In this document: positions 1 to 64,000 of the stretch, one piece after another
Layout of the letters: the number at the start of each line of letters is the position of its first letter
Position numbering within the stretch: the first letter of the stretch is position 1
Assembly (NCBI GenBank): GCA_001643675.2
Contig: LSRY02000017.1
Coordinates: forward strand, 310,001 to 374,000
DNA length: 64,000 bases
Reading direction: 5' to 3'
Source of the DNA: Monocercomonoides exilis PA203
Taxonomy: Eukaryota; Protista; Preaxostyla
Position numbers and translations under genes: made by a program
The notes under the pieces: generated by a model
What the model was told of the DNA's origin: nothing
Database searches by the model: none
What the model saw: the letters and a program-made list of their open reading frames with translations, nothing else

Positions 1-503
1 CAAAAAAAACTCTCTGAAAACAAAAGATTTATATCCTATTCAAAAATCAAAAGTTGAAAGTTAGAATAACGATAATTGTAAATAATTATTTAATCATATT
101 ATTTTTATCAAAAATTTAATGTGAATATTTGATTTGAGTAAATGTGAATGAAAAACAAACAAAGAAACGAAGATATGGTGCATAATATTTCACTTCAGGC
201 ATTTTCATTGAAAAATAATGCACTTTTCATTGACTTTAAGAGATCAAAATTTTTGAAAAAATGGGCTTATTTTTTTAAAAAACATATTAAGTCACAAAAC
301 ATCTTGTTATTACATCAATGAAGTTTGTTTGCGGTCATGAAAATCTAATTTATTTTTATATCTGATTAAGTTTTATAATGTTTTAAGGAAAACATTTTTT
401 TCTCGCTTTGTGCAAAAAATTCTTGAAAGTCCGTATTTTTCCCCAAATACATGTTTCTTTTTCATTTATTCATGACTAAAGTTCACATTTTAAAAAAACT
501 GTG

Positions 504-756
504 ATATATGTCTTAATTTTTTTGAATAGTTCCTTTTGTTTAATTTACAAATAAAATAAAAATGTCATATTTTAATCAAATTTCTGTTCCCATTCAAGAA
601 ATTTCACTAAAATGGAAATAATAACATTGTCAAGATATTGCATCCATTTTAGTGAAATTTCTTGAGTGGGAAGAGAAATTTTATCAAAATATGACATTTT
701 TATTTTTATTTGAAAATTAAACAAAAGGAACTTTTCAAAAAAAATCAGACATTTAT
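504..756. mobile_element. ~250-bp palindromic (foldback/MITE-like) element, copy 1
   Basis: The ~110-bp left arm (atgtcttaatttttttgaatagttccttttgtttaattt...tttcactaaaatgga) is the imperfect reverse complement of the right arm (tccattttagtgaaa...aaattaaacaaaaggaacttttcaaaaaaaatcagacat). The arms enclose a ~26-bp loop containing aataacattgtcaa. A second copy lies at 1948-2195. Non-coding. Confidence 0.8.
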
Positions 757-941
757 TTAAAAAAAATTTCACTGTGTAAATATGGTGATTGAAACAATTC
801 AAATAAATTCATATTCATTGAGGAAATAATTGGGTTTATTGTCGAAATGCAACAATCAACAGTTTTGAGATAATTTCACTGTCCACAGTTATTGAAAGTG
901 TCCAAAATTATTACCACTGAAAATACTAACAATTCAAATTC

Positions 942-1908
942 TAGGGTCAGAAATTTATCGGTACACAAAAAATTAATCGGGACCGAAAATTTCTGGCTCT
1001 CCTGAGCACTTTGAGAAAAAATAAATAATAGAAAATTATTAAAATATTATAATAAGCTATTTCTGAAAATATTTTTTCATATTTAAATTTTAGTGAAAAG
1101 ATCTGGTGTTTTTTGTTTTATTTTTCAGATCAAAAACTTGCTCGTATTTTCACGAGCTTTTTGTTTTGAGTGTTTTGAGTTATATCATTGTTTATAAACT
1201 GAACTTCTTTATGTTTTTGGTTATTTTTCATCTTTTAACACTTCGTTTTTTTATTATTTTTTCCATTTCACAAAATTCTGACAAAATAAAGAATTCATTT
1301 ATTTTAACAATATATTTCATAATTTTTCAAGTTTAAATATAAAAACTATTAACACATAAAGGTGTTCAAAAAGAAGAAAATCTAAACTTTTTTATGATCG
1401 TGATTTTATTACCAAAAATCTTGTTTTTGTGTATTTTTGTGTTTTTAACTTCAAATCACATTCTTTCATTTCAAAAATTTTGCGTTTCACGTAATAATTT
1501 GTTTTAAAACTATTATTCAACAAATAAAAACAAAGCAACTCAAATACTACTGTTAATCTACTATTTATGGAAATTTTGTGAAATGGAAAAAATAATAAAA
1601 AAACGAAGTGTTAAACGATGAAAAATAACCAAAAACATAAAGAAGTTCAGTTTATAAACAATGATATAACTCAAAACACTCAAAACAAAAAGCTCGTGAA
1701 AATACGAGCAAGTTTTTGATCTTAAAAATAAAACAAAAAACACCAGATCTTTTCACTAAAATTAAAATATGAAAAAATATTTTCAGAAATAGTATATTAT
1801 AATATATTGAAAATTTTCTATTATTTATTTTTTTCAAAAAGTGCTCCTGAGAGCCAGAAAATTTAGGTCCCGATCAAAAAAAGGGGATATGATAAATAAC
1901 TCACCCTA
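942..1908. mobile_element. Non-autonomous foldback DNA element with ~300-bp terminal inverted repeats
   Basis: 976-1277 and 1572-1874 are near-identical inverted repeats, which is why ORFs 1106..1336(+) and 1561..1743(-) translate almost identically. Weaker symmetry extends out to tagggt (942) and acccta (1908). The ~295-bp AT-rich spacer has no credible ORF or transposase. No clear TSD other than a possible TA. Confidence 0.8.
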
Positions 1909-1947
1909 TCTAGAATTACTGTTTTCCAAAACTTCATAATAATTATT

Positions 1948-2195
1948 ATATGGCAAAATTTTTTTGATAAGTTCCTTTTGTTTTATTTTCAAATAGAATA
2001 TAAATTTTATTATTCGATCAATTTTCTGTTCTCTCTCACGAAACTTCACTCAAATGGAAAAAATAACATTGTCAATATTTTATTTTCATAACAGCAAAAT
2101 TTGGTGAGTGGGAACAGAAATTTGATTGAAAAATGATATTTTTATTTAATTTGAAAATTAAACAAAAGGAACTTTTCAAAAAAATTTAGCCATAT
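1948..2195. mobile_element. ~250-bp palindromic (foldback/MITE-like) element, copy 2
   Basis: Runs atatggcaaaatttttttgataagttccttttg ... aacaaaaggaacttttcaaaaaaatttagccatat. Arms and aataacattgtcaa loop match 504-756, but the copy is more diverged. Confidence 0.75.
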
Positions 2196-2684
2196 TGATA
2201 ATTCGTTTTATTTGTAAAAAATAAAACATTATGAATATGTAATAAATGAGAAAAGATAGTGTTTTTGAAACAAACTTATGAAGAAAAAAATTATTTAAAA
2301 AATAAAATTAAATTGGAATAGATAAATTAATTAATAAATAAACAATGTGAGCATTTCTCAAACAAACAAACGTTCATGCACACAAGTGTTTAATAAAACT
2401 ATTAACAAATAAAAAATATTCGCTTTTTTTTTTAAAAGCCAGATTTCAAAGAAGAAATCACAAAAAATATAAAAAAAAACTTTGTGATTATGTGACTTAT
2501 TTATTGTTTTTTGAAAAGCAAAATGAATTCTATTTTCAGTAAAAAATTCATCACATGTATATTGTTTTAAGCAATATGTTCTTTAACAGTTTTATTACAA
2601 AAAATTTCTATTAATTTATGATAAATAATTGATAAACATTTCAGGAGAAACACTTTCATTCATAAATTGATAAAATAATAACAT

Positions 2685-3448
2685 TCATTTTGAATTAAGA
2701 AGTTTAACAAAACTGAGATTAGGAAAATGCAATTGCTTTTCTTTTATGCTTGAAGATGATATTTGCATTGAAGAAGTCTTTTCACTTAGTGACTGCACAA
2801 TTAATTCCGTGCCTTCAGATATTGATTTCGAAACATCAGCATCAAAAAAGGGTTCATGTTTCAATACATTTTCTTTCCACTCAGAAGGAATTTTCATCCA
2901 AATGTCATCATCCAGAGAATCTTCTTCGTCAATTGAAAAAGTTACAGCTTCACTCATCTTGTTTTCAGTAAGATCTTTTGAAGGAGCAGCTTCATGCCAT
3001 TGAAAATAATCCCCATATGCAAAATTTGTAACTCCAGGTTCAAGGGATGGGCTGTTATAAGAATAACCAAAAAGAATGCAATGAGAAGACGGTTTAAGCC
3101 TTGTCTTTTGAAAATATCGAAAATATTTGGGTAAAAAACTCAGTGATAAGTGTTCAAACTTGCTGAGCAATATAAAAAACTTCACAATCACGACAATCGT
3201 CCATTACAAGAGCACCAGAAATTTCACCAACAAATATTCGACACTCTTTTAAGTGAGACAATCTCAATGTTTCTAAATAGAACTAAATTTCTTTGATACA
3301 ATTCAACTAGAAGCAAACGCAATTTATTTGGAATGATAATTTCACAGTTTTTCAAGTTCTCAAACATATATGGTGGATTTGTTGTTGCTTTAATCGGATG
3401 AATAATGCGAACATAAGCCTGATTGTCAACTGGATAAAATATAGGCAT
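2685..3448 (-). CDS. Tubulin-binding cofactor C / RP2-like (TBCC domain) protein, probably 3 exons
   Basis: Splicing ORF 3224..3454, an intervening exon and ORF 2685..3191 gives ...YMFENLKNCEIII...KECRIFVGEISGALVMDDCRDCEVFYIAQQ|TRLKPSSHCILFGYSYNSPSLEPG...YFQW. This matches the TBCC/RP2 beta-helix pattern (GPVxGSVF.rdC.dC....cQQfR...PIIE...FQW), including the QQxR arginine finger. ATG at 3448. The first intron acceptor is uncertain. Confidence 0.75.
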
Positions 3449-3686
3449 ATGCAATCAGACAAATAAAAAAGCAAACACTTAAAATTTTGTAAGCTCATGA
3501 TATAGAAAATTTAATTTCGAAATCCTCAACTTTACTAAAAAGAAAGAATTTCTTTCGGTTTAATATTGATAGTGGCTAAGATCATTTTGAAACAATTAAT
3601 CATCTTTTGAAAAGTCAACATTTTAAACAATAACATAAATTGAATTTTGAAAAACACATCATTACTGGAATACCATAAATAAGAAA

Positions 3687-6600
3687 ATGGAAGAAGAATC
3701 AGAAACCCCATTTCTTATTGAAAATTCAAAAATAATCAATGATCCAATCCATGGATTTATAAAATTTGAATCTCCTTGCATTTCAATTATAGACACACCA
3801 GAATTTCAACGGTTCAAATTTTAATTTTTTTTAAAAAATTATGTGTTTTGACATTTTAAATTTGATATGAAGATTGAGAGACTTGCGCCAGCTTGGCTTA
3901 ACATTATATGTATTTCCTGGTGCAACACATAGCCGCTTTGAACATTCTCTTGGTTAGCAAAAATTGAAATTAAATGTTTTTTCGTTTTATATTTTGATGA
4001 ATTTTTAAAAAATTTATGCTTTTTAAGGAGTTGCTCATTTGGCTGGTGCACTAGCAGAACATTTTATGATAACTCAGCCCGAGCTTGGGGTATTTTGATT
4101 AATATTTTGACAAAAAATGATATTTATTTAAACATAGTTAACACATGAACATGTGTTGGCAGTAAAAATTGCAGGATTGTGTCATGACCTTGGTCATGGG
4201 CCTTTTTCACATTGCTTTGAGAAGTTCATGGAGTCAGTTCACCCTGAGAAGCATTTTCATCACGAAGAAATGTCTTGTAAAATTTTGAAACATCTCGTTG
4301 AAAAGCACAATATAAATATAGATCCAGAGGAGCTTTATTGGATTCAACAAATGATTCTCGGTGAAAGAGACGAGTTTGCATTTTGATTGAAACATCAATA
4401 ATTAAACAATTATTAATTATTTGCATCTTTTCTTTAATATATTTAGTTCTTCACCTTTTGCATTTTTATTTGACATTGTATGTAACAAACGAAATTCTGT
4501 CGACGTTGATAAATTTGATTACCTCGAGCGAGATTGTTTCATGTGTGGAGTGAAGAATTCATTTGACTCATCAAGACTTATTTCCCTTGCTGCTGTTGTT
4601 GATAATGAAGTCTGCTATCCAGCAAAAGAAGCATACACACTGTACGAACTTTTTCACACACGATACTCCCTCCACAAACAGATCTATTCACACAAGGTTA
4701 CACTTGCAATCGATTATATGATCATTGATATATTAAAAAAAGCTGATGATGTGCTCCACATTTCTGACAGAGTTGATGACGTTGAAAGGTTTGAATAACT
4801 CTTATTTGAGAGAACTTATCCGTTTTAAATGTATCTTAAAAATTACTTTGTGAATTAACAGCTATTGCAAACTAACAGATTGTATCCTCAAAGAAATAGA
4901 AGTGTCAAGCGATCCTGTATGATTTTGTTTATTTACCGAAAAATATTCATTAAAATAACTTTTATATACTTTATACTTCTGCTGAACCAAACCAATTTCT
5001 TATTTTTTACGGGAAAATCTTTTTATTTATTTTTTTCCCCCCAGAGACTTAAAGATGCTCAATCATTGATTTATGCACTAAGAACAAGGCAGCTCTATAA
5101 ATTATGTGCTGAAATGCTAATTCCTCTTGACAAAGGGAAAATAGTTGTTTGCTACTTTATTATCTTTTGTTTTTATTTTCATTGAAATGATATTTTTGAT
5201 TGCTTAACTTGATTGTTTTCATAATATAAACATTATTATTGCATTTTTAAAAAATCGCATTATCATACGAATTACTGAATGACATACATAGCCAAATGAA
5301 AATGATGTTATTGAAGCTTCTCAAAACCAGCTTACCAAAGAAGATTTTGTTTTGGACACTCGATTTCTCAACTTTGCTTTGAAAAACAGGAATCCAGTTG
5401 ACAACATTCATTTCTTTGCCACAAGAATGAAACCAAGTATGCTATTGAAAATGAAACAGAATAATTATGAGCGATGCAATTTTACTTGCAAGTCTTATTT
5501 TCTTTTATAATTGAAATATTATCTCTTTTCTAATTCCTTTATAATTGACAATATGAGAATTATATATTTTTGTGTCTGTAATTGTATCTTTGATTTTCCA
5601 ATGCAATTATTTATTCTCAATGCTATTTATTTTTTCAAATAGTGATAAAGTTCAAAATGCAAAAGGGGCATGTGTCATTAATGATTCCAGATGTGTTTGA
5701 AGAGAACTATTTGTACATGATTGTCAAAAATACAGATAAAGTATGATAAGCTGCAAGAACATTTTGAACTTATTTTCTATTTAAAAAACTGTTTTATCCT
5801 TCTTTACTGTTGCTGCAAAGAAACGTTAATAATATTAAAATTTGAAATTTATTTTACAACTTAACGTTTAAACACATTCTTTCTCCTTTATTTCCATTTC
5901 TATTTTTTTTTTAAATAATTTCATAATTTTCTTTTTTTCACAATAGTTTGAATTAGCACAAAGATCTTTATATGCACTGTTTCAAAGGATAGGTTTTGAT
6001 CAGTCACGCCTACCGCCTCATACTCCAATAAACAAAGCAAGATTAAGAAAAGTTCGCATCATTTTTATAGTTGCATTGTAAAATGAATTTATTTTTTGAC
6101 TTTTTCTATCTTCCTGTTAATTTGCTAATTATATCATTTTTCTGGCATTATTCAGGCAAATTCCATTCGTCTCTCTTCTATTTCTTCACAGCCCTTGGTA
6201 ACTCGTTCGATGTCACAGACTACTTCATTTGCCTCGTTTTCACAAACAATGTCCTCAGATAATTCTGAAGATGAAGATGATGGTGAGAGGATTTCAACAC
6301 AGCCAGATCAATCTTCTGAAGATAAAACGAAAAAAGAAAGCTGCAACGAGGAAAATACAGAAAACCCATTAAATGAAGGGCAACAGAGGAACGATGAGGA
6401 GGAAGAAGAAGAAGAGGAAGAAGAAGAGGAAGAAGAGAAAAGACAAAAGCAGAAACATCCAAAAGCAAATGAGTCAACAGAATCGTTGATTGAACAAGCA
6501 AAAGAAATAAAACATAAGACGATTTCAATGCCAATTGTTAAGAAAATTATTTCACACAAAGAAGAAATAGACAATGAACATACAGAGCAACAACAATCAC

Positions 6601-8129
6601 ATAAAGCAATTCATCAAGCAAAAGAAGAAGCGAAAAACGAAGAAGAAAAAGCAAAACAAAATATCACTGATAATTCCCATGAAAACAGAACACACAAATC
6701 CACAAAATTTACCGAAGAAGGGAAAGAAAGATCAAAGAACGAGTCATCCGACATGGAATTGCTTGAAGGAAGCGATATGACTCATTCACCATTGTTGAAC
6801 CAGATCTTGTTTCCTTCTCCGACTTCGCCTCCAATTGCACCGTCAGTGTTTCTCTCAAATATGTCTTCTTTCCAGAAGAAGCCATTATTATCACCTTCAT
6901 CACTGCTCCCTCCAAAAATAACGCTTTCTGCTGCTTCTTCAAGCCCTGCTCTTCCATCTATGTCTTCTGCATTTGACTATTCTCCCGATCAACAATCACA
7001 AAAATCTCCATCTTTGCCTCCGCTCCTCCAGCGATACTCTTCTTATTCCAATTCAAATCTCATGGGAGCAGGCAAAAAGGGATCAAATTCAGGAGCGTCA
7101 TTGAATTCACCACGCTGTGTCCAGCAGCAGAAGAAGAACTCGTCAATCTTTTTGGATTTGACACGGGCGCCGCAGCTGCTTCATTCGTCGCATTCGGCAG
7201 ATGGCTCAGTGGCTGTCACGCCACACAAACAGATGCATTCATTTGAAGAAGGAGAGGAGAAGTATTTGAAGGGATATAATGGAGGAAAAGAGAATGCGAA
7301 GAGGAAAATGAAGATGGAGGAAAAAGAAGAAGCTGCCAGATTGTTGGAAGAAGAATCAGAAAAGGAGGACTCAGAAAAAGAGAAAGAGAGCAAAAAGGAA
7401 AAAGAAAAGGGCAAACATAAAGGAAAAGACGCTGAAAAAACAAAACAAAAAACAATCCAAACAACTCTTTCATTTGAAAAAAGAAGTGTTAATTCTTCAC
7501 ATGCACAGCCATTGACAAATGTTTCCATTCACACCACACCAGAATCAGCTGCTGCCAGTTCCAGAAAGACAGGAAGATTCAAGTCCAAATCATTAAACAC
7601 GAAAGATTCCTTCAAGACTGCAACACCTGCTTTGGTTCATTCAGACACAGCTTCTGCACACTCGCCGCTTGTCAATGCATCGCTCTCTTCGGCAACAACA
7701 TTCACTTACAACTCACTCCAGTCAGATGACAGCTTGCCTGTTTCATTGTCACTTGCAATGTCAAATTCACTCCAAAGTGTGTCTTCCATAGAGACTGACA
7801 GGAGCGAAAGAGAAGACAGCATCGGAGAAACTGAGCCGTATCATATGATTGGAGGACATCACGATGATGAAAGTGACGAAATGGAGGCTGAAGAAGCAAT
7901 AGGAAATGATTCAGATCCAATAATAATACACGATTCTTCGGATTCTCACAAACAGATACAAAAAACTGATGCTAGTTCTTCCAGACATGCACATAATTCG
8001 AATGAGACACATATAAAACCGAAAATGAAAAGATCCTCAATTGAAGAAGACAACCGTCAAGAATCTTCTAACCACAACCCAGCTAATGATTATGTGTTCG
8101 ATGCAACATCATCTCAATCTCTGGAATAA
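3687..8129 (+). CDS. SAMHD1: SAMHD1-like HD-domain dNTP triphosphohydrolase, no SAM domain, with ~660-aa low-complexity C-terminal tail (11 exons)
   Basis: Motifs INDPIHG, IIDTPEFQRLRDLRQLG, VFPGATHSRFEHSLGVAHLA, AGLCHDLGHGPFSH, DIVCNKRNSVDVDKFDYLERD, LFHTRYSLHKQIYSHK, RQLYK and NPVDNIHFF. Ten GT-AG introns were traced in frame. The last acceptor (ending 6155) joins in frame to ORF 6195..8129. Confidence 0.92.
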
Positions 8130-8264
8130 TTTAGTTTTAAAATTGTTTTTAACATTTTTATTTTTTAATAATCAACAAATTTATCTTTTTATTTCACCCG
8201 GGAATTATATATATATATGTCTTTGAAAATTTATGCTTTTTACACTTTATTTAAAAAGTTATGA

Positions 8265-9342
<1,078 letters not shown>

Positions 9343-9666
9343 TGCCTAGCACTGAAGAAAATTCACATTCATGAATATTATTACTATCCAATTCGCTTGA
9401 GAGCGTCATTTCATAGTTGTTCTAATCTTTTTTGAATTATTTTTTTATCATTATATTTTTATCAGTTTTCTTTTTTCAAATATTGTTTTATCACTCGCTC
9501 TCATTTCACATAAACATTTTGTATATTTCAAAAAAATATATGTTTTTGGATTAATTATTTGTTAATCACGTGTTTTAATATCGAATAATAAAATACGATT
9601 TAATAAATTCATGATATTGGAGATAGTTTATTTGTGAGTTTTGATCAACCTTAACAAAAGATTTTG

Positions 9667-11918
9667 ATGACTTTTTTATCGAAGAACCAGAGATTCGAGT
9701 CTTTAAATGATCAACCGGATGTACGCCTTTATTAGTGTTGTTGTTTATTTGCAATGTTCATAGGTTTCTTATGTTCCTTTTCTTCTCAAAGAAATGCATC
9801 GACTTGATATAAATGCTCGATTACCAATAATTCAACAACTTCTTTTCTATGCTATAAGAGGTTTTTGCTTATCTATCTTGTTAAATATTTATGTTTATTT
9901 TTGAAAATTAAGTTGAGGATTCAATCAGAATGATGATTGATGCAAAACTTTCAAACACACTCACTGACATGCTTTCTCAGCCTTTATATCCCGCAATTCA
10001 GGTATTTCTTTTCTTTTTCTTGATCACTGAAAGACTTTTGCTTTTAAAGATTGCATGTACAGATCTAATTCTTGTTATATCAAATCATCTGGTTCAAAGC
10101 AAACCTTTTTCGTCATTTTCCTTATTATGCCATTCCTTACTTGAAGCAATGCAATCCACTGATTCAACGTGCTCGCAATTATCTTTGGAATGCTTAGTTT
10201 CACTTTTGGCGTCTAATATTCCATTTGCAGAAATGTTAATTCGAGGTGGATTTGGAGAAGAGATGAGGTTGAAGCTAAATTCAAATTCAGCAAATTTAAA
10301 ACAAAAAAAGCGAATGTTGAAATTATTGATAGCACTTTGCAAGTGTAATATCTCCTCTGATTGTATATATCGTTTTTCAGGGGAAGTTGAAAGATTATGC
10401 CAATCTGATGATCTAAAAGTGGGTCCTCTTGCACTTGGTATCAATGAGTCAATTATGAAAAAAATTAGAAGAAACAAGCAAGCAACTGAAGAAAGCGAAG
10501 GAAGAATGGGAAGTTCGGGGACAGGATTTGAGAACAGAAATGAACGAAATGAGTCGTCAAATAGAGGAAGGAGAGGGAATGGGGGATTCAGTGTGCTAGG
10601 CGGGCTAAGTCAACTGAGCTTGTTCGGATCTGGAAGAGATCAAGGAAGGGATAAGAAGTCTTCAGGCAGATCTTCTTCAACAAAACGATCTGGAAGAAAT
10701 GCACAGCAACCAGCACCAATGCAAATTGCCTCTTCAACTGGTCATTCATTTGGAGGAGCAAGAGGAAACGGTTTGAAAAACGGAAGAGTAAAGTTCACAT
10801 CCTTTTTTCAATGAATTTACATTTTCTATATGTTTATTTAACTATTTTTTTACAATTCATGACAAATGAAACATTCATTTTTCATTTTTTCTTCAATTAA
10901 TTTTACTTTTCGTAAACAATCAATTTATTATATTATTTTTTTAACCCCTTAGCAACTCTGTTCTCTCCATTCAGATCAGATCCATTGGAAACGAATGCGG
11001 CTTTCACAGCGCAACCACCTCCAATCCCCAATCCAGACCCGCGCTTCCGTGCAACTCCATCGCCGCATCAAGCAGCAGAACAAAACCCTTCGAATCAACC
11101 AGCCAATCAACCACCTCAGCAAACAGCAGGACTTGCACAACCTTCTACAGACGGAGAGCAGCCGATGGGAAACGAGCATCAGACCGAAAGGCGCTCAGCG
11201 TCTGCTGCAGCTTCCTCAAACACAGAGAGAGAGGAGTCGCAAGAAAGCGATGTGCAAATGCAGAGGCGCAGGCAGCAGCGCAGATTGCTTTTCAGAGGAA
11301 GATATCATTCTGAAGACGATTCTGACAGCGATTGGAGTGAAAGTGAAAGCGAAAGCGAAAGCACGAGTGAAAATGAAGGCAAAGATGGAGATGAACCAGC
11401 CATTCGCACTGCAGATGAGCAAGGGACCACACTTGCTGCTTCTCGTCAAGCTCGAACAGAACCCCTTTTGAGAAGCGAAAGCAAAAATGAGTCAGGAAGT
11501 GTTGTTGAGATGACTGGAGCGACTGCAGTTGCTGTGCAAACGACACAAGAGGCTCAAACACGTTCAGAAGAACATTCTGGCTCTATATCGTCACTTTTAA
11601 TTCCTCCAAACCTTTCAAAAGCTGCTTCACAACACGCCCAACAAAACACTTCAGCTTCGACTTCATCTTCATCTTCATCATCTGCTTCTGCTTCTGCTTC
11701 CACTTCAACAGAACAATCATCATCTCAAATGCAATTTTCATCAGTACCATTGTCTGTCTCTGCTCCAACTTCTTTGACAATCACGGAACAAACGCATTCC
11801 AGCAATGCTTCACAAGAAAACCAACCAACGAACAATGCTCTGTTATCTGCTGCTCAACCTCCTCCTTTAGTAGAAGTTACTGCAGCTGCCACTGTGGTGG
11901 GACCAACACTTTCAATGC

Positions 11919-11958
<40 letters not shown>

Positions 11959-12592
11959 TTCTTCTTCTTCTTCTTCTTCTTCTTCTTCTTCTTCACCATC
12001 TTCATCATCATCTTTATCGCTAAAACCCACGTCTCCTTCAAGAAATACATTTCATTCTTCTTTAATGCCGGTATCTTCGCAACCTTCAGAAACAGTTCTT
12101 CCTTTTCCTTCTCCTTTCTCTTTATCTTCTTCATCTGCTGTTTTGTCATCATCTTCTTATTCGACTTCATCTTCGACTTCGACTTCGACTTCAACTTCTG
12201 TCAGGCGGAATGAAACAGCCGACCCGTTTTCAACAACAAAAGCCAGTGCCACTTCGCGATTCCAACGACCTTTTCACTCAAAATCACCTGAACGAAACGC
12301 TGTCCATCTCTATCATTCAATCTCAACTCCTTCTTCATCTTCTCAGCCTCCTCCGTCTGTGTCTATTCTTCAGTCTCCGCCTGCTTCTCGTGCGTATTGG
12401 CGCTCTCCTTCGCTTCCGTCTTATCCCTCTCAAAATGCATTAGAAACTCATGATGCAACTACTGCTATTGATTCTGATTTAACAACAAATTTTGCAGGAA
12501 CTTCCACTGATGTTCAAGACGTCCAATCTGTATCTGGAGCAATTTCTTTGAATTCGAATACACATGCCACAGAGAATCACACACAAAGATGA
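9667..12592 (+). CDS. Hypothetical protein: helical (ARM/HEAT-like) N-terminus plus Ser/Thr/Pro-rich disordered tail
   Basis: ATG at 9667. Short exons splice in frame into ORF 9930..10814. A phase-1 intron (10771-10952) joins ORF 10985..12592. The N-terminal part is Leu-rich amphipathic helices; no family recognised. Confidence 0.6.
11921..11995 (+). repeat. Compound (TCA)n(TCT)n microsatellite encoding poly-Ser
   Basis: Directly visible in the sequence. Confidence 0.95.
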
Positions 12593-13556
12593 AAAACTCT
12601 ATTAATGTTGTTGGAAACATAAAGGATTCTATTTTAATATGAAAATTATAACGAGTCCTTCCATCCTTTAAGGTTCGTTGAAATTTTTCATGAAACAAAA
12701 GGCATCTTTTTTGAAATTCATTGTTCATTTAGTCGGAAATATCATCGAGTTTGAAAGAAAATGTTTCATATTTATTGCGCTCGAAACGGAATAATAGATG
12801 ATTCAAATACTGTTTAATCTGAATTTCTCGGCTTGAAGACAAGAATAGTTATTTCTGGGATTGAACTTTGCCGCTATGACAATTTGTTCGAATGAGAATA
12901 ATACTAACATGTAATTTGAAAATTCAAGCATGGATCTGTTTTTGATTAAATTCACAAAGTGAATTATTCAACAAAAACGAGTTTTTTTTCAAAATTTCAT
13001 GAAAACATTTACATTTTTTGTGAAAAAGAAAATTTGAACCAAAAAATTTGGAAATTCACTTTTGAAAATAATGCAATACATTGATTTTTCAAAAATGCTT
13101 TGCCATTAACAAAATATGTGGCATTGGCAAGAACATGCAAACAAGTGTATATTGAATACATACAAATTTATCAAACTTTGAAAAAAAATAAACATTTTTA
13201 AAATTTGCAAAATGAAACATAAACACACAGATTTGAAAAGAACACAAACCAACTCAAAATAAAACATACATAAAAAGATTGTTGAATACATATAGCTTTC
13301 TTATTTGAAAAAAGGTAATTGAAAAAAGAATGTCAAAAAAATTTCATCTTCGATCTGGAAGATTTGAAAATGTTGTTATAAATCAAATAAAGCAGAAATA
13401 AACATAAAACTAAAATCATACAGAATAACTCCCTCTTTATATATTTCGTTGAGCACAAATCATTTCAATAAGAAAGAAAACGTGTAGTTGCATGCTATTT
13501 TCTAAAAAGGTTGTAATTTTTTCTTGTAACTTTTCGAAGAAGAAATTTTGTGCTCC

Positions 13557-16500
13557 TCATGAATAAATTCCACTTTCTTCAATTGTTTCGTTCGAATCTT
13601 TTTTTTTGATCTTAACTTTTTTACCTTTTTCTTCCATAACATCGAATGTGTTTTCAAAGGTGATTGCATCGGAAACAGTGAATACTATTGCATCTTTCGG
13701 AAAACGCTGAAAACATTCCCTTTTTAAGTTTAATAGAGAAGGTCGGTCATTCCCTGCTGTTGCCAAACTTGATTTTACCAATTCGTAAAACGTAAATCCT
13801 TCTATCATACTCATCTCTGGTCTTTCTCCATTTATAATTTTTTGCCCAGCCACAACCGGTTCACACTCTCCAAATGGGATCTGAAGAGTTAGACATTCCC
13901 AGAGCATCATCCCAATCGAAAAGGAAACTGATTCCTTCGTTGCTTCCCTCTTCTTGTTCATCAGCAGCTCAGGCGCCTTCCATCTCAGACACTCTTTTTT
14001 GAAATTGTCATCCTCGTCCTCAAACGCAGATGATGGCGGTGGCGAGTCTTTCCCATTTCTGTTCACGGTGGAGCAATCAGATGTTGATGTGACAACAGTT
14101 GATGAAGAGATGGAAGATGATTCTGAGTCATCAGACAATAAGTCAGAATGCATCACAATGCAGATCACCATGTGTTCTGAGAAAAGAACAATGTGAGGGC
14201 TCAGATTGGAAAGAGAAGAAAGAGGATTTTTCATTTCATCAAATGAGTGAAGGGCGAGATTGGCCACCCAGAACAGGATCTGGGCAGCCGTCATCTCTCT
14301 TTCCTGCGGGCTTCCGATTGCCATCTCTTTCTTTTCATTTCTTCCATGAAGCAACATGAACAACGAATCTCTCAAATCAACAATCAGCTTCTCATGAGGA
14401 GACGAGCAGGCCATCACATCCACAAGATTCGACATCGATGAGGTGGTTGGGCACAGATCCTCTCCTCGAACAAAGGTGGATTCTGTATCTGAAGTGTCTG
14501 TTGTTGAAGTCGATGAAATGGATGGTGATGGTGTTCGCTTTCTGGTCTCTTCTTCTTCTTCAACTTTCTCTAGAGCCCAATCAGGAATTTTGTCTGAATC
14601 TCTGCCCAATATGTATTCTGTTGATCCGCTTTCACTCAACAAATGCTCTGAAGACTCAGAATGTCCCAAGCTTTTTGCATACACTCTTTTCTTGATCCTC
14701 TCTTCATTCTTCTTCTCTGCCTCCCTTTCTGCTCTCCTCCACTGCTCCTCTGGTGACATCTCCATCGTCACCATCTCAAATGCTTTGGGGTCCTTCTTGA
14801 TATTATCATTCACAATCTCTCTCAGATCTTCTGCTTCATTCTTCACCTTCCTCCACCGAACAACAAAAATGACAAAGCCTATTAAAACGATCAAAAAAAG
14901 AACAGCAAATATCACAATCACAACCAATGCCCATGATGATTTTCCTTCTTTTCCACTGTTAACAATTATTTCATCTCCTTTTTTATTTGTTTCACTTGCA
15001 TTCTTCAAAATGAATGATGATGTTGTTGATGGTGAATCAATCTTCCCAAATAGAAGGCTCACAGATACTTCTGTCTCTGCTCCCATTGCTGCCATCTGAT
15101 CCGATGAAACAACAGCACCAATTTCGCTCTCTGACACACTTTCCCTTTCACCAATCTTATTGGTCTCAATCACCTCTTCCACTCCATTCTTGAAACTCAG
15201 ATGCAACGAAATATTGCATGGTAGAAGAAGTCTCCCAGTCAGCGTGATGATTGTTCTCCCATCAGATGCTGTTTCATTCCTCGCCTCTTTCACAACAGGG
15301 ATGAACAGCGATGATGCTCTCTCCTCGATTATCCCTCCCAATTCACATCCTTCATCCAAAATCCACAACGATGTGTTTGGCAAAACTCCATCTCCTCCTT
15401 TCAAACTCACCACATTCAACACTTCAGAATCTGAACAGAGAATGTTTCTTCTGATTGAAGGATATTTTTCAATTGATGGGTTGTTATTCATAAACTCTCC
15501 TTTCTCAATTACAATGCTTCCTTCCCAAATAGAAAGACCTCCACCAGAACAGTTCACAAAACTCGTATCCATTATCTCCCCTGAGCTCTTCTTCACCTCA
15601 ATAACTGATTCATTCCATTTGCACACATCCACTTCCTCATTCGGTTGCTTTTCATTTATTTCCCCATCAAACAAGCATTGCCTCATCTGAATATTTTTGC
15701 TCATCAAAAGAGATATCATCTTTCCTTTCTTTCTTTTTGATGAACACCCACCAAACGAACAGTTCGAAAACTCCACATTTCCTTCCATTCCCTCAACATC
15801 AACCGCTCCTGTGCTCTCACCCACACATGTGATGTTATCAAATGAAGATGAGAATATGGAAAACGAAAGCTTATTTTCTTCTCTGTTATTTGAACCTGGT
15901 TCTCCACTACTAACATTCATTAACCATCCATTTTTAATCTTCACATTTCCTGCTTCCACTTTTTCCACCTTCACATTTGCAACTCCGATGATCTTAAAAC
16001 AGTCTTTATTTGACTCAATATTTCTGAATATTAACACATTCACTTCAGTATCCTCTTCCATTATCATGGCTGCTTCATTCAAAAATGAAAGCCACAAAAC
16101 ACTCACATTCCCCATTGAGCATTTCCCCCTTTCCACAAATATCAGACAGAATAGCACTTCTACCATTTCCCTCTCAGCCGATCTCGCTCCTTCAAATGAA
16201 CACATGCTGATCGATGTCTTTCCTGAAGTTATCTTCATGAATGATGAATGTGGTGTTGGATGTGGAGTTGATGTTGATTCCTCTTCTTCAAATGTGAATC
16301 GAATCCATCGAACATACACCTGCCCTCTTGTCTCCACAATCATTTCTTTGCTGCAATTCATCCTTCCTTTCACAACCACAAGGCTCTGCACTTCGTGCAT
16401 CCCGCTCAGCGTGAGCGTGTCCAATTCGATTTCCTCATCAATCATTGACTCATCATCAACAAACACCTGACTGAAAAAATCATGTGTCAGATGCCTCAGT

Positions 16501-19500
16501 CCAAACCCAATCGTTGCACAAGGAAGTGAAGGTTTCCCACACTGCTGCTCATTGCTTCCCCCTTTCCCTTCTTTGCTCGACACCACAATCGTGTCTGATT
16601 GGTATTTCACAATCAGACTCATCAAGTCCATCGCCTCCTCCTTGTGCTCTCCCGCATCCATCCCATAGATCGCATTCTGCCTGATGAACTCCACATCACG
16701 GAAGTCGATGTTGAACTGTGTTTCGTTGATCTGCCTCTCGATGCAGTCGCACACAATGAACACATCATTCCCGATGAATGCTGTGTTCCTTCGGAATATC
16801 ACCCCATCAAACACATAATCCAGCTCCCCCCTCAATTCAGTCTTCAGATACACTCCACCTCCTTTCCCTTCGCTCACAGAGCATCCACATTGCTTCACAC
16901 TCGTATTCACAACATGGAACAATCCTCCTTCATTCAACTCAAACAGCATTGCCCCTCCCTTTGAACTTCTTCCGGAGTTGCACGCTTCGATCAGCGAATC
17001 TTCAACAACAAGCTTCACTCCACTTCCATTCCTGCTCGAAATAACACTCGAATCTGTTCCTTCCCCTTCAACTGATCCAATACTACAATTCTTCATCCTC
17101 ACCTCACCTCCTCCATTTGCTTCCTCTCCTTCAATTTCAAGCAAACTCCCACTCTCCAATGTGGCTTCTGTGACTGTGAATTCATCAATCACACTCACAA
17201 CTTCTCTACCCACCACAAACACACTTCTCTTCCCAAAAAATGAAGACACTTTGAACCTCTTCATCTCCAGCTCCCCTTTCTTCACAACACAAAATGCTAC
17301 ATTTCCCATCCCTTCTCTCTTTCCTTTCCATGAGATTGAACAGTCTTTCCATTCAACTTTCCTTCCCTCACTCACAATCATCCCTGCTTCCCCACTTCCC
17401 AAAACATTCATCACACACATTTCCAGTGCCCTCAGAGTAATTGTTCCACTGTTGCGAAGGCACACTTTTGCTCCACTTTCTCCTTCACTCCCCATCACAA
17501 CTGTTCCATATTCCATCTCATCATATCCTGCTCCCACTGATTCCACATCAATCCCACTCAAATCATGTTCCCTTTCCACTCTTATCTTTTCTTTCACTCT
17601 CACAACTTTTTTCTCTCCTCCTCTCTCAATATGCTTCAATCCCATCTCCAATGTCTCACACGGATCCTCTTCACTCCCACATCGAACAACATCATCTCCC
17701 TTTTCCCACACCACTATCCTCTCGCTTTTGTATTCAATCACAAATCGCAACAGATCTGTGCTTATCCGCTTCTCATCACTTCCAACAAACAGATTCTGAT
17801 CGTCTTCTATCCCTTCGACATCAATCGCAAATGTCTCACTCCTCACTGTCACATTCAGATCTGAATCCAAAATAAACATGTTCTTCCCCACAAATGCCTC
17901 GTTCCCAACAAACTTCACATCCTCGAACTTGAATGACGTTCCTCCCCTCCTTTCACTGCAATTCACATGCAGCCATCCTCCTTTCCCACCTCTCACCTTC
18001 TCTGCTGCACATCTCTCTATCATCCCCTCTTTCACATGAATCATTCCTGAATCATGGATATTCACCCTCACTGCCCCTCCACTCATGCTCTCTCCTCCTG
18101 TGATGTCACTCATGTTGCTCTGTTCTATCTTCATCACTTTCCTCACCTCTGCACATATCACAGCTGATTCATCTGCACCAACAACTGACAGGCTCCCAAA
18201 CGAGCAGTTGCTGATGCTAACAGACTCACTCTCTGCTCCATTCTGTTCCATCCCAAGAAGAGATAGATCTATCAGACTCTTTTTTGTTCTGATATTATTT
18301 ATTGATATCCACTTCATTCTCAAAGCTTGTCCACTGCTTCTGATGATTCGATATTCTATCGCCTCTTCTTCCCCTTCCTGCATCAAAAACGAACACAATT
18401 CCATCTCCAAAACACCATTTGCTGTTCCTGAGTTTATCACTACCTCTCTCCTCTGTTCAAATGATCCAGGCAATTCAAACCCAACATTCACAAACACGCT
18501 TAATCCCTTCGAATCAAGAACACTTTCTCCTTCTCCTTCAATTCCTTTCTCCACAACCACCTTCTTTTTCTTGTTGTCTTTCCCTTCAATCCTCACTCCA
18601 CTCGCATCTCCCACCTTCTCAACAGTCGTGCTCCCGCTTATCACAATTTTCTTTTCTCCCTCTCCACCAAGCCTCCCAATTCCACAATCCACACTCCTGC
18701 ATGGACAGTTCTCCATCCCACACCACATTCCATCGTCTCCAGTCTCACTCTCCACCTCAATCACAGATGAGCTGTATCCATCAATGAATATGAACAGATA
18801 AACCTCATTTAAAAACTTCTGCCTATCCTTCCCCATCAGCGAATTCTCTCTATCACTAATCCCTCTACTGAATGAGAAACTGCTTCCATTCACAACCCTC
18901 CTCAAATCATCACACACAACAAACGCATCCCTCCCACTCCTTGCTCTGTTCTCTTCAAACCTCACTCCACTCAAATCAAACCTACATCTCTCTCCTTCAA
19001 TCCCCACCCACATCCCTCCTCCACACCCTCCTCCATTCATCATCCCTTCCTCTCCTGCTGAACACTTCTTCATCAGTGTCACTTCTTCTTCGCTCCTGAT
19101 CTTCAGTTGTGCATCCCCTTTCAGTTCCACCCTCATCCCTCCTCCATTCCCTTTCTCTGCCACACATCCTTCAATACTCGTGTTCCACACATCCACCATG
19201 CCTCCCTCCCCAACTACTCCATTCACCATCCCTCCTTCTCCTTCACTGACTTTGATATTGCTCCCATTGCATCCCCAAATCGATATCTCCTTTGCCTCAA
19301 TTTCTTTTATTATCCCTGAATTTACAAAATTGCATAAATTCCATTTGCATTCTCTCATCCTCGCAATACAGTTGCTCCCCGCACAAATCATACTGCATCC
19401 TCCCATTTCACTCTCACTTACAATCATACTTTCTCCTGTGAGTGCGCTTCCTTCCCTACAAACAACAAATCCCATTTCTCCTTCAAAGGTGATATCATTC

Positions 19501-22500
19501 AGCTCCACATTCTTCAACGACACAGATGACAATCCCCCATTCGCTTTTATCACAGGCTTTCCAAACCTCATTGATGCCAATCTCAGTGAAGTCACATTCA
19601 CCTCTCCCTTTTCCACAACAATCAAGTTATATCCAACATAACTCACTTCAATTCCAACTCCAAATATGAATACACATTCACTTAAGTTCAGTGTTTCTCC
19701 TTTCAGCTGGAATATCGTCTCATAATGCTCAAGAACAGATGGCATCACCAGCTCAATCTTCCTCATCCTTGTTTCCTTCAACACCACAAACACTCCAACG
19801 CATCCTTCCTCATCTCCTTTGCATGCTGCCCCACCTTCAACAACAAGCGATCCATCACCCCCTATTCCTTCAACAACTCTTTCCATTTTCGAAAACACCA
19901 CTGTCGAGCCAACCTCAACTCCATTTCCAATTTTGATGGTTGATGTTGTTGTTCCATCTGCTGGTGTGCTCTCTTCCCTCTCAATAGGATAATTCAGTGT
20001 TCGGCACTCAAAAAATGTGTGCCCACATTGAGGATGATCAGCTCCTGGAGCTGAAACATAGATCTCACTCCTCGGAACATCAAGAAGATAGCACACAATC
20101 GGAATCACCAGCGTTGCATTGTTCGTGTCTCCCACTCCCTCCACTTCATGAACATCCCCGCTCAAAAGAGAAACAAATCCATATCTCCCTTTCGGAACCA
20201 ATTCCAGCTGATTCGAAGCAATAAACACATTCACACCTTGAACAGCATGATTATTTTCAAATCCCACATTCGCGATCTCAAACACAGTTGATGGAGATGA
20301 CAGCTCCAAATATATCCCTCCTCCACTTCCCTTCTCCTCACAACTTCCCTTCTCTGCTCCACATTCACAAATTTCTGTAACAACATTTCCTCTGCCAATC
20401 TTGAATGTTCCACTTTCATCGATTCTCCAATCAATGCTCCCTCCATTCCCTTCCTTGCACACACAATTCCTGAATGTGGTGTTCTCCAGCTCCCATGAAT
20501 CACTCCTTTCGCTTCGAGCGCTGAATATCGCCCCATCTCCTCTCATCTTATAGATCCTTTGGATAGTCACATTTCCCATCATCCCTCTCCAAACTCCACT
20601 TTCCTCCTCTTCTTTGAACAATGGGCAATCACCCAGACCAATATCCTCAATCAAACAGTTTTCCATCTTCATTTTCTCAAATATCACTTTGAACGGAGAA
20701 ACATTAAATGAGTGTGTCTGCTCATCGTCTATCTCTGATATGATCACATCCTTCAGTGTCAGCATCTGTGCACCTGTTCGCATCACAAACAATGAAGACG
20801 ATGATTCTACGGCATTGTGTCGAATAGTCACCAAAGACAATCCCATCGATCCCGAATCCAAAGTGAACAAACACTCAAGAGAATTCAACAATTCTGTGCT
20901 GATGACACACTCGCTCTCGCTTTCGCCCTTGAACGAAATATCTCCCCCTCCAACGAATAGAGCCATTGAAGAATATGTCGATCGAAGAATATTCACAGTT
21001 CCCTCTGCTCCTTTCTCAATCATGTTGTATGCCTGCTCAATCGTGTTGCACGGATTGGTCTGTGTTGTCCCACAGACTGGCCCTGTAATTCCATCTGTTC
21101 TGGCATATGTTATGCGCACAGTTGGGAGCCACGCATCGTAATCTGTTTGGCTGTCGTTGTAAAACACTCTCTTTGAGGGGGTTGTTGAGAACGATGACTC
21201 AAATGGTGAACCTTTCAATAAATAGTTTTTGATTTTGACATCACTCCCTTCTCCACATGCAGCAAAATTCCTGGTGAAAAAACAAAAGGATATAAATTTT
21301 GGAGATGGAACTGCTTCCATCCAACTTGCTGAATTCAAACGTATTCCTCCGCCTCCACCTTCAAAAACACCTGTTCCAGTTCCATTTGCAGCGTTTCCTT
21401 CAAATTCACATTCTGATATCAGATACATGTTTGAAGTTTCTTCTAAAAACAAACCTCCACAATACGATCCTGCTTTGTTTTTAATAAATTTGCATTTTTC
21501 AATTGCCTCATTCGCATTTCCAGAAGACTGTTGAATACGCAATCCTCCTGCATAATTTGCACTAGCTTTGCATTCAAAAAATGTACATTCTGATAAATGA
21601 TAGTCGCCTTTTAACTGGAAAATGATCATTCCACCTGTATTACCTTCTGAAATGCAATGTGAAAAATTGCAGCCTAACATTTTCACACCTGCTGCTGATT
21701 GAACATCAACAGCTCCATCGCCGCCATGACTCATATTCTTGAATGAACATTGAATGCACTCAAGTTTCGAATATCCATCCAGATGAATTGCACTTCCATA
21801 ACTTGAATATCCTGTGCTAAACCATTCGCAATCTGTAAAAATGTGCGTTTCACCTGCCCCGAGTGGTTGCCGTGTCATGTTGCGTCCACCTGATTCGTGA
21901 ACATTCATCGTTCTCGCAGAGCGCTCAAATGAGGTGTTTGTTGCTCTCAGCGAAGCACATGGGCTGTTCACTGACCTTAAAATGCCTCCATCAATAACAT
22001 CCAAAACTCTGAAAAACGAGCATCCTTCAATCGTTGTTTCTGTCCTTGCTCTAAAATCCATTTCTCTTTGCGCTCCTGAAGCAACAGAAATGTTTGCCAT
22101 CTTCAGACCAGAGGCTTTCACAAAGCAACTAACATTCGGTGATAAAAATGGAGCAGACTCCAATTCAAATGATGAAAACGACGAATCACAAAGAGTTATC
22201 GAGCCTATTCCATCTCTCTCAGATTTTATGAAAGACGAGCAGATAAGCTGCTGAATTGGTGTAAACGGCCTTGAGGTTTGAATCGTCAGATTCACGGAAT
22301 TGATGCTTCCTTCAACCACCACAAATGGGCTCATTTGTGATGATATCAAGATCATGCATCCTGCAACATCAAGCCTTGACCCTTCACAAACCAAAAAACA
22401 AGCTTTTCCTTCCTGCTGAATCTGCAGCACACTCGCTGTGCTCACTGAGCAGTTCACAGCAACAAATGTCGATAGAACCATGCTATTCTGATTATTTTCT

Positions 22501-22637
22501 GGTGTACAAAAATCATTCCTGCAAACTGGCAATCGGAACACAACTTTTGCATCCAATCCACATATTTCCTTTCCCGATGCTTCTTTTGTCTCACTGATAG
22601 CAATAATACATGTAAATATAATAAGAACTAACTTCAT
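13557..22637 (-). CDS. 3026-aa intronless receptor-like type-I membrane protein: signal peptide, beta-helix (pectin-lyase/Pmp-like) repeat ectodomain, single TM, degenerate TKL-like kinase C-lobe (pseudokinase)
   Basis: N-terminal MKLVLIIFTCIIAISE. Five CG-x5/6-C caps (e.g. CGSEEDPCET, CGKPSLPCAT) and repeated GG(G/A)(I/V)(Y/x) motifs. TM WALVVIVIFAVLFLIVLIGFVIFVV followed by RWRK. Kinase subdomains VIII-XI are present (LRWKAPELL, SFSIGMMLWECLTLQIPF, GERP, DRPSL), but no GxGxxG, VAxK, HRD or DFG. Confidence 0.88.
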   Translation of the reverse strand: MKLVLIIFTCIIAISETKEASGKEICGLDAKVVFRLPVCRNDFCTPENNQNSMVLSTFVAVNCSVSTASVLQIQQEGKACFLVCEGSRLDVAGCMILISSQMSPFVVVEGSINSVNLTIQTSRPFTPIQQLICSSFIKSERDGIGSITLCDSSFSSFELESAPFLSPNVSCFVKASGLKMANISVASGAQREMDFRARTETTIEGCSFFRVLDVIDGGILRSVNSPCASLRATNTSFERSARTMNVHESGGRNMTRQPLGAGETHIFTDCEWFSTGYSSYGSAIHLDGYSKLECIQCSFKNMSHGGDGAVDVQSAAGVKMLGCNFSHCISEGNTGGMIIFQLKGDYHLSECTFFECKASANYAGGLRIQQSSGNANEAIEKCKFIKNKAGSYCGGLFLEETSNMYLISECEFEGNAANGTGTGVFEGGGGGIRLNSASWMEAVPSPKFISFCFFTRNFAACGEGSDVKIKNYLLKGSPFESSFSTTPSKRVFYNDSQTDYDAWLPTVRITYARTDGITGPVCGTTQTNPCNTIEQAYNMIEKGAEGTVNILRSTYSSMALFVGGGDISFKGESESECVISTELLNSLECLFTLDSGSMGLSLVTIRHNAVESSSSLFVMRTGAQMLTLKDVIISEIDDEQTHSFNVSPFKVIFEKMKMENCLIEDIGLGDCPLFKEEEESGVWRGMMGNVTIQRIYKMRGDGAIFSARSERSDSWELENTTFRNCVCKEGNGGSIDWRIDESGTFKIGRGNVVTEICECGAEKGSCEEKGSGGGIYLELSSPSTVFEIANVGFENNHAVQGVNVFIASNQLELVPKGRYGFVSLLSGDVHEVEGVGDTNNATLVIPIVCYLLDVPRSEIYVSAPGADHPQCGHTFFECRTLNYPIEREESTPADGTTTSTIKIGNGVEVGSTVVFSKMERVVEGIGGDGSLVVEGGAACKGDEEGCVGVFVVLKETRMRKIELVMPSVLEHYETIFQLKGETLNLSECVFIFGVGIEVSYVGYNLIVVEKGEVNVTSLRLASMRFGKPVIKANGGLSSVSLKNVELNDITFEGEMGFVVCREGSALTGESMIVSESEMGGCSMICAGSNCIARMRECKWNLCNFVNSGIIKEIEAKEISIWGCNGSNIKVSEGEGGMVNGVVGEGGMVDVWNTSIEGCVAEKGNGGGMRVELKGDAQLKIRSEEEVTLMKKCSAGEEGMMNGGGCGGGMWVGIEGERCRFDLSGVRFEENRARSGRDAFVVCDDLRRVVNGSSFSFSRGISDRENSLMGKDRQKFLNEVYLFIFIDGYSSSVIEVESETGDDGMWCGMENCPCRSVDCGIGRLGGEGEKKIVISGSTTVEKVGDASGVRIEGKDNKKKKVVVEKGIEGEGESVLDSKGLSVFVNVGFELPGSFEQRREVVINSGTANGVLEMELCSFLMQEGEEEAIEYRIIRSSGQALRMKWISINNIRTKKSLIDLSLLGMEQNGAESESVSISNCSFGSLSVVGADESAVICAEVRKVMKIEQSNMSDITGGESMSGGAVRVNIHDSGMIHVKEGMIERCAAEKVRGGKGGWLHVNCSERRGGTSFKFEDVKFVGNEAFVGKNMFILDSDLNVTVRSETFAIDVEGIEDDQNLFVGSDEKRISTDLLRFVIEYKSERIVVWEKGDDVVRCGSEEDPCETLEMGLKHIERGGEKKVVRVKEKIRVEREHDLSGIDVESVGAGYDEMEYGTVVMGSEGESGAKVCLRNSGTITLRALEMCVMNVLGSGEAGMIVSEGRKVEWKDCSISWKGKREGMGNVAFCVVKKGELEMKRFKVSSFFGKRSVFVVGREVVSVIDEFTVTEATLESGSLLEIEGEEANGGGEVRMKNCSIGSVEGEGTDSSVISSRNGSGVKLVVEDSLIEACNSGRSSKGGAMLFELNEGGLFHVVNTSVKQCGCSVSEGKGGGVYLKTELRGELDYVFDGVIFRRNTAFIGNDVFIVCDCIERQINETQFNIDFRDVEFIRQNAIYGMDAGEHKEEAMDLMSLIVKYQSDTIVVSSKEGKGGSNEQQCGKPSLPCATIGFGLRHLTHDFFSQVFVDDESMIDEEIELDTLTLSGMHEVQSLVVVKGRMNCSKEMIVETRGQVYVRWIRFTFEEEESTSTPHPTPHSSFMKITSGKTSISMCSFEGARSAEREMVEVLFCLIFVERGKCSMGNVSVLWLSFLNEAAMIMEEDTEVNVLIFRNIESNKDCFKIIGVANVKVEKVEAGNVKIKNGWLMNVSSGEPGSNNREENKLSFSIFSSSFDNITCVGESTGAVDVEGMEGNVEFSNCSFGGCSSKRKKGKMISLLMSKNIQMRQCLFDGEINEKQPNEEVDVCKWNESVIEVKKSSGEIMDTSFVNCSGGGLSIWEGSIVIEKGEFMNNNPSIEKYPSIRRNILCSDSEVLNVVSLKGGDGVLPNTSLWILDEGCELGGIIEERASSLFIPVVKEARNETASDGRTIITLTGRLLLPCNISLHLSFKNGVEEVIETNKIGERESVSESEIGAVVSSDQMAAMGAETEVSVSLLFGKIDSPSTTSSFILKNASETNKKGDEIIVNSGKEGKSSWALVVIVIFAVLFLIVLIGFVIFVVRWRKVKNEAEDLREIVNDNIKKDPKAFEMVTMEMSPEEQWRRAEREAEKKNEERIKKRVYAKSLGHSESSEHLLSESGSTEYILGRDSDKIPDWALEKVEEEEETRKRTPSPSISSTSTTDTSDTESTFVRGEDLCPTTSSMSNLVDVMACSSPHEKLIVDLRDSLFMLLHGRNEKKEMAIGSPQEREMTAAQILFWVANLALHSFDEMKNPLSSLSNLSPHIVLFSEHMVICIVMHSDLLSDDSESSSISSSTVVTSTSDCSTVNRNGKDSPPPSSAFEDEDDNFKKECLRWKAPELLMNKKREATKESVSFSIGMMLWECLTLQIPFGECEPVVAGQKIINGERPEMSMIEGFTFYELVKSSLATAGNDRPSLLNLKRECFQRFPKDAIVFTVSDAITFENTFDVMEEKGKKVKIKKKDSNETIEESGIYS

Positions 22638-23595
22638 ATCTCTTTTAAGTGTTATTTACACTTTAAACGATAGAAAAATAAGTTGGAAAAATATGATCTG
22701 TCCTATTATAAAATAATTCATTTTTGAAGAAATTTTTCGTTTTTGTTTTAAATATGTTCTGGTTGAAAACGCATTATTCAAAAATAGAAAATCAACCACA
22801 TATTCGAATTGAATTTTTCTTTTTATTAAATATGAAATTAAGAGCGTTTCATTTATTGATGCTCAAACAATCCAGTATGAAAATTTTAAAAACCCAATTG
22901 TTTTGTGATTTTGTAATTTTTTCGTTTAAATATTCACCTGGTTTTTTAAAACGTTATATTTATATGGAGTTGAATGGATTTTCTATCTAATTTCTTGTTT
23001 TTGTGTTGACTCTCTTACGATACCGATAATTCAAAAATGAAACTATGCATTAAGTGTCAAACATCATTCGCACAAACAAAGTTCTGAACACTTTCAAATT
23101 TCAAATTTCTTATTTCTATTTCTTTTTATCCTTTGCTCTTTTTGAATGCATTTTAAATATATATTACATCAATTGTTTTTTACAGGGAAAAACAGTTGCT
23201 TTTGTGTATTGCGAAAAGTCTTTTCAACAAAGCAAAGATGATTTCAAGTTATATTGAGTTCAAATAAAACAGAGTTTTTTTCAGATCACGACTTTTTTGT
23301 CAAAATAAAAAAAAATTCTATTTTTTATATTTCTTCCACAAAATAGTTAAAAATTATTATTTCCTCTTGAAATTGATCAATATTTCCACTATAAATATCA
23401 TTGAATACCATTTTTGAAAATTTCAGTTCATAACGAAAGAAACAACATCTGAAACTATTTGTTTGAAAAGAAATATTCTCAATAAATATATTCAACATAC
23501 TTTACGGTCATTTCGCAAAATTGCACAATTGTATGTGATTGAAAAGTATTTTATAATTTAGCGCTTTAAAATTTTTAGAAATACTTAGTTAAAAA

Positions 23596-24012
23596 ATGTC
23601 TCGAACAGATGAATCATCAGTAAATGTTGATGCAAGTTGTCAACCTTTTTTAGAATTGGTAGTTGAGGTTTAAGCTGCATTATTTAAAAGATTCGTTGTA
23701 ATTTATGTTTGAAAGTCGTTTATTAAAAAAAGGATAAGATCTCTTTTGAATACCTCTCCAATTCGTCAATCTTATGAATCACTCTGGAAAGACGAATCAA
23801 CAAATAGTGATCAAACAACAACAAAAAGTCTGTTAAGTGCATTAATTTTTGGAAAACCGTTTTACAGTATTTTTTATTTGTCAGTACATACTTTTTCTGA
23901 ATCATTTCCAAATCTTTTCAGAGGAAAGCCTATTCAGCAATGTTTTCATTTACTAACAAAATCAGATTATGAAAGACAAAAACGTTTAGAAGATCAGGCG
24001 TATCCATTTTGA
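23596..24012 (+). CDS. Possible small spliced hypothetical gene
   Basis: ATG at 23596 (MSRTDESSVNVDASCQPFLEL..), intron-like AT-rich stretches, and ORF 23746..24012 with protein-like composition. I could not build a frame-consistent splice model. Confidence 0.25.
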
Positions 24013-24338
24013 TGGAATGTGATACGAATTTTGAAAAATAATTCAAAATAAATTATGTTGAGGTGAATTTTAAAAAATGCAACTTTTTTTCCCTTTTAAA
24101 ATATTTTTTAATTATCCATTTTATTTTGATTATAAATTGTGAAAATATATGTTAAAATTTTTTGATTCTTTATTTAATTCTGATTTGTTTGAAATGGAAA
24201 TTATACAACAGTTATTGAAAAAATAGCTAAAGAATCTTCCTTTTAAAAACATAAACTCAAAAAGCAGTTGAAAATTCTCTTGGTAAATGATATGCTGTTT
24301 GCTCAGATTTCGGTTGAATTCCAGAACAAACAACGAGA

Positions 24339-27300
24339 CTATCCTTTTAATAAAAACAAAGGACAAAGTGCAAATGCCAAGTCAGATGCAGGTTGAGATT
24401 TCCCGTCAGGAAGATTTAATGAATCTGTTTTTTGAATGTCTTTGTTTTTTTCGCAAGATTTGGTGGAAAGGCTTGGAATATGACTTTTATCCCTAACATA
24501 TCCACTTTTTGAGCGATAATTAAGTTCGCATGCTCCAACTGCTAAGCGAGGCAATACAACGGAAGATGCAGCAAAAAACGGAGAAATCAGACCGGCTGAA
24601 CGAAGATTTGCGGAAGAGGACGAAAATGAAGCAGAAGCAGCAGAAGCAGCAGCAGCAGCCGACGAAGAAGAGGCAGCACATTGTGAAAGTGACAGTGAAG
24701 AAAGCTGTGAAACAGAGGAAGGAATGAATCGCCGAGGAAGCCTAAGAGCGTGGTTCGATGCGCGAAACATCAGAGGCGGGTGTGATTGCACAGAAGGAAG
24801 AGAATACAGCTGAATTAGCGGAGATTGGGAAGGCAACGGAGAAATGGCTGGCGTCGAGGGGACTGGCAATGATGGATGAGAATCAGGATTTGTTTGGCTG
24901 CTTGAAGATAATCCAGATGCATCTGCGTGTTCGGCCCAATTCTCATCTGCTTGGGAACTGCAAGACGCATCTGAGTTTTGCACTGAGTTGCTTTCTTCTC
25001 CAGAAGCATACAATTTGTGCGGTTGGTCGGAATTTTTTGCATTGAATGATTTTGCGTGCTGTTTTGGACTTTCCTCCAACTGAGCTGCAGAAAATGATAT
25101 TACTGAATCTGTTGTTGCTCCCATCTTTGACTGGCTTTCTGCTGATGAAAGAGAAGAGCAAATTTTTTTTTCGATGTATTTCTTTGGAGCAATCATCAAA
25201 ATTCCGTCTTTTGCGTAATAAATACTATTGTTAACCCTCTTTTCATTTTCATTTCCACAACCTTCACCATCTCTATTATTATGTTCTTCTTCTTCTTCTT
25301 CTTCATCTTCTTCAGTTTCTTTGCCTTCATCCAATTCACTTTCTGAATCCGAGTCCAATGAATCAGATTTCAGCGAAGACATCCTCTTTCCTGTTGGCGC
25401 AAGGAGCTCCGCAGGTGTCGAAAGGGGGTGTTTGCCAATCGCTCTGTTCTTTTTGTCTTTCCTCGTCTCCGAAAGACAGGCCAGCTTGCCATTTCGCATC
25501 TGAACTTGCTGCTTTCGGAAGATTTCGACGAGATTTGGGAAGGGGGCGGTGCGGCTGTAGAGGCAGTTGGAGAGGCCAAGCAGATACTTCACACGAGAAT
25601 GGTGGAAGGAGGAAGGACGGTGACGGCGATGTTGTGAAGGAGAATGTTCATTGCAAGGCGAATTCTGAAGATTCTGAGGGTCTTGCAGATGGTTGCATTC
25701 AGGTGAATATTCGAGCTCAAAAACAGGAGAAGGCTGTTGTGGAAATGAAGACATTTGAGAAGAGTGGTTATTTGTACGCTTGGAAGAGGTTGGTTGTGGA
25801 TTGAGAGAATTTGCAAGAGAAGCAGAAGGCGAAGAAGAAGGGAAAGCTGCAGAATGAAAATTCATAACACTCGACAAATCGTTTGCTGCTTGTTTTTCTT
25901 GCGTGTTGTCATGATTATTTGTGTCATTCCAGTCCAAATTTGGTGGAAAGTGTAAAGTTGTTGGATTAACAGATGTGTTTGATGATGATGGTACAGAGGA
26001 AGAAGAAGAAGAAGAAGGTGAATTATGTCCAGATGATTTGTCAGACACTGCAGTTGTGTTGATGCTCAGCGAAGACAAGTCAATCTCAGTTATGTTTGAA
26101 TGAGTGCTCGAATGATTTGCCATTTGAGGCAGGCTGCTAACAGGATTTGCTTGATGCTCTTTCTGAAATGTTAAAAGAGACAGAAAGTCAAAATAGACAA
26201 TCATTCAACAGTTAATAAAAGACAAGATATGACATTTGCAGAGGGGAAAAAAAATTATATGAAAGATTAATAAATCGAAATTAAGGCAATAGGAGAAAAA
26301 GAAAAAGAAATACTTAGAATCATCGAAACATACTCCTGTTATCCATGGATGCAGCATTGCCATTTGTGGCGTCATTCGTTCTTTCTCGTTCCATTTCAGG
26401 CAGTTTGAGATAAAATCAATCAAAAACTCTTTTTCTTCGTTCCTCTCCGCAGCATGACCTTCACTAGGTGCCATTCTCTCTGTTGACTCCTGTAACTCAC
26501 TCACAGCTGACAAAGTTGATGTTTCATTTGATTCTGCCGTTTCATCTGAAACATTGGGCTTGCGTTGTGAATGCTCCTCTTTCGTCTCATTCTCATTGTC
26601 CTTTTCTGAAGCAAATTGCCGTTCAAGTTTTGGTAGTGGTTGAGTTGGTGGGATCATCATACACACTCCGTCAGGCCCAACAATCAAATTGATTTCCTCT
26701 TTTTCTCCGTTCCAATCAGACTTATTCAGCTCCTTCTTGATGCTTGTACCTCCGACGCTCTTCACTTTCCCTTTTTTATCTGGCTGAACAATCACATTCC
26801 TCTCTTCGTCAAAAAACTGCCTGTATTTCTTAGCACTCGCAAACAAGTCCGCAGGTGGCTTTCCTAAAACATGGCACATCCACACAAACAGATCCGCATC
26901 GTCGTCTGCAGGAAACAGAGGCGCGCCCGCCGCCAGCTCATACAACACACACCCAAACGACCACATGTCGATCGGGCAGCCAAAGCGCATGCCCATCACG
27001 ACCTCTGGCGCGCGGTAGTATCGCGACTGCACATACGAGTAAAGCGGCTCCTGCTCGTAGAACGACGAGCCGAAGTCTGCCACACGCAGCCTCGCCGAGC
27101 CTGCCCGCTCGATCACAATGTTCTCAGGCTTCAGGTCGCAGTGCACGATTCGCCGGCTCCTCAGAAAGCAGAGCGTCTCCAGGATCTGTACGGAGAGGTG
27201 CCGGACAAGCTGCATGCTCATCGGGCGGAACCCGCACTTGCGCTGGAACTGGTACAGGTTCATCGACATGAGGTCGAACGTGAGGCACAGATGGTCGCGG

Positions 27301-30300
27301 AACATGAAGTAGTCCGCTATCTGCAGCACATGGTACTTGTCATCGGGATCCTCTGCACGCAGATACTCCAAGATGCGTATCTCGACCAGCGACTGCTTCG
27401 CCAATCTTTCTCTGTTGCGGATGATCTTCAGAGCGCACTCACAGCCCTGTTTGTGGTCATTCACACGATACACATGCCCAAACGAGCCGTGCCCCAGCGA
27501 CTCCACAACCTCAAAGCGGTAGGCGATCTGGTCCCGCATCGCCACGTAGAAGTCGCCTTTTGTGTCGTCGTAGGAGTATGCTGTGGAGTACAGCCCGTCT
27601 TTGTCCTTGGCAAGCTCAGCCAGCGTCTCTTCAGCGTCGGGGCGAGGGCGGTCTTCTTCTTTCTCTTTCTCTTGCTGTTGCTGCTGCTGCTGGCTGTTCT
27701 GACTGCTTTCATCATCAGTCTCACTTACCTCTGAATAATAAGATGTATACTCACTTTGCGATTGTGGGTGTGCTAATTCATCTTCCTGCTCAATTGGAGC
27801 ATCTTGTTTTGTATTTCGATTTTCCTGCTTTTCATCAACTGGTTTGCGTAATGACTTTGAGCAAGGCTTTTCTGGTGAAGCAGTTTTATTATTAGCAGTT
27901 GATGCTTTTCTTTTTTTGTGCTCATTTTCTTTCTTCTCTTTGGATTCTTCAGTTTCTTCTGATTCTTCAGGCGACACCAGCAAAGAAGGTACATACTTCA
28001 GCGATTTCAGCGGGCCAAAGTAGTAAATTTTCTTGTACTTCATAATTTCCCACCGCTCAAACCAAGTGAGATGCTGCGGGAAATGCGTCAGGCAAAAAGA
28101 AGGTGACAAGGGACCTGCAATCAGAGGAGGTAAAGGCAATGGAGCAGGAACGCCTCTGTAAGACTCATCAATAGACGCATTGAGCTGATCGCTATGGGGA
28201 TTAAGGAATTGATAGGACTTCAGCATCGACAGCATCAGCGGTGTTGATGTAGAGATGGAAGAGCCCGGGGCAAAGTGATTGGGATACAGCTGGGCGAAGT
28301 CTGTGGCAGAAACAATGACTGTGTGGAACTGCTTGCGCAGAGGGTTCTGTGACGTGCGGGAAGAAGAGAGGAGAGGAGACACTTTTGCAGAGACAGCGTA
28401 TCTTGTGCAGAAGGCGTTGGTTGAAGTGGAAGGATGGTGTGATGTGTGTGCAATGGAAGAAGGAAGTGAATGTGGATAGAGTGATATGGTGTCATGGGGT
28501 GATGTGAAAACAGAGCTTAAGGAAGAAGCAGTGGATGACAGTGAAGAATTCAAAAAGGAAGACGACTGAAGTGGAACGACTGAAGACTCGCTTTCGAGTC
28601 TTTGGCTGTGCTGCTGTTCTGACGAGAAGGTGAACTCTTTCATTTCATCAAACGACTCAGAATCAGATGAAGTGCTGCCGACGAGCGTTGGAAGAGGCGG
28701 CGGGGCAGACGGCAAAGGAAATGGAAGATCGTTTTGGAGGCAGAATTCGAGTAGATGGCATGAAATGGGAAGAGATGTAGACGAAATACCATCGCAAGCA
28801 ACGCCCAAAAATGGGTTTGTGTGTTTGCGTTGAGAGGAGGAAGAAGGAGAAGAAGAATAAAATTTGCTGTTTGTAAGTGAAGAAGTTGTATCTGAGAGTG
28901 AAAAGGATGAAAGAGAAGACAAGCTGTGTAGTGAAGATGATAATTGCTTTGATGTTGAAAATAAGCCTTCCTCTTTGCCAGGCGGATCATTAACGAGTTT
29001 TGTACATTTTTTATCTATTGTCATTTTTATTATTATAACAAAACAACAGTTAATAAAATGAATAAAGAAATACTCAAAAATATGACTGCAAACTCATATT
29101 AACCCCATTGCAACAAGGAGAGGAAGGAGATGAAGAAGCAGCTGCTCGTCTAATTGACTGTGGCGTGCTCAAAGGGTTCAGAACTTTCACCTTCATTTCT
29201 TCTTTTCTCTGTGCTGTTTCCAGTTTCTGTTCATTTTCTATTTCTTTTAGAAGACTCATCTTCCTCTTGTAGACAATGTACTGATGATACAGCTGCACAT
29301 CAAGCTCCTGCTCCACCTCTGGCGATAAGCACCCTTCCAGAAGCAGCGCAATAACCTCGTCTTCTTGTTTCTGTTTGCTCTGTTTCAATTTGTGTTCTTT
29401 GCTCTCACTTCCTTCTCTTCCTTCTCTTCTTTCCCCCTTCTCTCTCCTCTCTCTTCTCTCTCCGAGCCTCCACATTTCCTCTGGCTGCTGTTGCTGTTGC
29501 TGCTGCTGCATAGCGCTCTCCACCCTGCACTTCCACAGGTGCTGCAGCAGGTTCTGCCTTTGATGTTTGCTCAGTGTCATTGTTGACAGAGTTCGCAGCA
29601 TCGCATTCGAGAGATGTTCATTCAAAGACGCCTCGTTCGGTGGGTCCTGCTGGAGAAGAAAGAGTACTTGCTGCAGCTGCTCTTCAGTGACTGTTTTGGA
29701 TGTGGAAGGAAAGCCTGAAAGAGGAGGAGGAGGAGGAGGAGGAGGAGGAGGAGGAGGAGAAGAAGAAGAAGAAGAAGAAGAAGAAGAAGAAGAAGAAGAA
29801 GATGCAGAAGAATGATGAGGCATTTGAGAAGAGGGAGAATCGCTCGGTGGAGATGAAGTAATTTTTGTTTGCCATTTCAGTGGGGAACCTTTTGAAACAA
29901 CAGTTTCATCAGGCGACTGCGTGACTTTGGATTCATCCTTTTCGCTTTTTGGGAAAAAAGGTGAATTTGTTGAACTTTTGCCTTCTTTGCATCTTTCACT
30001 TTCATTTGTAGATTTATCTTTCCTTTGAGCAACTTTTGAATCATTATCATTTTCTGTAGTTTCATCTGCTCTATTCCTTTGTCTGTCTGTTCTGCTGTTA
30101 ATGTTTTCTGTCAAAGCAGCTGAAGTCACCCGCAGCCGATGCAAAAGAGCAAGTTTGCGTTTGATTCGCAATTCTGTCGAGCCCAAATGAGAGAAAAGAG
30201 GCACATGATGCCCTGCGCTTGACTTTCCCTTTTGTTCTGAAGTGTTTTGTGTTTGAAAGCGCTGTGGAGAACTTTGAGGAGATGAGAAAGACGAAGTGTT

Positions 30301-31730
30301 TGTTTGATTACTGATTGAAGGCGATGATTGGCTTGTGCTTGATTTGGACTGCGGTTTTTTCTCTGTTTTGAATCCTGTCTGCTGCATATTCAGAAAGCTT
30401 GCTTCGGCAGCTGCTGAAGAGGAAGGATGTGGGACAAGCACAGCTTCCATTAAATCGTTCGATGAAGAAAAATTGGATGAAGACTGTATTGATTCACTTG
30501 ACTTGGAATGACTCAAAAGTGTATTTTTCACTTCGATAGCATCCTGATCAGGTGTTACATTTTGCTTTTTGTCGGAATGCAAAGCCGATTCTTTTTGGCG
30601 AAAAGAATTTGCAGAAACAGGTGCGGAAGCAGTTGAAAGAGGGGGAGGAGGGGATATTGATAGAACTGATAGCGAATTCACTGCAACAGCTTCTGAAGGT
30701 TTATTGTGAATGTTGCCATTTTCATTGCGATTGGATAAAAGAATGGAGGAAGTTGCCGAGTCTGGAAAATATATTTCAGATAAAGATTCTATGATTTTTT
30801 TGTGAGCATTTTCTGCAAGAAGATTCGTATTCTCCTTCCTGTCTTTAGAGAATTCGTTTCCCTTATTCCTTTTGGAGTTAATGTTATCTGAAAGCTCTGA
30901 ATTTATTATTGAAGTACCTGCAGTAGCCAATTCGTCAATGACCGAATCGTCTATTGCAGAATTATTGCTTCCAGTTGTTGAAGGTTTGCATTTGGCCAAA
31001 GAAGAATTTGAGTTATCTTCTTCTCCAGAACTGAAACTCGTAGTATTTATTTGCGTAATGCAAAAATCAGAAGGAAGAACACGCGATTGAGCGAAACAAC
31101 TATCTAAAGCATCACCAACAGCAACAGATTCGCTTGAGGATTCCTTCGAAGAGATCTTTCTATTTAGTTCCTTTTGATTCCTTTCATCTAGAATGCCAGA
31201 TGTTGCATCAGAAAAGGATGAATTGGTGCTTTCAAGCATTGAAGATAGTAATTGATCATTATTTTCATCGTCTTGCATCAAGGCTTGCATCAATTCATCA
31301 AGTGAATGCTCAAGGGTTCTTTGAATCTCTGGCCTCAAAGCAAACATTGGTAATCTTTCGTGCTTTTTCTTTTTTTTCCTTGATTTATAAAACTTAAACT
31401 CAATTTCGTTTTCTTGAAAGCTGTCTTCAAGTTCTGTTTTTTCACTTATCACTGTTATTCCTGCTGAAAGTCCAGATTCAAATGTTTGAGAAAATTGACA
31501 TTCATTTTCAGAAATTGTCGGAAAGCAAATTGCACGCGTTGAACTAAATCTATGTGAAGAAGAAAGTCCATGTCCTATTGAATTCATTTTCATTATAATT
31601 AAATTTTCTGAAAAGAATTTTTCAAAGATCAAAATTGCGAACCTCCATCATCACGGTCGTTTGGTTCTCCTGTCAATGTAGCTGAAAATGGAGATATTGA
31701 TTGTTCTAATGCTTCCAAATCTGAAGACAT
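24339..31730 (-). CDS. Class-II DYRK (DYRK2-like) dual-specificity kinase, ~2370 aa, 4 exons
   Basis: NAPA-like LTWFERWEIMKYKKIYYFG, DH box YDDTKGDFY...DQIAYRFEV, LGHGSFG, ALKII, HCDLKPEN, DFGSS and activation loop YSYVQSRYYRAPEV (YxY). GT-AG introns 31642-31608, 29093-29015 and 26333-26163 join exon 1 and ORFs 29074..31632, 26205..29024 and 24339..26204 in frame (7107 nt). A further 3' exon is possible. Confidence 0.9.
29721..29801 (-). repeat. Compound (GAG)n(AAG)n microsatellite encoding poly-Ser/poly-Pro in the DYRK gene
   Basis: Directly visible. The minus strand reads SSSS...PPPP. Confidence 0.95.
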
Positions 31731-32028
31731 TCTGAAATTATTTATTATGATGAAAATTCACTTTATGATTAATTAAATGATTTCATGACAAACACTTTTG
31801 TAATTGACCTACCATCGCTCATTAATATTATACATACAAACGAGATAACAAAAATACAACGTTAGAGCAAATCTATATGCCTAATAACTAGCAAATCTGC
31901 TCTGAAAAAGAGTTAAAAAATGTTATGGGCAATTCAGAATAAAAAATTAAATAAAAATTAAACGCTTCTTCATAAGCACATTAATTTTTTGTAAGATTTT
32001 TAATTTTTTTTTTTTTTTTGACAAATTT

Positions 32029-35000
32029 TTATTCTGTAATATTTTCATCTTCTACTGGTGCTGGTGGAGGCATTGGAGGTATTATAACAGTTATTAGCGG
32101 CATTCTCACCAATTTGTGTTCATCATTGATTGATCTTGCGATAAGGATGAATGTCATTTCTGTTGCCCCTTCTTCAAGCTGCTCGCCGGCTTCGTTCCAA
32201 AGAATATCCGTCAGCTGCTGATCCAAATATTCTGGCTCATCATTGCTTGGATCGTTAAGCTGATAATAAATAACATCATCTCTTTTTATCAAAATAGGCT
32301 CAATGCTATATTTCTCCTTCAATGCGTCAACCAGTTGTTTAATCGTCGGAACGAACCCAAATTTTAGTCTTTCGTGATTCCATTCAGTGAATGGTGAACC
32401 TGGCTCAAGTGGACGAGGCGGATAAGGTGGGTGATGGCTGTACACATTAAGCGCCTGGTTGATGAACCACACATGAAAGGCATCAATTGCACTTGTTTTT
32501 CTGCAAAATGGGATGAGCTCAGCAGCTCCCAATGCAGAAATAGTTGCTGTGGTTGTGATGACAGCAGGAATAATTCTCCCCACAATTATTTTGACTTCAG
32601 TTTTGGATGCTTGTGGAATATGATAGATTTTCGCTTTGAGATTGGCTGCACATGTTATAAAGTCCAACGGATGGTTTGGGCTTTCATCTTTGTCGAATGA
32701 CAGAGAATGAACTGAATCAAATACTTCTGATTGATTTGGAGATTTTTGAGAAGATATTAAAGCCGAAGAACTTTGAGGACAAGGTGATGTGTTAGTTTGA
32801 GATGAGTGACTTTGAATAATCTTGTCTGTAACGCATAGTAAATCCGTCACTTCTTTCTGCTCCTCTTTCAAAAGAGACGAATCATTTTCCTTTATTTTCG
32901 TTGAAAGATCGACAATTTTTGAATCCAATTGTGAAATCCTCTCTTCAATTCTCCTTCTGTTCACTTTCACTAATTCATCAATATCATCCTCATTAACTGT
33001 TATGTTTTGTTTCAGTTCTTTTCGAAGTAAATCTTTCATTTGCTGAAAAAGTGATAACTGATTTTTAAGCTCTCTTCGCTCTTTTTCAATCATCTGAGCA
33101 TTTGTTACAGTAAATTCATCAGTTTTCATTTCCCCTGCAACCTCCTTAACTCTGTCCCAATTAATATCCACGTTCTTTGTTTTGTTCTTTATCATAAAAC
33201 GAAGAATAGCAGCAGACCCAACAAAGCACAGATGATCCTGCTTTGAAGGATCAAAACATTCAACAAGCGGAACACGTCTTGGCTCTCTCCAAAAAGGAGA
33301 AGATGAGATTCGAAATCCAAATTGTGTAATGTCCGATTCCTCAGGAAGTGCTGAAGCTGAAAGCAAAGAATCATCCAGCTCAAAATCAGACAGCTTACTT
33401 CCCTTTGAATGCGAAGAAAGATCAAGCTCCTTCATTTCTTCATCTGTTGGGTGAAAAATCAACTGCTGCTGAGGCTGTTTCACAAACGTTTCATCAAACA
33501 ACTTTCTACCAAAACGAATGCAATCGTCAAAAGAGTCCTCATTCTCCTTCGCGAAGCCAATAATAGTCTCAATCTCTCTTTTCAGATTGTATGCTTCTCC
33601 AATTTTATCTCTTGTATATTCGTTCAATCTCAATACCTCCTCTTTTTTTTGCTTAATCCATTCTTTTGGATCCTTCAGGAACGAATTGATTGTCTGAATG
33701 CTTTTTGTCTGAAACTGTTGTTCAAAGAGCTCCTTAGCATCATTTACAACATGCTCAATCATAAATGGATGCTCCTTCGGTGTGCACATCGCCCTTTCTC
33801 CTTCAGAAATAAGCAAAGATGTATTCCCACTTTCATCGTGAAGACCACTTTCAACTTCTTCCTTTTTGTTTTTTATTCCCAAATTCGCACTGCGATATGT
33901 CTCAGTCCGAAACGGGAGAGATGTCATCGTAGTGCCGCAGAGCCCCAGTGTCCCACAGTCAAACATCGGAATCAAATATTCCGTGCAGCGCAAGCTCACA
34001 TAATTTCGCACTTCAACATTGTCTGGCGTGGTGATGACCAGATCAATCGATGACCAGAACTCAGAGTTAAAAAAATCAGCAGTTTCCTCACCGACCATCT
34101 TAGTCAGCGCAGTTATGTGCATATCAGGATTCATCTTCAGCACTTTTTCAGCAGCAACTTCTGCCTTCATCTTATTCACATCTGCTTTTTGAAAGAGGAA
34201 CTGCCTGCTCAGATTAGACAGTGATATTCCGTCCATATCTGTGACTGTCACACGCCCTCTTTCCCCGCAGCCCACACCCATCATTGCAAGCTGCTTCAGC
34301 ATTTCACAGCCAGTAGCTCCGCAGCCGACTTGGAACACACGCAAATTCATCAGCGTCTCCTGTGCTGTCCATCCGATGATTGAGGCTTGAGAGTCGTATC
34401 GCGTGTTTAGAGGCTGGCAATCAGAAAATGGAGGGAAGGAAATAAAAGAAATCGCTCGTAAATTGGAGTGATTCTGGTGCATGTTATCTTCTTTACAACA
34501 TTCAGTTTCACTAAGATTCTCGATTCCATCAAGTGAAGGAACAGAAGAGGAGGAAGAAGAAGAAGATAAAATATCTGTAACATCTTCTTCCTCTTTTTTG
34601 CGCTCATCCAGCATCAACTCATGATGAGAAAGATAGAGCCACTGAGTAATTGGCGTGAGTGTCATTGTTATTGCTTTTATTGCCTCTTGTGCTGCAATCC
34701 CCGCAGCACACGACACAATAGGAGCCAGCGAGCCTGTGGCTGTTCTGATCAGAACTTTTGCAATTTCCGTTGAGAAAGACGGCAACTGGGTATCAGAAGG
34801 AGAAGAAAAATCAGCAGAAGAATCAGGATGAGAACGAAGCTTCTGAATAAGCTTGTCTCTGAAAGAAGTTGGCGTTTGCATTGCTTGAGGAATTGCAGAT
34901 GACGCCTTCAACAAAGCAGAAGGGACTATTTTGACAACAGTTTTTGAATCTTTAAGATATGCCCTTTTTTCTGGTATTTGTGTTTCGCATGGGCAAGCAG

Positions 35001-36345
35001 ATGTTATTTTCCTTTTTTCGGTTTCTCTTGTCGACTGATATTTTTTCACAGTTTGTTTGTTAGAACTGTTCATTGTTTCATTTCCGAATATTCTCTCAAA
35101 TTCCTTTTTCATTTCAAAAAGCAATAGCTGCTCTATTTCTTTTCGTTCCATTTCGCTTTCAAATTTGTTTTCTTTATATTTTGCTGTTTTGCCCTTTGTC
35201 ATTTCTTTATTTAAAGTTCCGCTAATAATCCTCTTTATAACCTCAAACCCCACATGAAGAGTATTCCAGTCGTTGGGTGATTTCCTAAATGAACTCTTCA
35301 AAAAAGTCGGCTTTTCCAATTCTTCTGTTAAGCATCGATGATGAAACTCTAAAGGCAGCACTGCCGTTGTGGCATAGCCGTCTCCTTTGTATGTGCCGAA
35401 AGACGTTGTGTCCAAGTCGATAGCAACTGAGTGAGAATCAACAGCAACAGCTTTTACAATCTTCCCGTTGGCCTCTTCCATCCCGCTAATATGATGCAAA
35501 CAAAGAAAACATCCGTTCTGGAAAGAATGTCCAAAGGCAGCAGAAAACGTGACTATTGCTGGATATCCGTGAGATATCTCCATAATTGCTTCGGTTCGTG
35601 GTTTTTCTCCTGACCAATTGTTTGATTTATGATGATCTCCAAAATCCACAAATATTCGAGAAAATATACCAAAAACATCACACATCACAATCTTCACATT
35701 AGCACGTCTACACATGATGCAAAGTTCTTCTGATTCATTTGACGATGAATTGCAAAGAATAACGATCTAAACGTTTTTCTTTTAAGAAAACGAAAAAAAA
35801 AAATGGCAAACAGAAAAGCTTTTAATAATGTTTTCTGACAAGTTTTCTGTTGTGATATAATTGACATTAGTAAAGTTGCTAATTTTACCGATCAAAGAAC
35901 TGAAATATTCCGCTCTATTCTGTCCAAATTTGTTTTCATTTATGCAAAACTAAACGCCAAAAGAAATTTAATGAAATGAAAAACGAAAAGAAAATGTATT
36001 GCTATAATTCAAAACACCAAACGCTTGATGAGAAATTGTTTAATGATATTCTTTCTGGATCATGAAGAACAATAGAACCTACTCCTGATAAAATCAAATT
36101 TTTTGCTTGAAATGAAATGAAATTTTAAAAATAAAAAGGCTCATAAAAATCACACCAATTTCTATTCCAGCATCTTTGAGGCCAGATACTAAAACAGAAG
36201 CCTTTGAAAGCAAATTCAATGAATCTTGACTGAAACCGCAATAGAAATACAAAATATCAAAAAACAACGCATTTTTCTTCATAATATCTTACCCATATGC
36301 AATCGATTGACGATCGTGGAACAAAAATTTCTGTTCTTCATTCAT
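32029..36345 (-). CDS. Ubiquitin/UBL-activating enzyme E1, UBA1/UBA6-type single-chain architecture, divergent (5 exons)
   Basis: Spliced N-terminus FHDRQSIAYG...VLVSGL..AGIEIAKNLILSGV..IVLHD; FVDFG; AAQEAIKAIT..LTPITQWLY; RYDSQ; VGCGATGCEMLK; TDMD..SNLSRQFLF; DNVEVR; catalytic Cys (MCTPK.HP..IEH, codon 33786-33784); FDKD..NHPLDFITCAANL; GRIIPAVITTTA; short UFD. ATG at 36345; four introns traced. Confidence 0.9.
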
Positions 36346-36525
36346 TTCATGTGAATGTGAAGATAAAATCTCACTATTTTTTAGTATGGGTGTGTTTGAC
36401 AAACAAATCTGAGAACACTTGTTCAAGAAATAATGTTAAATAGAATTATCTGTATGCAGTTATATAAAGATAGCATAAGTAGTTTTCATGAAAGAGAAAA
36501 AAAATGAGTAACAACAAAAAATAGG

Positions 36526-36562
<37 letters not shown>
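36526..36562. repeat. 37-nt poly(dA:dT) tract in the divergent E1 / TrmO intergenic region
   Basis: Uninterrupted A run followed by gaaa units, inside a 371-bp head-to-head intergenic region. Confidence 0.9.
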
Positions 36563-36564
<2 letters not shown>

Positions 36565-36716
36565 AAGAAAGAAAAACATTGAATCACAAAGAAGACGTTT
36601 TATTTGTTATATATGTTGCATTTGAGTATTGATGTTTTTTGTTTTGATTCACTTCAATGAAAAAGTTTCCCATTAACAATTAATTATTAATATTTTTCAT
36701 TATTTTCTGATGACCA

Positions 36717-39700
36717 ATGTCACATACGATCATTGATTTTTTGCAATTTAATTCCACTTCCTTAAGGAAATTATTACAAGCAACAAATAAACTTGATAAA
36801 CAAATTCATGTTGTGCAAAGAAAAATGGATATATTACTTACTCTAAAACACATAGCAACTGCTTTAATAACTGAAAATACGAAAAAAACGAACAACATTT
36901 CTTCTGTATGTGACACCAATAGTAAATCGTCTGATGAACATGATTTGACGAAGTTAGATATTGCTGAATTGCGAAAATCTATTCATAATCTCAATATAAG
37001 TGCCATGATGAAATCTACAAATTCAACATTTAGTTCACGAATTAATAAACTCAAAATTCAGTCATTAAGCAACAGCGGTCTTCATTTAAGAAAGTCATCC
37101 TTTTTTGAATTTCGCTATCATTTTAATTTTCTTTATTTCAAACATGAAATTATGAAAGATCCATTAGATACACACATTTTAAAATTAAAGCCTATTGGAT
37201 ACGTTACTCACAAAATTAAATGCGATCCAGACGTTTCTGCCGATCAACAACAACTCCTTACTGAATCTGAAATACATATTAACAGTTGGACAAGAAAAAT
37301 GTTAACTGACATCTCCCCCAAAATGCTTCTTTGGGTTATATTTTGTTTGAATTATTATTTAAAAATTTTTGATTTGTTAATTTATTTTTAATGATTTTTT
37401 CAAAAAGTGAATGATTCAACAATTTGCTCCAAGCCTCGTCTTTTTGTGAATGTTCCTCGTTCTTGCGCACCAAAAGTTGGATTATTTGCAACCCGAAGTC
37501 CCTTGAGAGTAAATCCACTTGAGATACGAATTGCTGAAGTTATTGACGTTGAGATCAGAGATATTGAGGATTTCCATTCAGAAGATAAGGAAGCTGAATT
37601 AATTAATTCAGATGAATTAACTCTTTGCAAAACACTTAATGAAGTGAAGAAAACAACAGAAAGAGGACAACAACAAGCCTTATTGGGAAAAAATAAGTTG
37701 GTTATCAGAATTGCAGGAGATTATTTCCCAGGGCAAGCAGATGTTCTGGCAATCAAGGCATATCGGAGATGGTATGAGTGCTAATTTTGATTTTATGGGA
37801 AAAAATAATTAAAAATCATTGGTGCTTGATACATATCTTCACTTTGCTTCACTTTGCTTAATATTATACCTTTTCTTTTTATTTCAAAAATTTATTAATT
37901 TTTATTTTTATGTTTTTTCTACCAAATTGATCTCTCATCTTCTGAAATATTTTCTTTTATTTCCTTAAATCTCAACCAACTTAGTGAATGCCACCCGCTT
38001 TCTCCAGTCGGCTGGATGTCTGTCAACGGGATTGAGCAGTTGTGCCTTCGAGCTCAGAAAATAACAAGCAAATACCAGCACGTTTCAAATGATCCGAACA
38101 AGTTGGTTGAAGAAAGCAGCGATTCAAAAATTAAAACAGACAAAAAAGGATCAATGCAAACAGAGCAATTATCTCAGTCTGAGACACCTGATAAAGTTGC
38201 AGAAGGAGACTTCAAACAAACTGGAAAGGAAGAAACAGAAATGAAAATAACAAAGAAAGAAGATACTGGAAATGAAGAAGATAACAGCGAGGAAGAAGAG
38301 GAGGAAGAAGAGGAGGAGGAAGAAGAAAGCAACGACAACGAAGATGATGAAGACGAGAGCGAGAGCGAAGAAGACGAAGAAGACGAGGAAGAGGCAGAAG
38401 GAGAAGAGCGTCTTTCAACACTAAAGCTATCTGAATACGAGCCCGAAGACCATTTCACAAGCCACCTCGACCATCCATATTCTTTCCCTTCTTCTCTTCC
38501 TCCTCCGCTCATCCCAACTTTCTCCCCCATATCATCTCATTCGCCGTCATATCGCTCCATCCTGAGTGTCTCCCCAGTCACAGACAACCAAAGCTCACTG
38601 CCTGTCTTCGAATCCCTGGCAAATGGAGTGAACACAGCAAACATAGCCATTTCAGCTATTTCGGCAGTCTCAGCTGTGTCGGCCGTGTCGGCTGGTTCTG
38701 CAAATGTCGATGCGACTGGACGGAGTGTGGTCAATGTGTCTAGTGCATCCATGTCACTTGCTCGTCTTGCCAGCACCACGCCACCCACACCCCCAACATC
38801 TGGTGTGGCTGGATCGTCTTCTTCGCACGCTGCATCCACAGTTTCTTCATCATGTGGCGTTCAACAGCAATTACAGCTGCAGGCACAGATGCAAATGAGC
38901 TCTTCTGCATCATCTTCTTCGTCGTCGTCTTCATCTTCTTCATCTTCTTCATCATCTGCTCGGCGCTTGCTTGGCTCTCAGCAGCAGCAGCAACAACAGC
39001 AACAACAGCAAGCCCAGCCTTCATCTCATCTTGTCTCCCAATTCACAACGCCTTCTGCAAACACATCAATTCCTACTGAGCTTCTGGCAAGAAACACCCC
39101 ATCTGAACCTTCTGGTGCTTTGGCGAAGAGTTCTGAGGCGTTTCAGCTGATATCATCAACAGCTCTTATCACTTCGGGTGCAAAAGAAATGAAATGCACA
39201 GTCGAACGGAATAAAGAGAACGAAGACGATAAAACAAAGGAGCTAACAAAAGACTACAAGATCATTAAGGATGAAAAGGGAAATAAAAAAGAGGAGAAAA
39301 ACAGAAAAAACGAAACAAATGGGAAAGATAAACCGAAAATGAGAACTTTTTCTCGAAAGAAAGCGCATCCAGACGATGAAAAATGGGTTACCATCCAAAA
39401 AAAGGATACAACAACCCCTTCAACAACAGCAACCGCAGCAATGGCGACTACAAGATCAGCATATTTGGTTCAGCCTTCCTCTTCTGAAGCGTCACAGCCA
39501 ACAGCAATAGTACCATATACCTCTCCATCTGACCATCCATCTTCACAAGACGTGTCACTCGGCATCCTCCACCCGTTCTTCTCTTCTCTCCCTCCACACG
39601 AGCAGATCTTCCTCACACACCGCCACCACAACGTGCTGCAGGAGCTCTACCAGCAGCAAAAGCAGCACATCAAAGCAATCAAGCAGCTGCACCCGGAGTT

Positions 39701-42700
39701 TGTGCGGCCAGAAACACGTGCGCTTCTTGTGTCGCTTATGCAGCAGCTGCAGTCCGAACACACCAGCCGATTGATGCGCACGCTTTTCATTCTTGACTCC
39801 CAGCGCCGCCTCAACGCTGCCATCAACTCGTCCTTGGGGCAGACCATCACGTCGCTCAGCGGTGGGAGAAGCGACGAGAAAGGCAGGCACGCACCACACG
39901 TAGGCCAGCTGGCACAGCTGTCGAGGCTGAACCAGCTGAATCAGATGAGCCAGATGAGTCAGATGAATCAAATAAATCAAATAAGCCAAATGAATCAGAT
40001 AAGTCAGATTAGCCAGATGAGTCAAATAAACCAGTTCAGCCAGCTGCAGCGCCTGGGCGACTTCAAGAACATAGCGCAGCTCACACAGCTGGCGCAGATA
40101 AACCCGCTGGGAGCGAATGGCCGCATTGCAGAGCTCGACCAGCTGAATCAGCTGTCGCTGAACGAGGCAGAGCAGACGGTGTTGGGCTTTGGGCTGTTCC
40201 GACCACCGTCGTCGTCACACAGCAAGATAAAAGCACAGTGCAGGATTGTCTACAAGGGGAGAAGGAGGGAGTTTCCGAATGACTTTGATGAGGAGGAGGA
40301 AGAGACAGAGGAAGAAGAGGAGGAGGAAGAAGAAGAAGAGGAGGAGGAAGAGGAAGAAGATCTTGATGAATTTGAATTGATTCAAATAGGAGAAAAGACA
40401 AAAAAGGAGATGAGGCATCAGATGAAAAAAATAGAGAAAGCCCAAGCTCATGCAAAAAATGCTTCAGACAATAAAGTTTCAAATAGTAACATAAATAACA
40501 ATAATAATAATAACAGTAAAAGCAATAATTTTAATGCAGCTGCTCAAAGTTCAGACAAACACCAAATGCACAAAAGGGAAAAACCAGCCAAAGCTGAGCA
40601 TTTTGCTCGGCCGGCGAAGAATCCGCCGAAGGATTTTGAGAGTTATGGAATCAACATCATCAACAGACTGCTTGGTGTGGAAGATGAGAGCGAGAAGGAG
40701 AAGACAGGAAAGCGAAACAAGGGATTGCAGAAGAACGGGGGGAAAGATGATTTAATGATGATAAAAAGTGAGGAAGAAGAAGACGAAGAAGAGGAGGAAG
40801 AAGAAGAAGAGGAAGAGGAAGAAGAAGAAGAAGAAGGAGAGGAAGAAGAAGAGGAGGAAGAAGAAGAAGACGAGGCTGAGAAGAAAGAGAACTCACAAAA
40901 GCAAATGCATAATGAAAAAAATATTAATGAGAAGAAAGACACAATTTCAAACGATCAACACAATGAGACAGAACATCAGCGTCTTCCTGAGCAAACAAGA
41001 AGCCAAACAGGACAAGCATTCGAAGTGCATCTGTTTCCACTCAATTCTGAAGCAGATGCTGAAAATAGGAAAGCAACCCTCGCAAAAGCACAGCAAAGGA
41101 TGAATAGCAATGGAGAATTGAAAGTAAACAATGAAATGGGGTTGAATAATCAGCAGAAGGAGAGATTAAACAATCATACTGAAAGGGAGAAAGCAGAAGA
41201 AGGTAAAAGATTACCTCCGGAAATGAAGCGAGGACTCAACATTTTGGAGTACATTTCAGAGTTTGACAGAATCGATAGCATTGTAGAGAAAATTGAAGTC
41301 GATGAAAAATCTTCTTTGGCAGAAAAAGAACAGCAAAAAGAGACGCAAAACGGAAAAACTTCAGCTGAAGCAAGTGCTTCACAAGAAAATCAAGGACAAA
41401 ACAAACATGAAAAAGACAAAAATAACAATGGAAATGAAGCAATACAAATGGACAATAACAATCACACCCTCTCAAAGGAAGAAGAAGACGACGAGGACGA
41501 GGACGAAAGCGAAGAGGACGAAGAAGCTGGCAACGAAGAAGGCTCAGAAGAAGAAAGCAATGGCTACACAGACGAAGACAAGCACCGCACTACAAATCGT
41601 TCGATGATTGTTGACAGCCTGACAGTTTCATTGGGCTCACACGACGCTGTTATGATGGACGATGAGCCTGCCACTCTGTTTCAAGCACTCAAAACAGCCA
41701 CAAAGTTTGTGGAGCAGCAGAAAAAGGCGAATTTGAAGCAGAAAAACGAACAAAATGATCAAAAGGAGACAGAAGGCCCCATCAAAAGACGGTTCTTAAG
41801 ACACAAAGGGCAAAGACAAGAGCGAATAAACAATCGGATGAAGAAGGTGTCTTCTGCAATAAACACACTTCTCCGTCTGTCAGAAGACTTTGCGGCTGAT
41901 GTTGCGCAGCTTGATGTGAAGAAGAAAGAAAGTGAAGAAGAATTGAGTGACGTGGTAGAAAAGGAGAAAGAAGGAAACAAAGAGGAAGCTGAAAAAGAAG
42001 AAGATCACGAGGAAGAGGAAGAGGAAGAAGAAGAAGAAGCAAGCGGTGAAGCAAATGTTGAAAGCGACTATCGAGTGATTGGACAGCCACAGCAGAGCAA
42101 TAAAAACGAGGAAATTGACAATAAGAACAAGAACAATGCTTTAGCACATTCAGATGCAAGTGATAATGGACAAACTTTACTCAACATGTTGAAAGAGAAA
42201 GTGTCTGAAAGAGACAAAACACACAAACAGAACGAAAAACAAAGGAAAAGCCATGCAAAACCAACAGAGAGCAAACATAGGAACGCTATTAATGCTGTAG
42301 CATTGAATGGCATCAAGAACATCTTTTTGGACGATCCGTTTCTCGAACTGCTAACTTTGCAGGAGTTCAGACCAAACAGCACGCCAACTCCACTTGCTTC
42401 CATTGCATCGCCGACACCTCCACCGAAACCTTCATTTGTTGGATCATCATTGGATTTGAAAAACGCATCGGCTTCATCTTCTTCCTCTTCTTCCTCTTCT
42501 TCTCCTCTTCCTCCTTCGACCGCTGCAGCAGCAACTAAGAATGTTGAAGCTGTGACATCTAAACAACAGCAAAACATTTCTTTACAAAGAGTTAACAGCA
42601 AACAATCTACCACTACTTCTTCTTCGTCCTCCTCCTCTTCATCATCATCATCTTCTTCTTCTTCTCTTCAGTCAACTCCCATGCCAACCTCACAAAAGTC

Positions 42701-45700
42701 ATCAACATCCAACATGAAGCATTCATCATCAAATGTATATCCAGTTCCTCAGCCCCAGCAGCCTCTTGACAATCAAGCCCCCAAACCACTCGAAATCGCT
42801 GCATCTCCTTCTCCCTCTGCCTCTTTCAAGTTTATTTCAAGCTCTTCACTGCCTTCCTCACCGCACTCCACCATTTCGTCCTCACCCATTCTGTGCTCCA
42901 TTTACCCTGCTGCTTCCTCTTCGTCGCTGGATCCAGAACAAATAGTGGCAATTACACCCACTCCACAAACACAAACACAGACACGATCGCAATTGCAGCT
43001 GCAGTCACAGCTGCAGAAGTCGATAATTGTCCAGTCGTCTGTGGATGGCTCTTCTTCAATGCACAGCAGACATCATTCAACTTCGTCAACTCAAGGAAAT
43101 CATCAACAGATGAATCATAATCAACAAGCGAACACTCCAATAGCACCTTCGCACAACATCGGTAGCAATCCAGGCGCTTCCATGAACGCTTCACATTCTT
43201 CTTCTGCTGATTCTGCTGTAAATGTTCAAAATGAGCGCGTTGTAACTCAATCTTCTATGCCTTTGCGTCAACATCCTGTAAATGAATCTTCCTCTTTTGT
43301 CAAATCATCTGATGTCAATTCATCTTCATTTCAACCAGCAAACACTTCATCACACGCCACGCCTTCACTCCCCACCTTCTTCCACCCTTATTCGCCATCA
43401 CACACTTCATCCACTTATGCCCCCAACACACATAACATTCAAAACTCTTCTTCATCCTCTCCTTCTCCTTCTTCCTCTCCTCCTCCTCCTCCTCCTCCTC
43501 CTCCATCTTCTTCTTCTTCTTCTTCTTCGCAGCAACAGAATCAGCATCCGCAACAGTCTTCATTTCGCTCCAGAAGCCAGTCACTTTCCGCTTTCCCCAT
43601 TTCATCCTCAGCCACATCCACCTCACCATCTCCTTCCCCTTCTTTTCCCCATCCACAACTCCAGTCATATTCACTTGTTCAAAGAAGCACTTCTGCAATG
43701 CCACGTCAAATGCCCCCAAATTCCATCAAAACAACCAACCAGAACTATCAAACAATACTTCCCATGAACTCATTCCAAATCCAATCAACTCCTTCTGCTT
43801 CGTCTGCAATCACACCTTCGCAGGATCATCAGTCACCCCCTGTCCCAACATACTTGGCATATGAATCGCTCTCTTCTTTCATGAAATTGCCTTCTGCTTT
43901 GGAAGCTAACCAGACCAACACCACACAACACATCGCGCCATCTGACACTTATAATTTAAGCAATGCAATTTCTTCTGCCCAGTTTCCCACGCAAATGTCT
44001 AATTCTCCTTCCTCATTCATCTCTCAAACACAAATACAAACGCAAACACAGATGCCTTCTTCTCCTTCTTCTCACCTTCATTTGGTACAGTCTTCATCCA
44101 CTCCAAAAGCTCAATACACTTCTGGATTAGCACCTACAAACACTCACATGAATCAATCTATTGAAAATGCAGATGGTTTGACGAAATTTTCTGGAGTTTC
44201 TGAGCCAGTTGCTTCCTTTTCGGCACATTCGCAGTTAAAAGTCGTTCCCGGTTCGCCTTCTTCTCGTTTGATAACTACTCAGAAGGCTGGAGATACAATC
44301 CCAAACACAAACATGCCCAATTCATTTGTTTCTCATGTTGATTCAGGCGGAGCACACATCACAAATAATAGCACGCAAAACGACAGTCACCCGCTATTCA
44401 GCTCAAATGCACAAAAAGAAGGGCTTATCGTTAGAAGCAACACACTTTCAGGGAAGCCAAGCGGAAAAGCTAAGAAAATGGCTCAAAATACAGGGATAAC
44501 AAAATTTGTGGAGTCTTCTTCATTCCAAGACCTGTCGAAACAGTCAAATCTAAAGGCAAATGCGAAAAACAAACATCCAAAGGAAAGATCGCTCACACCA
44601 AATCGCATTTTTATGGCGCTTTTTGGGAATGGTGACGAGAGAAATAAAGACGAAGGCTCGAAGAAATGGAGAGCAGGCAATGAGGAAGAGTCTGGAACAT
44701 CGTCACAAAGCGATGAAAGCATAGAGGAATCGTCGAGCGAGACAGAAGACCACAAAAACACCAGCAGCGAAGGAGAAAGCGACACCTCTGAAGAAGACGA
44801 GGAAGACTATGAAACAAACTCGGCACTTCTAATTCCGTTTGTAAAGAGGAAAAATGGGCAAAAGTCGTTTTTTCACCATCCGCAGGTGATTCCTGCTTCG
44901 CGGATAGCGCTTCCGATGCCCATTCGAGTGGAACCAGTGTATTTGCAGGATGCAAAGCAAAACCAGCACTCCAAGCTGCATGAGTCAATTGTTGAAGGAG
45001 AGAAAGGAAACCCACTCAAAAAAGGAGATAGAGAAGATAACCACAAAAACTCAATAATCAGAGAAGAAGCAAATCATAACAGAGAATCATGCATTATCAG
45101 AAAGAGAACTTATAGGCGAAAAAAAGAACAGAATTTTGAAAAACAAACTTTACACTGGAAATTAGCACGTTCACTTTCAATGTGCTCTTTTTCGTTGGAA
45201 GATGATGACGAAATCATCAGCAATCATCCAAAAAGCATTTCTGTGTTCCCTTTCCATTTATCCTTACAAAAATCACATGAAGAAAAAGGAAATAACAAAA
45301 ACGAAATTAAAGACGCAGAACTTGTTCCACGAAAACATTATCTCAATCAGCTTACTGCTTCTTCCTTTCACATACAAAGAGAACCAGAATCTCTGGTTCT
45401 TATTCATTCTGTGTCTAATCCAATGACAAAACTTCGATCTGCTTCCTTCGAAGATTCCACAATCAGAAGGAATGAGCAGCCAATGAAAGTGCTAATTGAG
45501 CCGAATTCAACGGCATCAAATGAAAGAAGTGAAGAAGACAACCAGAATTTCTGCTGCTCACTCCCTGTGTGTTTAGAGCAGATGCGTTTGGATTCCAAGC
45601 ATCTCTCTGAAGAAGCCATCCAGTTCCATTCTGAAGAGTCGGAAGAACCGCCTTCTCCGCTTCAAATAACAGCTCCGTCAACTCCAGCTAAGTCACTGTC

Positions 45701-47002
45701 TCCACCCCCAGAAGAATTACAGTTGCAATCATCTGAACCGAATAAGTCGAATACTTCAGCTACTACTACAACTTCTTCTTCTTCTTCCACTTTCTCGTCT
45801 TCTGCGTCTTCAGCTGCATCTGATCATTCTTCTTCTGCAGCTGCAACTTCTGTTTTAACCTCTTCTTCTTTACCTTCTTCGTCTGCCTCTTCTGCCAGTT
45901 CTGCTTGTTCTTCTGAAAAGTCTGATTCTTCTTTATCGCATTCTGACTCACTGTCTCTTTCGTCATCGTTCTCACATGTTTTATCCTTTGATCTCCCTCC
46001 AATCGTTCATTCATATCAGATTCTCTCCAATCCTCTTAATGTCACATTTTCATCTGCAAATAATGCTCCAACTAATTCTTCATCTGCCTCTGCATCTTCA
46101 TCCTCTTCATCCCTTTTATCTTCTTCCACCACCGCCTCCTCCTCCTCTTCTCCTCCTGCCCCCTCCTCTCCAACACTCGATCCCATTCCAACCAGCTCAA
46201 ATACCTCTTCTGTTCCTGAGCCCATGAATTCAGCTGAGGCAGCCCTGTCTGTCATTCAGCAAGACTCCTCATCTATCTCAAAGCCTCGTATTTCTCCAAC
46301 CGCTTTCCTTCTTTCTGCTGTTTCTTCACCTTCTTCTGTTGTGCTAAAGGAGAAATGTGATTGGCTTCTGGTGAATGCCCATCTCAACATCCGCCTTATT
46401 ATTTCCGATGCTCTTGAAAATGATCCTCTTCTGGAAAATGTCTGTTGCTAAGTATTTTTATTGTGTTGTTAATTTTCATATTGATATTATTGTTCATAAA
46501 ATCATTTTTTGAATTTCTTTCTTCTATTTGTATATATTTGTATTTTTTTCAAAATGTTCCATCTTTCTTTCAAAGGGAAACAAGAGGCGCCGGAAGCAGC
46601 GAAGAGCAACTCGCTATTTCCCACACGAGAATGTGTTAGCTGTAGGCGCCTTTCGTGTGCTGTTTAATGTGATAGAAGAAGAGGACTTGAACAAAGAAGA
46701 CGACCCAACTGTCCGCTCTATAAAACCGTACCCAACAAAATTGAAAGTGTCTCAGATGTCAAAGCCCGTGGTTGTTATTCGAGACATTATATCAGGCTTT
46801 AGAAAAGATATCCTTGTATGTGCTTAGATAATTTTTAGCTTTTTTTTTACTGTTTTTCAAATTGTGTTTATATTCATATTCGTATTCGTATTTATAAATG
46901 TGATCTATGTTTTATTTATCATCATAGGAAAGCGATGGTCCTAATGATCCTTTGATTGCGCTTCATAATCGCTTTATTGAAGCATTCAAGCCTGGTGAGT
47001 GA
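36717..47002 (+). CDS. TrmO/TsaA-family (tRNA m6t6A37 methyltransferase-like) protein with giant low-complexity insert, ~3250 aa
   Basis: N-domain motifs LKPIGYV, LWVIF, VPRS..KVGLFATRSPLRVNP and VLAIKAY...HP...GW. Introns 37345-37407 and 37772-37984 join in frame to ORF 38016..46451. The end of that ORF (IRLIISDALENDP) plus exons 46576-46815 and 46928-47002 resemble the TrmO C-domain (LI.evL..DPr...F.V). The exact 3' end is uncertain (47002-47034). Confidence 0.72.
39906..40050 (+). repeat. 9-bp coding repeat giving a (Q-[LMIF]-[SNA])n tripeptide array
   Basis: QLAQLSRLNQLNQMSQMSQMNQINQISQMNQISQISQMSQINQFSQLQ. Confidence 0.85.
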
Positions 47003-47362
47003 TTACTTTTATTTTGTGTATTTCAGTTTTTTGAAAAGTTGTTGTGAAACCTTTGCAAATTTTTAGTGTTTATGATTGTTGAAAGTAGGTTTTAGCTTTT
47101 CATACTTTCTCTCTTTCTTTTTTTGATAATTTTTTTTCTCCAAGCTTAGAATTTATTTATGATTTATGTGGATTTTTAAAATGATAATTGCGCAGTACGA
47201 AATCTTCGTATGTATTGCAATTTTTAGTCTATAAATGGTGATTGTTATATGTTGATATATTTTTTCATATTTTTGTTGTCATTTTTCATTCTGTTTGAGA
47301 TAAAGATATATTCCATTATTCTTTTTTTATTTTCTTTTCACGCTTTTTTTCTTCGTTTCAGA

Positions 47363-50027
47363 ATGGTGTTTACCGTCCAATATTTTCGAATACAAGGGTT
47401 TTATTAATTTATTCTTTCATTATTATTATTATTATATTTTTAAGGCCCCTTGGAAAAATATATCTTGCAGCAAAAATAAATCGTAAACTTTCGAGGAAAT
47501 TGGCCATTCAAACGGATATTGCCAAAATGGCAAGAATGATTGATGATGAAACGGACAATCAGATGCATCAAGAATCTCAACTGACATCAGCAATGAAAAT
47601 GTGTGGATATCTATATTTTGGGCTCGTGAGGATTTACACCCGCAAGCTTCAAATATTTAGCGATGATCTCTTATCATTCCGTACAAAAATGAGCATTGTA
47701 TGAAGAAAATTTTATTCTTATTATAATGTTATCTGACAATTACCTTTTTTTTAATTGTTATCAACATATTTTAGACTCTTCAACCACCTTCAATATCTCT
47801 TCCATTACACATAAGGCAAAAAAGAAAAGCAAACAACATTCTTCCTGATAATTCTTTGAATATGCAATTGATGGATTCAAATCCTTTTGATATTATTGGC
47901 GCTCTTAATGTAATGGAATCATCTGCTTTTTCTTTGTCAGACTCTTTGCAAGATCATCAGAACTCTACAAGTAATGAACAAGATTCTCTTTCGTCTACTC
48001 CTTTTTCGACATTTGGAAAAAATTTTGATCGAAGACATGTTTTTGGGGAAGATTTAGATAATCTAGGAATTGGTGTAACGAGCGAAGCTCTGATCGGATT
48101 TGGATCTGGATTTTATTCTGAAGATGCTTCATTTTATTCATCACAGAAGGAAGAAACTCCACCAAATGGAGAGTTAGACAACGTACGCATTTTTGAAGAA
48201 GATGAAGAAGAGGATACAGGAATTGCATATGGAAATGATGATATTGGTGTTGAAGATAACGATACAATTGATGATCTAATAGAGTATGGTCAAGACTACG
48301 ATGAAGGTCAGCCTATTGTGCAAGAAAGAGAACGAGTTTTCGAAAGAACAAAAGAAATTTCACATTTGGCCCAAGAAAAGAATGTTAGATTGAAAATAAT
48401 GAAGAATCCTCAAGGTGGAGGAAATGTGAAACATAAAAGACTTACACCGCTTTTTCAGATAACTGATTTGGTCCAGCAGAGAAAAACACCTAATTTTGAT
48501 GGAAAGCCATTAAAGACACCTCTTGTGGCAGCTGAAGTTCATCGGAAGAGTGAAGAAGAAATGGAAGAAGAGCTTGCTCATTTGGAAACAAAAGTTGCAA
48601 AGAAGTACAAGGGACAGATAATCGACGACTTAACTGAGATCGGAGGTGAAGAGATGAGGCTTATTATCAGTAGCAGTGCGATACTTAGTCGAAAGACACC
48701 AAAACCAAAAAAAATAATTGATATATCTATTGACAAAAGTCATAATTCAACCGAATTGGGTTCAGAAGCATCCTCACCAACCATTGGAGCGAAGAACGAG
48801 CAAAATTTGATTGAATCAGAAAAAATCCCTTCTGAGTTAGAAAGCCAAAGAACAGTCTCATCTTGGTCTGAATTCAACAAGTCACAAGAATCCGTGGAAA
48901 TAATGCAATCTCCAGATGCATCACTGCCACTTTTTCCGAAATCTTTTCCATTAAACACAAAAATTCCAACGGCTGAAGCAGTGTTGGCCGAAGCATTTCG
49001 TAAAGTTGCAACAAGACGAACGTTTCGGGCAAGTTTATCAGATTCAGAAGATAGCGATAATGATCTAGACATGGAAACATGGAGGAGGAAAAACAAGGAA
49101 GACGAGGATAGTGAACTGGGGAAGAGTTTAACTCCCAGCATTCGCAATGAAGCAGAAGACAATTTCAGTTATACAGAAAGGGCAGGGCTCAGATCAATCA
49201 CTTCGTTTAGTGAAAGGATAAGCACAGCTCTTTTCTCAGAAACAGAAAATTCTCTTTTCTCAGCTCATGTCCGCAGAATACATACGACAACATCACCGTC
49301 AATTTTATTAACGCCTAGCGAGTTTATTTACACTTCGATGTTATCTCCGAAAAAGATTGAAGAACGCGATGAAAACAATGACCCGTTTATAGAAATGGAC
49401 GACAACGATTTTTCGGCAGATTTACCAGCAAAACAAGTTGAACTGCCCCGTAGCCCTCTTTCAGATTCTGAGACAATTACTCAGAACGATCACTTTGAAG
49501 ATGCCATCAGCGAAGTCAGCACAAATTCCTCAAGTTCAAGTGAGAAAATGACAGCAAGCCCGATTTCATCTGCTGGATCAGTCAATGAATCTGGTACTCG
49601 CAGCGAAAAGGGAACACAATTTTCTTTTTCAAAGCTATCTAATAGAATGTCTGAACAGCACAATAGAGAATATATAATTAAGCAGAGCAAGGTTCTCGAT
49701 GAAACAGCTCAGGCTTTCTGGATGCATTTGCATAAAGTGCTTCAGAGAAGAATGCCTAAAACACCTTCAAACACAACATCGCCTGCTACGAATAGAGAGA
49801 ATGAATTTGGAGGTGCTCAGCAAAACGATGAAAAAAATAGAAAAAGGAAAAAAACAGACTTAACTTTTACAAAGCTTTTAAAGGGATGCAAAAGGAGGAC
49901 AGTTGCGCTTGCTTTTTCGTCATTACTTTCTTTATCTGCTGTAGGACTAGTTGAACTTAAACAAGAATATCCTTATCAAGAGATTTTTATTTCTGACTCG
50001 TCTTCAGCAGACAAAGGCTCTTCTTGA
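47363..50027 (+). CDS. Alpha-kleisin cohesin subunit, Rad21/Rec8 family (3 exons)
   Basis: Spliced N-terminus QGPLGKIYLAAKINRKLSRK...TDI...MKMCGYLYFGLVRIYTRK (Rad21/Rec8 N domain). Central IIDDLTEIGGEEMR resembles the STAG/Scc3-binding segment. C-terminal winged helix LTFTKLLKGCKRRTVALAFSSLLSL...VELKQEYPYQEIFI. Introns 47398-47444 and 47698-47774. Confidence 0.92.
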
Positions 50028-50789
50028 CTGTTTTGTTTAATATTTTTTTTGTTTTTTCTTATCAATTTATGTGGAATGTTAGAAGTCTTTTGAAAAAACT
50101 TTTGTATGATTTTGATTTAACTTTTGATTTGTAAATAATTTACAATTTCCAAATTTGAAATAATATAATTTGTGTAATTGATAAATCTAATTCGAAATAA
50201 ATGAAAGAATATTATTTTGAATAAAAAATAATCTTTGTTTGCACTTTTAATAGATTAATTCATTTTTAAAAATAAAAATTATTGATAAAACATAATTCAA
50301 GATTAAATATTCAGTGAATGATTTTATTTTTCAAAAATTACCACTTTGGAAGATAAAAAGTACAAAACAAAAAAGTGATTTTAAATTAAGATAATAAATG
50401 TGCGTAAACAAAATCGCTCAGAAAAGAAAAGAAAAATGTAAATATGGAATTGTTGGGCAAAAAACATAAGCAAATGAGTTGTATGTGATACAGTAAATGG
50501 TACTGATGCCCAAAAAGATAAGACATAATCTGAAATGCTGTTTGAAAATTAACGACTGAAAAAAAGAAAGACAAATCTACATAGATGTTGTTTTGTGAGA
50601 TGGAAAAGAAACATATAATCGCAATATTCATAATCTAACTAATAAACGTAAAAGAAAACAAATAAACCCAACTACATATTCAGAAACATTGATTTACAAA
50701 ATATGTAACGAAAAATAGAACGTAAAAATTTATAATTTATGTAAATAATATCTTGTTCAGGGGCTAAAAAAAGACTTCTTTATGGGAAC

Positions 50790-53700
50790 TCACTTCTTAG
50801 GTTCCGCAGGTTTTCGTGGAGGTGACAAAAGATGCGATGATTGTCGGGACGTAAAAGCACGAACAACATCGGAAGCATCTATGTGAGATTTCCGAGGAGG
50901 AGACAGAAGTCGAGACTTGGACTGACTGTTTGGTGGAGACATTAAACGTAAGACGGCTGACTGGAACTTGCGTCTGCTTGGGCTGGTTGGCAATGCACTC
51001 GAAGAGTTAGATGGAGAAATGATTCCAGGAGACAGCACGCGCTCTGGTGAAGCAACCCCCGAGGCTTCATCAAAGCGAACGGATGATCCCTGTCTAAAGA
51101 CGCGCCGTCTAACACGTCTGTGTCTTCCTGTGTCGATTGTCGATTCGTACAGTGGTCTCCTACGGCGGCGAGGTCTGTCTACAGTTTGGCCAGATGCTTC
51201 TGCTGCCAAAGATGTTGTTGAAGATGATTGCATTCCAAGATCGGTTGTGGACAGTTGTGATGATGACGGCTGTTTGCTTAACAAAGTGGATCTGTTGCGA
51301 TGCAAGCGGCGAGTACTGTGAGAATTGCTGATTCCAGCCATTGTAGATTTAACATGAGAGTAATCAGTAACATAAGTCTTTGGTACAAAATAGCCAGAGG
51401 CATGATGCTGCAACTGTTTAGGATCTCTTGGTTTGATAACTCTTCTCGATTCCGATTTTGTAATTCCTGCAAGATTTGCTTCTGATCCATCAACTCCGTA
51501 CTCTTCGAATCCATGTGTAATCTCTGAGAGAATATCATCCTCGCGTTGCTCCTCTGTTTTTCCTCCTTCTTGTTTAGTGGACTTGTTATCTTCCTCAGCA
51601 TTCTCACCAAGGAACGTCTGTCTTCTTCGGAGTCCTCTTCCTTTCATGCCAGCTCCATCCAACAGACCGGAAGATGCTTGGCGCTTAATGCCAGCAGTGG
51701 CAAAGTTATTAACTGAGGCTGCACTTGCTCCTGCTTTTGTGGGTGCAGGGCGAGCCAATGCTGCCGTAGATGAAGCACCGACACCACTTGAAGGAATAAT
51801 AAACGACTGTGACATCGAATCTCCCATTGAAGCAATATCAGTCTGCAATTGATTCTGATCCTCTTCATAATCGCCATCAGATCCTTCGTCATATTCTTCG
51901 TCTGACATGTAATCGCTTTCATCTGAGCCCATCTCTTCCATCTCTTCCTCGTCGTTATATTCTTCTTCATCTGAAAGGTACTCTTCTGGTGCATATTCCT
52001 TTTCTTCTTGCTCTCCTACAGCAAACGAAGCTTGTCTCTTGCGTCTGTTCATTACGTCATCGCTGACAGCTGTCGATGATGAAGGAGCTGCTGCATCCAA
52101 TCCCACTGAAGCCATTGAGCCCTGAGCAGCTTTTTGTTGAACACTCTCTCCAATGGCTGCTGATGTCGATGAAGGTGATGCAGATTTTGACAGAATTGCA
52201 GCCGCTGCGGCTGATGGTGCAAATGACATCGTTCCAAGTGCACCTCCTAATGTTGATCCCAATTCATTCGATTCTTCACCTTCTGGAATCGCTTCTCCAA
52301 TCTCATCGTTAGCGTTCAAAACTGCAAATGATGCTTGTCTTCTCCTTCTGTTGAGCGGTCCATCAGCGCGAACTGATGCAGATGTTGGTGCCGAGGCGTT
52401 CGCTCCTAACGAAGCAGCAGAAGCTTGTGCTGCTCTGTCACTTCCTTCAGAAATACTGACAGAGGAAGAAGTTGTTGGATGAGAAGCAGTTTTAGCTAAA
52501 ATTGCTGCTGCTGATGCAGAAGGTGCAAATGGACGATCTGCAAAGCCAAGAGAACTGCTTTCTGCAGACGATGATTGTCCAATTGTTTCCAGCAGATCTT
52601 GAGTGGCTTCTCCTTCAGCAGCAGAATCAGAAGGTGAGATTGCAACAAAGGACCCTTGCCTTCTTCTTCTGTTCATTGGGCCATCAGCACGTGCTGATGC
52701 AGAAACAGGGATGGCAGCATTGGCCTCGAGTGAGGCAGATGATGCCTGTGCTGCTCTATCAGCAACTGCTCCACTGCTTGTGGTTGAGGATGCAGTTGGA
52801 CGAGATGCTGCCTTTGCAAGAATCGCTGCAGCTGCAGCAGATGGTACAAAGGAGAACTCAGAAGTATCAGATGATTCAGAAGAACTGCTTTGTAATGGAT
52901 GCACCGAATTCATTTCTGAACTGGAGGCGTCTTCTCCTGTCATAAGGGCATTCAACGAGTCAGAAGAAGACAATGCAAAGTCGCTCGCTGTGAACGATGC
53001 TTGTCTCTTTCTTCGGTTCAATGGGCCATCTGCACGTGCAGATGATGCAGTCGTGGCAGTTGCACCAACACCCACTGCAGCTGCAGAACTTTGTGCACTT
53101 CTTCCACCCATTTCAGAAGAAATGGATTTTGATTGGCTTGACGGTGCTTCTGCCAGCGATAGCAGTTGCAGCGAAGCTTGTGATGCTTGTGAGGTACCCG
53201 AAGAATAAGGAACGAATGATACAACTGAACCAGAAGTATTTAATCCAGATGGGACAGATGCTTGATTGAACTCCAATGTGGCTTCTTCTCCACTTCCTCC
53301 AAATATGAGTCCAGATTGTTCACTTGGCTGTTCACCGGCTGTGAATGATGACTGCCTTCTTCTTCTGTTCATCGGTCCATCTGCACGTGAAGACACCGAC
53401 TTTGGTGCTGACGCTCCAGCTCCCAAAGATGCTGCTGAGGCCTGTGCTGTCCTTCCAACAACGGCATCACTTGCAGCAGAAGATGTGTCTTTGGAAGGAG
53501 ACAATGATGAAGATGCAGAGTTGGATGCAGCATGCGCAAGGATCGCGGCAGCTGCTGCAGAAGGCACAAATGAAATTCCAGAAGATTCGGTTGGATTGCT
53601 TTGATCTGCAAGGATAGACGCTAATTCTGGATTGGCTGAGTCTTCTCCTGCAATCAGTTTGTTTAACGAATCTGTTGAAGATGGAGACTCAAGATCATTC

Positions 53701-56700
53701 ACTGAAAATGATGCTTGTCTCTTTCTTCTGTTCAATGGACCGTCTGCTTTAGACGAAGATGATGATGGTGCTAATACATTTGCTTCCAGCTGAGCAGTTG
53801 ATGACTGTGCAAATCTCTCGTTTGTTCCATGGCTCGACATGGATTTTTGTGAATTAGGAGCAACGCCAGATGATGAGGGTTTATTAGCAGATTTCGCAAG
53901 AATGGCAGCTGCAGCTGCTGATGGCATAAACATTTGTGAGTTTCCAGTTGATCCAAGAGCAGAGCTTCCGCTTGATGCTTTTGTCTCAAATGCATCTTTG
54001 TTTTCGTTGTCTTCTTCAGGAATTGTATCAGGAAGTTCATTGAACTGATCAAGAACGGCAAATGAAGCCTGCCTCTTTCTTCTGTTCAGCAAGACATCTG
54101 CACGTGATGACGCTGTTATCGGAGCAGATGCGTTTGCACCCAACGAAGCTGAAGATGCCTGCACTGTTCTTCCTTTCGCACCACTGCTTGCAGACATTGC
54201 AGAAGCAGATGATGCGTCTTTTGACGTTGCTGCTGATTGAGAAGCGGATTGCGACAGAATGGAAGATGCAGCAGAAGACATTGCATATGAAGAGTTTGTA
54301 GGTTCCATTGTTCCTAGTATATTTTCATTGATCTGTGCCATCAACTCAGCGTTTGATTCTTCTTCATCCTCATTTCCATCTTGTGCAGAATCAGATTGTT
54401 GATTAAATGGATCTCCAACAACAGGTGCTGCAGCAAACGATGATTGTCTCTTTCTTCTGTTGATTGGTCCTTCTGCAAATGCAGTTGAAGAAGAAGGTGC
54501 AGCTGCTTTGGCTCCCATTGCTGCAGAAGATGACTGTGCTGTCCGTCCAAATGCTCCACTCGGTGCAAATGCTGAATTTGATGAAAGAACTGCATTACTT
54601 CCAGATGGCGATGCTCCAAATGGAAGAGATTGAGGAGAAACTGAAGATGAAGCAGAAGCAGTAGATGCTGAAGTATTTGCAGCTCCTAACCGTTTCATCT
54701 CATTTTGATTCTTTGTATTTGCAGAGCTATTTTCTTGTGAGAATAACTGTTCTTCATCCACCTCGTCAATTGCATCTGGAAGAAGTCCTGAATGATCATT
54801 AACTGAAAACGAAGTTTGCAATTTTCTCCTATTCATTGGACCATCAGCCAGCGAAGAACTCGTCTTTGGTGCAGAAGCATTATTTGCCAAAGCTGCAGAT
54901 GTTGACTGAGCAATTCTTCTGTTATCGACTTCATTTGTAGCTGATTGTTTCGAAGCTTGAGGAGCATTTGATGAAGACAATTGATTCGATGCAGATTTTG
55001 ACAGGATCGCAGCTGCGGCAGCTGAAGGAACAAACGACATTGCTCCAAGTCCGCTTCCTAATGAAGATCCCAATTCATTCGATTCTTCTGATTCGTCTGT
55101 TGAACTTGCGGGTTCTGTTGTATCTGTAGCTCCTACACTCTCGTTTCTGCCATCGTCAACTGCAAATGACGCTTGTCGCTTCCTTCTGTTCAAAGGACCG
55201 TCAGCACGAGCTGATGCAGATGTCGGTGCAGAAGCATTTGCTCCCAGTGAAGCAGAGGACGCTTGAGCTGTTCTTCCTCCACCAATTGCATTTGGTGAAG
55301 TTGATGATGACAATGAAGGCGTGTTGGATCCAAAGGCAGTTGCTTGTGAGCCTTGTCTTATCTTGCTTGCCTCTGCAGCAGAAAGTTGATCGGACGAGCT
55401 TGAAGAAGACGCTGAAGCACCGTTCGGTGCTGTTTGTGATAGAATATCTCCATTTCTCGTTTCGTCTTTTGAACTATCATTTGAAGGTCTGTCTGTGTAC
55501 AGCAGTGCATCAGTATCAGAAACAGCGAATGACGCCTGTCTCTTTCTTCTCTTCAAAGGCCCATCCGCTTTTGCAGATGACGATGAAGGAACTGATGCAA
55601 GTGCTCCGAGATCTGCTGTTGAGCCGTGTGCTGTTCTGCCGCCAAGCGCACCAAGAGTGTCAAATCCCAAGTTGTATGGTATGTTCGAAGTAGTGCCGTT
55701 GTTCTGCGTGGCTTGGGCTGATCTGAGGCTGGGACTTGTAATGCCAACTGAAGGTTGTTGAGATGATGAGCTTGCCTTTGAAGTTGAAATAGCATTTCCT
55801 GCTGCAGCTGAAATTGCACTTCCAGAATTCATTGCATTCATTGCTTGTGAATCTCCATTAGATTTGAAAGAATCCCCTTCAGGAGAGCTTCTTTGACTTG
55901 ATGATTGTGCAAGTGGTTCATTTGATGAAGGCAATTGATCATTATTATTCACTGCAAATGACTGTTGTCTTCTCTTTTTGCTTGAAGGTCTTTCAACTTT
56001 AGACCCAGCTTTAGTGGGAGCATACTGTCCAGCACCAACAAACGCAGTTGAGCTTTGTGAAAGCTTATCTCCAGCTGCACTTTGAGCAAGATTCTGATTC
56101 TGTGCATTGCGTGCGAAAGCAGATGAGCTTGGTGCCTGAGCGGTAGAAGAAGAAGCAGAAAGCATCAATGGAGCTCCAGTAATGTTTGAAGTGCTTGGCA
56201 TGTTTGATGGTGATGCTGACGACGATGATGATGCTGAAGAAGCTGAAGGGGCACCAGCTAACTGCAGTACAGAGTTGATATCATCGTTCAGACCGTCACC
56301 GCCAACAACAAATGTTGCATGCTTCTTTCTCCTTCCACCAAGTCCAGAAGCAATCGAACTGCCAGTGGCGGCTCCTCCAACAGAAGAGCCAGCAACAGTC
56401 GATGAGCTCTGAGCTAATCTTTCATTCTTTTCTGACCTACCCAATGAATCTGATGATGAAGATGGAAGTAATGATGCCCTTGAAGCCTGTCCAGATGCAG
56501 CCATCGCAGCAGATGGGTTTCTGCCTAATGTGCTGTTGGCACCACCAAATTTGTTAGCAGCGTTTCCGTTTGAAGCAGAAGCTGGATACAACGAAGCATC
56601 TCTAAGTGGCATTCCAGAAGCATCAACATTTTGTTGTCTGCTGCCACTTTTATTGCAGGTTGGATAATCTCCCAAAAATGGCTCTGAAGGCGAAAAGGTG

Positions 56701-59700
56701 GAACTTACCTGTTCTCCAAATTGTTCAGAATTAGGCCCAGCAAAGTCTTGTCTTCTTCGCCCGCCCATCATTGGCCCATCCACAACAGATGTTGATTGAA
56801 GCATCCGTGATGACTGCTGAGAAATCAGGGTATTGTGCTCTGCAGTACGATTGTGGAGAGATGAGGAAGCTTGTGAACCAGATGTCTGCCCAGCAGAAGG
56901 AGCCATTTGTGAGCCAGGAGCCATCCGTGATGCTGCTGCAAATGGTGAGTCTTGTCCTGGTTGAGCTGCAGTTGATCCATTAAATCCTGTTCCTGATGCA
57001 TTTGTCTGATAAGCTGTGAGAGGATTGGCACCAGGCGACCCTGCAGAAGGAAATGGAAACATGAATCCGGCTGGATTTGTATTTGTTCTGCTTTGTGCTG
57101 AACGGTCGAATGGGCTGCTTCCATCTTTGCCAGTAGGAAGTTCGTCATGTTCAAATGAATCATCTCTTCCTCCTTTTCCTGCTTTACCTGCTTTGCCTTT
57201 CTTTGTTTGCGGAGGATTAGCCAAAGGTGAGCGGAACGGTGCAAGTCCTCCAAGAACAGAATTCTGCCTTCTTGGTGAAAATGTTGATGGTCTGTTTCTG
57301 TCTGAATTAGATGACATTTGTGAGTTTGCTTTTGAAGACAATCCATCTGGCAAAGTCTTTTTCGAACCAGACGGTGAGAGCTCAGAGGGCGATAAGAATC
57401 CTGAGGTTGTAAGTGGATCTTCACCAAATGCCATTCGTTCGATGTCATCATCTGTGAGAGGAATATCTGGATCGCTCATAAGATTCGTCCTCGAAGTAAT
57501 GTTTGTATGTTCAAATGAGACAACTGATACATTCGAAACCAAGCCTCCAAAGTTCGGAGACATTCCGTTGTTTCTCAAATCTGCAATGTCAGCTGGCTCA
57601 AAGCCACGAGAATAATCAGGTTGTCGTGGGCCGGCACCTCTGGCACCAAGGCTTGGGAACATTGTTGGTGCTGCAGCTTCATCTGCACTCTTTTTGCTCT
57701 TCCTACGTCCACTGCGCAACAAAGGCTTATCACCCAACAATGCATTCGTTGGTGAAGATCCTTCAGATGAAGAAGGTCTTGACGATGCTTCAGATCTTTC
57801 AGAATCGGACTCATCTTCATCAAACTTCGATTCGTGCAGGCCAGGAACTTTCCCATCCAAGCCATTCATCTCCAGTGGCTCTCTCATTGCATTCAGCTGT
57901 TCTTCTAGTTGTGCTTGCAAATCGTCTGCCATTTGCGCTTTTTGGTTCTTTCTGCTGCGGTTGCGAAGGAAGAGAAGAAGCAATATAATTAGCAGAACAA
58001 GTATCAGTCCGAATATCAAAAACGGAGGCAAAACGGTTGGTGCTCCAATCTTGCTGATCTGAATGGTGATCGGTTTGAACATAACTGCCTGTGTTTTGTG
58101 CTGACTGCCATCATTTCCGCTGTATATGATTCGTGTCCACCATTCCTCGTTCAGCTCAACCAGCGAGCTGTTTATTGGACCATACGCTGTTGATTCTGTG
58201 TGGTACACAATCTGACCAATTGGAAATTCTGTGATATCTGTTTCAAGTGTCTGCCCATCACTTGTGGTTGTATATCTGAATATTTCGAATGTCAGGCAAC
58301 ATGGAAGAAGTGATGTTCCGGTAAACTCAATGGTAATAATATCATCTTCTGGATCAGAGCAACTTCCGTTTGTAAGCGTTGGAATAAACAACCACGACAT
58401 TCTGTTGTTAAATACTGGTCCAGAAAGAACACATTCTCTTTCATCGTTTCCGTTGTCCATAAACATGTTGTCTGATCTCTCAAGTTCATCGTCTGGTTCA
58501 ACGCTTTCGATCTTGATAGTTGAACCACCGTCACAATGTATGTTTCTTCTTGCTGAAGGATAGAAACGAAGTCGAGGGCTGTTGTTTTCGAATGAAGCCA
58601 TATGAATCGTAACGTGTCCTCCAGTAACCGACAATGCACCATCAGGTGAATTCTTGAAAGACGAATACTCGATAGTTGATTTGCAGTTTCCGAGGTGCAA
58701 AAATGAAGAAGTCCAAGAGCAAACTGCTGTTGCGTCAGTTGAAGCAGATATGTTCGTTCCCAAAAACTGTGTTGAATTGATCAGCACTTCCCATCCCTCA
58801 ATCGAGATAACAGTGCCTGGCTGGCTCATATGAGAAGTGCAGCCATCAACGATAGTTCCACTAATCTTCACTTTCCAGCATTCATCGCCTGCTCCACTGG
58901 CATCCTCTATCTTCTGTAAATTCACAATTGCTGGCCCAACATCTTCTCTTGTAATTCCCTTGAGGTTGCAGTTTTCGAAGGCAACAGGATAGTTCACAAC
59001 TCCTGGAGTAATTGGACCAGGAGTACAAGGAATAGCAACCGATGATATGTCAAATAGTGGACCTTCCCCAATTTTTAGGGAATCGACATAAAGAGATGAA
59101 ACAGAAATCTTAGTGTAGTCGTGGATAGTAAATAGTGAGCTGAACAAATGAGCATCAGAAACAGACATATCAATGATGGAAAGATCACCCGTTTCAATTT
59201 CTGCAAACACAAATGGAATGGAATATGTTGAATTGTACTTAATTGGGAACACAAAACTTGACGAATTGATGAAAACGCTTCCAACATCAGATTTCAAAAA
59301 TTGCGGTCTGTTGTTAAGATCTTCTGGGAAGTAAACCGAAACTCTATCAAAACCAAATGTTTCGTTGCTGTACAGCAAAGGAGAATGTCCATCTCCTGGT
59401 TCCATATCTGGTCCAATATACACAATCTTTATCGAGACAAAATCGTCGTCTGTCGCAGCAATCAATGTATCAGAAACATCAATTGATCTGTTGAGGTATG
59501 TGGTAATGCAGATGCGTAATTCCAAGTTCCTAAGATCCTGATCGAGGTGAGTGTATCCATGTGTCATCGTTTTGCAGGGATCCTTCTTTTTCCCACAGAT
59601 TTGTGAGTCAACTCTACCTTCAAACTGGCAATAGATTACACGGTTTTTGAAGTCTCTGAAGAAGAAGCGGATGTCAATGTCATCTTGATACTCGTTGTCA

Positions 59701-62700
59701 TCTCTTCCAACAAATGAATGCTCATCGTAGGTTGAGTCATTATAATCAAAATCAAACTTCTCTTCAATAATTGTCTTTTCTAAGTCCTCCGAATAAATAT
59801 ATATGTTGTTTCCTTCTTCTGCACTGTTATTAGAGAAAAACATATTTGAAAACAGATAATCCATTGTACTTCCATTCAACAAATGCAGATAAATACCACC
59901 TCCTTTTCCATTCACTGGATGTGCAGTAGAATTGGATATATTTGTTGCAATAACATGATATTTACCGTTACTTTCAACTTTAACAAACATGCTTCCACCG
60001 TTGAGGTCATCAGAAGACATAAGTTGGAAATTGTTGTTGTCGTTAAACACTATAACATCATCTGTGCCAATAAGTGCATTCAATACAGTACCATTTTGGT
60101 TAGATGTTGACATTCCATAGAATGTTGTGCTGTTCACCTCCAATACTGTTCCATGATCGTCCACAATCATATGTTCTGGGAAATGAATTTTTTCCAAATT
60201 GGAGTTTGTAATCTGAACGGTAATCCCTGGAGAAACATTGATGAATGGTCGTTCTATTGTCATTTCCCTCACTAGCAATCCATCTGTATAAAATTCAGCT
60301 GGGTCAATCAACTCCACAAAAAAGGATGGCCATCTGAATGTTATGCCTTCAATCAAAGTATTTATAAGTTCTAATCTTCCACCTTGGACTGAAAATAGTG
60401 TTGGAAACACTGCATTCAAAGAGGAAGCAGGAATAAGTTCAACGTTGTTGAAAATAAGCGCATTTTTGTTCGTTTTGAAGATCTTCTCTGCAGGAATGTT
60501 AGAAGGAACAACAACAAGCAAGCTTCTAATTGTTGTTGATGAATTTGTCTCAAAAACTGCTTCTTGGTCAAAATTAGAAGAGCTCGTTGAAGATAAATTC
60601 GTCAGATTGAAAACATGGAGAAGAGAGTTGTTGAATCCTTCTATTATCACCTCTCCTTGATTCTTTAAAGTTTGCCTCAGTTCTGCATTGTTCATGATAA
60701 CAATTTTTCCAACTTTTGTATTTCTGGATCTAACATATGCATATTCAATTGTTTGGCAAGGAGATAACAAAGCACCACATCCTTCGAAGTTTGATCCGTT
60801 AGATTCCTTCACATATACAGAAACTGTAACCTTATCAAAATAATCAACAAGTGTAGTGTTTCGTTGCGTTTGTGTATCAAACCCCCAAATATCATCGATA
60901 TAATCCAATGAATATGATCCATTAAAGCATTGATCAGTTACGTGATCGGTGAAGAATGGTCCTCTCATATACAGGTTAGGCCCTTGAATAGCCTGATTTC
61001 GATCCCAAGACAAAAAGCTAAAGTCGTATATGTATGTGTGTGAATCATCATCTGTCATTATCACATAAATTGCTCCACCGTTTCCGTTAATAGCTGTGCT
61101 GTGTGTGATCGTACTGTTAGACAATTTGATTTCTCCTAGTGGGTCTAGACGCATGTAAAATGATCCTCCGTTATTTTCTTCGGTGCTGCCATAGTGGAAC
61201 TCACTTTCTCCGTCAATCTGCAACTTATTTCCTTCGCGAACGTCAAATATTATCATTGACCCGTTAGATGTTGTTGTAGAGAAATTCTCAAAGGTCGAAG
61301 AGTTCGTAATACATATGCGATTTGCATTGTCACTTTGAATAAAGCTACCCAAAGGCTGTGCACAGTTCGACACGTTTGTATGAGTGAAAATGATTTCGGC
61401 ACCATCATGCACTTGAAATAGCCCTGTTTGATCTGAACCAATCTTGTTGATGACACTATTTTCAAAAGTTACCACGCCATTTTGTCTCGCATCGAGCATT
61501 GTTGAATGTCCAACGAACTCAAATTGGTCAATCATTGAATTTTTAACGGTGAAAGAACCATAAGTTATTGTTATAAAGCGGAAATTTGTTTGATGATCAA
61601 CGCAAACAAATTGGCAAGTATCAAACATCATTTCTCCACCGCTCATTGATACAAACTCTTGTTTATCTGTGCTTTTTGGAAGAATCCACTTCAATTTATA
61701 TGCTCTAACCAAATCCGATTCAGAATTGGAAGAAGTTGCATACACAAGCTGTGTATTCGGATCCACGTATATTGTGGCCTGTGTCTGGTTTGTTGTCATA
61801 AGTACGTTCTTTCCATCAAAATTAATTGTGTAATTCAAAGTAGTGCGCGTCATAACTCGTATCTCTCGTATATTCTTTGCAATAACTTGGCTTTCACTGA
61901 GTCTCCAGTAAGCATAATCCAATTTTCCACATGCAACAATATAATGTCCACATCTGATATGATTCTTTTCGGTATCTTCGGTAACGTCTGTAACGTAAAT
62001 TGCATTGTAAGGTCTGTATAAATAGTACATGAGCGTGGTTGATATGTTTTCTGGTGCATCAGCATTGAATCCCCACAAAGTGTCTCGTGGTGTTTCTTCC
62101 GTAACAAAGTTCACAAACCTTGGATTCGTAACCACCCCATCAAATAAGCAACCATCAACATAAATGTGTTTCCCAAGATTAGCATCACAATTTGTAAAGA
62201 GAAGCGAAGAAAATAGATATACAACCGAAGGATCGCATTCATCTACCCCAAGATAAATGCCTCCTCCATTTCCCAAAGTGTTTTTATTTGCCACACTCGC
62301 ATCAAACGTACAATCTGCAACTGTAAAGTTTCCAGGATTGGCCAAGCGGCAATGCAACGAACCTCCATGGTTGGTAAGCGCGTTGTTTGAGTTGAATGAG
62401 CAGTTTTCAATGATAACATGGTTAATACGATCTCCATCAACATTACGATGTACACTTGTTGGCTCTTCATGACCAAGCCATGTATTTAAAATTGATCCAT
62501 TTCCTTTCTCAGTGTTGAAATTATCGAATCTCGAAAAATTGAAAATGTGAATTTCATCAGGAAGAACGCCTCTGATAAAGCCTCCGTCTGTAAATGTTCC
62601 TGTTGTGAAATTGCAGTCAGAGATGCGGATGCTGCCTCCATAGCTTGCTTCCAATATTCCAGTTGAATTTGTGCCTGCTTCCAAGATATCCTGACTATCG

Positions 62701-64000
62701 CTGCTAATTCCAGTGGAGTTGCAGCACAAAAACGTTATGTCAGCATCATATGAAACTGTTACCAATTGTGATAAACGAACAAAGTGCAAAACGTTCAGCA
62801 CAACCTCTGTAACATTCATTGAACCTCCTGTCGCAGAAAGAAGACCGCACTCAACTGTGAAATCTGGTGCGGTTGATCTTGACGAAATTGTGCAATTGAA
62901 TATGTTAATGTTTCCTCCGCTTTGTTCGAAAAGTTGATGAGTTGTAGATACTCCAGGCATCCAGAAATCGATGTGCCAAAACTGAATTTTCTCTGGGGCA
63001 ACGCCAGAACGTGGGTGGTTTGTAAATTGAGTATCTGAATCAATAAGCATTTTGGAATATGAATTATTACATGTGAAATTCGTAACAATTGCTTGGAGTT
63101 CAACAGTATAATTTAATGTTGAAACATTGACTATGCGAATTTCTCGGATATTTCGAACATTTTTCACCCAATTCTCATCCAAACGCCAATGTGAATAATC
63201 AACTTTTCCACAAGGAAGGAGATCGTGTCCGCATCGAATGTGGTTTTTCTCTGAGTCATCAACATAAATTTCATTGATTGGTCGGAACAGCCAATAGAGC
63301 AATGTTGTGGAAACATTTTCGTTCGCATTTGCATTGTGACCCCAATAAGCAGGACGTGGAGTTTCTCTTGTATACGAATAATTGAACTGCAATCCCCAAA
63401 TATTGCTATCAAAGTTGAAACCTTCGATATAAATATCTGTTCCAAGTGTTGCATTACAATTACTGAACGATGTGTGATTGAATTGATAATCAACTTTGTT
63501 AAAATCATCCACAGATCCAATAATCTCATAATATATTCCACCTCCTCGGCCATTCAAGGTAGTAACTTCATAGTCTGGTGGAATAACAGCTTGATTTGAC
63601 GCTGAATGTGTAGGTGGAGTAATTGGAGCAGTGTATGCTTTGCAAGCTGTAAATATACAATTGTGAGTCTGAAATGCACTTTTCATTGAAGCCACAATAT
63701 AGATTGCACCTCCATCAAATGAATTTGATTCGCAATCACTGAAAGTTGTGTCACGGAAAATAATAGAGTGCTTAACTGTGTTTGTTTCGTTATTTAAATG
63801 ATAATTAAACACAGAGCCATTTGTTGCTGTTGCAACAATTTGAGAAAAATCGCAATTAGCAACAACAGTCTCAACAACATCTTTGTTCAAAAAGTAGCTT
63901 CCCTTTGCTGAAGTGCCTCTTGTAAATATTGAATTGGTTATCTTCATCGACGCTGCATTCGTCAGCCTTATTAATCCAGTTCCTGTAGTTTGCACATCTG
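50790..64000 (-). CDS. Giant (>4400 aa, 5'-truncated) type-I membrane protein: N-glycosylation-rich beta-helix repeat ectodomain, single TM, ~2400-aa Ser/Ala-rich repeat cytoplasmic tail
   Basis: The frame is open to the window edge. GGAIY/GGGIY motifs, four CG-x5-C caps and many NxS/T sequons. TM FLIFGLILVLLIILLLLFL followed by RNRSRK (~58040-57950). No kinase motifs in the tail. Confidence 0.9.
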   Translation of the reverse strand, partial: DVQTTGTGLIRLTNAASMKITNSIFTRGTSAKGSYFLNKDVVETVVANCDFSQIVATATNGSVFNYHLNNETNTVKHSIIFRDTTFSDCESNSFDGGAIYIVASMKSAFQTHNCIFTACKAYTAPITPPTHSASNQAVIPPDYEVTTLNGRGGGIYYEIIGSVDDFNKVDYQFNHTSFSNCNATLGTDIYIEGFNFDSNIWGLQFNYSYTRETPRPAYWGHNANANENVSTTLLYWLFRPINEIYVDDSEKNHIRCGHDLLPCGKVDYSHWRLDENWVKNVRNIREIRIVNVSTLNYTVELQAIVTNFTCNNSYSKMLIDSDTQFTNHPRSGVAPEKIQFWHIDFWMPGVSTTHQLFEQSGGNINIFNCTISSRSTAPDFTVECGLLSATGGSMNVTEVVLNVLHFVRLSQLVTVSYDADITFLCCNSTGISSDSQDILEAGTNSTGILEASYGGSIRISDCNFTTGTFTDGGFIRGVLPDEIHIFNFSRFDNFNTEKGNGSILNTWLGHEEPTSVHRNVDGDRINHVIIENCSFNSNNALTNHGGSLHCRLANPGNFTVADCTFDASVANKNTLGNGGGIYLGVDECDPSVVYLFSSLLFTNCDANLGKHIYVDGCLFDGVVTNPRFVNFVTEETPRDTLWGFNADAPENISTTLMYYLYRPYNAIYVTDVTEDTEKNHIRCGHYIVACGKLDYAYWRLSESQVIAKNIREIRVMTRTTLNYTINFDGKNVLMTTNQTQATIYVDPNTQLVYATSSNSESDLVRAYKLKWILPKSTDKQEFVSMSGGEMMFDTCQFVCVDHQTNFRFITITYGSFTVKNSMIDQFEFVGHSTMLDARQNGVVTFENSVINKIGSDQTGLFQVHDGAEIIFTHTNVSNCAQPLGSFIQSDNANRICITNSSTFENFSTTTSNGSMIIFDVREGNKLQIDGESEFHYGSTEENNGGSFYMRLDPLGEIKLSNSTITHSTAINGNGGAIYVIMTDDDSHTYIYDFSFLSWDRNQAIQGPNLYMRGPFFTDHVTDQCFNGSYSLDYIDDIWGFDTQTQRNTTLVDYFDKVTVSVYVKESNGSNFEGCGALLSPCQTIEYAYVRSRNTKVGKIVIMNNAELRQTLKNQGEVIIEGFNNSLLHVFNLTNLSSTSSSNFDQEAVFETNSSTTIRSLLVVVPSNIPAEKIFKTNKNALIFNNVELIPASSLNAVFPTLFSVQGGRLELINTLIEGITFRWPSFFVELIDPAEFYTDGLLVREMTIERPFINVSPGITVQITNSNLEKIHFPEHMIVDDHGTVLEVNSTTFYGMSTSNQNGTVLNALIGTDDVIVFNDNNNFQLMSSDDLNGGSMFVKVESNGKYHVIATNISNSTAHPVNGKGGGIYLHLLNGSTMDYLFSNMFFSNNSAEEGNNIYIYSEDLEKTIIEEKFDFDYNDSTYDEHSFVGRDDNEYQDDIDIRFFFRDFKNRVIYCQFEGRVDSQICGKKKDPCKTMTHGYTHLDQDLRNLELRICITTYLNRSIDVSDTLIAATDDDFVSIKIVYIGPDMEPGDGHSPLLYSNETFGFDRVSVYFPEDLNNRPQFLKSDVGSVFINSSSFVFPIKYNSTYSIPFVFAEIETGDLSIIDMSVSDAHLFSSLFTIHDYTKISVSSLYVDSLKIGEGPLFDISSVAIPCTPGPITPGVVNYPVAFENCNLKGITREDVGPAIVNLQKIEDASGAGDECWKVKISGTIVDGCTSHMSQPGTVISIEGWEVLINSTQFLGTNISASTDATAVCSWTSSFLHLGNCKSTIEYSSFKNSPDGALSVTGGHVTIHMASFENNSPRLRFYPSARRNIHCDGGSTIKIESVEPDDELERSDNMFMDNGNDERECVLSGPVFNNRMSWLFIPTLTNGSCSDPEDDIITIEFTGTSLLPCCLTFEIFRYTTTSDGQTLETDITEFPIGQIVYHTESTAYGPINSSLVELNEEWWTRIIYSGNDGSQHKTQAVMFKPITIQISKIGAPTVLPPFLIFGLILVLLIILLLLFLRNRSRKNQKAQMADDLQAQLEEQLNAMREPLEMNGLDGKVPGLHESKFDEDESDSERSEASSRPSSSEGSSPTNALLGDKPLLRSGRRKSKKSADEAAAPTMFPSLGARGAGPRQPDYSRGFEPADIADLRNNGMSPNFGGLVSNVSVVSFEHTNITSRTNLMSDPDIPLTDDDIERMAFGEDPLTTSGFLSPSELSPSGSKKTLPDGLSSKANSQMSSNSDRNRPSTFSPRRQNSVLGGLAPFRSPLANPPQTKKGKAGKAGKGGRDDSFEHDELPTGKDGSSPFDRSAQSRTNTNPAGFMFPFPSAGSPGANPLTAYQTNASGTGFNGSTAAQPGQDSPFAAASRMAPGSQMAPSAGQTSGSQASSSLHNRTAEHNTLISQQSSRMLQSTSVVDGPMMGGRRRQDFAGPNSEQFGEQVSSTFSPSEPFLGDYPTCNKSGSRQQNVDASGMPLRDASLYPASASNGNAANKFGGANSTLGRNPSAAMAASGQASRASLLPSSSSDSLGRSEKNERLAQSSSTVAGSSVGGAATGSSIASGLGGRRKKHATFVVGGDGLNDDINSVLQLAGAPSASSASSSSSASPSNMPSTSNITGAPLMLSASSSTAQAPSSSAFARNAQNQNLAQSAAGDKLSQSSTAFVGAGQYAPTKAGSKVERPSSKKRRQQSFAVNNNDQLPSSNEPLAQSSSQRSSPEGDSFKSNGDSQAMNAMNSGSAISAAAGNAISTSKASSSSQQPSVGITSPSLRSAQATQNNGTTSNIPYNLGFDTLGALGGRTAHGSTADLGALASVPSSSSAKADGPLKRRKRQASFAVSDTDALLYTDRPSNDSSKDETRNGDILSQTAPNGASASSSSSSDQLSAAEASKIRQGSQATAFGSNTPSLSSSTSPNAIGGGRTAQASSASLGANASAPTSASARADGPLNRRKRQASFAVDDGRNESVGATDTTEPASSTDESEESNELGSSLGSGLGAMSFVPSAAAAAILSKSASNQLSSSNAPQASKQSATNEVDNRRIAQSTSAALANNASAPKTSSSLADGPMNRRKLQTSFSVNDHSGLLPDAIDEVDEEQLFSQENSSANTKNQNEMKRLGAANTSASTASASSSVSPQSLPFGASPSGSNAVLSSNSAFAPSGAFGRTAQSSSAAMGAKAAAPSSSTAFAEGPINRRKRQSSFAAAPVVGDPFNQQSDSAQDGNEDEEESNAELMAQINENILGTMEPTNSSYAMSSAASSILSQSASQSAATSKDASSASAMSASSGAKGRTVQASSASLGANASAPITASSRADVLLNRRKRQASFAVLDQFNELPDTIPEEDNENKDAFETKASSGSSALGSTGNSQMFMPSAAAAAILAKSANKPSSSGVAPNSQKSMSSHGTNERFAQSSTAQLEANVLAPSSSSSKADGPLNRRKRQASFSVNDLESPSSTDSLNKLIAGEDSANPELASILADQSNPTESSGISFVPSAAAAAILAHAASNSASSSLSPSKDTSSAASDAVVGRTAQASAASLGAGASAPKSVSSRADGPMNRRRRQSSFTAGEQPSEQSGLIFGGSGEEATLEFNQASVPSGLNTSGSVVSFVPYSSGTSQASQASLQLLSLAEAPSSQSKSISSEMGGRSAQSSAAAVGVGATATTASSARADGPLNRRKRQASFTASDFALSSSDSLNALMTGEDASSSEMNSVHPLQSSSSESSDTSEFSFVPSAAAAAILAKAASRPTASSTTSSGAVADRAAQASSASLEANAAIPVSASARADGPMNRRRRQGSFVAISPSDSAAEGEATQDLLETIGQSSSAESSSLGFADRPFAPSASAAAILAKTASHPTTSSSVSISEGSDRAAQASAASLGANASAPTSASVRADGPLNRRRRQASFAVLNANDEIGEAIPEGEESNELGSTLGGALGTMSFAPSAAAAAILSKSASPSSTSAAIGESVQQKAAQGSMASVGLDAAAPSSSTAVSDDVMNRRKRQASFAVGEQEEKEYAPEEYLSDEEEYNDEEEMEEMGSDESDYMSDEEYDEGSDGDYEEDQNQLQTDIASMGDSMSQSFIIPSSGVGASSTAALARPAPTKAGASAASVNNFATAGIKRQASSGLLDGAGMKGRGLRRRQTFLGENAEEDNKSTKQEGGKTEEQREDDILSEITHGFEEYGVDGSEANLAGITKSESRRVIKPRDPKQLQHHASGYFVPKTYVTDYSHVKSTMAGISNSHSTRRLHRNRSTLLSKQPSSSQLSTTDLGMQSSSTTSLAAEASGQTVDRPRRRRRPLYESTIDTGRHRRVRRRVFRQGSSVRFDEASGVASPERVLSPGIISPSNSSSALPTSPSRRKFQSAVLRLMSPPNSQSKSRLLSPPRKSHIDASDVVRAFTSRQSSHLLSPPRKPAEPKK
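52020..56020 (-). repeat. Degenerate ~300-430-bp coding tandem repeat (~12 units) with core ADGP(L/M)NRR(K/R)RQ(A/S)SF
   Basis: The core recurs near 52030, 52335, 52660, 53000, 53350, 53715, 54070, 54445, 54815, 55170 and 55535, with a degenerate copy at 55960. Confidence 0.92.

Follow-up and report, generated by a model that had tools for sequence, protein, structure and literature searches.

In the genome of Monocercomonoides exilis, protein tyrosine kinase-like genes are the largest gene family reported (PMC6759080, PMC8767320). Most members of this organism's family of giant receptors with a predicted beta-helix ectodomain carry, after the transmembrane (TM) segment, a pseudokinase remnant of roughly 300-440 aa; in ten sampled paralogs, Pfam PK_Tyr_Ser-Thr C-lobe matches follow the TM and lack GxGxxG, HRD and DFG, and three paralog tails give Pfam kinase matches at E 5e-6 to 4e-9. 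A canonical family member lies at 13557-22637, on the minus strand of the window, that is, of the whole 64,000-nucleotide stretch of DNA analysed. The repeat-tailed protein described here belongs, by sequence, to the same family, with which it shares a modular ectodomain and a single TM, and its ectodomain is homologous to those of the paralogs (59 scored matches and 2,454 first-look candidates, 22-34% identity), the matches including many ORFs of 2,000-8,200 codons, with E down to 1e-30. As in the pseudokinase (TKL-like) family, the single TM is followed by a basic stop-transfer stretch, whereas the tail exceeds theirs 5-8 times in length and consists of an orphan repeat present in no other member; Pfam searches with the whole protein and with its pieces give no kinase-domain match. 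The first-pass annotation had the array replacing a kinase domain, which is borne out by the pseudokinase tails in 10/10 sampled paralogs, but the kinase-less tail is not itself unique: three other very large members have shorter, disordered, kinase-less tails in which the array is lacking. What is unique within the family is the ordered array, not the kinase-less disordered tail. The closest paralog, MONOS_5695 (contig C63), is 27-30% identical over the repeated ectodomain modules and similar in its membrane-proximal region, its one TM and its kinase-less, disordered Ser/Pro-rich tail; it differs in that this tail measures 654 aa and holds no array, the repeat profile scoring within the shuffle range and BLASTP giving E >= 0.18.

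The gene lies on the minus strand and extends from 50790 to beyond 64000, with a frame of 4,401 aa that is free of interruption in the translation of 50790-63995. The open frame runs a further 1,503 codons past the window end, for a total of 5,904 codons, and the annotated model (P0001) has 5,866 aa. It encodes, in this order, a signal peptide, a giant ectodomain of probable beta-helix type, one TM and a disordered tail of 2,391 aa. RNA-library contigs of 18.2-18.3 kb, obtained in three of four runs, cover ectodomain, TM and tail; they were matched at the gene's ends and are as long as the CDS with about 0.6 kb of UTRs added. The tail thus shares one ORF and one RNA-library contig of ~18 kb with the ectodomain and the TM, as the earlier reading of a single receptor requires. 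The gene product is a type I giant surface protein of M. exilis. The features in the window are the following:

50790-64000, minus strand: part of the gene in the window; stop codon 50790-50792, annotated ATG at window-equivalent 68607, exon 1 located
58044-64000, minus strand: part of the ectodomain in the window; modular, rich in Cys and sequons, with GGAIY/GGGIY-type repeats
57966-58043, minus strand: single TM segment, hydrophobic, then RNRSRKNQK; the TM-then-basic order also occurs in paralogs
56676-57965, minus strand: juxtamembrane Ser/Gly/Pro-rich tail before the repeats; includes RNRPSTF and RRRQDF (56742-56759)
56310-56675, minus strand: degenerate unit U1, ending RRKKHATF
55956-56309, minus strand: degenerate unit U2, ending KKRRQQSF
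55527-55955, minus strand: unit U3 (143 aa), ending KRRKRQASF; profile E 2.7e-27
55164-55526, minus strand: unit U4 (121 aa); profile E 3.4e-34
54807-55163, minus strand: unit U5 (119 aa), ending RRKLQTSF; the sole unit without Arg at -3
54435-54806, minus strand: unit U6 (124 aa), by motif scan and profile
54060-54434, minus strand: unit U7 (125 aa), by motif scan and profile
53706-54059, minus strand: unit U8 (118 aa); best profile match, E 2.1e-39
53343-53705, minus strand: unit U9 (121 aa), the unit modelled with AF2
52992-53342, minus strand: unit U10 (117 aa), by motif scan and profile
52647-52991, minus strand: unit U11 (115 aa), by motif scan and profile
52326-52646, minus strand: unit U12 (107 aa), by motif scan and profile
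52023-52325, minus strand: unit U13 (101 aa), by motif scan and profile
51612-52022, minus strand: degenerate unit U14, with a strongly acidic D/E/Y spacer, ending RRRQTF
50793-51611, minus strand: C-terminal non-repeat tail with Arg-rich patches, RPRRRRRP (51153-51176), then HRRVRRRVFRQGSS

The ectodomain portion within the window (1,984 aa) contains 43 Cys and 51 NxS/T sequons, against a single Cys in the whole tail. This contrast, the positive charges after the TM and the kinase-like domain at the equivalent position of the paralogs all point to a cytoplasmic tail, as had been assumed; the tail does follow the TM, although its first codon is at 57965 and not at the boundary of 57950 given before. 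In the AF2 model of one ectodomain module, residues 120-390 are all-beta (pLDDT about 80-95, pTM 0.74), and nearly all of its top 50 PDB matches in Foldseek are parallel beta-helices, the matches being weak (E 0.009-0.14, TM-score <=0.41). Among surface proteins, those built on a parallel beta-helix (chlamydial Pmp-type repeats, tailspikes, the pectate-lyase fold) are comparable to the ectodomain in its GGAIY/GGGIY-type motifs and in the predicted stacked beta-strands of the modelled module, a likeness confined to this part of the protein. Foldseek E values reach only about 0.01, and Pfam finds no match at E <= 1 over the ectodomain pieces, the chlamydial Pmp repeat (Chlam_PMP, PF02415) included.

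The tail is predicted to be intrinsically disordered, and a Ser/Ala-rich composition is common in disordered tails of the M. exilis genome. Its 11 good units measure 101-143 aa each, with a motif-to-motif spacing of 101-125 aa, and a regular-expression scan recovered all of them together with the degenerate RRKKHATF, KKRRQQSF and RRRQTF. With RRRQDF, located separately, these make up the four degenerate basic-Ser/Thr-Phe sites noted at first reading, three of which end degenerate units. Every unit consists of an acidic Ser-rich spacer, an Ala-rich, helix-prone block and a basic block of ~37 aa that ends in NRR(K/R)RQxSF; the alignment of the units reproduced the repeat consensus proposed earlier, core motif included, while the Ala-rich second block, SFVPSAAAAAILAKSAS (pattern SF(V/A)PSAAAAAIL(A/S)K(S/A)AS), had been absent from that account. 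The block is clear in 6/11 units and recognisable in two more. The motif reads RRKRQASF in six units, and RRKLQTSF, RRKRQSSF, RRRRQSSF, RRRRQGSF and RRRRQASF in one each, so that R-6, R-5, Q-2, S0 and F+1 are invariant across the 11 units and R-3 is present in 10/11 (Leu in U5); in the 37-residue stretch that leads up to the Phe, there is hardly any variation at R, A, Q, S, A, P, A, D and N. AF2 models U9 as disordered (pLDDT 55), with two short helices over the Ala-rich block and the basic cluster. The C-terminal non-repeat tail contains two LLSPPRK motifs (50889-50909 and 50811-50831), and neither this segment (50793-51611) nor the juxtamembrane one (56676-57965) has a relative elsewhere in the genome.

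Among 1.84 billion representative proteins, the repeat module was found only in this protein, and it was absent from the rest of the M. exilis genome, from JGI metagenomes and from the literature searched. The unit profile has no PDB match at E <= 1, unit and tail have none in Pfam, and the ESM Atlas gave no usable match, all of which upholds the view that no named family has this repeat. No ortholog of the repeat-tailed protein was found, and cross-species conservation is therefore unusable as evidence. Genome-wide, RR(K/R)RQxSF occurs 80 times, 10 of them in this gene, and the control gives 78 matches; elsewhere in the genome the motif is thus at chance level and gives no sign of a wider substrate set. 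The array is a real orphan feature, and the protein a putative variant of transmembrane scaffold.

The comparison between units bears on the age of the array. At the amino-acid level the cores are 63% identical and the linkers 20%, and Nei-Gojobori estimates are pN 0.24 and pS 0.69 for the core and pN 0.60 and pS 0.65 for the linkers, that is, a pN/pS of 0.34 versus 0.93 at saturated synonymous sites. Saturated pS, together with a core pN far below that of the linkers, indicates that the repeats are old and the core under purifying selection, in agreement with the original contention of selection on the motif instead of recent slippage. Tandem Repeats Finder saw no DNA-level array in the tail, as expected of old, diverged copies, and the invariant R-6, R-5, Q-2, S0 and F+1 are written in mixed synonymous codons, so that neither gene conversion nor recent slippage can account for their identity. 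These data largely refute a functionless expansion of repeats in a low-complexity tail, since such an expansion would leave unexplained a core pN/pS of 0.34 beside linkers at 0.93 with pS saturated; it finds some support in the orphan nature of a sequence without homologs and in the Ser/Ala-rich disordered tails common in the genome. An annotation artefact, in turn, is at odds with a frame open over 5,904 codons and with RNA-library contigs that match the gene's ends, and both of these explanations are considered very improbable.

The consensus of Akt/SGK/RSK/S6K is R-x-R-x-x-S/T with a hydrophobic residue next, and the shorter R-x-x-S/T plus a hydrophobic residue fits CaMKII. With R-5 in 11/11 units, R-3 in 10/11, Ser0 and a bulky hydrophobic residue at +1, the motif satisfies by sequence the Akt/RSK/S6K/SGK-type acceptor consensus, as the first-pass annotation had recognised from textbook consensus sequences; it had also judged it non-optimal for PKA, and the optimal PKA site (R-R-x-S/T-Phi) was indeed rejected, given Gln at -2 in 11/11 units. 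A canonical mode I 14-3-3 site (R-S/Ar-x-pS-x-P) was likewise discarded: Arg is in place at -3, but the residue at +2 varies among A, S, T and V without ever being Pro; any 14-3-3 binding would be non-canonical. Among the genes of M. exilis are at least five for 14-3-3 proteins and three or more for kinases that carry the AGC C-terminal domain (Pkinase_C); the latter make the AGC reading plausible, nothing more, and a literature search for phosphoproteomics papers on M. exilis retrieved nothing relevant. The conserved element, of ~37 aa plus a second block, extends far beyond a kinase consensus and points to more than a phospho-site; because a bare kinase consensus needs no 37 conserved residues, docking of a partner is the probable role of the conserved flank and of the second block. 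The tail may be read as a candidate platform for multivalent docking and phospho-acceptance, the most likely of the mechanisms considered, to which we give slightly less than an even chance. A basophilic Ser/Thr kinase of AGC (Akt/S6K/RSK) or CaMK type, reading Arg -5, Arg -3 and Phe +1, would phosphorylate the invariant Ser; the phosphate would either cancel the charge of the basic cluster or generate sites to which phospho-readers bind, and eleven to fourteen equivalent sites might let a receptor without a catalytic domain respond in a graded or cooperative way.

Basic clusters also commonly serve in lipid binding, as NLS or in polyampholyte behaviour, roles that account equally well for their conservation. 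The tail could be an electrostatic scaffold independent of phosphorylation, in which basic clusters and Phe bind acidic partners (inner-leaflet phospholipids, the tubulin tails of axostyle/pelta microtubules or actin) or, as a variant, pair with the acidic spacers, which would make the tail a blocky polyampholyte condensing beneath the membrane. The charge of every unit alternates along its length, from a spacer of net -2 to -10 to a core of net +2 to +6, in a unit that AF2 leaves disordered and whose conserved block is far longer than a kinase site, and all of this suits such a scaffold; a charge pattern alone, however, needs no invariant Gln-2, Ser0 or Phe+1 nor the exact order NRR(K/R)RQ, and charge-driven regions usually keep composition, not sequence, so that this explanation is regarded as rather doubtful.

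Other explanations start from the basic tetrapeptide. RRKR and RRRR agree with the K-K/R-x-K/R consensus of monopartite NLSs, and phospho-regulation of an NLS through a neighbouring Ser is familiar, from which an array of classical NLSs, possibly Ser-gated, could be imagined in a tail that is released to the nucleus or sequesters importin-alpha; Pfam, however, shows no DNA-binding or transcription-related domain, no cleavage site is seen, copies lie as far as 2,000 residues from the membrane anchor and nothing points to a release, and we know of no other Ser/Ala-rich tail of 2,400 aa in which an NLS recurs 11 times or more, which makes this highly unlikely. The same low standing is given to Arg-based ER-retention signals, masked by 14-3-3 or phosphorylation and controlling surface delivery: RRKR contains RxR, and Ser phosphorylation beside RxR, coupled to 14-3-3 release, is known to switch the trafficking of channels, but the distance from the membrane at which such signals act is narrow, one copy is enough, and eleven copies across 1,300 residues are left unexplained. 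Least credible is a polyprotein precursor cut at R-x-K/R-R by a kexin/furin-type convertase into peptides of about 120 aa. RRKR before Q does match the furin/kexin consensus, and the regular unit length resembles that of multi-copy pro-peptide precursors; yet the motif is placed C-terminally of the TM, on the positive-inside side, which convertases do not reach, and for this the processing site was rejected. Moreover, the Q-x-S-F after the supposed cut is also invariant, needlessly for a cleavage site, and the six-frame genome scan detected no P_proprotein domain, which such a scan can miss in an intron-bearing genome.

In its furthest extension, the docking and phospho-acceptor reading would make of this tail an independently evolved, Ser-based counterpart of ITAM-type signalling in an amitochondriate protist, in which a giant receptor lacking a catalytic domain would signal by graded phosphorylation of 11-14 equivalent RxRxxSF modules, each with a docking flank of roughly 37 aa, and the modules would recruit or cross-link phospho-readers (such as 14-3-3 dimers) under the membrane; this stronger version is unlikely. 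The transmembrane adaptors (CD3-zeta ITAMs, LAT, SIT, PAG) are comparable by analogy, as membrane-anchored, enzymatically inert proteins whose disordered cytoplasmic tail owes its output to a short kinase-target motif present several times, but they use Tyr motifs, have 3-10 sites in <250 residues and small ectodomains, and bear no sequence relationship to this protein; the only Pfam match to SIT is sub-threshold and falls on the TM segment. The tail is like the substrates of RxRxxS/T-directed AGC kinases in having R-5, R-3, Ser0 and Phe+1 in 10/11 units, whereas known AGC substrates and multi-site 14-3-3 clients have one to few sites and no tandem array of conserved 37-aa modules, and Pro at +2 is absent here. 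With MARCKS-type effector domains it shares a basic cluster, Phe and a phosphorylatable Ser in a disordered region near the membrane; MARCKS, however, is lipid-anchored and its single domain, of 25 aa, contains several Phe and Ser, whereas in the present tail a shorter cluster, of 4-5 basic residues, recurs.

The receptor ORF lies on the minus strand, with 4,401 open codons within the window and a further 1,503 past the window end (5,904 in all); the deposited gene model, P0001, has 5,866 aa and places the ATG exon at window-equivalent position 68607. The ectodomain part inside the window (1,984 residues) carries 43 Cys and 51 N-glycosylation sequons, and is followed by one transmembrane (TM) segment and a tail that is rich in Ser (20%) and Ala (14%), with one Cys:

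57966-58043, minus strand: hydrophobic segment (TM), with RNRSRKNQK next and then the 2,391-aa tail

In the ectodomain, P0001 cuts out a 153-nt in-frame GT..AG 'intron' (63033-63185, minus strand); this call is doubtful, because the frame is open across it and the 51 aa excised (RLDENWVKNVRNIREIR...) are homologous to a segment kept in the next module (RLSESQVIAKNIREIR...). A neighbouring convergent 723-aa ORF (47856-50027, plus strand) terminates some 290 nt short of the receptor transcript's inferred 3' end (~50316), which fits the gene-dense, UTR-overlapping organisation of the M. exilis genome (PMC8767320).

The tail contains 11 strong copies of a motif whose ends fall between ORF residues 2823 and 3991 (numbering from window position 63995), successive copies being 101-125 aa apart, with degenerate copies on either side (RRRQDF, RRKKHATF, KKRRQQSF, RRRQTF). 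Numbered from the Ser of QxSF as position 0, R-6, R-5, Q-2, S0 and F+1 are invariant in the 11 units, N-7 and R-3 are kept in 10 of the 11, and A-D-G-P-(L/M), just upstream of the basic motif, is nearly invariant. Scanning and alignment thus reproduced the motif copies, degenerate copies and consensus of the first-pass annotation, which had overlooked a second conserved, Ala-rich block, SF(V/A)PSAAAAAIL(A/S)K(S/A)AS, located some 30-40 residues upstream, clear in six units and recognisable in two others. Each unit runs from an acidic Ser-rich spacer (net charge -2 to -10) through the Ala-rich block and a short Ser-rich stretch to the basic core (net +2 to +6). The AF2 model of one unit predicts disorder, broken by two short helices that lie over the Ala-rich block and the basic cluster. 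Two candidate readings were dropped: the Ala-rich block as AKAP-like or WH2-like, since it looks too short and seems to lack the required amphipathic pattern, and the Arg-rich patch near the C-terminus as a PP1 RVxF motif, whose pattern misfits on inspection by eye.

Conservation was compared between the core, the 37-aa block ending in NRR(K/R)RQxSF, and the linkers. Tandem Repeats Finder detected no DNA-level tandem array in the tail, and at the nucleotide level the units are 64% identical in the core and 39% identical in the linkers. Nei-Gojobori proportions were computed over all 55 unit pairs:

Synonymous (pS) and non-synonymous (pN) proportions between units
37-aa core: pS 0.69, pN 0.24
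Ala-rich block: pS 0.66, pN 0.41
Linkers: pS 0.65, pN 0.60 (near random expectation)

Synonymous sites are saturated in every region, and the unit duplications are therefore old; gene conversion has not homogenised the units. Invariant positions are encoded by a mixture of synonymous codons (Arg AGA/AGG/CGA/CGC, Ser TCA/TCG/TCC, Phe TTT/TTC), which, together with the low core pN at saturated pS, indicates that the core is maintained by purifying selection at the protein level. The earlier proposal of selection on the core, as opposed to recent slippage, is borne out at non-synonymous sites (pN 0.24 vs 0.60), the linker value being near the random expectation because linker alignments are unreliable, which does not weaken the contrast between core and linker. 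The same pattern favours the minus-strand frame over the antisense ORFs of 175-201 aa that lie opposite the tail (52603-53208, 55166-55693 and 57016-57615, plus strand), which most likely result from the GC-richer, Ser/Ala-codon-rich composition.

Four RNA-library runs from one 2024 study contain the stretch; they probably belong to the metatranscriptome of an M. exilis culture described in PMC12308965 (BioProject PRJEB70623). In three of them a single contig of 18,239-18,304 nt spans window 52300-58250, that is, the tail, the TM and the beginning of the ectodomain, with 100% identity, and extends past this interval by about 10,300 nt on the upstream side and about 1,984 nt on the downstream side; its length corresponds to the modelled CDS of 17,601 nt plus 5' and 3' UTRs of about 164 and 474 nt, and the start points of the three contigs lie no more than 6 nt apart, a pattern better explained by mRNA than by contaminating DNA. 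Transcription of the gene, and of the tail together with the ectodomain, is well supported but not proven, the contigs giving neither strand nor ends. An apparent joint in these contigs ('goes back 2789') was rejected as a rearrangement; it is an inter-unit cross-match of the contig region of unit U13 on U5 (54988-55088), within 101 letters.

Within the M. exilis family of beta-helix receptors, this one is an aberrant member. Of 2,454 first-look candidates that the ectodomain module picked up across the genome, 59 gave scored matches, lying in ORFs of 773-8,211 codons. Pfam recognised nothing in the ectodomain; AF2, given one module together with five paralogous ones, predicts an all-beta structure from residue 120 (pLDDT ~80-95, pTM 0.74), and nearly all of the 50 best PDB matches to this model are parallel beta-helix proteins, at E values of only ~0.01-0.14. 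In 10 sampled paralogs the tail after the TM measures 217-441 aa, and in the three tails scanned with Pfam the match is confined to the C-lobe of PK_Tyr_Ser-Thr. These tails are read as pseudokinase remnants because GxGxxG, HRD and DFG are absent from all 10, consistent with TKL-like kinases being the largest gene family in M. exilis (PMC6759080). A canonical member lies in the same window:

13557-22637, minus strand: receptor-pseudokinase member, 3,026-aa ORF with signal peptide and tail RWKAPELL...SIGMMLWECLT

This member, 28 kb from the kinase-less receptor, has a Gly/Ser/Glu-rich ectodomain; a strongly negative GC skew (-0.5 to -0.6) is seen over 16-20 kb. Pseudokinase loss is not unique to the present receptor, because three other very large members, MONOS_5695 (contig C63) and one ORF each on C14 and C25, also have disordered tails without a kinase domain (511-664 aa), from which the array is absent. 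The members on C14 (stretches L038 and L032) and C25 (L039 and L033) have open frames of more than 5,500 codons within the DNA retrieved, and their tails (511 and 664 aa) are acidic/Ser-rich and include long poly-Lys or KKDKK tracts, which suggests that extra-large receptors with disordered tails form a subclass.

MONOS_5695 is the closest paralog by protein-database search. Its tail (L021:5596-7557, minus strand) holds a single ...SPLSQKMERIRQSSTF stretch, loosely like GPLNRRKRQASF (RxRQxS..F); as a single ancestral unit copy this candidate was rejected (BLASTP E 0.55, non-significant, and a profile score inside the range of 500 shuffles), and the stretch may be either a relic or a case of convergence. 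Its model, P0002, has 7,885 aa against a 6,350-codon ORF on C63, about 1,500 aa longer, with weak, sub-threshold Pfam matches to RSN1_TM and RSN1_7TM at the N-terminus, and may be an annotation fusion of two adjacent genes.

In the searches made, the array has no relatives, and as an ordered array it is unique to this gene. In the M. exilis assembly (101 contigs, 82,301,135 bases), profile and DNA pattern searches yielded no unit relatives beyond this gene, and the tail segments ahead of the repeats and at the C-terminus are orphans too; a shorter RR(K/R)RQxSF-type DNA pattern gave 80 hits genome-wide vs 78 in the reversed control, 10 of the 80 in this gene and the remainder unenriched. A word-indexed search for tail relatives among 5.8 billion proteins returned only the protein itself, the unit profile matched 13 stretches among 1.84 billion cluster representatives, all of P0001, and 282 pattern hits in JGI metagenomes left none confirmed. 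No confirmed match to the unit came from PDB sequences, Pfam or the ESM Atlas, nor any match to the motif strings from the literature, in keeping with the initial statement that no named family fits.

R-x-R-x-x-S-hydrophobic is the consensus of Akt/SGK/RSK/S6K, and R-x-x-S-hydrophobic that of CaMKII. Position by position, the terminal octapeptide of the unit fits both and misfits optimal PKA, with Gln at -2, as the first-pass annotation had it; it also misfits canonical 14-3-3 mode I, lacking Pro at +2. This fit, together with the AGC-type kinases and several 14-3-3 genes encoded in the genome, leads us to favour, tentatively and at somewhat less than an even chance, a catalytically inert receptor whose tail serves as a multivalent platform for phosphorylation and docking. 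The array Ser would be modified and partners recruited, steps that we infer throughout, and the 37-aa flank and the Ala-rich block may act as partner-docking elements. A complex prediction of M. exilis 14-3-3 with one core peptide, run without controls, scored 0.02 and carries no weight for or against binding. The main rival is a phosphorylation-independent electrostatic scaffold, through membrane or cytoskeleton binding or as a blocky polyampholyte, which the charge periodicity along the tail supports and the invariant Q-x-S-F fits less well. Readings as an NLS array, ER-retention signals or junk are less likely, as is that of convertase sites, with which the topology conflicts and for which no P-domain was found in a six-frame scan of the genome.

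In summary, the feature is real, old, selected, without relatives and apparently expressed; the phospho-acceptor and docking platform is a reasonable hypothesis, for a lineage-specific gene whose function we wholly infer. The largest M. exilis gene family consists of receptor-like proteins with dead-kinase tails, and the array member gives a concrete and testable handle on their signalling, its motifs sharing one logic held constant under selection while the surroundings drifted. Should its serines be phosphorylated, the array would point to the responsible basophilic kinase pathway, give a first mechanistic entry to oxymonad surface signalling, and represent an unusually clean natural case of multivalency, with 11 equivalent modules in one disordered polypeptide, useful for understanding how site number shapes response; if they are not, what is left is an orphan binding module that is well defined and under selection. 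The feature belongs to the general class of transmembrane scaffolds with repeated short linear motifs.
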